Source: Somniosus microcephalus (Eukaryota). Taken from it: a DNA stretch of 64,000 nt. The stretch covers positions 250,480,001 through 250,544,000 of the forward strand of contig CM126209.1 in the NCBI GenBank assembly GCA_052327205.1, in the 5' to 3' direction. Under the pieces are notes generated by a model, which did no database searches, was not told the origin of the DNA, and worked only from the letters and a program-made list of their open reading frames with translations. The stretch's first letter is position 1; each line of letters starts with the position of its first letter. Shown piece after piece: positions 1 to 64,000 of this stretch. Position numbers and translations under genes: made by a program.

Positions 1-885
1 TGGGCTTATTGTTCCCACCCTTGACGTTTACAGGGACATGTTGGTGTTGTACTCTCTCTATTTCCTTTCTGAAAGTCTCCCACTGCTCTGATGTGGATTT
101 TCCTACAAGTATCTGATCCAAGTCCACTTTGGCCAGATCCTGCCTTATCATATTAAAATCGGCCGAACCTTTATTTCCAGTCCATCTTTGTCTTTTTCCA
201 TGACAACCTTAAATCTCACTGAATTATGGTCACTGTCACCAAAATGCTCTCTTACTGACACTTATACCACTTGCCCGGCTACATTCCCTAGAATTAGGTC
301 CAGTGCCACCCCCTTTCTTGTAGGTCTTTCTACATGCTGGCTCAAAAAGCTCTCCTGGATGCACTTTAAGAATTCTGCACCCTCTAAGCCTTTCACATTC
401 TGACTATCCCAGTTAATATTGGGGAAGTTGAAATCCCCTACTATTATTACCCTATTATTTCTACACTTCTCTGAATTTTGCCTACATATCTGTTCCTCTA
501 TCTCCTCCTGACTGTTTGGGGGCCTATAGTACACTCCGAGCAAAGTGCTTGCCCCCTTTTTGTTTCTAAGTTCTACCCATATGGCCTCATTAGAGGAACC
601 TGCTAAGATATCATCCCTCCTTACAGCAGTAATTGACTCCTTGATTAATATTGCGACACCCACTCCTCTTTTACACCCCCCCCCCCCCCATTTGTCTCGC
701 CTGAAGATTCTACACCCCGGAATATTGAGCTGCCAGTGCTGCCCCTCCCTCAACCATGTCTCTGTGATAGCAACAATATCACACTCCCATGTGTTCATCA
801 ACACCTTCAATTCATCAGCCTTACTCGCAAGACACCTTGCATTAAAATAAATGCCATCCAGCCTTGCCATACTCTCTTGTGCCAT
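1..885 (-). mobile_element. CR1 LINE fragment, ORF2 apurinic-like endonuclease region
   Basis: ORF 262-885 has APE motifs YFNAR, DIVAITETWL, GVYYRPP, IIVGDFNFPNINW, LDLILGN. Similarity continues with frameshifts to the window start. Confidence 0.92.
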
Positions 886-1914
886 TACATATTTGCTCTG
901 CCTTCCAGGCTGACTTGTTTTTTACTCTATATTTTACTCTATATACCCCACTATAGCTCCACTTCATATCCCATTCCCCTGCCAAGTTAGTTTAAACCAC
1001 GCCCCCACCCCCTCACTGGAATGTCAGCTTAGATTTTCGCACTGGGGTACGACTTGAACCCACAGGTTTCTGACGCCAAGGATAAAGTGCTACCAACTGA
1101 GCCAGAGTTGACGCAAGTCTGAAATATCTGAATTCGTCTATCCTTTCCTCATCAATCCGTCCTCTTACACTGGTGATCGATCTCACGGCCCTTCTCTGCA
1201 CCACTTCCAGGGCTTTGTACTTTGTAGTGTGTTTTTAAAAAAAATTATCATGAATTTTCAGCTCATCAAAGTAAGGGCCAGTCATTGTGCTCTGAAAAGC
1301 AGGCTGAGGATACACATTCCAACGTGAATACACTGCTGCTAAGGAAAACAGGGATCATTGGACTGCTGGTATTCGGATTAAAAGGATTTGAGCTGCTCAA
1401 AATGTGCTTTAGATCCCTTGACTTGCCCAATGGTATCGGTAATGTGCGGTGCTCAGAAATTGGACCCTGGAGTAATGTTATGGTGGCTTTATCAATGGAG
1501 CGCACCGACCTCATTTGAATCCTTGTTGCCAATTGGAAGTTCTGAGGCAGCTTACCGGTTTTGGGCCACATGAACTTTGGCCGCCTGGGGTGGTGGCAGA
1601 AGCTGCAGCTAGGTCCTGGGGGGAGTGAAGGGCAGGGGGGGGGAGGAGATGAGGCCGAGTGGGACGAGCGCAGACACTTCTGCTCCTCCTTGCCCCCCAG
1701 GAAATAATTGAATGCCTACCTTCCCATGGCCTCACCGGCTCTGTCACCAGGGAAATTGACCATAGTGCGCTGGGCACACACTCTGACTAGTTCAGTGCCA
1801 GCCGTGGAACAGTGGGTAGCACTCTCACCTCTGTGTCAGAAGGTTGGGGGTTCAAGTCTATGAACTCCATTTTAAGGCCTTTAACACAGATTTTGGCAGG
1901 TTAAAATCGACCCC

Positions 1915-2140
1915 CATATCGGGAATGCACGGCCTGGAAGGGCGGTGGAAGCAGATTCAATGGTAACTTTCAAAAGAGAATCAGATAAATTACTCGGAGG
2001 GAAAAGAAAAATTAGGCTATGGGGAAAGAGCAGGGGAGTGGGATTAATTGGATTGATCTTTCAAAGAGCCAGCACCAGGCATGATGGGCCGAATGGCCTC
2101 CTTCAGAGCTGTAACATGCTCTGATTCTATGTTCTATGAC
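1915..2140 (+). mobile_element. CR1 LINE 3' end fragment
   Basis: GGAATGCAC..GAAGGGCGGTGGAAGCAGATTCAAT followed by the GGGCCGAATGGCCTCCTTC 3'-UTR stem and a TTCTATG tail. Confidence 0.75.
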
Positions 2141-2960
2141 GTCCTTGTGGCATTGCATTGATCATTTTATTCTTTGAAAGATCATGTTTGTGCCTGCAAT
2201 CAGCTGCTGAACATCAAGAAATACATTTAAGTACACAATGGAAACCCATCTGTCGCTGGTTAAGGGTTAAACTACTTTTTACAACACCAAAGGAAAAGTG
2301 CCTACAGTGACTCCAGCAACTTGTGTCAAAATGAAGGAAATTTGAGATTGAACGGTATTGTACTTATCCATCCCTAAGCAAACATACAGTTATTTCCTGT
2401 AATTACCTTTTCCCTGGGCTCCCTTAAGACCTCTCTCTATCCATCATTCAAGTAGGACCCTCTCCGAGAGATGGTCAGGTAGAAGACACAATGATCAATC
2501 AATAAAGAGTCTGGACAAAGAAATGAGAATGTAAGTGCTTTTATTGAACACAGGCACTTGCCCTTAAATATTTCCTTTTCAGATATAATGCAGGTTTTAG
2601 AACGAGTGGATAATGTAGGTGCTGCAGAGTCTGTTTTCTCCTTGAAGGAACAGGAAGGTGGTAGAGCAGCTTTACTACTGGCAGACTGAAACTGAGAAGA
2701 GGAATTAATTTCCATCAATGTAGCTGGGACTGAGGTTGACAGGATACATCCACTGAACTGACAGATCTGTGAGCATTAATCTGGGTTAGACTGGCGAGCA
2801 GAGCAGGAACATTGTAACTCAAGTCCCTCTACATTACTGTTCACATTTTCCAAAGCTTGACTGGACCAGACCCTGCAGGTGTTCTATACCAGAATGGATC
2901 ACGCTCACTCTAGTGCGGACAGTGCTGTCCACATGTTCCATCCTAGATCACGCTGTGCCC

Positions 2961-3310
2961 AAACAACAACAACATAGCACCTTTAACAAAGCAAAACGCC
3001 CCGAGACGTATTATCAAACACAATTTGACCGGCGCGGACACGATGGGCCGAAGGGCCTCTATCCGTGCTGTATGACTCTATGACTCTATGACACCGAGCC
3101 ACATAAGGAGATATTAGGACAGGAGACCCAAACCTTGGTCAAAGAGGTAGGTTTTAAGGAGCGTCTTAAAGGAGGAGAGAGAGGTAGAGGGACGGCGAGG
3201 TTTAGGGAGGGAATTCCAGAGCTTAGGGCCTAGGCAGCTGAAGGCACGGCCACCCATGGTGGAGTGATTAAAATCGGGGATGCGCAAGTGGCCAGAATTA
3301 GAGGAGTGCA
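2961..3310 (-). mobile_element. L2-type LINE 3' end, with a ~60-bp young CR1 tail inserted at about 3030-3092
   Basis: Reverse complement of the L2 tail seen at 4660-4910. The insert matches the CR1 tail at about 40383-40440 (CCGGCGCGGACACGATGGGCCGAAGGGCCTCTATCCGTGCTGTATGACTCT) and is flanked by TGAC. Confidence 0.75.
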
Positions 3311-3328
3311 GAGAGTGTTTGACTAATC

Positions 3329-3543
3329 GTCATGTGATGAAACCTCCGGGAATATACCCAACCAGAGTTGGCAAGCCTACTGGGTAACAAAGAGTCTGTT
3401 GGCTTTCCAATTGGCCGAGGGAAGTCAGCACGTGTGGAGGATGGACCAATGGCTGGAGTTTGAGGGATGGAACGGTTCAAGGTGGGAGGTCATGTGATTC
3501 AACCTCCGGGAATACACCCAACCAGAGTTGGCAAGCCTACTGG
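3329..3543. repeat. Tandemly duplicated right end of a hAT-like MITE (GTTGGCAAGCCTA terminus)
   Basis: A ~55-bp direct repeat at 3329-3383 and about 3489-3543 resembles the right end of the element at 48566-51266. Confidence 0.55.
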
Positions 3544-4187
3544 TGACCTAAGTCATGTCCTTTCCCAATTGGATTGTTAAATTTATTAAATCAATATGAA
3601 TGTTTTCTATTATTGTATTGTTCCAGCACACTTGTCAACCATTCAGAACGCTTGTCTTCTCCAAGTACAGACCAAACATCAGCAACACTCGTTCCTACAA
3701 TATTCAATTGTGTAGCTTTCCAAATTCTTAGGGCTAGAAATTCATGGCCTCAGCGCCACTCCGTAGCACAACTAAATGGTGCAAAAACGGCACCAGCTGC
3801 TGGCGGTTCCTGCGGTGGCCACCATTTTCGTGCTTACCTTTCCGCTGCCGGTAACTGGCAGCGCCTTCCCCAACAAAATGGCAGCATTGTGACGTAAATC
3901 GGCGTGCAAAGCAGACTTTACATCACAAGCATGAACTTCGACCCTAGCGCTGAATTCAACGCTGAGTCCTAAGCACTGACAGTGGCGATGTCTGCAACTC
4001 TTAAAGGAACACACACATCCTTCAGGTAAGTTTGAATTTAAGGTGTTGGACTAGGTTTTTTTTTAATTTTATTTAAGTGGTGGCTTGCTGCAATAGATGT
4101 GAAATGTTTTTTTAAGTGTGTAGGGAGTGCTGCTGGACGCTTGCAAGGGCTTGGATGGTAAATGAAGGCCTTTGAGAAGACAGAACA

Positions 4188-4322
4188 TGCTGCGAATGCT
4201 CAGCAGGTCACGTAACATCCGTGGGGAGAAAAACAGAGTACAAGTCTCAGGTCGAGATGCTGCCTGACCAGCTGAGTATTTGCAGCATTTTATGCTGTCA
4301 TTTCACATTTACAGCATCCGCT
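4188..4322. repeat. Palindromic Penelope-like terminal repeat remnant
   Basis: Inverted arms TGCTGCGAATGCTCAGCAGGTCA..CATC and GATGCTGCCTGACCAGCTGAGTATTTGCAGCA; same motif family as 62669-62762. Confidence 0.5.
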
Positions 4323-4659
4323 TACTATAGGAGAGGGAAGAGGAAGACACAGAAGAGGAAGACACAGAAGAGGAGGAATCAGAAGAGGAGGAATCAGAAG
4401 GAAAGATGCATCCCAGACTGTCCCTTTGTGGCCAAGATATCGGTATGGAATCATCCATCTCCGGTGCCAGTGACCACAACACCAATTCCCCTTTCAACAT
4501 TAGTCCCACACCTTACCTTCCATCTGTGACTGACCATCACAATGTCCTCTTGGCCACAATGCTGAAATAAACAGAACCACAAAGCAAACTTTCCAATCCA
4601 CCTATATACATCCATCCATCCAATGTGACATCAAGAAATCAATTCATCTCCTGTATCAT

Positions 4660-4910
4660 CATCTGTTGCCTAGGCCCTAAGCTCTGGAATTCCCGGCCTA
4701 AACCTCTCCACCTCCCCACCTCTCTTTCCTACTTTAAGATGCTCCTTGAAACCTACCTCTTTGACCAAGCTTTTGGTCACCTGCCCTAATTTATCTGTAT
4801 GTGTATCAGTGTCAAATTTGTTGTCTTAAAATACACCAATGCAGCGCCTTGGGACATTTTACTATGTTAAAGGCACTATATAAATAGAAGTAGTTATTGT
4901 TGTTGTTGTA
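4660..4910 (+). mobile_element. L2-type LINE 3' end
   Basis: CTCTGGAATTCCC..AAACCTACCTCTTTGACCAAGCTTTTGGTCACC..GCGCCTTGGGAC..AAAGGCACTATATAAAT..(TTG)n tail. Confidence 0.75.
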
Positions 4911-7034
4911 TGCATTCTCTTAGTGACTGTCTTGTGTGTGCCTTTGCCTATTCTATTGAAGTCACGCAGTGCATACTACAGTGGCTGCAGCATGGCCTAT
5001 GGAAGGCTGCTGACTTTCAGTGGGGGACACTGCAAATGCCCTTGCTGGTCGACCTTGAGGAGCTGGTGGCTGTGGGTGTCAAATCAATCATCTTCTTGTT
5101 CTTCTTCACTCTCCTCTCCCTATTCTTCAGCACTCACTGTCTGGGCAGGCTGCATTTCTTGGGTGTGTGAAATGAGGAAGGCACAAGAGTGGAGTTGTGC
5201 TGACGGGAGGGCAGGAAAGCATGAGGTGCATGCCAAAAAGAGGATAACGTATGAGGATACCAGCATCTTGTATCCTTTCAGCCCTGCCGCTGACCAAGGG
5301 CTCAGCCATGCCCCTGCCAAGAATGGCCTGCACCGTCTCCTCCAAGGGGTGAGGTGAGGCTAGGAATGGGAGATGTGCCTCGTGATTGGTGCAGATTGTT
5401 GGTAGGTGAGCGATTGCGGGGGTGGGGCTTGTGCAATTTTTTGAAGTTAGGAAGGGAGTTCAGCTTTAAGAGCTGAATATTCACATTTGGTACTTCTTTT
5501 TAATGTCCAATATGTTTTTAAGAGGCAAAAAGGGCTGAAAATGGTATTGTCTCACTTCATTTTAATTTGTATTGCTTTTGTGCGCATGGCCCCTTTAATT
5601 CTCAGACTTCTTCATTACCCACAATTCCTTGTCAGCGCCACAGCCTCGATTCCAGAGGCTGTGTGAAGCTGCAATGCCACTCCTGCACAGGAACTTCGGC
5701 CACAATTTTGCCACCGTTCAGCGGACGGGAAGGGTGGCAGGTCAGCTGTGAAATTTTAAATGATTGACAGCGGGTTAGGAATCCCACTGACAAGACACGC
5801 GCTCCTGCAATTCCCAATGTCAGGTCTGCCGGCGCTAAGCAGACCTGACAGGTAGCTCACTTTCAGTGGCGGACACTGCAAATGTTCTTGCTGGTTGACC
5901 TTGAGGAGCTGGTGGCTGTGGGTGTCAAATCAAATTATTAGTGGCTTTTTTTTTTTCCCCCCAGCTTCTTAACATTCAGAGGTCTCCCATGGGTTTCCCG
6001 CTGTGCCTAGACCTCGTCAGTGAAGCTGAGGCGGGAAGTCAGTGGCCATTGAATCAGCTGATGAGTTGACAGCTTCAAATGTAAACGCAAAGCAGATTCA
6101 GGATGCTGCAAGTCTTTACACAAGTTTCCATCCAGTCTGACCTCATTACCTCTCCCACCATTGACAGATCGCTTCTGTCATCTCTACTTCACCTGCCATC
6201 TATTCCATCAGCATGGGTGGACTCCATACTCTCTTACCTTGGCCCTCAGAATCTGACCACAATCAGCCCCAACACCTGCATCACCAGGCACACCAGCAGC
6301 ACCAACAACCACACCAACCTGCTCCAGAATCACCTGAAGCTGCACAGGACAGAAGGCATTAGCACTCGACTACATTGCTGCCCAGGATGCAAGGGCTGGC
6401 CTCACCATGGCCACATTCACTTCACTTGACACTGTACACTCTGGCTGCCACATGATGCGCCAGGTTGGCACCACCCCACACCAACACCATAAAGCATCCC
6501 TACAATGCCCAAGTTATTCCTTTCACACTCATCACCATTGCGGGGGTACTGTTATGCCTCACCATTCACTGCAACTCACTAATTCACTTCCATAGGTGCA
6601 CACAAATCTGTCCAAGAACACAAAGCATTGAAAATAAAGGATTCAATGTTTGACAGCACATTAACAGAAACTTCACATGAACATTGGCTAAAACACGCAA
6701 GTGCCTACCCTTGTATGTTGTTAGTTGGTATGATTGGACTAGGATGAGGGTGAGTGTGAGGGGCGACTAGTGAGTTGGAGAAGTGATAATGTAGCTAGAG
6801 AGGGATGGGTGGAGGTGCAAGGTAAGTTGGTGTGAGTAGGGATGTGCAGGAGTAGGGTAGGGAAGGCAGAGTGATGGGGATGTGATGAGCAGCACAGCAG
6901 GATGAGGTTTAGTGTGGTTTTGCAGTAACATTTCATGATCTACTGAGATCATTGAAAGGTTTGCGCCACTGCAGCCTGGTCCTCCTGCCAACATGCCAAC
7001 AAAAACAGGTAAATTGCTCATTCATTTCAATGCT

Positions 7035-7265
7035 TTTTTTTTACTCAGCGAGAGGTTATGATCTGGAATGTGCTGCCTGAAAGGGCGGTGGAAGCAGATT
7101 CAATAATAACTTTCAAAAGGGAATTGGATCTCTACTTAAAAAGGAAAAAAACTGCAGGGCTATGGGTGAAGGACAGGACTAATTGGAGAGCTCTTTCAAA
7201 GAGCCAGTACAGGCATGATGGGCCCAATGGCCTCCTTCTGTACTGTGTGATTCTATGTTTCTTTG
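7035..7265 (+). mobile_element. CR1 LINE 3' end fragment
   Basis: Translates IWNVLPERAVEADSIITFKRELD, followed by the CR1 3'-UTR stem-loop. Confidence 0.8.
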
Positions 7266-7401
7266 AATTACTTTGAGCCATTTGCAAAAGCTAAGATGCT
7301 ATTTAAAGATTTTTTTTTTAATTGTACCTTGAGGATGTATATATTTATTTCCTTCTAACTTCAGTGCAGTAGTGAGGGAGTGCTGCATTGGCGGAGGTAA
7401 T

Positions 7402-9984
7402 GGGCTGGATTTTGTCATGGGGCGGGCTGGGGTTGTATATTCCCACTTTTCGTGTTAGCCACCCGATTCTAAATCGATGTGGGAGAATGAAGCGATTTTA
7501 ACTTAAGTGGGCAATTGAGTTTCTGCGTGTGGGAACCCATGGCCCAATTAGTTTTTTCAGTCTGAAACTCGCCTCCGATGACGTCATCATTGCTGCTGCA
7601 TTTAAGGTCTGCAACAAGCCTTGCTTTTTCTGCAGACTGCCAACCTTTTGGCCTTTCATGCTAGAGGGACCTGGAGGCAGAATGACCAGCGAGGGACCTA
7701 GGTCTGCTCCCAGGTTTGATGACGTCGCCCTGCAAGCTTTAGTGGAGGGAGCAAGAGCCAATAAAGAGGTGCTCTTCCCTTCTTCAGGGAGGAAGAAGCC
7801 TCCCCAGCAGACCAAGGCTGTGTGGATCCAGGTGGCCCAGGAGGTCAACTCTTTGTCGATAACCCGCAGAACCTGGCTTCAGTGCAGGAAGAGGTTTCAT
7901 GACCTTCTGCGCACTGGAAAAGTGAATATGACTTTCCCATCACCCTTAATCTGATCCCCATTGCCTCTCCTCACCAGCACTCAGCTTTAGCAATCTCTTC
8001 CTCCACATCCCACTTGACACTGACATCCATGCACCCCTACCCATTCCCTCTCTCTCTATGGGCACATTCACCTAATTATTCGACTATGCAGCCCTCACAC
8101 TCCCTATCACTGTGATGCTATGAAAACAACTTACAACACACAGGGAGACCCCTTGGTCTTGCCACCTCACTCCATCTTTGTCTCCTTCTAAGCATCTATG
8201 CTATGGATTCTCTACACTCACTCCTTCATTCTCACTCAAACTCCACTTGTCTCCCTCATTGCAGGAAAAGAGAGCTCACAATAAGAGGGAAAGAGCGAGG
8301 ACAGGAGGAGGGCCACCCTCAGTAGCCCAGCTCACCCCCTGGGAGGATGCAGTCCTGGAGATCGTAGGAGGGGAGGACGATGCGCAAGTGGGGGATGGAC
8401 AGACGGGTGCATCACAGCAAGCTGGTGACAGAATAGTTTTCCATCTTTCTCATTGACATTGCATGAGTCAGTGATAATGATTCTGAAGCTCTAACAGATG
8501 GACTTATGATCATCTGCAATATGCAATGGGCACGTAAACTTGGCATCACATCTCACAGAATCACAGAATCACAGAATCTACAGTGCAGATAGAGGCCATT
8601 TCGGCCCATCGAGCCTGCACCGACACATATCCCACCCGATCTCTGACCCTTTCATTTACTCCCCCCCAGGACCATCGACAGCACCCATCCCCACTAGCCA
8701 GGAGGAAGAGCCTGAGCATTCAGACTCCTCAGAGGAAGCTGCAACCTCTGAGGGTGCAGCGTCAGCAGGGTTCAGCGCACCCAGCACCAGCGCAGACACT
8801 CAAACCTCGGTGGGACCTTCGCAAGATAGAGTAGTGTTGTCACCTGGTGTATCACTGCTCACAAATGAGCATCAGCAGATGGTGGAGACAGGGACAGCAG
8901 TGGAGAGTCCTAGTCGAAGGGTGCAGGACTCTCCCAGCTCGGCTCAGCTGCATGTTGACCCTTTGCCTCTGGGTCCATCCACAAGATCAGCGGTGCTGGA
9001 ACTCCAGGAACAGATACAGGAGTCTCTGGCAGGTTTTGTCTCCACGGTCGCTGTGAGTGTGGAGCGAATGGAGGAGTCCATTGCGAACATGAGCAGAGCC
9101 TTTGTGGAGTCATTGGCGCATCAACGCATCACCATGGAAAGGATTGTAACCTCCATGGAGGTGATAACTCGCCAGAGTGCAGAAAACATGATGAGTGTTC
9201 TGAATAGAATGACATCTCTGGAGGAGCGATGGTCATCTATTGAACAGAGAAACCAGACCTTCATGGAAGTCCTTCTGAGTAGGACTGCCAGTGCAGATAC
9301 GGGTCCCCATGGCCCCCCTGATGTGCAGCAAGGTGCTCTCAAGCCACTTGCAAGCACTGAGGGGAACCTGACCCATGAGAGGGAAGTTGGTGGCAGACAT
9401 CAAGGAGATTGGGGGCTCCTCTCCAGGCACTCACACTTCCATGCCACTGCAGAGCCCTCGGTCAGAATCCCACCAGAGTCCACACCCAACTGAGATCGGC
9501 GTCTCAACCACTGCACAGGTCACACTGGAGATGGGTGTCAGGCTCCAAACTTCCACAGCTGTAGTTATGCCTTCTAAAAGTTCCCCCAGGCCTGGGACAA
9601 CAAAGTCCTGCCACCTGCAAACGATGGCTGATCAAATATCCTATTTAATGGTGGAGCTGCAGCTAATAGTCAGCAATCCAATTGTGCTCCCGCCAGGTTT
9701 CAACGTCGTGTTTCAGAGCAAGCGTGTTTCACTTGGGAAAAGGGTTAAAATCACAAAGGCCTTTCAAAATGGGATAATAGAGGCAATTTAGTACTTGTTA
9801 AGGGCCTTAAGGGCCTATCCCACCTCTTGGAGGCGGGACGGAGAATGGAGCAGTGAACACGATTTCTTGAAAATTGCTTGGAGGCAGGATGGAGGCGGGG
9901 TTGGGCTCACTCGCCACTTTTTTGCAATTTTAACACCCCACACGCCTCCATTCCCGCCTCCACGGCCCTGTGAAATTCGAGCTC
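7402..9984 (+). mobile_element. Non-autonomous PIF/Harbinger element carrying only the Myb/SANT-like gene
   Basis: Imperfect TIRs GGGCTGGATTTT / AAATTCGAGCTC and a 3-bp TSD AAT/GAT split a SINE cleanly. The right subterminal region resembles that of 49261-50101. No DDE transposase is present inside. Confidence 0.8.
7682..9493 (+). CDS. Harbinger Myb/SANT-like DNA-binding protein, 3 exons (7682-7921, 8265-8424, 8670-9493), 407 aa predicted
   Basis: Exon 1 reads RSAPRFDDVALQALVEG..W.QVAQEV..RTWLQCRKRFHDL; exon 2 reads EKRAHNKRERARTGGGPP..LTPWE. GT-AG introns have compatible phases 0 and 1, and the 1224-nt joined frame has no internal stop. Confidence 0.8.
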
Positions 9985-11591
9985 GATGTCTTTCGGATGA
10001 GGCATTAATCCGAGGTTCCCTCAGAGGTGGATATAAAAGGTCCCATGGCACTATTCAAAGAAGAGCAGGGGAGTTCTCCCCCTCAAACAACATCACATAA
10101 AAACCAACATTGCTGATATTGAGAGATGAATTAGGGTGAGAGGAGGCTCGTGTGGAGCCTAAACACCAGCATAGACCTGTTGTGCCAAATAGCCTCTTTC
10201 TGTGGTGTAGAATTCGATGTAATTCTATGTAAAAATAGATTATCTGGTAATTAGCACATTGCTGTTTGTGGGACCTTGCAGTGCGCAAATTGGCTGACGC
10301 GTTCCCTACTTTACAACAGTGACTTAGAAACATAGAAACATAGGAGCAGGAGTAGGCCATTCGGCTCTTCGAGCCTGCTCCACCATTCAATATGATCATG
10401 GCTGATCGTCTAGCTCAATACCATATTCCCGCTCTCTCCCCATATCCCTTGATGCCTTTTCCGGCTAGAAATCTATCCATCTCTTTCTTAAATATATTCA
10501 GTGACTTGGCTTCCACAGCCTTCTGTGGTAGAGAATTCCACAGGTTCACCACCCTCTGAGTGAAGAAATTTCTCCTCATCTCAGTCGTAAATGCCCTACC
10601 CCGGATCCCGAGTCTGTGACTGCACTTCAAAAGTATTGAATTGGCTGCGAAGCGTGTTGGGACATCCTGACGTCATAAAAGGTGCGATGTTAATGCAAGA
10701 CTTTCCTTCTTTCCTCCTGCATTGTAATTTATTTAGTCACGGAACTGTTTGCTGGAGTTCAGGTTTGATTATATTCATATCACAAAGCTATTTGTGCTAT
10801 TTCAACACAGACAATAATCCATCATTTTAACCAGGATGATACCTGCTTAAAAATAATCGCACAAAGCAGTTTGATTAGGTTAAGCTTTTGTAGCTGAACT
10901 TCACTGATCGGAAAATATACTCCTAAACGTTTACACTCACTGCATGGTTTGCAATAAGGCTATCTTTGGAGCAATCTAAATTCAGAGAGTTACAAACATG
11001 TCTCTGGGAACTTTAACCCATCCTGCACGCTTAAAGTATTCTGCATGAAATATAAATCAAATGTACTTCTTAAATAAATGTTATTTACTTTATTACTAAA
11101 ATGCATAAATATCCAATAGAGAATTGTTGGATTTTCAAAAGAAAAAAATCTGTTGATCTCGTTCTTTGGTAGCTTAACAACAGAATGTAGCTGGAGGCAA
11201 ATGTAACCAGAATAGATGCCTCACAAAGATGACCCAGGTGGTTACTAAGAGAACGGAAAGATTTAGACAAATTGTATGAGGAAATCAACATGCAGATCAA
11301 AGATTTTTCTACAGCTAAATGCCTGCTCCACCAATCTTGGTTAAGTAAGTAACGGTTAACTCTATGGAGCCCAGAAGCAACATATGGGATTTTTCTGCAT
11401 TATGCCAAATAGATCTACCATATTCATCACTGTCGCTTACCCTAGTGACTGACGCTTCTCTCACAGCTTCCCTCGCTACACAACAGCAAGCAGCCAAGGA
11501 CTGTGCACCCAGCCAAGCATTTCCTGCCATATCAATCGGTTTGAGCTGTGAGCAGTTTGGCGTGATTTACTGTTCTGCAAAGAGCCAGTTT

Positions 11592-11621
<30 letters not shown>
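11592..11621. repeat. (ACA)n microsatellite
   Basis: Read directly. Confidence 0.9.
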
Positions 11622-11622
<1 letters not shown>

Positions 11623-12697
11623 GAGTCTGGATGGCGAACACGGCAGGGAAAAAAAAATTCACTTCCACCTTATTTGCCTTGGTGCCAGCCAGATTTAGTG
11701 CCAGTCTTGTCAGAACCTCGCAGCCCCTCTCCGTTCAACGTCTTGCCAGAGTGCAGAGTATCACAGCAGATGCGTTCAACGGGGACGAAGTCCAACTTTA
11801 TGATTCTCCATTGCGAGCTGACTCAGGTCATTTTTGACAAATAGGGTTATCCAGAAATAGATCTACATGGCAATCACCCAGAACAACCAGCTGCGGAAAT
11901 CCTGTTGCAGGTCAAAACAACCAGGCCTTAGTCCCCAGCAGCCTGCTGATCTCTAGGAATTTGGAAGTACCTTTATACATTCCCTTCTTTTTTGCTCATA
12001 AGCCAGAATTAACCACAAGATCTAAGCAGAGGACACAACGGCGACTTTAATAACCCCATTACTGATCAAGGAAACTGTGAGGCTTACAGATCTTCTGGGT
12101 GTAAGCACTGTTTAATTCTTTTAGATCCCACACAGGTGGGATCTGTTCATGCAAATGGAGTAACAGAGCCTAAGCATCTTGGACAATCTCCACCTTGAAG
12201 GCCTACATTATCGAGGAGAATTTTGCCCGTTAGTGCTGAAAGTGCAACTATTAGGACATCCATCTTCGCTCACCTAAGTGGCCATGTAGCAACCTGCATG
12301 ACTTACTACCCAACCTTGTCCAATAAAAATCAGTTGGTGTACACTTTATGACATCAAGTGCATTGAAAGGACGGTGGAAGACTTAGAAGATGTCTCTCAA
12401 AACTATCTATAACTGAACCATAAGACAAGCCTGTTGGTGTTACAGTGCTCAGAGCTCCATCACCAGTTCCTGTAACCACTTTGGTGTAATCCTATTTGTA
12501 TATGCAGATTGATTGGTTGAATGAATGAGATCATATAATGTTGGTTTGTGTCCTTCTCATTTCCTAATTGTTTAATCTCAATATGCACAGTTTATCCTTA
12601 GTTTATCCCTCAACTCACTTATGCGACTTCATGCTGTTCTGTGCTGCATGTTCTCTCCACATTGTTTCTAATGAGGTCTCTTTGCTATTTCTTCCAG

Positions 12698-12868
12698 CCA
12701 AAGAGTTAAACACAAGGCTTAAGTTTACTGGTGTGCATCAACATCACCGTATCAAAATCATTATTCAATGGCTCAAGTTTTTATATAAAGAGCCTTTTGG
12801 AGGCTGATGTGTCCTGTTTGTATGTGGTTGTTGAGCTCAAATCCTAGTATGAGAAGACTATAAATATG
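12698..12868 (+). other. Candidate host-gene exon (mostly 5' UTR) ending in ATG|GTAAGT
   Basis: Polypyrimidine acceptor TTTGCTATTTCTTCCAG ends at 12697, with a perfect donor ATG/GTAAGT at 12866-12874. Lies in a repeat-free island. Gene not recognised. Confidence 0.35.
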
Positions 12869-13599
12869 GTAAGTAATGTAATGTTTGTTTCCTAATAATG
12901 CAATTGCATTAGTTGAAATTCAAATGGCTGAGCTACCCTGTGAAGCCGTACACCAAAGTCTTTATTCAAAGAGTCATGTTCTTGTGGGTTACTTGAGGGA
13001 TCGGGTGTCATTTGTGCAATGACCCAAGCACTGTCTGAATAAACATCTAAAATAACTCCGAGACAATTCATTTAAAATTTGAATTGATTCATTTCAGTTT
13101 TTGTGCTTATTCAACTTCCCATAAATTGGTTCTGCTCACACATCCAAGAAACCAGTTCATGTGGAATTGATCTATGAAGCCACAAAGCAAGTACAGTGGG
13201 CATCAAGCTTTCCTTCTTAAGCAGGAGAAATTGCTCCTCCACTGCTATCAGACGATAGAAATCGCTTCTGAAAATTAGCTTGCCGTCCAAATAATTTTAA
13301 AACAGTAACATTCTTAAAACGCAACGGCTTGATAAATTAATTTGTGGTATTTAACGGCGATGGTCTGGAGTTGTATTTATAATGCTATCTGTTGCAGATG
13401 TTATTTGAAATTCGGCTGGGAGAATGGGTTTACACATTCGTCCTGTATTTGTAACTTATGCTAATATGTGGTCTGCAGTGGTCAATACTCTCAATTGCAG
13501 AGCAAGGAGCTGGGTGTCGCACAACGCAACGCAGTGGTAATTTATAAATGCAGTGGTCTATTGTCCGTTCTTTAGAAATAATTGGTAACTTTCATCCAT

Positions 13600-14055
13600 T
13601 TCTATTCCTGGACAATATTTATCCCTCAATCAACATAACAAAAACAGATTGACATGAATCAGTCATTCATGAAAGAAAGGCATATGAAATAATACTGAGC
13701 GGCCTACGGGTGGCGCTGTCCAGGGAGAGTATAAATACTCGGGCACGGGCCCAGCTTGCGCTGGACATTCTTAACAGGAACTAGTGAAGGACACAACTAG
13801 ACCTCCATGTTGTAAAACAGTCGATTAAAGCTTTGTTTAACGCTTAGATCAATTGCCTAGTAGTTTTCTTACGTCACAGATTACCTGGTCATTATCACAT
13901 TGCTGTGTGTGGGAGCTTGCTGTGCGCGAATTGGCTGCCACGTTTCCAACGTTACAACAGTGACCACACTTCTAAAAAAGTACTTCATTGGCTGTAAAGC
14001 GCTTTGGGATGTCCGGTGGTCATGAAAGGCGCTATATAAATGCAAGTTGTTTTTT
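13600..14055 (+). mobile_element. Deu-domain SINE 3' half, interrupted by a solo LTR
   Basis: TCCTGGACAATATTTATCCCTCAA..CAGATT / ACCTGGTCATTATCACATTGCTG..AAAGGCGCTATATAAATGCAAG. Confidence 0.75.
13650..13876 (+). mobile_element. Solo LTR, ~227-bp family, copy 1
   Basis: TGAC...GTCA termini, perfect 5-bp TSD CAGAT, internal TATAAATA and ATTAAA. Confidence 0.85.
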
Positions 14056-14282
14056 TATATGACTATTACCTGTGAATCAAATTGATAGATCCTCAGAATT
14101 AATTTTCGTAAAAAATACGTGCGAATTGTAATTTCCTAAATCCCATTAGCTTTCTTCATTGGCATGTGTGATAAACAAGATGGACTGTTTGTGATTGGAG
14201 AGCAGCCCACTAATCTAATATGGATCCAGCTGCCTTGGTGTGGACTACTGAGCTCAGAAACACAAGCTGCATGAAAAAATAT

Positions 14283-15028
14283 TGGCCCATATATTCCGAT
14301 TCCTACGGGTGTGTAGGAGCCATGTACACACCCCTAGGTACATCCGAAATGCCGGTTTCAGGTGTGCCCAGCGCATGCGCTGAAAACCGGTATTTCCGAT
14401 CTGTCAAGAATGCTCTTGACAGATCGGACGCCTGGCCTGGAGAAGGGCCTCTGCGGGGGGAGAGTTCCGCTTTCTGGAGAACCTCCGCCCGCAGAAAACC
14501 CTTAGAAATCTTACGCCTGGTAAAAGCCTGCATAAGGCCTGCTTTTACCAGCATAAGAGTTGAAAAAAAAGTTTAAAAAAAATTTCACTCATTTATAATT
14601 TTAAAATACTTTTTAAAAAGGTAAGTTTATATTTAGCCCCATATAAAAAATTAATTATTTTTTTCAAAAAATTAAATTTTTGTTTAAAATATTTAATTTA
14701 TTGTAATTTGAACTCATTTTAAAAAGGTGATTTAAAAAAAAAATTTATTTGATGTTTTACTGTGTTTTTGGGGTGATCTCCATTCATATATTTGACAGGT
14801 CTATCTGGAGATTCCCTTCTGTTATTGGCTCCCCATGGCCCACATGATCCCAGGGACACTTGCGAACTTCATGCGCCCCTGGGATACGTGGGCCCTGCGC
14901 ATTTTGAGTTTGGAGAGGCCCAGGAGCGGAAGTGTACGCACCTCGGGAGCCCTCAGGTAAGTTCGTAGATTTTTTTCCGATAGGAGGCCTCCACACGCAG
15001 GTAGCCTCCGATCAGAAATTACGGGCCA
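14283..15028. mobile_element. Harbinger-type MITE, related to 46355-47117
   Basis: TIRs TGGCCCATATATTCCGAT / ATCAGAAATTACGGGCCA, GC-rich arms and an AT-rich core. TSD ambiguous. Confidence 0.7.
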
Positions 15029-15029
15029 A

Positions 15030-17945
15030 TGTTACATCGAATCTGGAGCACAGAAACAGGCTATTCGGCCCAAACCGGTGTTCATGCTCCACACGAGTCT
15101 TCTCCCAGCTCTCTTCATCTCACCCTATCAGCATCACCTTCTATTCCTTGCTCCCTCATGTGCTTATCTAGCTTTCCCTTAAATGCATCTATGTGCTTTG
15201 CCTCAAGAACTCCTTGGGGTAGCGCGTTCCACATTCTGACGAATCTCTCGGCAATAAAGTTTCTCCTGAATTCCCTATTGGATTTATTACTGACTACATT
15301 ATATTTATGACCTCTAGTTTCAAACACCACCACAAGTGGAAACATTTTTCTCTACATTTACCCTATCAAACCCTTCCAGAACTTTAAAGACCTCTATCAG
15401 GTCACACCTCACTCAGCCTTCTGATTTCTAGAGAAAAAAACCCTGGCCTGTTCAGCCTTTCCTGATAGGCATATCCTCTCAGTTCTGGTATCATCCTTGT
15501 GAATCTTTGTTGCACGTTCTCTTATGCCTTGATATCATATTTATAATATGGAGACCAGAACTGTGCACAGTACTCCAAGTTTGATCTAACCAAGGTTCGC
15601 TGCAAGTTTAACATAAGTCTCTGGTTTTCAACTCTATCCCTCTAGAAATGAATCCCAGTGCTTGGTTTGCTTTTTTAAATGGCCTTATTAACCTGCATCA
15701 CTACTTTTAGTGATTTGTGAATATGTATCCCTAGATCCCTTTGCTCCTCAACCCCATTTAGACTCTTAGGGGGAAAATTTGGTTGCTTTGCCCCTCCTGT
15801 TAGCGCTCTAAGAGGGCGCTAATGGGGCGCAAAGCAACTAGCGCCCGGGCGTGGCGATGTTTGTGCCGCTTGCGAAATTGACCAGACATTTTGCGGCGGC
15901 GCTAAACACTGCCGCCATGATCTCCTGCGCCCACAGATCATGATGTCAGTCGAGCGTGCAATGGTCCGGTAGCGGCCCGGACCGCATATTGAGTGGCGGC
16001 CCCTGCTTTACCGCCTGCCACTAGCAATGACAGGTTGAGGGGAGCGTTTTGCAGTTGGGAAGGGACTGGGGGAGCACTATTTAATAGCAGCCGCTTCCTG
16101 CCTTTTTTTGTCTGTGACATTTTTGCACCACGCATTCTGAGAGAGAGAGACTTCTGGAGAGATTCAACGCTGTGTGAAGGAGTTTTGGTAACTGAGCAGC
16201 ACTTTGCAGGTTCATTTTGATTTGACCTTCCTTGCATCAATTTAGAAGGGACTGTGGGGGCTGCACTCTGAGCTCTTTCCCTGGGCCTCTCCATTGTTCT
16301 TTCCAGCAGAATTGATGTATAGGTCTCTCCAGGCCGAGATTCAAGGCTGCAATGAGCAGGGTGTGGATGGAGAGCAAGATCGACCCTCCCCTTTAAGAAC
16401 TGGCCAGCGCCATTGTGTCTGTGTTCCATTGCTGACTGACATCACATGAGCTTCGCCAGCGCTCTGAGTTAGCGCCTCACTCCTCAGCATTAGCACCTTA
16501 AGAGATGTGTGTAGCGCCTGATATAGCGCTCAAATCACCTCCAGGGGTGATAGAAGCCAAGTTTGCAGTCGGAGGCGATAATTAGCGCAAGTGCTAAATT
16601 TTGCGCCCGGCCGAAAATTGCGCCCCAAACGGGGCGATACTGAATTTCTCCCCCTTATAATCCAAGCAGTATGTGAATTCTTTATTCTACCTACCAAAAT
16701 GCACAAGCTCACACTGATCTATATTGAAACTAATTTATCAATTACATGCCCATTCTGCTAGTTTATTGATGCTTTCTTTTTGTTAACTACACATCCCAAT
16801 TTGGTGTCATCCGCACATTTTGAAATTGCACTTCTGATTCCCGAGTCCAGATCGTTAATGTGAATTGTGAATAATGGTCCCAGCACTGATCCCTGTGGAA
16901 CACCACTTCTCACCTTTTGCCAGCCTGAGTAGCTACCATTGACCTCTACTCTTTGTTTTCTTTCTTGTAACCAGCTTGCTGTCCATTCTGCTACCTGTTC
17001 CCTGACTCCACATGCTCTGACCTTAGTCATGAGTCTACTGTGCAGTACCTATTGGATGCCTTTTGAAAATCCAAATATATTACATCTACTGCAATATCCT
17101 TGTATACTCTTTATGTGACTTCTTCAAAGAATTCAAGAAGACTGGTCAAGCATGACCTTTCTTTTGAAATTCTTGTGGACTATTCTGTTAAATTTTCAAT
17201 TTCTGGATTTTTTCAATTTCATCTTTCCATTATCTTTCCTACCAATGTTAAGCTAATTGATCTATAGTTGCCTGGACTTGTTCTATCACCCTTTTTGAAT
17301 GCAGGAATCACATTAGCTGTCCGTCACTCCTCTGATTGTATTTCCTTTTCTAATGAATTTTTTATATATATGTGATAGTGCCTCTGCTGTCTCTTCCCTA
17401 ACTATTTTAATATGTATGGATGCAATCCAAGTGGACCAGGGATTTTATCCACTCTAAGTTTGATAAGTTTATCACTTATCTTCCCCCTTTCTATCTTAAT
17501 TGGCTTTATATCTGTTTTACTCTCTTCTAATGTCATGCCCACCATGTTAGTCTCCCTGATAAATACTGAAGCAAAGTAACTATTCAATATTTCTGCCATT
17601 TTGCCATCATTACCTGTGAGTTCATCATATGCATCCCTTCATGGCCCTATCCTTATTCTGATTCTTGTTTTGTTATTTATGTGCCTGTAGAATACTTTAC
17701 AATTTCTTTTTATATTCCTTGATAATTTAATTTCATAGTTCCTTTTTGTTTTCCTAGTTGTTTTTGACTTCTTTCCTAACTTCTTCATATTCCAATTAGT
17801 AATCCTTTCTTTTATTGTCTATGTACTTAGAGTATTCTTGTTTATTCAGTTTAAATTTTACCCTTATGTCTTTATTAACTTCATTGGCTCTAAAGCACTT
17901 TGGGATGTCCTGAGACCATAAAAGGTGCTGTATAAATGCAATTCA

Positions 17946-17976
<31 letters not shown>

Positions 17977-18830
17977 TGTTTTGTAGAGGAATATATTTCT
18001 GCTGAACTCCATTGATCACTGTTTTTAATACATAGAAACATAGAAACATAGAAGATAGGAGCAGGAGTAGGCCATTCGGCCCCTCGAACCTGCTCTGCCA
18101 TTCAATGAGATCATGGCTGATCATCCAAATTCAGCACCCTGTCCCTGCCTTCTCCCCATATCCCTTGATCCCCTTAGCCTTAAGAAATATATCTAACTCC
18201 TTCTTGAATATATTTAATGAATTGGCCTCCACTGCCTTCTGTGGTAGAGAATTTCACAGGTTCACCACTCTCTGGGTGAAGTAATTCCTCCTCATCTCTG
18301 TCCTAAATGGCTTACCCCTTATCCTTAGATTGTGACCCCTGATTCTGGACTCCCCCGCCATCAGAAACATCCTTCCTGCATCTAGTCTGGCTAGTCCTGT
18401 TAGAATTTTATAAGTTTCAATATTTCCCACTGCTGTTCTATCTCTTTGTAATTTTTTTTCCAGTTTACTTTCCCTAGTTGCATTCTCATCCCCTCAAAAT
18501 TAACTTTTTCTTTCCAATCTAATACTTTGTCCTTTGTCTTACTTATGTCTTTCTGAATCATTATTTTAAACCTTATTATTTTATGATCGCTATTGCCTAG
18601 ATGTTCGCCTACACTTACTTCTCTTACCTGCTCTGGCTCATTTCCTGTTACTAGATCCAGTATTGATTCCTCTCTGGGTGGGTTTCTTATGTACAGGGTA
18701 AGAAAGGAGGCCTGTACACACTGTAAAAACTCCATTTACTTTTCCTCTTTTCCGACTTCTTAATGCCAATTTATTTGGGGGTAGTTAAAATCTTGCATGA
18801 TTATTATTCAATGTCTTTTACTCTATTAAA
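15030..18830 (-). mobile_element. Old degenerate CR1 LINE (APE to 3' UTR) with nested MITE, SINE tail and a younger CR1 3' fragment (about 18028-18420)
   Basis: Minus-strand peptides [46 protein letters not shown]. Confidence 0.85.
15769..16654. mobile_element. Harbinger deletion derivative (MITE) with TTA TSD
   Basis: TIRs GGGGGAAAATTT / AATTTCTCCCCC with perfect TTA TSD, inside a CR1. Retains a minus-strand Myb start remnant MERPRERAQ, like MQKARERAQ at 27344. Confidence 0.85.
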
Positions 18831-18917
18831 TTGTGGTACCACAATTAGAGGATTGCTATAAGGTAATGCAGAGATGGACTTACAAACGCTGCCACTTTTC
18901 CTGCCTTCATAATGATG

Positions 18918-19355
18918 GTGTCAGCTATGACTCACTCTTGCCTATGAGTCAGTAGGTAGTGGGTTCAAGTCCCACTCCAGAGACTATGAGCACATAATAC
19001 AGGCTGACACTCCAGTGCAGCACTGTCGGAGGCGCCATCTTTCAGATGAGATGTTAAACCGAGGCCCCATTTGCCCTCCCAGGTGGATATAGAAGATCCC
19101 ATTTCTAAGAAGAGCAGGGGAGTTCTCCCCAGTGTCCAGGCCAAATATCACCTCTCTACCAACACCACCAAAAACAGATTATCTGGTCATTATTTCATTG
19201 CTGTCTGTGGGAGCTTGCTGTGTGCAAATTGGCTACTGCATTTCCTACATTACAACAGTGACTACAGTTCAAATGTTCTTCATTGGCTATAAAGCACTTT
19301 GGAACATCCTGAAGTCATGAAAGCTGCTATAGAAATACAAGTCTTTCTTTCTTTT
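18918..19355 (+). mobile_element. Near full-length tRNA-head Deu-domain SINE
   Basis: B-box-like GGTTCAAGTCC, Deu core TCTTTCAGATGAGATGTTAAACCGAGGCCCC and an L2-like tail. Confidence 0.8.
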
Positions 19356-20277
19356 TATTACAGCATTTCTTGCTGATCTGAAGATGCCCACAGTTTGATA
19401 GCAATGGTTTCCCTGTAGCTGTTCCTGTCTGACTCATACTTCACTTTATTCCGATTTATGTGCTATGCCAATTCATACTCAGAAAGTCGTGTAAAGCCCC
19501 TTCTTTGTTGTAGATTCTTGGCACAAAGTACAGACCTTAGTTCATTAAAACTAATGGTTGGGGGGAAAAAAACTATTGTCTGTCAACCTAGGAGGTTGTC
19601 AAACCTTAACATTAAATAGCTGCCAATGGTTTGTTACAAGTACCTCAGAGCTGCGTAAGGAGCAACACAGGACGTCCTGGGGTCATGAAAGGCACTACAT
19701 AAATGCAAGTGCTTTTTTTTTACCCTTTGTTTTCAGTCTGATAGTTAATGCTGCAGAGGTTTTTATCTGAAGCCTTGCACTGACACAGATATGAAAGCGT
19801 AAAGATGCCACAATGAGGTTAGTCATTTTTATGAAAAGATATCTCCCAGCATTTTTTTGCCTGCCATGAGAGTAGAGGAAAGCTAATGCAGCACTGCATG
19901 AGTTTTGCTGAATGGGTTCTGCCAGTAATGTCAATTCATGTGACTTTCACAGAATAAAGCTGGTGTGAAACAGTAGGGTCTATACTGGTACTGCTCTGGG
20001 CAGCAAGACAGTGAAGCTTCTGCCACCCTTTGACAAAGGATGCTGGCACACATTTACATAGAGGCAGCAGAAGGCACTCCTGTTGAGAAGGTGGGAGAGA
20101 GACACGAAGCAGCATGTGTGTTCCAAATTCATGCCTCCTCCTGATTTGCAACTTACATGAACAGGCTCACATGGAGAACATTAGTTTCACACTTCATTAC
20201 TCTCAAAGGCAATGGTGAATCGGCAGAGAGTACGAATACCAATGTATTCACAAATGTACCTCCTGCGCTCTTTACAG

Positions 20278-20380
20278 ATCGCGGCGCAGAAATCGGCTGT
20301 GAGCAGGCGGAGCCAGAGCAGCCTCAGTACCTCAGCATACCCAGCGGCACCGCTAGTGCTCAGCGGCTCCAGTTTACGTG
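20278..20380 (+). other. Candidate 103-nt host coding exon
   Basis: Acceptor CTCCTGCGCTCTTTACAG and donor G/GTAAAG flank CpG-rich unique sequence with two open frames. Product not recognised. Confidence 0.3.
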
Positions 20381-23300
20381 GTAAAGCCTTAGGGTTTACA
20401 GATGTGGAGAGGGAGAAAGAAGGGCTGGATGCCTTGCGGTGCTGTAATGATTGAGGGTACAAGGTGAAGAAGTGGTAGAGGTTGAGGCGACTGGTTGGGG
20501 ACAACAGGAGCAAAATGGGTACCTGTAGCGCTGGCTGGCCCAACCCGCCTTACCTGGGCTCTTTGAGTTTGGAGTGCTTAGTCTTTCTGCATTGAAAAAG
20601 AGGCAGACTAAGCTCATGGACAGTATGGAGAAGTTCCTTGACTTAACTCCACTGGTGATGGATAGATGGATGATTTTCTTTCTGTATCCATCAAGTCCCA
20701 TTCACCCATCACCTGTGTTCTCGTTGACCTACATTAGCTCCCAGTCTGACAAAACTTCAAATTTAAAATTCTCATCTTTGTTTTCAAATCCCGCCATGGC
20801 CTATCTCTATAAATTCCTCCAGTCCTACAACCCTCTGGGATTTCTGCACTCCCCAGCTTTGGTCTCATGCACATCCTTGATTCCCTTCACTCCACCATTG
20901 GTGGCCGTGCCTTCAGCTATCTGGGCCCTAAGCTCTGGAATTCCCTTCCTAAAACTCGCCACCTCTTTACCTCTTTCTCTCCTCCTTTAAGGTTCTCCTC
21001 AAAATCTACCTCTGTGACCAAGCTTTAGGTCACCTGTCCTAATATCTCTCAATGTTGCTCGGTGTCAAATTTTGTTTGATAATTGTAATGTATGTACCTT
21101 TAAGGGGGGAACTACTTTTTACAGCTCATGTATACTGTAGTACCGGCAGTGACCACACCTGTATATAGCACTGAGTAGTAATCTGTACAGGCAGTTGCAG
21201 TGTGAGCCACGTTGAGTAAACACCTGTTGTACCATTCTCCGCAGTCTGTGTCTTAATATACACGGACGTAACATTGGCGACGAGGCAGGTTCGAACCTAC
21301 CTGCAACTCTGCATCACCTCCCGGGGATTTGTTCCTGGAGATCAGTGGATTGGAGGTCAAGGCCAGAGACTCGGGCGTCGACCACGGGCAACCGCCCAGT
21401 CATCCAGCAGAGACTCGAGAATTGTGGGGGAGGCTGTCGAGAGCCAGGCTTGGCTTTCCAGTCGAGGTGGTCCAGCGAAACGGGCTGGCAACAGGTAGTG
21501 CGCAGACCCTTCCCGGACAGCGGCAGGCTAGAGCCCGACCGAGTGGCACAGCAAAGGGCTGAGCAGCGTCGATGGGGGAGACAGAGAGAGGGCAGAGCGC
21601 ACAGGGCGCAGCCGGTGTTCAGGGGCCGAGCAGCGTCGGAGAGAGGGAGAGAGAGATGCGCAGAAACCCGTGAGGTGCCGCCATTGCCACGAGGACCGCC
21701 GAGAGTGGCATTGGCAGCAGCGGGGGAGGAAGGAAAGCACGGGAGATGCCATTTTAAGCCATTGGGAGACACCATTTTAAACCACACCCAAAATGCCGAA
21801 GAGTGGCAGTATCACCGCATTTGACAATGAAGTCGAAGATTGGACTACATATGTCGAACGAATAGAGGTGCACTGCAATGCAAATGAGGTGTCAGATGAC
21901 AAGAAAGCGTCAGTATTGTTAAATTTAATGGGTGCAAAGACGTATGGTTTATTACGAAATCTAGTAACCCCAACGAAGCCAATGGAAAAGAGTTTTGAAG
22001 ACATAGTAACGATACTAAAGGAACATTTAAATCCCACACCGCTGCTGATAGCAGAAAGATTCAAGTTTCACAAACAGAACCAGCATAAGGATGAAAGCAA
22101 TGCTGATTATTTAACAGAACTGCGCAAACTATCGAAACACTGCCAGTTTGGAGCGGGACTGGCAGATACGATAAGGGACAAGTTTGTGTGTGGGCTTCAA
22201 AGTGAAGGAACCCAGAAACGGCTTTTATCTGAAAAGGACCTTACGCTGGAAAAGGCTTACAGCATTGCGGTATCATATGAAGCAGCAGCACGGGGCGCTG
22301 CAGAGATACAACAGAGACCGCAAGAATATGGCACAAACGAAATGTCATATGGAACAGAGAAGTGCTATCGCTGCGGCAGAACAACACACGACCAGAATGA
22401 TTGCTGGTTCAAAGACAAAGTGTGCAGACAGTGTGGAAAAGTTGGACATATAGCACGAGCCTGCAGGTCAGGAAAGAAAACCAACAATAAGAAACCTACC
22501 AAAGGAAAGTACAAGAAGGTACATAAGATGACGGAGAATAGTTCAGACGAACAAAAGAGTGATAACGTCTCCGAAAGCAGGGAACTGAGTTGTCTGAAAC
22601 TACATAATGTGATCACAACAGAGGATCACCAAACCAGTTGGGTCACTCTCAAGTTAGCAGGAGTCCAGGTAAAGATGGAATTGGACACAGGATCAGCCCT
22701 AACAGTCATAAACCGACGGGACTACGAGCGGCTATTCTCACACATACCCTTGAGAGACACAAAAATTATTTTGAAGACGTACACGGGGCAAAAAGTCTAC
22801 ACCAAAGGAAAAATAAGGGTGACCATTTAATATATAACGGTAAGGAAACACCAAAACTAGACCTGTATGTATTGCAAGATGGAGGACCACCATTACTGGG
22901 ACATGAATGGATCCGGAAAATACAACTGGATTGGCATTCCATACAGGCACTGCCTGTGGCTGACAAAAAGGATGACGACGTCACACCTGGGCGACTGTCA
23001 AAGATCCTAACTGACGCGAAAGAAGTGTTCCAGCAAGGACTCGGAACAATAAAAGGCATGACAGCGACGATTAAAATTGAAGAAAACGCAATCCCAAAAT
23101 TTTTTAAGGCGATCCGCCCAGCCGTCGAAGCAGAGCTGGAGAGTCTGGAACGTTCAGGTGTGCTGTCCAAGGTAGACTGGAGCGAGTGGGCTACACCCAT
23201 CATCCCTTTGATGAAAAAGTCGTCGAGCAGCACGCCTGGGGAACCAAGGAAGGTTCGCATCTGTGGGGACTTTAAGGTAACAGTGAACCCGGTCCTTCAC

Positions 23301-25356
23301 ACCGTACAATATCCACTTCCGCGGATTGAAGATATTTTCGCCTCGCTATCTGGAGGGAAACGCTTCACTAAGATTGATCTGGCCCAGGCGTATCTGCAAA
23401 TGGTGGTAGAAGAAGCATCAAAAAAATACCTCAAAATCAACACCCATAAAGGTCTCTACCAATACAACCGGCTGGTATTCTGGGTAGCATCAGCTCCGGA
23501 TATTTGGCAGAGGGCAATAGAACAAGTCCTGCAAGAGATCCCAGGGACCCAGTGTTATTTGGACGACATCCTGGTCACGGGCGAAAATGACAGTGATCAC
23601 CTTGCCAACCTGGAGCAGGTGCTCACTAGATTGAAGGAATATGGGCCCCGAGCTAACCGCCCCAAATGCGAGTTTTTTAGAAAACAGATCTCGTATTGTG
23701 GCCACGTTGTCAATAAAGTGGGGTTACATAAGTCCCCAGAGAAGATTGAGGCAGTAGTCAAGGCTCCAGCACCGGAAAATGTGTAACAACTGAGGTCGTT
23801 CCTCGGGCTGGTAAACTATTACCATAAGTTCTTGCCAAATTTGTCTACAATACTACACCCACTGAACACGCTACTGCAAACTGGGGTGCCATGGAAGTGG
23901 AGTGACGAATGTAGACGAGCTTTCCAGAAGAGCAAAACACTAATCACATCGAAAGAGGTATTGGCCCATTACAACCCGGCATTACCAATTCGGTTGGCAT
24001 GTGATGCGTCACCCTACGGCATTGGAGCGGTGCTGTCGCACAAATTCTCGGACGGCTCGGAAAGGCCAATAGCCTTTGCGTTACGATCACTAACCTCAGC
24101 TGAGCGTAACTACGCCCAGATTGACAGGGAGGCCCTCAGCCTAGGTTGGGGAGTGAAAAAGTTCAATCACTATCTGCATGGGCAGAAATTCACCTTGCTG
24201 ACTGATCACCAGCCTCTTATCTCCATTTTTAATCCGAAGAAGGGCGTTCCGGTGATGCCTGCGCAACGACTACAAAAATGGTCACTTTATCTAGGGGCGC
24301 ACCACTATGAGATTGAATATAAGGTCACGAAACAGCATAGAAATGCTGATGGGCTATCACGCCTGCCACTGCCTACTGCGGAGGAAGCACCAGCAGTGGA
24401 TCCTGTCGAAATATTCCATTCGACTATAGTTGAATACCTACCGGTAACTAACGCTTGTATCGAAAAGGAAACCCGAAATGACCCGACACTGTCTCGGGTA
24501 TATGATTTGACGGTGAAGGGATGGCCAGCACATGCCGACTCACTGTTGCTAGCATTCTCGACAAGGAGAGAACAGCTGTCAGTGTGCCGGGGGACCTTGA
24601 TGTGTGGATCCCAAGTGGTAATTCCACCCAAGTTAAGGGATAGAGTGCTGGGAGGGGTAAAAATGAAAAGCCTAGCCAGGGCTTATGTGTGGTGGCCGGG
24701 AATCGATAAACAAATCGAGGACCTGAGCAAGAGCTGCTCAGGATGCCAGAAAGTCCAAAATGCACCACCACAGGCCCCTCTACACCCATGGGAGTGGCCC
24801 TCATCTCCATGGCAATGGGTGCATATTGATTCTGCTGGTCCATTCATGGACTCAATGGCCTAGAAATTCAGTTGCGTTCGCCAGCCGTTAACGCCATAAG
24901 AGGCGTAGATTTCCAGCGCTAGGCACTTAGCGCCCGGGCGCAGGCCGATCTGCGCCTACACCCAACTTCAGTTGACATTTAGCGCCGGCGCAAAGTGTTT
25001 GCGCCCGCTCAGCTGCGCGCGCAGCTTATGACGTCATTTCGTCGTGCAACGCTGTTTGTGCGCCCCAAACCGGAAATTCAGTGGCGCCCGCCCAATGTGG
25101 GTGTGGCGCTGTTAAGAACTGTGAACTGGAACGCAGCAGAGGCCCTGCGGGCCTCGGGGAGCGCTAATTAAAGGGCACTTAGACTGAACTATAAAGGCCA
25201 GCCATTTTGCTGCAATGACTTTAGTGCTTTGGATTTCTGGACAGAGACCAAGGAACAGACCTTACTGATTTGGGACAACATAGGAGAGGTATTTTTGGCT
25301 TCTGGCCAGAGCTTTGAAATTAGACTCATTGTGATTTCACTGTTTGCAAGTTTATT

Positions 25357-26500
25357 ATGGGGGCTGCATGGGGTTCCAACCCTCAGTTCCAGCATTATGT
25401 GCGAAGGGCTCGCAGACGCTGTGTGAGAGGGCCAGCCATGCCTAGATGCAGAGGGGCCATCAGGCGTCGGCAACGTAGGCCTTACCCACTCAGGGAATAC
25501 CGGCAGCAGGTGTCCTATCTCACCATGACTGCCGCGCATTGTGTTAAGAGGCTGCGCTTCAGAAGGGAGGTGGTTGCAGAGATCTGCCAGCTGCTTCACA
25601 GAGAACTGCGTCCACAGCTGATGTGCAGGACGTCTCTGTCGGTGGAAGTGAAGGTCACGGTGGCTCTGAACTTTTATGCAAGCGGCTCCTTCCAAGCCGC
25701 TGCTGGGGACATAACGAACATCTCCCAGTTTCGCCGTGCATCGCTGCATCCGGCAGGTCACCGATGCCCTTTTCGCAAGGAGACACCAATTCATCTCCTT
25801 CCCCATGACCCTAGAGAGGCAGGAGCAGCGTGCAGTCGAATTTGCCAGGATCGCCGACTTCCCCATGGTGCAGGGCGCCATTGACTGCACGCATGTGGCT
25901 ATGCGGGCACCTATCGACAATGCCGAGGATTACCACAACCGGAAGGGCTACCATTCCCTCAATGTACAGCTGGTGTGTGACCACAGGCAGCGCATCCTAG
26001 CTGTCAATGCCCGCTTTCCAGGAAGCAGCCACGATGCATTTATCCTGCGCCAGACTACTGTGGCTGACATGTTCGAGGCACAGCCTCCACCAAGGGGATG
26101 GCTTATTGGGGACAAGGGCTACCCTTTGTGTACATGGCTCATGACCCCGCTCCGCGCGCCCAGGACCCCTGCGGAGGAGGCATACAACGAAAGCCATCAA
26201 GCCACAAGGAACATCATAGAGCAAACGATTGGCGTCCTCAAGCAACGGTTCCGCTGCCTGGATCGTTCCGGCGGATCTCTACAGTATTCGCCGGATAGAG
26301 TCTCCCAGTTCGTCGTCGTTTGCTGCATGCTGCACAACCTGGCTATCCGCAGGACTCAGGCACTGCCACCTCACGTTGGACCACCACCTCAGGAGGACGA
26401 GCTGGAGGACCATAAGGAGGAGGAGGAGGAGTACCAGCCCAGGAGGGAGCCACAAGGTCCAAGGGCCGTCCGCCGGCGGCTTATTAAACGACACTTCTAG
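25357..26500 (+). pseudogene. Harbinger (HARBI1-like) DDE transposase with a single +1 frameshift
   Basis: Motifs ALNFYASGSFQ, GAIDCTH, NRKGYHSLNVQLVCD, PGSSHDAFIL, GDKGY, IEQTIGVLKQRFR, CCMLHN. An extra T at 25729-25731 separates the two ORF halves. Confidence 0.93.
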
Positions 26501-26755
26501 GCCCCCTGTCAGGGAATGGCTTGTGGCAATGAACGCACCTGAATGCAGCCGCTACGCAAGCCCTCAGCCGGTTAACGCAACAACCACTTGAAACATGACA
26601 CCTGGACAAGCTGAATAAATAAAAAGCTTTATTTAACAAACTCAGGGCCCTTCCCACATGAAACAGAAAAACAGACAAGACCCCCAAAAAACAGTAAAAA
26701 ACATATCTCACTCCCACAACCTGGGGAGGAATAACAAAAATTGTCCTTCCAATTG

Positions 26756-27049
26756 GCCTTCATCCTCGGCCTTACCAAAATAAGCCCCCCCCCTCCAGAA
26801 CACAAACACCCTCATATAAAAAAACATTTGCCTTCATCTTCGGCCTTACCAAAATAAGCCCCCCCCCTCCAGAACACAGACACCCCCATATAAAAAAACA
26901 TTTGCCTTCATCTTCGGCCTTACCAAAATAAGCCCCCCCCCTCCAGAACACAGACACCCCTATATAAAAAAACATTTGCCTTCATCTTCAGCCTTACCAA
27001 AATAAGCCCCCCCCCTCCAGAACACAAACACCCCCATATAAAAAAAACA
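26756..27049. repeat. Minisatellite, 4 x 74 bp, between the convergent Harbinger genes
   Basis: Unit GCCTTCATCTTCGGCCTTACCAAAATAAG(C)9TCCAGAACACA.. starts at 26756, 26830, 26904 and 26978. Confidence 0.92.
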
Positions 27050-27344
27050 GTTGGCAACACACTCTACTTGGTGTGCCGAGAGGGCGAGTCCTTGTGCAGG
27101 CTTCTCCGGCCCCTGCCCGACTTAATTCGTTGTACTTCTTGCGGCATTGGTCACCAGTCCTGGGGACATCGCTGTTGGCTGACACCCTCTGGGCGATTTC
27201 CCTCCAGGCTCTCCTGTACTGCCTCCTGGGAGCCTTCTTGCCACTGTCCGGGCACAAGATCTCTCTGTTCTTTTCCAACCCCCTAAGCAGCACCCTCAAA
27301 GCATGCTCTGAGAAGCGCTGCGCTCGTTCACGGGCCTTCTGCAT
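26994..27344 (-). pseudogene. Truncated Harbinger Myb/SANT-like gene (DNA-binding domain only)
   Basis: RAQRFSEHALRVLLRG..AWREIAQRV..RTGDQCRKKYNEL, with no TGGG exon or coiled-coil exon following. Confidence 0.85.
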
Positions 27345-29127
27345 GGCTTCAGGTGCTATTTGGGTCCACCAGCAGTGTTCAGGCCTAGCTGCAGGGCTCC
27401 ACTATCCAGGGCGTGGCTGCAGACAAAGTCGACCCTTCCCCCTTTAAGAGCTGGCCGGCGTCAGGGTGTCTGCTGTCAATCAAAACATGACCGCACCTGC
27501 GCTGCGCCCGGCCTCGGCGTTATCAGTCCGCACCGCCGGCTTAGCGCCTAAAGATAGGAGTGCAACGCCAGTTTCAGCGCTCGCCCAAACTCCTTGGCCA
27601 AAGCTACTGAATTTCGGCGAAGTGGCCTCCACTTTCCGGCGGGCGCTAACTTTAGCGCCCGCCCGACTTTACCGCCCCAAAAGTGGCTATACTGAATTTC
27701 TAGGCCCATGTTTTTAATGGCCGTAGATGCGCACTCAAAATGGCCTGAGGTCATCAAAATGTCCTCCACCACCACGGAGAAAACTATTGCAGCCTTACGG
27801 ACCATTTTTGCCAGGAATGGCTTGCCAGAACAGATTTGCTCCGACAACGGACCACAGTTTGTGTCCGAAGAGTTCCGGAGGTTCTTGAAAAAGAATGGGG
27901 TAAGGCATTACACATCCGCCCCGTATCATCCAGCCACAAATGGATTGGCTGAGAGGTTCGTACAAACCTTTAAGAAGGCAATAAAGGCTAGATACAAGGA
28001 CAACATTCCGCTGCAGCACAAGGTGGACAATTTCCTGTTCGCCTACCGGAATGCGACACATGCAGTCACCAACCAGGCCCCAGCCATAATGTTCTTTAAC
28101 CGAAGGTTAAGATCTCGCCTGGATTTACTCAGACCAAACGTACGAAGAGATGTTGAGAGTAAGCAATTCCAGCACATCCATGAGAAGCCAACAAGGAGCT
28201 TCAATGTAGGGCAACCAGTCTTGGCCCGCGACTACCGAACAGAAAAATGGCAGCCAGGAACGATATGCACACGGCAGGACCCACTAATGTACACAGTGGA
28301 CGTTGGGGAGAGCATCGTGAGACGCCATGCTGACCAGATCCTAGAGTCACAGGAACAATCAACCCCATGCCTCGCCCATACGTACCTGGTGATGAACCCG
28401 ACATACAGGTCGCATCTACCCCAGAAACAGTAGCATCGGAAGCTGAAGAACCAACCGACGACAGGGGGCCAGAATCGCCTCCGCATCAAGAGCAAGACAC
28501 TCGGGAAAGGCGCTATCCAGAAAGGATCAGGAAGCCTCCCCAAAGACTGAATATATAAATAGACTATTTTCAGCTAATGTTGCATGTTAAAAGTGTTAAT
28601 CGTAATTAGTTTGATATTTAATTGTTAAATGAGTGTTATGGTGCTGTTAATCTAAAAGGGGAGGAATTGTAATGTATGTACCTTTAAGGGGGGAACTACT
28701 TTTTACAGCTCATGTATACTGTAGTACCGGCAGTGACCACACCTGTATATAGCACTGAGTAGTAATCTGTACAGGCAGTTGCAGTGTGAGCCACGTTGAG
28801 TAAACACCTGTTGTACCATTCTCCGCAGTCTGTGTCTTATTATACACGGACGTAACAATAATCACTCCTGCGAAGCGCCTTGGGATGTTTTACTCCAGTA
28901 AAGGCGCTATATCAATGCACGTTGTTGTTGTTAGAGGATGATAATGGTGAGGCACCAGCACTGCTTACGGCTGTAGTGATTGCTGAAGCTTAAGGATGTG
29001 ATACTGCAACATATAGTCTTGAAGGAAAACAAAATAAACAAAACCAAAGAACGTGTGTTGGAATACTGGCATGGTTACATTTTTAACAGGGCATCGACCT
29101 TAGGCACTATGAAGCAGATGAATCATA

Positions 29128-29290
29128 TAATCATAGAATCTTAGAGCATCGAAGGAGGCCATTCAGTCCATCGAAAGAGCAATTCCATTAGTCCCACTCC
29201 CCTGCTATTCCCCACAAACCCGCAGATGTTTCCCCTTCAAGTATTTATCCAATTTCCTTTTGAAAGTTACTATTGAATCTGCTTACCATC
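29128..29290 (-). mobile_element. CR1 3' tail fragment
   Basis: AATCATAGAATC..GGAGGCCATTC..TTGAATCTGCTTACCA. Confidence 0.65.
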
Positions 29291-29408
29291 ATTTAAATGA
29301 ACATTTAAATACATTTAATGTCTAATAAAGTGATTATGGTTCTGGACTAGCAATCCAGAGGCAAGGTATGAAATTAATTTGAATAAACCTGAAAATTTTC
29401 AAAATGAC

Positions 29409-29635
29409 TGACGTAAGAAAACTTCTAGGCACTTGGTCTAAGCGTTAAACAAAACTTTAATCAACTGTTTTACAACATGGAGGTGTAGTTGTGTCCATCA
29501 CTAGTTTTATTTAAGAATGTCCTCTGCATGTTGGGCCCATGCCCGAGTATTTATACTCTCCCTGGACAGTGCAACCCGCAGGCTGCTCAGTATTATTTCA
29601 TAAGTCTTTCTTTCATGAATGACTGATTCATGTCA
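29409..29635 (-). mobile_element. Solo LTR, ~227-bp family, copy 2
   Basis: Reverse complement of 13650-13876; TSD ATGAC/GTGAC. Confidence 0.82.
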
Positions 29636-30793
29636 GTGACCATGTAAGTTAACATTGTAAAACCCAAATTCTTCATTAATGTCCTTCAAGGAATGGGAAC
29701 CTACCAGCCCTACCTGGTCTGGCCTACATAATAACTCCTGTCCCCCATTAAAAGGGTAACTCTTCACGCCTAGCAAGCCACTCAGTTGCAAAAAAAACCC
29801 AACAGTAGCGATGAGGTGCAAGCATTGAAGCAATTCAGTGGCGCTGGAGAGGGTGCATGCAGTGTATGCATGAGGCCTTCAGAGACCGGTGGGCACAGCA
29901 TAGAATCAAGTGTCTAATAGGCCCATGCAATAATATTATGATTGGGTTTTCTCAGTTTCCTTTCAGTTCTATCGAAATTGTACTTAATTGGGCGCTGATT
30001 TTAACTCCCCCTGCCTGGAGGAAACCTGACTGCGTGGGCAAGTGTTGTCTTGTTTTGCACGCTTTGTATGAAAATAATAAATTGCAGGACAATGGAGTAT
30101 TACAATTTAAACTCTTTTAATGAAGCATCAGGTCTGTAAGCTTTCTCAATCAATACAGCACCGTGGGGACAAGATGGAGTCAGGACCCTGGGTCCTCCAA
30201 AACAATAGCTGTCCTTACAGATGCCTGCAGGCCAATGACAACTCAGCATGTGACCACATGTGAATATAATAGGTATTCCTTACAGATGCCTGCGGGCCAA
30301 TGACAATTCAACATGCAAATGTTACATCCCCTTTCTTTTAAAAGAAAAATGTTATGCATTACTTTTGAACCTTTCTTCTACATGATGTTCTCAGTAGCAT
30401 CAACATATAAGTAAACTCAACATTTAACTAGCACTGAAAACATCTCAACGTTTCAATAACGATGTACAGTTTTTTTTAGGGCAGTGATCCGCCTACACCC
30501 TTTGACAGTTCACAAGTCAAGGATAACTCTAGGCTTGACCTCTCGTCGGAATTATGGTGTTGTTCCTTGGTGTTCAGGAGGTGCCTGCGATTGCGGCGGT
30601 ACACCTGTGCTTCTGGGGTGCGGACGTGATACGATCGCTCAGTGTCAGCTGGCTGGATGACGACTGCTGGCTTCCAGTAGTCATGCTCATGGATTCTGAT
30701 GGCTTCTCCATTGTGCAGCGGCGGCAGTAGTCTAGCTGACCTGTCATAGTATCTCTTTTGGTGTTGCTGCCTCTATACACATTTTTCATGCAC

Positions 30794-33700
30794 TTACTTG
30801 CAGCTGACGACCTGCCAGGGCCTGTCTGGGATACGGTGAGGTATCATGGGCTCTTTGACATTTGATGGACGGCATTCTAGACAAATGGAACATTTTCCGA
30901 CAATGTCCTCAATGTGTTTGCACATTCCGGGCCAAAACATAATGTCACGTGCTTTTTGTTTGCATTTTTCCATGCCCATATGTCCAGCATGAATTTTTGT
31001 CACCATCTCTTCTCCGAGAGTGGTAGGAATGATGATTTTCTCCCCTTTGAAGATGATTCCGTTGATTTGTGACAGTTCGTCTCTGTGGTTCCAGAATTCA
31101 GATATGCTCTGAGGGCATTTCCTCCTTTCCTCAGGCCATCCTTCATGTATGACTTTGCTCAGCAGTGTGAGTTGTGAATCTTTCTCTGTTCTTGCTCGGA
31201 TCTCCTTCAGTTTTGAGTCACTCACAGGTAAGCTGTTGTATACCATGTGCACCTGCACATCCATGCCTTCACTGAGGCTGTTGTCCTGGTAGCTAAGAGA
31301 CTTTCTGGAGAGCGTGTCTGTGACAGGAATGTCTTTGCCTGGACGGTGAATGATTGTGAAGTCATACTTCTGTAGCTGAAGGATCATTCTCTGTAGCCTT
31401 GGTGGGGCTGCGGCTAGTGGTTTCCTCATGATTGACTCGAGGGGCTTGTGGTCAGATTCCACAATGACTTGTCAGCCATAGACGTACTGCTGGAAACGCT
31501 TACATCCAAACAGAATTGCATATAGCTCTTTCTCGATTTGAGCATAGTTGATTTCACTGTCTGAGAGAGATCTGGTAGCGTAGCCGATGGGCTTTCCTTC
31601 TTGCAGTAATACTGCACCTAGTCTGTACTTTGACGCGTCCACTTGTAGTCTGAGCTCTTTGTTGGGGTCGAAGTAGACAAGAACTGGTCCTGGTTCTCTG
31701 GTGATTAGGTCTTTCATTTTCTGAAATGCTGTGTCATGTTGTTTGTCCCACAGGAACTCATTGGATTGTTTGAACAACTGACGCATGGGTGCGTTAATTT
31801 CGGAGAGGCTCAGGGCAAACTTGGCTAAGTAGTTAACCATGCCTAGTACTGTCTCTAGCTCTGCGCGGTTCTTTGGCGGCTCCATCTTCTTGATGGCGGA
31901 GATTTTCTCTGGATCCGGCTTAATGCCATCAGTTGAGGGGTAATGCCCGAAATAACTGATCTCGGTGGATCTGATTATGCTTTTCTCGGGGTTGAGCCGG
32001 ATACCTTTCTCCCGTGATCTTTGTAGCATCGCACGGAGGTTCCTGTCATGTTCCTCTCTATTCCTGCCATAGATGAGGATGTCGTCTACAATTGCGACTA
32101 CTCCGTCGAGGCCTTCATAGGTTTCATCGATCTTCTGCTGGAATTCATCCTGAGCTGAGATAAGACCAAATGGTAAACGCAGAAATCAATAGCGTCCAAA
32201 TGGTGTGTTGAATGTTGTTAGCTTAGATGACTCTTCCGTGAGCTTGATAGTCCAGTATCCTGATCGTGCATCCATTACACTGAAGTAACGTGCTCCCACT
32301 TGCTTGGGTGTGATGTCATCTAGCGTTGGTAGAGGGTAGCGAGGGCGTTTGATAGCCTTGTTCAAATCTTTGGGGTCGAGACAGACTCTGAGCTTGCCTG
32401 TACGTGGTTTCTCAACCACTACTAATGCGTTGACCCACTCTGTCGGTTCTGTTTCCCGGACGATGATTTCTGTATTCTCCATGCACTGCAGCTCCTCCTT
32501 CAGGCGACTACATAGAGCAAGGGGTATCCTTCTCGGTGGGCAAACCACAGTGGTTGCTGCTGGGTCAAGGTGAATAGTGCATTCACCTGGGAATAGTCCG
32601 ATCCCTTTGAAAACGTCAGCAAACTCCTCCATGACTGTCTGCTTCTCAACTGGTGCTGTCAATGATAGCACTAGCTTGACGAGGTCCATGTCTAAACATG
32701 CCTTTAGACCCAGCACTGGAGGTGCTTGAGTGTCAATAATATATAAGTCCAACATCATGTCGCTTTCTTTGTACTTGCATTTCACCACGCATGTGCCTTT
32801 TACAATGAGCTGCTCACCCCCATAGCCGGTCAGTCTGCGTGAGGTGGGCTGTAGCTCACACTCATCCTTCAATCTGTGATACTCACTCAGAGGAATTACA
32901 TTAACCTGAGATCCAGTGTCTAGTTTAAACTTAAGCTCTGTGCCCCGTTTTCCTATCTCAATATCGGCAAAAGCTTGCTCAGTCTCTGAAATCTGTTATT
33001 TCTGTGACACATTATCAATAAGCAGTTCCTCTGCATTTAGCTCTCTATCTGGCATTTGGCTGTCATTCACTGTGTGTACTGTTTTTCCAAAAACAGTCTT
33101 GCAAACTTTAGCAAAGTGGTTCCATTTACCACATTTAGTACATTGCCTTCCTTTGGCAGGGCAGTACTTCTTTTACCCATGCCAGTTGTTTCCACAATAT
33201 CCAGTTTTTGAAGCGTTTTATGTCTGTGTCGCCCATTTTTAGAACTCTCTCTGTTCTTTCTGTTCTGAAACACGCTCTCTGGGCGGTGTTCTTTGGTGTG
33301 TGTCTATTGACTGCGTGCACTGTCTGTTCACGCGAACTGCTCGTGGCGCCGGTTATGGTTTTCAACTGTGCTTGGGCTATCTTGTGCAATCTAGCTATGT
33401 CCATAGCTTTGTCCAGCATTAGCCCGGACCCAACATTCAAAAGTTTCTCTCTCACTTTAGCTGAATGTATTCCAAACACGATGCGGTCTCTGACCATCTC
33501 ATCTTTATCGGCATATACACAGTCTTTTACCAGCAGTTTTAACTCAGTCATGAACTATTCAAACGACTCACTAGCTCCTTGTACTTTCTCCTGAAACTTG
33601 TACCTAGCGAATATCGTATTTGTCTTGGGCATCACATATGCTTCAAAACAGTCAAAATAACTTTTCAGTACCTTTGCTTCATCTGCGGTGAGAGACCATG

Positions 33701-33887
33701 TGTTAAAAATGTCTCTCCCCTTTTCTTCAATCCACAGGAGTAGATAGCTGCATCTTTCTTCCTCCTGTTTGCTTTTCAACGGACCCGAGAACATCAATTC
33801 CACGTGTTGCTTGAACTTGCTCCATTCTCTAGCTAAGTTCAAAGATTCCCAATTCATTCGAGGTAAGGGAGCTCCAATGATGTCCAT
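30794..33887 (-). pseudogene. gag-pol: gag-pol of Gypsy B, fragmented
   Basis: Motifs LDTGSQ, RVCLDPKDLN, IVDDIL, LQVDAS, YAQIEKE, ESDHKPL, HAGHMG..C..C. Sequence stops resembling integrase after RPWQVV; multiple stops and frameshifts. Confidence 0.9.
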
Positions 33888-33964
33888 TTCAAATCCCTGT
33901 TCTGACTCCATGTCTTGTTTTGCACACTTTGTACAAAAATAATAAATTACAGGACAACCGAGTA

Positions 33965-34370
33965 CAGGTAGACTATCCTTCATCCGAAAACCTCGGGACC
34001 AGCCGTGTTTCGGTTTTCGGAAAATTTCGGATTTCAGAAGGTATTTTATAAGACTGGGAAATTTGTCGGAGGTGGGGGTCGGCGGGGGTCGGGGTCGGCG
34101 GGGGGTCGGCGGGGGGTCGGGGGTGGGGGTCGGTGGGGGTCGGGGTCGTGCGCACGACTTACGCTGAATGAAACCTTTCGGTTTTCAGAGGATTTCGGTT
34201 TTCGGAAGTGCGGATAAAGGATACACTATCCCTTATCCGAAAGGGTGGGGGGTCGGCACTGGGGGTCGGCGGGGGTCGGGGTCATGCGCACGACTTACGC
34301 TGAACGAAAAAACCTTCGGTTTTTAGAGGGTTTCGGTTTTCGGAAGTTCGGATAAAGGGTAGTCTAACTG
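33965..34370. mobile_element. Tc1/mariner-pogo (Tigger-like) MITE, dimeric, in the 5' LTR of Gypsy B
   Basis: TIRs CAGGTAGACTATCCTTCATCCGAA / TTCGGATAAAGGGTAGTCTAACTG with TA TSD. Absent from the sister LTR, which reads GAGTATTACAATTT. Confidence 0.9.
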
Positions 34371-34929
34371 TATTACAATTTAAACTCTTTTAATGAAGCA
34401 TCAGGTCTGCAAGCTTTCTCAATCAATACAGCACCGTGTGGACAAGATGGAGTCAGGACCCTGGGTCCTCCAAAACAATAGCAGTCCTTACAGATGCCTG
34501 CAGGCCAATGACAACTCAGCATGTGATCACATGTGAATATATTAGGTATTCCTTACAGATGCCTGCGGGCCAATGACAATTCAACATGCAAATGTTACAT
34601 TGGTGGGGGGCGGGGGGAGCGGGTGCAAGTTAATATGGAGTGAGGGAGTTAACCACTACTTTCCTGCCCGGATCTGACTAAAATTGCAGACAGCAAAGAC
34701 ACCTGCCCCAAACTGGCATGGTTCTCTTTAAATATGCAGATCGGGCTCTGATGATGTAATCGGGGCCCGTTCTGCCATTTTAACTAGAGGCCTGTTTGGC
34801 CTGGCTCTCCTCGCCAGGCCAAACCTGCCAGAGGCTGGATCGTGGGCCTTAAGAGGCGCAGGCAGGTGTTTGTTCTCTCATTCTTCTAAACTCCAGAGAG
34901 TATAGGCCCATTCTACACAATCTCTCGCT

Positions 34930-37900
34930 AAAAAGGCAAAAGTTGGCCTTGATAGCGAGAGGATTCGAATACAGGAGCAAGGATGTCTTGCTGCAGTTGT
35001 ACAGGGCCTTGGTGAGACCACACCTTGAGTATTGTGTGCAGTTTTGGTGGCCTTATCTGAGGAAGGATGTTCTTGCCATGGAGGGAGTGCAGCGAAGATT
35101 CACCATACTGATACCTGGGATGGCAGGAATGACGCATGAGTAGAGATTGGGTCGATTAACATAGAAGATAGGAGCAGGAGTAGGCCATTCGGCCCCTCGA
35201 GCCTGCTCCGCCATTCGATGAGATCATGGCTGATCATCCAAACTCAGTACCCCGTACCTGCCTTCTCCCCATATCCCTTGATACCTTTAGCTCTAAGAAA
35301 TATATCTAACTCCTTCTTGAATATATTTAAAGACTTGGCCTCAACCGCCTTCTGTGGTAGAGAATTCCACAGGTTCACCACTCTCTGGGTGAAGAAATTC
35401 TTCCTCATCTCTGTCCTAAATGGCTTACCCCTTATCCTTAGAATATGACCCCTGGTTCTGGACTCTCCGACCATCGGGAACATTCTACCTGCATCTAGTT
35501 TGTCCAGACCTGTCAGAATTTTATAATTTCGATGAGATCCCCTCTCATTCTTCTAAACTCCAGCGAGTATAAGCCCAATCGACCCAATCTCTCCTCATAC
35601 GTCATTCCTGCCATCCCAGGGATCAGCCTTGTGAATCTTCGCTGAACTCCTTCCATGGCAAAAACATCCTTCCTCAGATAAGGTGAACAAAACTGCACAC
35701 AGTACTCAAGGTGTGGTCTCACCAAGGCCCTGTACAACTGCAGCAGGACATCCTTGCTCCTGTACTCAAACCCTTTTGCTATGAAGGCCAACATACCATT
35801 TGCCTTCTTCACCGCCTGCTGCACCTGCATGCTTACCTTCAGCGACTGGTGCACGAGGACACCCAGGTCTCATTGCACTTCCCCTTCTCCCAATCTTTTG
35901 CCATTCAGATAATAGTCTGCCTTTCTGTTTTTGATGCCAAAGTGGATAACCTCGCATTTATCCACGTTATATTGCATCTGCTACGCTTCTGCCCAATCAC
36001 CCAACCTGTCCAAATCATCCTGGAGTTTCTCGGTATCCTCCTCGCAGCACACACGCCCACCCAGCTTTGTGTCGTCTGCAAACTTGGAGATATTACATCT
36101 AGTTCCCTTATCTAGATCATTAATGTATATTGTGAATAGCTGGGGTCCAAGGACCTATCCCTGCGTTACCCCAGTAGTCACTGCCTGCCACTCGTAAAAA
36201 GACCCGTTAATTCCTACTTTCTGCTTTCTGTCTGCCAACCAGTTCTCTATCCAAGTCAATACCTTGCCCCCAATCCCGTGTGCCTTAACTTTACATGCTA
36301 ATCTCTTATGTGGGACCTTATCGAAAGCCTTTTGAAAGTCCAAATACACCACATCTACTGGTTCTCCCTTATCTATTTTCCCAGTTACATCCTCAAAAAA
36401 TTCCAGTAGATTAGTCAAGCGCGATTTACCTTTTGTAAATCCATGTTGACTTTGTCCGATCCTGTCACTGTTTTCCAAGTGCTCAGCTATTACATCCTTT
36501 ATAATGGACTCTAGCATTTTCCCCACTACCGATGTCAGGCTTACCGGTCTGTAATTCCCCGCTTTCTCTCTACCACCCTTTTTGAATAGTGGGGTAACAT
36601 TAGCTACCCTCCAATCCATGGGTACAGTTCCAGATTCCAGCGAATTTTGGAAGATGATCAGCAATGCATCTACTATTTCTAGCGCCACTTCCTTAAGTAC
36701 CCTAGGATGTAGCTTATCAGGCCCTGGGGATTTATCGGCCTTCAATCCCATCAATTTCCCCATCACCATTTCCCTACAAATACTGATTTCTTTCAGTTCC
36801 TCCCTCTCATCAGACCCTATGTTCCCCGACATCTCTGGGAGGTTATTTGTGTTCTCCTTTGTGAATACAGTACCAAAATATGTATTTAATTGGTCTGCCA
36901 CTTCTTTGTTCCCCATTATAACTTCCCCTGCTTCTGACTGCAAGGGACCAACACTTGATTTCACTAATCTTTTTCTCTTCACATATCTATAAAAGCTCTT
37001 ACAGTCAGTTTTTATGTTCCCTGCAAGCTTACTTTCATATTCTATTTTCCCCTTCTTAATTAATCCCTTTATCCTCCTTTGTTGAATCCTAAACTGCTCC
37101 CAATCCTCAGGGTTACTGCTTTTTCTGGCCAATTTATATGCCCTCTCCTTGGATCTTATGCTATCTCTAATTTCCCTTGTTAGCCACGGTTGAGTCACCC
37201 TTTTTGTTTTATTCTTATCCCAAACTGGGATGAACAACTTCTGTAGTTCATCCATGCGCTCTTTGAATGTTTGCCATTGCCTATCCACCGTCAACCCTTT
37301 GAGTGACATTTCCCAATCAATCCTACCCAACTCGCACCTCATACCATCATAGTTTCCTTTATTTAAATTCAGGACCATAGTCTCCGAGTCAACTACTTCA
37401 TTCTCCATCCTAATGAAGAATTCTATCATATTATGATCGCTCTGACCCAAGGGGCCTCGTACAACAAAATTGCTAATTAATCCTCTCTCATTACATAATA
37501 CCCAGTCTAAGATGGCCTGATCTCTGGTTGGTTCCTCGACATATTGTTCCAGAAAACCATCCCGTAAACATTCTAGGAATTCCTCCTCCTCAGTACTTTT
37601 ACTAATTTGGTTAGCCCAATCTATATGTAAATTAAAGTCACCCATGATGACTGCTGTGCCCTTATTGCACACGTCTCTAATTTCCCGTTTCATGCTTATA
37701 TTCGCTAGAGTTTAGAAGAATGAGAGGGGATCTCATTGAAACTTATAAAATTCTAACAGGACTAGACAGACTAGATGCAGGAAGTATATTCCCGATGGCT
37801 GTGGAGTCCAGAACGAGGGGTCAGAGTCTAAGGATAAGGGGTAAGCCATTTAGGACTGAGATGAGGAGGAATTTCTTCACTCAGAGAGTGGTGAACCTGT

Positions 37901-38110
37901 GGAATTCTCTGCCACACAGGGCAGTTGAGGCCAATTCATTAAATGTATTCAAGAAGGAGTTGGATATATTTCTTGAGGCTAAGGGGATGAAGGGATATGG
38001 GGAGAAAGCAGGGACAGGGTACTGAATTTGGAAGATCAGCCATGATCTCATTAAATGGCGGAGCGGGCTCAAGGAGCCGAATGGCCCACTCCTGCTCCTA
38101 TCTTCTATGT
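34930..38110 (+). mobile_element. 5'-truncated CR1 (34930-35158 plus 37694-38110) split by an antisense CR1
   Basis: ..GGGTCGATTA / GCTTATATTCGCTAGAG.. rejoin as LGRL(G)LYSLEF. Confidence 0.85.
35159..37693 (-). mobile_element. Young CR1 LINE, ~2.5 kb, ORF2 (end of APE, RT) and 3' UTR
   Basis: 512-aa ORF with MGDFN, SDH, KSPGPD, NYRPVSLTS, QHGF, YLDFQKAFD; FADD lies downstream. Few disruptions. Confidence 0.95.
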
Positions 38111-38244
38111 TGAAAAAAAATGTGTTTAGGTTTCCTTATATTCTTATGTTCTTGTGGGCCAGGAGATGCAGTATTGCTTCTCCGGGCCCCACACGGAAAC
38201 CACAGTTCCCCCTCGCCCTGGGCTAGCACCCACCCACTCTTGAA

Positions 38245-41200
38245 CTATAGTGTACTAATAATGGGGAACTTTAATTATCCTATTATAGACTGGGATAATA
38301 ATAGTGTAAAAGGCAGAGATGGGAAAGAATTTCTGAAGTGTGTTCAGGAGAACTTTGTTGATCAGTATGTTTCCGGCCCAACGAGGAAGGAAGCATTTCT
38401 GGATCTGGTTCTGGGGAATGAGGTGGGTCAAGTGGAAGAAGTGTCAGTAGGGGAACATAGTAGGGGTGCATTTAGGGAACAGTGATCATAGAATCATAAG
38501 TTTAGATTAGCTATGGGAAAGGACAGGGAGCAACCTAGAGTAAAAATACTTAATTGGAGGGAGGCAAAGAATGGATCTGGCCCAGTTAAATTGGAATCAA
38601 AGATTGGCAGGCAAAACTGTAATCAAACAATGGGCTGCCTTTAAAGAGGAGATGGTTCGGGTATAGTCGAGGTACATTCCCACAAGGGGGAAAGGTAGGG
38701 CAACGAATGCCAGAGCTCCCTGGATGACGAAAGCGATAGAGAGTAAGATGAAGCAGAAAAAGAGCGCGTATGTCAGATGTCAGGTTGCGAATACAAATGA
38801 GAATCAGGCTGAATATAGAAAGTTCAGAGGGGAAGTGAAAAAGAAAATAAGAGGGGAAAGGAGAGAGTAGGAGAATAGAGTGACAGCTAACATAAAAGGG
38901 AATTAAAAAGTCTTCTATAGGCATATAAATAATAAATGGATAGTAAGAGGGGCGGGGCCGATTAGCGACTAAAAAGGAGACCTACACATGCATGGTTGAG
39001 GTACTAAATGAGCACTTTGCATCTGTCTTCACCAAGGAAGAAGATGCTGCCAAGGTCGTAGCGAAAGAGAAGGTCGTGAAGATACTGGATGAGATAAAAA
39101 GTCAGGAGGTACTAGAAAGGCTGTCTGAACTTAAAGTTGATAAGTCACCAGGAACGGATGGGATGCATCCTCGGATGCTAAGGGAGGTTAAGGAGGAAAT
39201 CGCAACAGTGCTAGCCATAATCTTCCAATCGTCCAGGGGTGGTGCCAGAGGACTGGAGAATTGCAAATGTTACATTCTTGTTCAATAAAGTCCCACACAG
39301 GAGACTGGTCAAGAAGGTAAGAGCCCATGGAATCCAGGGTGCCTTGGCACATTGGATACAAAACTGGCTTAGTGGCAGAAGGCAGAGGGTGATGGTCGAA
39401 GATTGTTTTTGTGACTGGAAGCCTGTGGCCAGTGGGGTACCACAGGGATCGGTGCTGGGTCCCTTGCTGTTTGTGGTCTACATTAATGACTTGGATATGA
39501 ATGTAAAAGGTATGATCAGTAACTTCGCGGATGATACAAAAATTGGTAGGGTGGTAAATAGCGAGGAGGGTAGCCTCAGTCTGCAGGACGATATAGATGG
39601 GTTGGTCAGATGGGCGGAACAGTGGCAAATGGAATTTAACCCGGAAAAGTGCGAGGTGATGCACTTTGGGGGGTCTAACAAGGCAAGGGAATACACAATG
39701 AATGGTAAGACCCTAGGCAAGACGGAGGGTCAGAGGGATCTGGGTGTGCAAGTACACAGATCCCTGAAGGCGGCGGAACAGGTGGATAAGGTGGTAAAAA
39801 AGGCATATGGGATACTTGCCTTCATTAGCCGAGGCATTGAATATAAGAGCAAGGAGGTTATGATGGAGCTGCATAAAACACTGGTTAGGCCACAGCTGGA
39901 ATACTGTGTGCAGTTCTGGTCGCCACACTACAGGAAGGATGTGATCGCGTTGGAGAGGGTGCAGAGGAGGTTCACCAGGATGTTACCAGGGCTGGAGCGT
40001 TTCAGCTATGAAGAGAGACTGGGCAGATTGGGTTTGTTTTCCTTGGAGCAGAGGAGGCTGAGGGGGGACATGATTGAGGTGTACAAAATTATGAGGGGCA
40101 TAGATAGGATGGATGCTGAGGAGCTTTTTCCCTTAGTAGAGGGGTCAATAACTAGGGGGCATAGATTCAAGGTAAAGGGCGGGAGGTTTAGAGGGGATTT
40201 GAGAAAGAACTTTTTCACCCAGAGGGTGGTTGGAGTCTGGAACTCACTGCCTGAAAGGGTTGTGGAGGCAGGAACCCTCACAACATTTAAGAAGCATTTG
40301 GATGAGCACTTGAAATGCCACAGCATACAAGGCTACAGACCAAATGCTGGAATATGGGATTAGATTAGACAGGGCTTGATGGCCGGCGCGGACACGATGG
40401 GCCGAAGGGCCTCTATCCGTGCTGTATGACTCTATGACTCTAAGAAGGGATGTAAGGATAAACCCAGAAATGACAGGCCAGTCAGTTTAACCTCGGTAAT
40501 GGGGAAGCTTTTAGAAACGATAATCAGGGACAAAATTAACAGTCACTGGGACAAGTGTGGATAAATTAAGGAAAGCCAGCACAGATTTGTTAAAGGCAAA
40601 TCGTGTTTAACCAACTTGATCGAGTTTTTAGATGAGGTAACAGAGAGGGTTGATGAGGGCAATGCAGTTGAGGTACTATACATGGACTTCCAAAAGGCAT
40701 TTGATAAAGTGCCGCATTATAGGCTTGGCAGCAAAGTTGAAGCCCATGGTATAAAAGGGGCAGTGGCAGCATGGGTACAAAATTAGCTAAGTGGCAAGAA
40801 ACAGAGAGTAGCGGTGAACGGTTGTTTTCGGACTGGAGGCAGGTATACAGTGGTGTTCCCTAGGGGTTGGTACTTGGACCACTGCTTTTCTTGATATATA
40901 TTAATGACTAGGACTTGGGAGCACAGGGCACCATTCCAAAATTTGCAGATGACACAAAACTTGGAGGTATAGTGAACAGTGAGGAGGATTGTGATAGACT
41001 TCAAGAAGACATAGATAGGCTGGTGAAATGGGCGGACATGTGGCAGATGAAATTTAACACAAAAGTGCGAAGTGATACATTTTGGTAGGAAGAATGAGGA
41101 GAGGCAATATAAACTAAAGGGAACAATACTAGAGGGGGTGCATGAACAAAGAGACCTTCGGGTATATGTGCACAAATCATTGAAGGTGGCTGGGCAGGTT

Positions 41201-41860
41201 GAGAAAGCAGTTAAAAAAGCACACAGGATACTGGGCTTCATAAATAAAGGCATAGAGTACAAAAGCAAGGAAGTTATGATGAACTTTTATAAAACACTGG
41301 TATGGCCCCATCTGGAGTATTGTGTCCAATTCTAGGCACCGCACTTTAGGAAGGCTGTGAACGTCTCAGAGAGGATGCAGAAAAGATTTACGAGAATGAT
41401 TCCAGTGATGAGAGATTTCAGTTACGTGGATAGGCTAGAGAAGCTGGGGTTGTTCTCCTCAGAACAGAAAAGGTTGAAAGAAGATTGAGGTGTTCCAAAT
41501 CATGAGGGTCTAGCCAGAGTAGATAGAGAGAAAGTGTTCCCATTGGTAGAAAGGTCGAGAACCAGAGGACACAGATTTAAGGTGATTGGCAGAAGAACCA
41601 AAGGCAACATGAGGAAAAACTTTTCTACGCAGCGAGTGGTTAGGATCTGGAATGCACTGCCTGAAAGGGTGGTGGAGGCAGACTCAATTGTAGCTTTCAA
41701 AAGGAATTGGATAAGTACCTGAAGGAAAGAAATTTGCAGGGCTACGGGGAAAGGGCTGGGGTGTGGGACTAGCTGAAGTGCTCTTGCAGAGAGCCGGCAC
41801 AGGCTTGAGAGGCCGAATGGCCTCCTTCTGTGCAGTAACATTCTATGATGCTATGATCAT
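38245..41860 (+). mobile_element. Older CR1 LINE (38245-39284 plus 40442-41860) interrupted by a younger CR1
   Basis: Degenerate APE/RT peptides; WRIANVT.LF continues as K.GC.DKP.N.RPVSLTS after 40441. Confidence 0.85.
39285..40441 (+). mobile_element. Young 5'-truncated CR1 with an uninterrupted RT C-terminal ORF and (ATGACTCT)n tail
   Basis: Open frame to 40363 with [27 protein letters not shown] and WNSLP. Confidence 0.92.
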
Positions 41861-42349
41861 GATCACCCCACCAGCTCTTTTCACCCCTTTTATCAATCTC
41901 CCCCTCCAGATCACGTTCATCCCCCAGCTACCTCCATCCCTCCTCCCGTCATCACTTAAATGACTGCTGGGCACCGATCCCACTGATCCCCGGCGGCATC
42001 CTCCTGCCACCCGAACTCTCCTTCCTGCCCGCCGGCCAGGCAGTGATTCCTTCCGCGATCAGGTGGGATTTAGGACCGGGATCTGGAAATGAGGCACGGT
42101 ATTTATAATCTCTCTGGTGCCTCACCATGGCGAAGCGTGTTGCTCGCCCTGGCCCCTCGCATGGAACGATCTGGTCCCCGCGATAAACTCGGAGCCTATA
42201 TTTCAATGCCTTTATTAGTCGTGCATCCTTAAAACAAAAGCAAATTTGTTTACCTGTTGATAACACTTGGGGCAAGCCAGTGGCATCTGTAAGGATCAAT
42301 TTAATAATAGCAGCAGTTCAAGGAAAAAGCCCACCACCACCTTCTCAGA

Positions 42350-44645
42350 AAATAAAGCAGTCCATGCCCGCATGCAACAAGACCTGGACAGCGTTCAGAC
42401 TTGGGCTGATAAGTGGCAGGTGACATTCGCGTCACAGAAGTGCCAGGCAATGACTATCTCCAACAAGCGAGAGTCTAACCACCGCCCCTTGACATTCAAT
42501 GACATTACCATCGCCGAATCCCCCACCATCAACATCCTGGGGGGTCACCATTGACAAGAAACTTAACTGGACTAGCCACATAAATACTGTGGCAAAAAGA
42601 GCATGTAGGGTTCTCAAAATTCCCACACTCCCCAAAAGTTATGGATAAAGGGACCCTATGGACAAGTTATTAAAAAGGGTACCCAAAATGGCTTCTGAAA
42701 CTTCGTGACCAAGGCTTGCAGGATTTTAAAAGCAAGGCCCTGCAAGAAAGGCAGGCCCATTTCAAATCCTGAAATGAAACCTAACTCGCATGGGTCTGTG
42801 AAAGACTTTGTCATTTTCTAAAGCCAGACAGCTAGGTAAACACAGAATATGCATTCTTCACCTTGGAACAGATCAAGTCAGGATGGACCTAATCTTGAGG
42901 CCATTAACTTTTTGCATAATAATCGGTAACAGCTCACAGGTAGCTACCAAGCCAGGAAAAGATGATTAAATTTCATAAATAACAAACAGCCAGGATATCG
43001 AAGCCATTAAACAAGGAGACAACCATCCCAAAGTCGTTAAAGTGAATGACGGTAATCATTTTAGATGAGCCCGCCAAAATCAAACAAAGAACTGACCTGA
43101 TTTAGCGCGCACATAAGGGGTTAAGAACCGGGTATAATTGTAGGCCCACCGGTAGCCAAGCTCTCTTGCTTCTCTGGCCTCTTGCTCTTGCCTCTCCCGA
43201 CATTGAGGATGCCCATTACAACACCGGGGGCCAAACGCAGGAGGAGAACGGTACCCGATTCGAACAAGCACAAGACACACGGGGCCACCAGCAAACAGAC
43301 GAGATGAGACGAGACGAACGGTAAAACCGATAGGCAGAGAAGGGCAGCGAAAAAGAAGCATTGGGGACGAGCGGGCATACACCCCGGCCTAGTTATAAGC
43401 TGGCGTTTGAAGCATGGGTAGAAAAATCAGAATGACAATATAAACCGCCAACCGAACCCCAACCGCAACAAAACCGTCGGCGACCAGACCACCACCAGAA
43501 GAACAACCATTCCTGCAAGGTGAAGTACCTAACAAAAGACTTTACTCTAACGAAGGAAAAGGAGGGTACTTTGCACAGACAACTCCATCGCCGCGCTCTG
43601 TGACCACGTGACGACAGCAGGCCCCAAGGACAACAAGAGCAAACCAAAAAACCACAATCGGCTTAATCGACAGGTTTCGAACCGTAAAAGAAACCCCATT
43701 GGTGAGCATGAATTCCTGGCCCCTCGTAGCTTAATCTAGTTAGGTATTGGGGGTGGGATAAGGATAAGGGGATTTTAATGTGTTTGTTCCCTCGATGTGC
43801 CGTGTGTTCCCCATCCCCAAATAAGTGTAATTTTATATGCCTGTAATTATTCCAGTAATTCTCAGTATTGTGTTTTATTGTGCCTTTTAATTAAAAATTG
43901 CGGTTTCCTTGCACCAAACCAGTTGTCTACTCTACTTTCTGTATCGCTGCCTGTACCTGAGTCCGGTGTCTAGAACCCAGGGGTGTGGGAGCGATTCGAA
44001 CTGTTCAGAGACAGTCAGGGGCAGAGCTGACTGGGCACATGCCACCCCCTACAAGCAGGTCAGAGGCTAGGTATTCTGCGGTAAGTGTTTCACCTCCTGA
44101 TCCCCAAAGCCTTTCCACCATCTACAAGGCACAAGTAAGGAGTGTGATGGAATACTCTCCACTTGCCTGGATGAGTGCAGCTCCAACAACACTCAAGAAG
44201 CTCGACACCATCCAGGACAAAGCAGCCCGCTTGATTGGCACCCCCTCTACCACCTTAAACATTCACTCCCTCCACCACCGGCGTACCATGGTTGCAGTGT
44301 GTACCATCTACAAGATGCACTGCAGCAACTCGCCAAGGCTTCTTGGGCAGCACCTCCCAAACCCGCAACCTCTTCCACCTAGAAGGACAAGGGCAGCAGG
44401 CGCATGGGAACACCACCACCTCCAAGTTCCCCTTCAAGTCACACACCATCCTGACTTGAAAATATATCACCGTTCCTTCATCGTCGCTGGGTCAAAACCC
44501 TGGAACTCCCTCCCTAACAGCACTGTGGGAGTACCTTCACCACACGGACTACAGCAGTTCAAGAAGGCAGCTCACCACCACCTTTTCAAGGGCAATTAGG
44601 GATGGGCAATAAATGCTGGCCTTGCCAGCGATGCCCACATCCCAT
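42350..44645 (+). mobile_element. Non-LTR retrotransposon 3' portion (CR1/Jockey group, distinct family) split by a long solo LTR
   Basis: QQDLD..WADKWQVTF..HINTVAKRA / GQRLGILR..VRSVMEYSPLAW..LDTIQDKAARLI..WNSLP. Confidence 0.8.
42604..44053 (+). mobile_element. Long (1450-bp) solo LTR, copy 1
   Basis: TGTAGGG...CCCTACA termini, perfect 4-bp TSD AGCA, TATA-like at 43393, ATTAAA at 43890. Homologous to 60680-62179. Confidence 0.88.
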
Positions 44646-44709
44646 AAAAACAAATTTAACAAAAAAGTATGGATGGCCAAAAACAGCTTTGCCATAGTTG
44701 CCCACATCT

Positions 44710-45155
44710 TACATAGCACAGAAAGAGGCCATTCAGCCCAACAGGTCCATGTTAGTGTTTATGCTCCACACGAGCCTCCTCCCACCCTTCTTCATCTAAC
44801 CCCATCAAGATATCCCTCTATACCTTTCTTGCCCATGTACCTAGCTTCCCCTTAAAGTCATCTATGCTATTCACCTCAACTACTCCATGTGGTAGCGAGT
44901 TCCACATTCTAACCACTCTCTGGGTAAAGAGGTTTTTCCTGAATTCCCTATTATTAGTGACTATCTTATATTTATGGCCTCTAGTTCTGGTCTCTCTTGC
45001 AAGTCGAAACATCATCTCTACGTCTACCCTATCAAACCATTTCATAAGTTTAAAGACCTCTATTAGGTCACCCCTCAGTCTTCTCTGTTTGAGAGTAAAG
45101 TTCTCCAGTCTGTTCAATCTTTCCTGATAGGTATAACCTCTCAATTCTGGAACAA
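44710..45155 (-). mobile_element. CR1 3' fragment
   Basis: RRLRGDLIEVFK..TQRVVRMWNSLP. Confidence 0.85.
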
Positions 45156-45227
45156 GTTACAAAAAACTGCTTTGGTAGCCCAGAGATGCGAGCTTCGATG
45201 TAAGGGGGTTCAATTATCTTTACTCCC

Positions 45228-45940
45228 TTAGTTCAGAAGGTTGTGGGTTCAAGTCCCACTCCAGGGACTTGAGCACATAAGTCTAGGCTGACACTCCAGT
45301 GCAGTGCTGAGGGAGTGCTGCACTGTCGGAGGTGCCGTCTTTCGGATGAGACGTTAATCTGAGACCCCGTCTGCTCTCTCAGGTGGACGTAAAAGATCCC
45401 ATGGCACTATTTCAAAGGGGAGTTATCCCCGGTGTCCTGGCCAATATTTATCCCTGAATCAACATAACAAAAACAGATTTTCTGGTCATTATCACATTGC
45501 TGTTTAAGGGAACTTGCTGTGTGCAACTTGGCTGCCACGTTTCCCACATTAAAACAGTGAATCCACTTCAAAAGTACAGGAAACTCTTTTTTATCCGGCA
45601 CCGACGGGACCGGCGTGGTGCCGGTTTATCAAAAAGTCCGGATTACAGAGGGGTATAGTAAAAGGTACGAGAGACCGGTGCCTAGCAACAGTTCCAGGCG
45701 TCCCTGTTGCTTAGCAAAAGGTGCAGGAACCCCGGTTACACAGCCACAGATCCAGGAACAGCCACTAATATGAAGTAAAACTTACCTGAACCTATTACTG
45801 AATTATGCCGGTTAACAGAGATTTCCGGTTATTTAGGTGCCGGTAAATCGAGAGTTTACTGTATTTCATTGGCTGTAAAGCACTTTGAGACATCCGGTGT
45901 TCATGATAGGTGCTGTATAAATGCAAGTCTTTCTTTCTTT
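45228..45940 (+). mobile_element. Deu-domain SINE with a MITE in its tail
   Basis: GGTTCAAGTCC box, Deu core GCCGTCTTTCGGATGAGACGTTAA..AAAGATCCCATGGCACT..GGTGTCCTGGCCAA. Confidence 0.85.
45577..45861. mobile_element. Tc1/mariner-pogo MITE, 285 bp
   Basis: TIRs CAGGAAACTCT..TATCCGGCACC / GGTGCCGGTAAATCGAGAGTTTACTG with TA TSD, splitting the SINE at AAAGTA/TTTCATTGG. Confidence 0.88.
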
Positions 45941-46354
45941 AGTTGGTGTACACACTCAACACTTTCTGTTTTTATTGCAGACGTCCAGTATTTGTGTTTC
46001 TTTTGATCCTGAACAGATTAAATTTATCAAGGCCTTAGCACAGCAGCCGCACTGTGTCGTGTGCATAGAATATTATTGGACAGCTTTCCTGCTTGTCAGT
46101 GGCTTGGCTCCGTTTATTACATCAGTGATAAGTTAATGAAGCTGGTACCAAACCATTACTGTTGAACAGTATTGTCATGTGAGTAGCCAGAGGATATAAT
46201 CAGGAATGCTTTCCATGATCATTTAGTGAGGAAGTTAGCTTGGAAAATGTTCAATCCTCTGGAAGGATTTTTATGATAGGATTTACACAACAGGAGACGG
46301 GTGATTATTTTAAATGGAAAAAACCTAATTGAAGGGCCAAGGTCTATATTAATT

Positions 46355-47117
46355 GGGCCAGAAATTCAGGTCCCCACGGGTGAGTACACACTGTGTACTC
46401 ACGCGTAGGGCCAACGAATATGCCGGTTTTGTGCATGCACTGTGCATGCGCTGGAAACCGGAACTTCCGTTCCCTTAAAGGAAGGGATTCACAGGTCAAA
46501 CGCGTGCGCCGGAAAGTCAGCGTGTACGCCTGGAACTTCCGATTTTTTTTACAGGTTTCTCCGTGCAGGTAAGTCCCTAGCAGCTGCGTATGAAAAAAGC
46601 AGGCGCAAGGCCTGCTTTTAACAAGGTAAGAGGTTAATTTAGTAAAATTAAAACATTTTTTCCACAGGTTTATCATTTTAAAATACTTTAAAGAAACGTA
46701 AGTTTATTTTTAGCCCTGGTAAAAACTTGAATTAATTTTTTCAAAAATTTTAATTTTTGTTTAAAATAGTTAATTTATGTAATTTATAGTTATTTTAAAA
46801 GTGTGATTTAAAAAAAAAATATTTGAAGTTTTACTTAGGTTTGTGGGCCGATCTCTATGCATAGATTTGACAGGTCTTCCTGTCAAATCTATGAATGGAG
46901 ATTCCCTGCTCCGATTGGCTCCCCATGGCCCATGTGATCCCAGGGGATGCTGCAAACTAACTGTGCCCCTGAGATACGCAAGCACTGCGCACTGGGAGCT
47001 GGAGGAAGCCCAGGATCGGAATACCATGCGGGCCCACAGCACAACAGCAGGCACGCTATGTAAGTGCAGGTCGGAGGCTTGCATCCGCGGGAAGCCTCCG
47101 ACCCGAATTTCTGGCCC
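46355..47117. mobile_element. Harbinger-type MITE
   Basis: TIRs GGGCCAGAAATTC / GAATTTCTGGCCC with perfect 3-bp TSD ATT. Confidence 0.88.
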
Positions 47118-47210
47118 ATTGTAGAATGTCATCAAGACTGGAAAGAAAAGGAGAGAAGGTTTCTGCAAGAAAAATAAAATTAAACTGACGAGAAAACTTG
47201 CATATATTTT

Positions 47211-47417
47211 GGCCTAGAAATTCAGGATCGCCCATTTTTGGGCAGTGGTACATACACTGCGCCCAAATGGTGAGGACCATGCCATGTTGTTTACCCAATA
47301 TAATGGTGCTGTGCTTCTGGTTGGAAGAGTGCGTGTGCTTCCTGCCCACCATTTTGGGGACTTAGGAGGCCATGTATCCCCTGTAAAACGGGCGCTACAC
47401 AGTCCAATTTCTGGACC
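47211..47417. mobile_element. Short degenerate Harbinger-type MITE
   Basis: GGCCTAGAAATTCAGG ... CCAATTTCTGGACC; TSD not evident. Confidence 0.55.
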
Positions 47418-48929
47418 TACGTGCCTTTTCATCTTTAAACATTTCAGGGCACTCCACAAAATTAAATATTTCTGGAGTGCGGCGATTGTTAGGGAGGTAA
47501 CAGTGACAGCCACTTCATATGGCCCGTGACACCCATCAAACAGCAAGAGCAATCTTCAGTTCACTGGACTGATGTTGGTAGAGGGAGGAACATTGTCCTG
47601 CTCTTCCTTCAAATAGCATCATGGGACCTTTCACATCCATCCGAAACGGGCAGTTTTTAACATCACATCCAAAGCACAGCACTACCGACAATGGAGCACC
47701 CCTTCAGTACTGTACTCGAGTATCAAAGCTTGGTATGGGGCTCAAACTTTCTGACCGCGAGGTGAAAATGCGATGAACTAGCTCCAATTAGTTCATTCTA
47801 ACTGGTATTCCTCATGTTGCCCATATTTAAAATAAATATTAATTCCCCATTCCTCATTTTAATTTCTATATAAACACATATCTAACTATTCTTCAACAGA
47901 CCCTGTTCAATCTATGGTATTATAGATTCATCCTTTAGGTTTCCTGAGAAAGTTCTGCATAAATATTCCCACATCGCCAAAGGTAATTGGTCAAAATATT
48001 TATCTAGCCTCATGCCCAGTCTCCCTGCCTCAGTTCCAGCAGTATAGGAACCATCTGTATTGAATGATCTCGGTCTAATCATTTCTAGTCTCACTTGAGG
48101 TTTATTATTAAAACCAATACCCTTGTGTTCTGTATCTTCCTATGATTCTATGATTCTAGTTTGGAACTTCTCCTCAAGCAGATGCTTGTAATAGGGACAT
48201 CCAAAATGTGCATCAGTGTTTGCCCAAATTTTGGTAATTTATGTTATCCAATCCAATCGAGCAGGTGCGAGGGGCCGAATGGCCTACTCCTGCTCCTATC
48301 TTCTATGAAATCAGCTTGGCGTATGTGTTGGGCGAGTTAGGCAAATAAGAACCATCTAAGTGTTGTAATGTTTAGGCCCTTTTTCCATAAATGGGATGTT
48401 TTGTACATCTTCATTGCTTTTCTACAGCTCCTCCACTGACTTTACCTTGTGTTGGCTTAAGTTGTATCTTTCCATTTGGAAAAATCTAGGGTCTCTAAGG
48501 TGAACTCTGCGGACACAACTTCACTAATTGTTGATTGACCGGCACTGCGAAAGCAGAGCAGTAAATTGGGTTTCCAATCCTCCAGGGTTGTCCTGGAGTC
48601 CCCAGGGATTAATCTGTAATCTCCTGGACGTTGCTGCACACAACCTGGGAGAGAACTCATGGACTCCTTACAATAATTAATGTGATTCTTTCACTTTCTT
48701 TGAACACTTTTGTACAACAATTATGACAATATTGCCGGTGGGGAAAAAAGGTTGTTTGACTGACTCGCGAGGATCATCCAATCGGGTACCAAAGAGACTG
48801 TTCGCTTTCCAGTTGTCTGGGAAGGTGGATCTCCAGGAGGATGAAGGTGTCAGGCGAACAATGGTGGGATTGTGTTGGGGGGCGGGGGGTGGACAAAAGG
48901 TGTGGTTGGTGTCCCCAAGGATTGGAAGG

Positions 48930-51212
48930 TAGCAAACATAATCCTGCTATTTAAGATAGGAGGAAGAGAAAAAAATGGGCAAGTATAGGCCAGGTAGCCT
49001 GACATCAGTAGTAGGCAAAATGCTAGAATCTATTATTAGGGACGTGGTAACAGGGCACTTAGAAAATTGTAATATGATTCGGCAGAGTCAACAGGGTTTT
49101 AGGAAAGGGAAATCAGGTTTGACAAATCTCTTAAGAGTTTTTTGAAGATGCAACTAGCAGGATGGATAAGGGGGAATCAGTTGATGTAGTGTATTTGGAT
49201 TTCCAAAAAGCATTCGATAAGGTGCCACATGAGAGGTTATTACACAAAATTAGGACCCATGGGGCAGGATTTGCATTCAGGAGTCGGGTTGGAGGCGGGA
49301 CTACAACTTTCGGGGTTGTAGTCCCGCCTCCATCGAGATGCGGCCAATCCATATGATTTTAGCTTGATTGACCTTGTTGAGCCCGGCGGGCTCAGCAGGC
49401 CAATTAAGGGCCACCCGGCAACAGGTGACATCACAGACTGAAATTTCATCTGTCAAGAGGTTTTGACAGATGAAATATCAACGTTTCACAGCTGTTTGAA
49501 GCTGCCAAACACTGCCAGTCTTACTTCTAACCTGAGTCCTTCTCCACAGACTCAGTTAGAAATCTCTCCTGCACAGAAAGATGACGGCTGTCACTTTTGA
49601 CAGTTCGCAGCCATTCTGCTTTCTTTGCCGGTGAGATGAGGGACTCCCGAGACCTAAAGGAAGGAAGGCTGAAAAGGTAAGAAAAGGTAATTTAAACTTC
49701 TTTAATCACTTTACACACACCAAACACACTTACCTTTGCACTCATGCACATATCACTCACCTGAACACCGGCATCTCGACCCCTCCAAGTCCTTCAACCC
49801 GACGGCCCGCCTCCTCTAACTTGGCGTGGTGTGGAGCCGTCGGGAATCCCACACTTCAACCTTAAAAATAGGGATTAGGCTAAAAACTGCCTGTTAACTA
49901 CCTGTTAACAGGCAGTTAATTGGCACTAATCCCTTCCCACCACGGGGAGGCGGGTCCCAGTGCGGGGCAGGTATCCACTCCTTTGAAACTGACATGGAGG
50001 CGGGTTTGGGTGTGGGATGGGGTCGGGACCCCTGATTTCGGGATTTTAACCCCCCACACGCCTCCAATCCCGAGTCCACGGCCCAATGAAAGTCCTGCCC
50101 CATATGGTATTGGGGGTAATATATTAGTATGGATTGAGGATTGGTTAATGGACAGAAAACAGAGAGTAGGAATCAACGGGACTTTTTCAGGCTGGCAGGC
50201 TGTAACTAGTGGGGTAGTGCAAGGATCAGTGCTTGGGCCTCAGCTATTTACAATCTATATTAATGACATAGAGGAAGGGACTGAGTGTAATGTAGCCAAG
50301 TTTGCTGATGATACAAAGTTAGGTGGGAACGTAAGCTGTGAGGAGGATGCAAAGAGGCTGCAGAGAGTTATAGACAAGTTGACTGAGTGGGCAAGAACAT
50401 GGCAAATGGAATACAATGTGGGGAAGTGTGAATTATCCACTTTGGTGGGAAAAACAAAAAACAGAATTTTATTTGAACAGTGAGAGACTGGAAAATGTTT
50501 GCACTCAGAGGGACCTGGGTGTCCTTGTACATGAATCATAGAAAGTTAACATGCAGGTACAGCAAGCAATTAGGAAAGCAAATGGTATGTTAGCTTTTGT
50601 TATGAGCGGATTAGAGTATAAGAGTAAAGAAGTCTTACTACAATTATACAGGGCATTGGTGAGGCCACACCTGAAGTACTGTGTACAGTTCTGGTCTCCT
50701 TACCTAAGGAAAGGCATACTTGCCTTAGAGGGAGTGCAGTGAAGGTTCACTAGGTTGGTTCCTGGGAAGAGGGGGTTGCCCTATGAGGAAAAATTGAGTA
50801 GACAAGGCGTATATTCCTTAGAGTTTAGAAGTATGAGAGGTGATCTAATTGAAACTTATAAAATTCTTAAGGGGCTTGACAGGGTTAATGCTAGGAAAAT
50901 GTTTCTCCTGGCTGGGGAATCTAGAACACGGGGTCACAGTCTCAGAATAAGGGGTCGGCCATTTAGGACTGAGACGAGAATATTTTTTCACTCAGAGGGT
51001 TGTGAATCTTTGGAATTCTCCACCTCAGAGGGCTGTGGATGCTCAGTCATTGAGTATATTCAAGACAGAGGTCGATAAATTTTTGGGAACGAAGGGAATT
51101 AAGGGATATGGGGAGAGTGCGGGCAGGTGGAGTTGAGGTAGAAGATCAGCCATGACCAGCAGGCTCGAGGGGCCGAATGGCCGACTCCAGCTCCTATTCC
51201 TTATGTTCTTAT
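48930..51212 (+). mobile_element. CR1 LINE RT/3' fragment interrupted by a Harbinger MITE
   Basis: YLDFQKAFDKVPH..KIRTH / GIGGNIL..FADDTK..3' UTR. Confidence 0.88.
49261..50101. mobile_element. Harbinger-type MITE, ~840 bp
   Basis: TIRs GGGGCAGGATTTGCATT / AATGAAAGTCCTGCCCC; the CR1 frame rejoins across it. TSD ambiguous (CAT/TAT-like). Confidence 0.8.
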
Positions 51213-51451
51213 GAGATCATCTGCTAAAACCTCCAGGAATATATCCGACCAGAGTTAGCAACGCTACCAGTAAACGGAGTGACTGTGGCCATTTTTTTTC
51301 TTTCACACCCCTAATTGGTGCTAGCATTAGTTCAGTTACTGTAGGTACCAGGATGGGCATACCAATGCTTGTGTGCACGGTGGCACCGAGCAGTTTCCCG
51401 TGGTAGGTTGCTGGGCCAGTTCATTTTTTCTGCCATGTTGTAAATCGAGCC

Positions 51452-51453
<2 letters not shown>

Positions 51454-51487
<34 letters not shown>

Positions 51488-51502
51488 TGTGTGTGTGTGT
51501 GT
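51454..51502. repeat. (GT)n microsatellite
   Basis: Read directly. Confidence 0.92.
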
Positions 51503-52047
51503 CTGTATGTGGGGGCGGAGATGGGGGGTGCGCAGGGTGAGTGGGGTTAACAACAATGCCTTTTTGGGGCCCGAGAGAAAAGAGACAAAAAAGGAGCATT
51601 TACTTACCTGACAGGATTTTTATTTTTAAATTAGTTTTATAGGATGTTGGTCTTTGCTGCTGCTCTTCTTTTATAGCAGGTAGGTCACGGAACCCCAATC
51701 TAGTGCTGGAGGGAAGCCAATGCCTTGCGCGACAGCTCTCCGGCTTTCGAGTGCGTGGCACAGCTGGCGACCAGTTACCTGCATTAAAAGACCAATTACC
51801 TGCTCCAACTCCTCAATGATCCTCGGGTGCAAAGACAGTCAAGAACATTGCTGTTTTATGGCCGCGATATTTCAAGAGCTGCTCCGTTGACAGCTTTTGT
51901 CGTAAAACTTAATCAGCATCAGATATTTTTTTTTCTCTATTTTACAAGATAATTAATCACAGGCATGTTCTGCTGCAATTTATGCGGTAAATGTTAGGCT
52001 ACAAGGTAGTGGAGCAAGGGGAACAATGCTGCTTTAAGGGCACTCTC

Positions 52048-52275
52048 TGACGTAAGAAAACTACTAGGCACTTGGTCTGAGTATTAAACAAGGCTTTAAT
52101 CAACTGTTTCACAACATGGAGGTCTAGTTGCCCTTCACTAGTTCCTGTTTACAAAATGTCCTGAGCAAGTTGGGCCCGTGCCCGAGTATTTATACTCTCC
52201 CTGGACAGCGCCACCAGCAGGCCGCTCAGTATTATTCCATAAGTCATTTCTACATGAATGGCAAGATTCATGTCA
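52048..52275 (-). mobile_element. Solo LTR, ~227-bp family, copy 3
   Basis: Reverse complement of 13650-13876; TSD CTCTC/CCCTC. Confidence 0.82.
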
Positions 52276-53022
52276 CCCTCCTTGCCTAGGAAATATTTAT
52301 AACAAGCAGATAGAATTGGGGTCTGGCTGTTGTATTGAGCACCTGGGTCAAATTTTTGTTGAAATTATTCTTCTGGCGCAAAAGGCCACATCAAATCCTG
52401 GCGCATGACGGGAGGGGTCTTGGGGAAGAGGCCCGAATTTTACACGTCGCTTCACAGCCATGACTCGTAATCACTGAGTGCGCTGGTTCCAAGAGGCGAC
52501 ATGAGCCAATGCACCTCCGAGCTTGTTGCTCAGGTTGGAGCTGTTGGCAGTCCTTTGGATGAACTGCAGATGGACTGCTCAATCCCTGATGCTGAGATGA
52601 TTTCAATGGATTATTTACTTTGTCAGCTTGCTGCTCAAGAACAGTCAGTCATTTTGAATATTCTGGTTAATTCTGGTCGCCGTTCCATGGAAAGTGTACC
52701 TATAATCCTTGAAGAGGGAAGAAAAGAGCTGCAAGACCGAATTCAAGTATAAACAGGATGAACTACATGGAAAGGTTAATGGGAACAAAATCAAGCATCG
52801 TAGTCTACAAAGAAGATTAATTGAGCGGCTCATTAAACAATATAACATATTAAATGAGAATAGCTGGTCTCTATAGGCAATTTTTCCAATCTAGCCCTGC
52901 CAATAACTCCATTAATCTTTGCCTGTCTCACACTTTCTGATTCTTTCTGCCTCCCTCTCTCTTTTTATCTTCCATTCCATTTCTTTTCCCTTCTTTCTCA
53001 CCATTTAACATTTTCTCTTGTC

Positions 53023-53706
53023 ACATAGAAACATAGAAACATAGAAGATAGGAACAGGAGTAGGCAATTCGGCCCCTCGAGCCTGCTCCGCCATTCAATG
53101 CGATCATGGCTGATCATCTAAATTCAGTACCCTGTCCCTGCCTTCTCCCCATATCCCTTGATCCCTTTAGCCTTAAGAAATATATCCAACTCCTTCTTGA
53201 ATATATTTAATGAATTGGCCTCTACTGCCTTCTGTGCTAGAGAATTCCACAGGTTCACCACTCTCTGGGTGAAGAAATTCATCCTCATCTCAGTCCTAAA
53301 TGGCTTACCCTTTATCCTTAGACTGTGACCCCTGTGTCTGGACTCCCCGGCCATCGGGATCATCCTTCCTGCATCTAGTCTGTCCAGTCCTGTTAGAATT
53401 TTATAAGTTTCAATGAGATCCCCTCTCATTCTTCTAAACTCCAGCGAGCATAAGCCCAATCGACCCAATCTCTCCTCATACATCATTCCTGCCATCCCAG
53501 GTATCAGCCTGGTGAATCTTCGCTGCACTCCTTCCATGGCAAGAACATCCTTCCTCAGATAAGGTGACCAAAACTGCACACAATACTCAAGATGTGGTCT
53601 CACCAAGGCCCTGTACAACTGCAGCAAGACATCCTTGTTCCTGTACTCAAACCCTCTCGCTACGAAGGCCAACATACCATTTGCCTTCTTAACTGCCTGC
53701 TGCACC
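53023..53706 (-). mobile_element. Young CR1 3' fragment, same family as 35159-37693
   Basis: 193-aa open ORF2 C-terminus and a (CTATGTTT)n-type tail. Confidence 0.92.
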
Positions 53707-53774
53707 TCGATATGTTTTTCTAATGACCTGATTGGCTTTGGCTAACCATGTAACGCCATGGATCAGTCATAGTA

Positions 53775-55258
53775 TTTACTGCACAGAGACAGGCCATTCG
53801 GCCCAACAGGTCCATGCCGGTGTTTATACTCCACACGAGCCTCCTCCCACTCTATTTCATCGAACTCTATCAGCATATCCTTAAGAACATAAGAATTAAG
53901 AGCAGGAGTAGGCCATACGGCTCCTCGAGCCTGCTCCGCCATTCAATAAGATCATGGCTGATCTGCGACCTCAACTCCACTTTCCTGCCCGATCTCCATA
54001 TCCCTTGATTCCCTGAGAGTCCAAAAAATCTATCTATCTTAGCCTTGAATATACTCAGCTACCACAGCCCTTTGGGCTAGCGAATTCCAAAGATTCACCA
54101 CCCTCTGAGTGAAAGAAATCATCCTCATCTCAGTCCTAAATGGCCGACCCCTTATGCTGAGACTGTGCCCCCTAGTTCTAGACACTCCAGCCCGGGGAAA
54201 CAGCCTCGCAGCATCTACCCTGTCAATTCCCCTCAGAATCTTATATGTTTCAATGAGATCACCTCTCATTCTTCTAAACTCCAGAGAGTGTTGGCCCAGT
54301 CTACTCAATTCTATTTGCTTCTATTCCTTTCCCTCTATTATGTACTTATTTAGCTTCCATTTAAATGCATCTACGCTCTTCACCTCAACCACTCCCCGTG
54401 GTAGTAAGTTCCACATTCTCATCACTCTCTGGGTAAAGAAGTTTCTCCTGAATCCCTCATTGGATTTATCAGTGACTATCTTATATCTATGACCCCTAGT
54501 TTTGGACTTCCCCTCCCCCCAACTCCCCCCCTCAAGTCAAAACATCTTCTCTATGTCTACCCTATCAAACCCCTTCATAATTTTAAAGACCTCTATCAGG
54601 TCACCCCTCAACCTTCTCTTTCCTAGAGATCTATAATGATAGTTATAATCAGCAATGGTAGAGGCTCACTATAATCCTAGATTCAATATTACATTCATAT
54701 AATATTACACACACATAGCTACAGTGGAGCAAGAGCTCCTCTGTGACCTATATGTCACAAAATCTTAAATCCATTCTTTATAAATGGGCTTAGCAATTTA
54801 TTATACATATTGCAGAATGGAAATTCTCCAGCAATATTTTTTAATAATGCATGGATAGGTAAATAAACCCAGAATACTACTTCAAATGAAATGAAAGAAG
54901 TAGGACTAGCGTGAATACACTTTAATTAGTTGAAAAATACATTTAATACAGATCTTAGGAAGGAGCTTCTTGCTCACTGTTGAATGCTTGGACGAGGTAG
55001 TTAGTAAAGATATTTAGATTTTGTAAGTTTAAAAAGGCAACTGTAGGAACATAGGAGGCCATTCAGCCCCTCGAGCCTTCAATGAGATCATGGCTAATCT
55101 GTATCTTAGCTCCATCGACCCGCCTTGGTTCCGTAACCCTTAATAACCTTGCCTAACAAAAATCTATCAATATCAGTTTTGAAATTTTCAATTGACCCCC
55201 AGCCTCAACAGCCTTTTGGGGGAGAGAGTTTCAGATTTCCACAACCCTTTGTGTGAAG
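53775..55258 (-). mobile_element. Cluster of CR1 3' fragments (53775-54630 with nested 53882-54310; 55045-55258)
   Basis: Repeated GGCCATTCGGCCC stem and WNSL/RGDLIE peptides on the minus strand. Confidence 0.8.
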
Positions 55259-55405
55259 CTAGATCCTGTTTCGGAAAGTTAGTTGCTAGAACAGGGATGG
55301 CAACTTAAATGTCGCAAATATCTCTTCTGTACCTGAAGTCCAACTCTTTAGTGGTTTTGTGTAGCATCTGCCCATTCACTTAATCCCAAAATGAGAGAGG
55401 CAGAC

Positions 55406-58400
55406 TATTATGTCCGTGAATGATTGAGACACGGACAGCAGGAGTTGAACAAAACAAGTCTTTACTGAATGAAGTCAATCGGGAAACTGAACTACAGAGG
55501 CTCACTAGCGCCTTTTATACAGGGGTGGCCACTGCCGGTACTGCAGTCTGAGACCAGTTATTCTCTTAAAGGTACATACACAACAATTCCTCCCCTTTTA
55601 GATAAACAGTACATAACATTCATTTAACAACTAAATGATAACTAATTACAATCACAATTATGGTTGCTAGATACATTGGTTAAGTTTAAGCAATTATAAG
55701 TTCAGTCTTTGAGGAGGCTTCCTGATTCTGTCTGGATAACGCCTCTTTGGGGTATCAGGTTCTTCTGGCAAGGTTGAGTCGGGATCAATGTCGTTGTTTG
55801 GTTCATCTGCTTCCAATATCACCGATTCTGCGGTAGCTGCAATTGGTACGTCGATTTCATTGCCAGGTGTATTAGATTGTGGTGTGGAGTTGACGTTTTC
55901 CAGTGACTCTAGAATCTGGTCAGCATGGCGTCTTACAATGCTCTCTCCAATGTTCACGGTATACATGAGAGGTCCTTGCCGTGTACAAATCATTCCTGGC
56001 TGCCATTTCTCAGTGCGGTAGTCCCGGGCCAAAACTGGTTGACCTATCTTAAAACTCCTGGTCAGCCTTTCATTCATATTCTGAAACTGCCTGTTCTCCA
56101 CATCTCTTCGGACGTTTGGCTTAACCAAATCCAAGCGGCATTGTAGTCTTCGATTGAAGAACATCATGGCTGGAGTTTGGTTGGTAACCGCATGTGTCGC
56201 ATTCCGGTAGGCAAACAAGAAGTTGTCCACCTTGTGTTGTAGGGGTATATCTTCATTACACATTGCCTTGATAGCCTTCTTGAATGTTTGAACAAACCTC
56301 TCGGCCAATCCATTAGTGGCTGGATGATATGGGGCAGATGTGTAATGCTTAACACCATTGTTCTTTAAGAACCTCCGGAACTCTTCAGACACAAAATGTG
56401 GTCCATTGTCAGAGCAAATCTGTTCAGGCAGCCCATTCCTGGCGAATATGGTTCGTAAAACTGTGATAGTTTTTTCCGTGGTGGTTGAGGACATTTTTAT
56501 TACCTCTGGCCACTTTGAATGTGCATCCACTGCAATTAAAAACATCGAGTCCATGAAGGGACCAGCAAAATCAATGTGCACCCTTTGCCATGGAGATGAA
56601 GGCCACTCCCATGGATGTAGAGGAGCTTGTGGTGGGGCGTTTTGGACCTTCTGGCATCCTGCACAGCTCTTGGTCATCTCTTCAATTTCTCTATCGATTC
56701 CCGGCCACCACACAAATGCTCTGGCTAAGTTCTTCATTTTTACCCCACTCAGATGACCCTCATGAAGCTCATTGAGCACTCTATCCGTCAACTTGGGTGG
56801 AATTACTACTCTGGATCCACACATCAAGGTTCCTCTGCACACTGACAGCTGTTCTCTTCTCGGCGATGTGCTGGCCATCCCTTCACCGTTAAATCATAGA
56901 CCCGTGATAGTGTCGGGTCATTCCGTGTTTCCTTTTCTATGTTTGCATTCATCACAGGGAGACATTCGACTATGGTCGAGTGGAATAACTCCATTGGATC
57001 CACTGCAAGGTCTTCTTCTTCCACCGTCGGCAACGGTAGGCGTGACAATCCATCAGCATTCCCATGCTGTTTAGTTCCTTTATACTCGATGTCATATTGG
57101 TGTGCCCCTAGGAAAAGGGACCGCCTCTGCAGCCGTTGCGCTGTCGTTATCGGTACGCCCTTCTGAGGGTTGAAAATGGAGACAAGAGGTTGATGATCGG
57201 TTAGTGGAGTAAATTTTTGACCATGCAGGTAGTGATTGAACTTCTTCACCCCCCACACTAGGCTGAGGGCCTCTCTGTCAATCCGGGCATTGTTACGCTC
57301 GGCAGAAGTTAACGAGCGTGACGCAAAAGCAATCGGCCTCTCTAAACCATCAAGGAATTTATGTGACAGTACCGCCCCAATGCCGTAGGGAGATGCATCA
57401 CACGCCAGTCTGATCGGCAGTGCTGGGTCGTAGTGAGCCAATACTTCTCTTGAAGTGATTAAGTCCTTACTCTTCTGAAAGGCCAGCTTACAATCATCGC
57501 TCCATTTCCATGCTACTCCCGTTCATAGCAGGGCATTCATTGGGTGCAGAATTGTCGACAAATTCGGCAAAAACTTATGGTAGTAATTCACCAATCTGAG
57601 GAATGACCTCAGTTGCGACACATTTTCAGGCGCTGGGGCCTTAACAACCGCTTCAATTTTGTCAGGGGACTTATGTAACCCCTCTTCATCAATCACGTGG
57701 CCACAATACGATATCTGTTTCTTAAAAAACTCGCACTTGGGGCGGTTGGCTCGTAGCCCATGTTCCCGTAGTCTAGTGAGCACCTGTTCTCGGTTGTTAA
57801 GGTGTTCACTGTCATCTTCACCTGTCACAAGGATGTCGTCCAAGTAACACTGAGTCCCCGGAGTCCCTTGCAGGTCTTGTTCCATCGCTCTTTGCCATAT
57901 CGCCGGAGCCGATGCTACTCCGAATACCAATCGATGATACTGGTAAAGACCTTTGTGAGTGTTTATCGTGAGATACTTCCTAGAGGATTCTTCAACCTCC
58001 ATCTGCAAATATGCTTGTGTTAGGTCAATTTTTGTAAAACGCTTCCCTCCAGACAGGCGAAGATGTCTTCTATCCTTGGACGAGGATATTGTACTGTGTG
58101 AAGGACTGGGTTCACCGTCACCTTCAAATCCCCACAGATGCGAACCTTCCTTGGCTCCTCAGACTTATTGCTTAACGTTTTCTTCATGACAGGAACGATG
58201 GGTGTCACCCACTCGCTCCAGTCGACCTTAGACAACACGCCTGCCTTCTCCAGATTCTCCAGCTCTGCCTCGACGGCTGGGCGAATTGCATATGGTACCG
58301 GTCTTGCTTTGAAAAACTTGGGAATTGCATTCTCTTCTATTTTTATCGAGGCGGTTACGCCTTTAAGAGTGCCCAGTTCTTGTTGAAAAACCTCTTTGGC

Positions 58401-60410
58401 GTTAGCTAAGATTGTTGACAATCGTCCAGGAGTGACGTCATCATCTTTTTTACCGTCCGCCGTCATTGCATGAATGGAGTGCCAATCTAAGCTTATCTTC
58501 CTGATCCATTCACGTCCCAATAATGGTGGTCCACCATTTTGCAGTATGTAGAGATACAATTTCCGTATTTTCTTGCCGTTGTATTCGACAGGCACCCTTA
58601 TGTTTCCTCTGGGGTATTCTTTTTGCCCCGTATACGTCGTCAAGACGATGGATGTCTCTCTCAAGGGTATGTGTGAGAATAGCCGCTCGGAGTCTCATCG
58701 ATTCATGACGGTTAGCGCTGATCCTGTATCCAATTCCATTTTAACTTGGGACCCTGCTATCGTGAGGGTAACTCAAATGGTTCGGTGATCCTCTTTTGCG
58801 ATTACATTGTGAAGTTTGAGACAGCTTAGTCTCCTGTTCCCGGATTCACTATCGCTCATCTGGTCTTCGGAACTACTGTCCATCATCTTTTGTACTTTCT
58901 TGTACGGTTCCTTAGTAGCCTTTTTGTTGTCGCTGGTCTTCTTCCCAGACCTGCAAACTCGTGCACTGTGTCCCATCTTTCCGCATTGCCTGCATATTTT
59001 GTCCTTGGACCAGCAGTCCTTCTGGTCATGGTTAGTTCTGCCACAGCGATAACATTTTGCAAATCTCCGTGTCATTTCGTGGGTGCCGTATTCCTGTGGC
59101 TTTTGTTGAATTTCCACAGCTCCCCTGGCTGCTGCTTCGTACGATACTGCCATGCTGAAAGCCTTATCTAGCGTCAGCTCTTTCTCTGAGAGCAACTTCT
59201 TCTGTGTTCCTTCACTCAGGAGTCCACAGACAAATTTGTCCTGTAGGGTATCTGCCAGTCCTGCTCCGAACTGGCAGTGCTTTGATAGCTTGCGTAGTTC
59301 CGTAAGGTACTCAGCATTGCTCTCATCTTTATGCTGAGTTCTCCTGTGGAATTTAAATATTTCTGCTATCAACAGCGGTGCAGGGTTTGGGTGTTCCTGT
59401 AGGACAGCAACAATTTCGTTAAATCTCTTCGCCTTCGGTTTGGCTGGAGTAATCAGGTCCCGCAATAGGCCGTACATTCTAGCGCCCATTAAGTTTAGCA
59501 ATACCGATGCCTTTTTCTCATCGGCTATTTTGTTTGCCTCGCAATATACCTCGACTCTTTCCACATACGTGGTCCAGTCCTCTATTGTATTATCAAAGGC
59601 GATGATACAGCCAGTCTTCGGCATCTTGAAAATCTAAAATGGCGCCTCCTGCGCTTTGCCTTCTTCCCCGATTTAACAAAATGGCGCCTCCCGTGCTTTG
59701 CCTTCTTCCCCGCTGATTAAGATGGCGCCTCCCGCGCTTTCCGTTGCAACCTGCAGCTCCTCGCGGTTTCCTGCGTGTTTAATATTTCTTTTTTTTATTA
59801 TTTTCACGTCGTGGAACAACCCTGTGGGACTCTTGACTCCCTCTTCTTGGGTCTATACGCAGCCCGGCTTCGTAGCTCCGGCCGCGCCCTGTGTGCTCCA
59901 CCCTCTCTCTTTCCTCTTCCCGACAACGCTGCTCGGCCCCGTTGCAAGCCACCCGCTCGAGTTCGTGACTGCCGCAGCCCAGGAAGGATCAGTGTACTAC
60001 CTGCCACCAGCCCGATTAGCTGAAGCACCGTCGACAGGAACCAGGCCCCGCTTTTGACAGCTTCTCCAGCAATCTTCAACTCCACTAACACAGGGGCGGA
60101 TGCCCACGGTCGACGCCCGTTTCTACTGCTTCTTTCTTCCTTCTGGCCTCGACCTCTGCTCACTTCGCTGCAGGAATGCATCCCAGGAGGTGGTGCAGAC
60201 TGTAGGTAAGTTCGTATCTGCTCGTCGCCAGTATTATGTCCGTGAATGATTGAGACACGGACAGCAGGAGTTGAACAAAACAAGTCTTTACTGAATGAAG
60301 TCAATCGGGAAACTGAACTACAGAGGTTCACTAACGCCTTTTATACAGGGTGGTCACTGCCGGTACTGCAGTCTGAGACCAGTTATTCTCTTAAAGGTAC
60401 ATACACAACA
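55406..60410 (-). mobile_element. Ty3/Gypsy LTR retrotransposon C, full length, defective, related to Gypsy A
   Basis: LTRs at 55406-55585 and 60232-60410 (about 4 differences), perfect TSD CAGAC, PBS TGGCGACGAG, and the same PPT as Gypsy A. Confidence 0.96.
55694..59624 (-). pseudogene. gag-pol: gag-pol of Gypsy C, broken by several stops and frameshifts
   Basis: Gag CCHC knuckles, LDTGS, YLDDIL, LACDAS and an intact integrase core (HIDFAGP, SDNGP, NGLAERFV). Confidence 0.94.
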
Positions 60411-60539
60411 CAGACTAACATAAAGGTGGGATTTCACCGCAAGAATGGAGATAGCTACTGATCTGGCTAACTAACATATTTGGAATTAATCTCAATGTAA
60501 AATAATTCATTTTAACCTCTACGTGGCATCATATCAGAA

Positions 60540-62668
60540 GCACCACCATTGCTGGTTCTCCCACCATCAACATCCTGGAGGTCAATGTTGACCAGTAACG
60601 TTACCCCGGACCAGCCACATCAACAGCAGTGCTGGCCAGACGCTGAATACTGTGTGTCGAATGGCACATCTGCTGACCCTGTAGGGTTCTCAAAATTCCC
60701 ACATTCACCAAACGTTATGGATAAAGGGACCCTGTATGGACAAGTTATTAAAAAAGGGTACCCAAAATGGCTTCTGAAACCTCGTGACCAAAACGTACAG
60801 GATTTTAAAAGCAAGGCCCTGCAAGAGGCAGGCCCTTTCAAAACCTGAAACGAAACCTAACATGCATGGATCTGTGAAAGACTTTGTAAAGCCAGACAGC
60901 TAGGTAAATGCAGAATATGCATTCTTCATCTTGGAACAGATCAAGTCAGGATGGATCTACTCTTGAGGCCATTAACTTTCTGCATACATAATCGGTAACA
61001 GCTCACAGTAGCTACCAAGCCAGGAAAAGACGATTAAATTTCATAAATAACAAACAGCCAGGATATTGAAGCCATTAAACCAGGAGACTACCGCCCCAAA
61101 AGCCGTTAAAGTGGATGACCGTAATCACTTTGGACGAGCCCGCCAAACGTTAGACAAAGGACTGACCTGATTTGGCGCGCAGATAAGGGATGAAGAACCA
61201 GGTATAATTGTAGGCCCACCGGTAGCCAAGCTCTCTTGGTCTCTCCGCTCTCTCTTGCCTCTTGCCTCGTCGCGGGCTCTCTTCTCCCTCCCCGTGCTGC
61301 TCGACACCGAGGATGCCCATTACTACACCGGGAGCCAAAAGCGGGAGGAGAACGGGACCCGAAATGAATGTGCACAGGACACATGGGGCCACGAACGGGC
61401 AGATGAGACGAAATGAATGGTAAAACCGATAAAAGCAGAGAAGGGCAGGCGAGACAAGACGAATGGTAAAACCGATAAAAGCACAGAAGGGCAGCAAAAA
61501 AGAAGCGTTGGGGACGAGCGGGTACACACCCCGGCCTAGTTATAAGCTGGCGTTTGAAGCATGGGTAGGAAGATCAAATGACAATATAAACCGCCAACTG
61601 AACCCCAGCCGCAACAAAGCCGTCAGCGACCAAACCGCCATCAGAAGAAAAAAAAACATCTCTGCAAGGTGAAGTACCCAACAAAGACGTTAACGGAGGA
61701 AAAGGAGGGTACTTCGCACAAATGACTCCATCGCCGCGCCCTGTGACCATGTGATGACGACGGACCCCAAAGGATAACAAGAGCGAACCCCAAAAACCAC
61801 AACCAGTTCAATCAACAGGTTTCGAATTGGTGAGCATAAATCCTTGACCCCTCGTAGCTTAATCTAGTTAGGTATTGGGGGTGGGACAAGGGTAGGGGAT
61901 TTTAATGTGTTTGTTCCCTCGATGTGCTGTGTGTTCCTCATTCCCAAATAAGTGTAATTTTATATGTCTGTAATTATCCTAGTAATTCTCAGTGTTGTGA
62001 CTTTATTGTGCCTTCAATAAAAATTACGGTTTTCTTGCACCAAGCCACTTGTCTACTCTATTTTCTGTATCGCCGCCTGTACCTAAGTCCGGTGTCTAGA
62101 ACCCAGGGGCGTGGGAGCGATTCGAACCACTCAGGGACAATCAGGGGCAGAGCTGACTGGGCACACACCACCCCCTACAACCCCTTCAAAGCTTCTCCAC
62201 CATCGGCAGGGTTCAAGTCAGGAGTGTGTTGGAATATTTATCACTAGCCTGGATTGGGGGGGCAGTGGGGGGGCAGCTGCAACAACACTCAAGAAGTTTG
62301 ACGCAAATCAGGAGAAAGTCATCATTTGATTGCCGGGCCTGCCACCGAACTCAACATCCACCTCCCTACGCCATCAGTGCACTGTGTCTGCAGTACGGAC
62401 AATCGGCAGGGTGCACCGGAGCACATACCAGCCCGGGACCTCCGTCAGCAAGAATGGTGAGAGCAGCATGGTAGTAACATCACCTCGAAGTTCCTCATCA
62501 AGTCACACACCATCCTGCCTTGGACATGCACCACCATTCCGTCATCGTCGCTAGGTCAAAATCCTGGAATTCCCCGCCTAAAACTATCGTAGGTGCACCA
62601 TCAGCACAAGGACATGCAGAGTTCAAAGATAAGGCCCCACACTACCTTCACAGGGCAACAAAGGATAG
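60540..62668 (+). mobile_element. Very degenerate LINE 3' portion, homologous to 42350-44645, split by a long solo LTR
   Basis: CCACCATCAACATCCTGG, CAAGTCAGGAGTGTGTTGGAATA, CAACAACACTCAAGAAG and CAAGTCACACACCATCCTG match the 42.4-44.6 kb LINE. Confidence 0.75.
60680..62179 (+). mobile_element. Long (1500-bp) solo LTR, copy 2
   Basis: TGTAGGG...CCCTACA termini, perfect 4-bp TSD ACCC, TATAAG at 61541, AATAAA at 62016. Confidence 0.88.
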
Positions 62669-62762
62669 ACAGCAGAAAATGCTGGAGACACTCAGCAGGT
62701 CAGGCAGCATCTGTGATGAGAGAAACAGAGTTAACGTTTCAGGTGGATGACCTTTCGTCGAC
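62669..62762. repeat. Penelope-like terminal repeat fragment
   Basis: GCAGAAAATGCTGGAGACACTCAGCAGGTCAGGCAGCATCTGTG..GTTAACGTTTCAGGTGGATGACCTTTCGTC; the minus strand resembles a decayed hammerhead core. Confidence 0.5.
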
Positions 62763-62819
62763 AATGACTGCAGCCTAACCAGTAACACATGCATCCTGAT
62801 TACAGAATAAAACAAAACA

Positions 62820-63400
62820 AAAATGCCACCTTGGCCTCCATTATACAGCAGTTCTTCTTGTCTGCTTCCTACAGGCTGGAGAAATGTAACAGAAGACTTC
62901 AACAAACTCTTTATTTCCCAGAGGTATGCTCCCACATACATCCGTGGGTAATGATGAGGCCATACCAAGCTGCCAAAGGGGACATCAAACAGGAGGTTGA
63001 TGCATTGGAAAAAAAAAATCATCACTTGCCCCATGGACAACCTGCAGCAGAATGACAGAGCATTGCATTTCTTCTTTGCTGCGCGGGATTACGCAAGGTC
63101 CAGGGTGCCATTGATGGTGCCCATGTAGCTCTACCAGCTCCTGTGCACAATTCTATCACCTTTATGAAATGCAAGGGTTTCCATTCCGTCAACGTGCAGG
63201 TCATCTGTGACCATCAATGTAGGATCATGCAAATGAATGCCCGGTGAATGTAACGACGGCTTTGGTTAAAGGTAGTCCGCAGTGCCAAGATTATTTGACC
63301 AAAAATAAAGTGCAAGATTGGCTCCTAAAAGTCCTCAGGAATCCTCTTGAGCCTGGGCTCATGACACCTCTGAGACCGAGCCGGTGGTAGCAGAATGCTG
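62820..63400 (+). pseudogene. Highly degenerate Harbinger transposase fragment
   Basis: About 63085-63247 translates KVQGAIDGAHVALPAP..KGFHSVNVQVICDHQCRIMQMNAR. Confidence 0.8.
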
Positions 63401-63930
63401 CCAAGTACCACCTTCCACTGAGTCACCATCACGGTTCACCTCATACTTGTGCAACAGTGTTTATGGTGTTTTCTTTATGGGTTTTTGTGGCTCTTACGCT
63501 GAAGTTACGAGGAACGAGTTGGAGAACCCTCACAGAAAACCACTCCCAAAGTATCTATTGGGCAGTTGCAGTAACTCAGGGCTTCCCTCCACCTGTTAGT
63601 CCTGTATATGAAGCTAGGTCACAGATCAGCCACGATCTCATTGAATGGTGGAAAAGGCTTGAGGAGCTGAATGGCCTCCTCCTGTTCCCATGCATCCCTC
63701 TGCTGCCTCTGCAAGATGGTCACCCACGCTTCTATTTCTGCGCTGCCCGGTTGTCCTGAATTGCCTAGTGCTATCTCTTGGGCGACCATGTTCTAGGGAG
63801 TATGATTCAGAAACCCTCAGCCTCTCTGAAGCTGCAGATTGTGGCTAATCATTCCTCGAGCTCAGAGATCCTCTGCTTCAGAGATTCAGTCTTTCTGCAC
63901 ACTGTGAATGCACTGTCCTGGATACACTGA

Positions 63931-64000
63931 GAAACATAGAAACATAGAAGATAGGAGCAGGAGTAGGCCATTCGGCCCTTCGAGCCTGCTCCGCCATTCA
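63931..64000 (-). mobile_element. CR1 3' tail running off the window end
   Basis: GAAACATAGAAACATAGAAGATAGGAGCAGGAGTAGGCCATTCGGCCC, as at 53023. Confidence 0.85.

Follow-up and report, generated by a model that had tools for sequence, protein, structure and literature searches.

A transposase-less copy with a broken Myb gene from a high-copy PIF/Harbinger family in a shark-like genome

Introduction

[quoted passage not shown] The same sources describe Harbinger3_DR and Ping/Pong as two-gene elements (Myb-like plus DDE_Tnp_4) with TIRs, a 3-bp duplication of the target site (TSD) and a palindromic target preference, a description that also fits the full-length relatives of the element studied here. 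Layouts retaining only the DNA-binding gene are on record as well. Harbinger-Snek of sea kraits includes multi-copy solo-ORF variants encoding the DNA-binding protein only (PMC8437027), and Harbinger-1M_cIno of Caenorhabditis inopinata is likewise bounded by TIRs and TSDs, has kept the DNA-binding gene, has lost the DDE gene, has expanded and is read as mobilised in trans (PMC13668399). Expansion and expression of a Myb-bearing Harbinger are reported for the newt (PMC5741667). The host genes NAIF1 and MSANTD1-4 carry a Myb/SANT-like domain of Harbinger origin (PMC9392472), and such a domain is also present in the copy described below. Harbingers went undetected in the elephant shark, and other cartilaginous fish should be examined, as PMC9179366 puts it. 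Our literature search found no publication on the particular family treated here, although solo-ORF variants may be treated further in the supplementary material of PMC8437027 and PMC13668399.

Here, we analyse an element at positions 7402 to 9984 (the window copy) of a 64,000-nt stretch of DNA (the window). A first-pass annotation had described it as a transposase-less Harbinger element with a spliceable Myb/SANT gene in an open frame, and had proposed either a self-propagating Myb-only family that supplies its own DNA-binding subunit or a copy kept intact by selection.

Results

Structure of the window copy

The bounds of the element and its three exons were reproduced, as were the GT-AG introns (phases 0 and 1) whose removal leaves 407 codons and a TGA (Table 1). 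Exon 1 matches Pfam Myb_DNA-bind_5 above cut-off (E 7e-10), and exon 3 yielded no Pfam match above cut-off. The window copy retains no transposase coding sequence, as first annotated, and the reported decay of its ends was confirmed, with one to two changes in the TIRs and the unequal TSD pair AAT/GAT. The insert placed by the annotation in intron 2 is indeed there; it resembles 3' tails that lie beside RT-like ORFs elsewhere in the window, and we take it to be a CR1-like LINE tail.

The window copy interrupts another dispersed repeat (flanks 7300-7401 and 9988-10100), presumably SINE-like, and the window has the empty form of that repeat at three places, 19014-19130, 45293-45430 and 47570-47716.

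Table 1. Features of the window copy, in window coordinates
Feature	Position	Strand	Remark
Left TSD, AAT	7399..7401	.	Family TSD is 3 bp
Left TIR, GGGCTGGATTTT	7402..7413	+	Subfamily B/C type
Myb gene exon 1	7682..7921	+	Myb/SANT domain, residues 10-79
Myb gene exon 2	8265..8424	+	Predicted splice sites, kept in most copies
Private 84-bp LINE 3' tail in intron 2	8555..8638	-	5-bp duplication ATCTC at 8550-8554 / 8639-8643
Myb gene exon 3	8670..9493	+	In frame through codon 379 only; premature TGA 9491-9493
Private 1-bp insertion (frameshift)	9406..9409	+	Missing in aligned copies
Private deletion junction	9516..9518	.	2-bp AG microhomology
Sequence upstream of the lost transposase gene	9519..9971	-	Transposase ATG deleted
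Right TIR, GAAATTCGAGCTC (family: GAAATTCGAGCCC)	9972..9984	-	TIR comparison among copies
Right TSD, GAT, 2/3 matching	9985..9987	.	Followed by GTCT, fits family palindromic target preference

A high-copy family with a two-gene full-length form

Searched against its own genome (6.4 Gb), the window copy had 16,631 first-look candidates, and the best 40, which were scored, consisted of the window copy and 39 others at 93-96% identity. These 39 comprised 11 full-length copies of type C (~4.1-4.3 kb), 5 of type B (~3.3 kb), 21 of type A (~2.87 kb) and 2 unclassified copies. The full-length type C (~4.25 kb) carries a Myb gene of 474 amino acids and a convergent minus-strand DDE transposase, tail to tail, the latter a 427-aa frame with the motifs DCTH, GDKGY and IEQTIG that is stop-free in one copy (L073) and 54-60% identical to another transposase in the window scoring as DDE_Tnp_4. 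Both ends of the copies carry the TIR GGGCT(C/G)GA(T/A)TTT, with a near-perfect match of 12-13 bp. Of the 84 copies having both ends, 61 carry identical 3-bp TSDs and 16 more match at two of three positions; the TSD is A/T-rich, unlike TWA. Target preference is palindromic: in 61 copies, the fourth base ahead of the TSD is A in 95% and the fourth base past it is T in 93%, a pattern that the window copy fits. The TIRs, the 3-bp TSD, the target preference and the Myb and DDE genes of the full-length form place the family in the PIF/Harbinger superfamily.

Other remnants in the window are related. A second, diverged (~76%) Harbinger remnant lies at ~5700-7000 on the minus strand; it contains the end of Myb exon 1 near 6935-6990, and its transposase pieces, at 6271-6417, are joined about where the D deletion described below lies. 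Another Harbinger, at ~24900-27700 within an LTR-retrotransposon-like region, has its transposase at 25486-26500 (+, 54-60% identical to that of the family) and Myb exon 1 at 27111-27323 (-, 42%); its Myb gene looks truncated because the two genes are only ~600 bp apart. A small Harbinger transposase fragment (~50% identity) occupies 63071-63296. Three decayed LTR-retrotransposon-like regions (21781-28433, 30794-34184 and 55694-59633), with gag-, RT- and integrase-like frames, and many CR1-like RT fragments are also present, all labelled from their translations.

Amplified subfamilies that have lost the transposase

The deletion forms of the family are nested. Subfamily B lacks transposase residues 40-335; in subfamily A the entire transposase frame is gone, but the Myb gene is still there together with its AATAAA. 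A further deletion of the transposase, D, was confirmed in 6 of 6 loci. Pattern matches across the genome, which are lower bounds and, being based on patterns of unequal length and degeneracy, only roughly comparable, numbered 494 for junction A against 2,736 undeleted at that point, 102 for junction B (8 in the control) against 6,477 undeleted, and 1,111 for junction D. Both sides of the B junction were present in 17 of 20 fetched matches, and the A, B and D junctions are each common to copies with different flanks and their own TSDs. Among 30 loci picked by a 16-mer of the right end (422 matches), 17 were A, 2 were B, 5 bore a transposase and 6 were uninformative. Segmental duplicates (L040, L175 and L190) were dropped before counts were made, and reading the A deletion as a splicing product was rejected, its ends not being GT-AG on either strand.

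The junction of the window copy itself has one exact match in the genome, namely itself; two matches with one mismatch proved to be unrelated DNA. Thus, the proposed self-propagating Myb-only family does not hold for the exact 2.6-kb unit, which is single-copy, but amplification is real for its transposase-deleted relatives A, B and D. That three separate transposase-removing junctions multiplied, that A dropped its whole transposase while keeping a complete Myb gene with its polyadenylation signal, and that A and B dominate the right-end sample would all favour an explanation in which these subfamilies keep a functional Myb by selection, their own TIR-binding subunit aiding their own or the family's transposition, and in which the window copy is a dead member. 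We nevertheless regard this explanation as unlikely. The thousands of two-gene copies, as seen in the undeleted-site matches, could provide the Myb protein, and in sea kraits both types of solo-ORF variant have been amplified, as described in PMC8437027. Moreover, three loci with different flanks (L301-L303; 3 of 12 loci examined in a subfamily of greater divergence) share a junction that deletes exon 2, part of exon 3 and the transposase core; since this Myb-broken, transposase-less form multiplied too, amplification did not require a working Myb in cis. Supply of an own DNA-binding subunit, as the first-pass annotation had it, is not needed to explain the amplification of A, B and D.

All three counted amplified junctions delete the transposase, and the one fully Myb-less copy found (1 of 20 loci) is private, a contrast that has to be read with sampling that began from Myb-side sequence and is biased toward Myb-retaining forms. 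The true junction of that copy is single-copy, with one exact and three one-mismatch matches against four control matches. A supposed Myb-less subfamily of 731 copies was rejected: the sequence matched is what a diverged subfamily ordinarily has in its 5' region, and just 1 of 12 loci was without Myb.

Parentage of the window copy and mosaic haplotypes

The window copy was compared with the majority base of each subfamily at the 20 diagnostic columns that it covers: it agrees with B at all 20, and has 7 differences from A and 13 from C. Judged by these columns, the window copy most likely descended from a B copy that was already nuclease-less. This parentage is read from the haplotype only, because the sites of the A and B junctions lie inside the private deletion and the subfamilies are mosaic. 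A FastTree tree was star-like around the group of the window copy and left A, B and C unresolved; parentage was therefore taken from the diagnostic columns.

In a haplotype table from which seven diverged copies were left out, an identical A junction occurs on at least three Myb haplotypes and terminal variants, each common to a different full-length lineage. The A-junction copies compared were L122-L141 and L162-L221, set against the full-length copies L146, L150, L154, L159, L161 and L070-L079, and four copies (L127, L128, L211 and L220) are mosaic between A haplotypes. Template switching in gap repair would yield such mosaics, recurrent deletion at one site being the alternative, and the haplotypes suggest that template switching among subfamilies is frequent. 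They could also be taken to mean that the transposase-less subfamilies are long-lived helper lineages whose working Myb is kept by selection and renewed by recombination with each autonomous wave. If true, such lineages would account for the occurrence of junction A on several haplotypes, each tied to a different full-length lineage; we consider them improbable.

The Myb frame is broken

The family Myb protein has 474 residues, whereas the window copy holds 379 in-frame codons, after which a +1 frameshift leads through 28 out-of-frame codons to the stop. This frameshift, at codon 379/380, is private to the window copy, since the aligned copies are without the extra base; contigs from four sequencing runs likewise lack one base at 9407. 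The private deletion at 9516/9517 measures 1,783 bp against the full-length form and ~0.9 kb against subfamily B; gone with it are the last ~59 codons of Myb, the polyA signal and the transposase including its ATG. The C-terminal end of the family protein is a basic tail, RRSTRKRKILHK, that may act as a nuclear signal. The ATG and all four splice sites of the window copy are intact. Contigs of the four runs cover the introns and cross the exon-intron borders, the joints 7921/8265 and 8424/8670 are absent among the 15 of 63 joints listed, and the runs look like DNA, so that this absence counts neither for nor against expression.

The gene had been called an open frame with an extreme C-terminus that might be frameshifted. 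A frameshift is indeed present, but the damage is far larger than this wording suggests, and the frame as a whole departs from that of the family gene. Once copies with more than 15 uncovered Myb bases are left out, 12 of 112 copies (A 7/74, B 1/17, C 4/21) have the ATG, the splice sites and a frame that stays open through codons 1-379, and 6 of 112 (A 4/74, B 0/17, C 2/21) have a fully intact Myb gene.

Placement of the LINE tail

The 84-bp tail is absent in the other 39 best copies, and among 140 other copies just one carries an insertion at the intron 2 site, an independent and different element. In that copy (L085), the insertion is 2.6 kb long, CR1-like, in the same orientation and 6 bp from the site of the window tail. 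Inheritance of the tail from a master copy was rejected on this ground. The first-pass annotation had pointed out that the tail lies in an intron rather than an exon. This position carries no meaning: large insertions in other copies hit coding sequence at roughly the rate expected from its length (17 of 29 against a coding share of 61%; counting a shared 63-bp subfamily feature a single time gives 14 of 26), and exon avoidance was rejected.

Tests for selection

Over codons 1-378, the window copy differs from the B majority by 20 nonsynonymous and 9 synonymous changes, against means of 23.4 and 10.6 for 12 junction-picked B copies. Its divergence is the same in coding (32 of 1137 bases) as in non-coding sequence (34 of 1079) and, at ~3% overall, the same as that of its sister copies. 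Preservation of the copy by selection, one of the two readings first offered, thus finds against it a private frameshift and deletion, a neutral ratio of changes and equal coding and non-coding divergence.

Codons 1-110 look cleaner. Here, the window copy has a single amino-acid change, where the mean is 5.7, and 1 of 26 controls equals it (Poisson p ~0.02, post hoc); synonymous changes number only 2. The result is read as chance, because the window copy was chosen for its open frame and its synonymous changes are few too. Residues 10-79, the Myb domain, carry no amino-acid change. Together with the intact ATG and four splice sites, this might be held to mark an incipient domesticated gene of the NAIF1/MSANTD kind, a truncated Myb protein kept by host selection. 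Such an origin is highly improbable: the reading frame has lost its basic C-terminal tail and polyA signal to frameshift and deletion, the ratio of changes is neutral overall, TIRs and TSD are still there, the copy is only 3% diverged from a young high-copy family, and about 1 in 9 copies of that family is just as open.

For variant counts, copies with more than 60 uncovered Myb bases were left out, as was L184 from the A set, and estimates of omega exclude CpG-prone sites. Full-length copies gave omega 0.22 in codons 1-110 for variants found in at least 3 of 22 copies (20 N : 30 S, p 9e-8), and the method picks up selection where it is expected. Singleton variants in A and B gave omega 0.94-1.08, and, like the window copy, look neutral. 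In A, no nonsense variant reaches 5 copies, and frequent variants in codons 1-110 gave omega ~0.5, a value that points toward a Myb gene selected in that subfamily although it is not significant. However, 27 of the 29 variants found in at least 5 of 72 A copies are also present in full-length copies, and these variants are therefore silent on selection after the deletion; variants that are frequent and confined to A or B are almost nonexistent. The variant analysis of A and B thus holds no evidence of a selected Myb gene in the transposase-less subfamilies, and its passive carriage there is the simpler reading.

Discussion

The window copy is very probably a decayed, single-structure member of a high-copy PIF/Harbinger family, most likely derived from B and likely inserted in trans, with a frameshift, a further deletion and a LINE tail gained afterwards and no sign of selection. 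A B-type element with its transposase core already missing would have been the parent. Proteins from full-length copies would have inserted it at the window site in trans, as the two-protein mechanism suggests, and private frameshift, further deletion and gain of the LINE tail would have followed as neutral decay. The Myb gene of A, B and D was probably carried along passively, because the deletions that made these subfamilies left it untouched.

The window copy itself is a fossil and unimportant, and a Harbinger census in a shark-like genome would be a modest addition. The family is of more use as a natural experiment, each deletion form having hundreds to thousands of copies, on whether the DNA-binding partner is ever selected after nuclease loss. 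Neither PMC8437027 nor PMC13668399 uses the word "purifying" in its main text.

Comparison with known systems shows where the present family stands. NAIF1 and MSANTD1-4 are ancient genes found across jawed vertebrates or sarcopterygians (PMC9392472), whereas the window copy is a 3%-diverged repeat with a broken frame. Domestication is marked by an intact frame under purifying selection, and what we find instead is a frameshift, a truncation and a ratio of nonsynonymous to synonymous changes (20:9) like that of the sister copies. Unlike Harbinger3_DR and Ping/Pong, the window copy has neither gene complete, and its TIRs are near-perfect over 12-13 bp only. Harbinger-1M_cIno belongs to an active family with 14 of 19 MADF loci intact and one DDE gene left, as PMC13668399 describes it, whereas here most copies are broken, full-length copies run into the thousands, the genes lie tail to tail and the TSD is an A/T-rich NNN rather than TWA. 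In Harbinger-Snek, transposase-only variants are the more numerous (2,263, as given in PMC8437027), whereas the counted amplified junctions of our Myb-side-biased sample all delete the transposase. The Myb-only layout of Harbinger elements is already known from sea kraits and C. inopinata; the family described here is a new member with an ordinary meaning.
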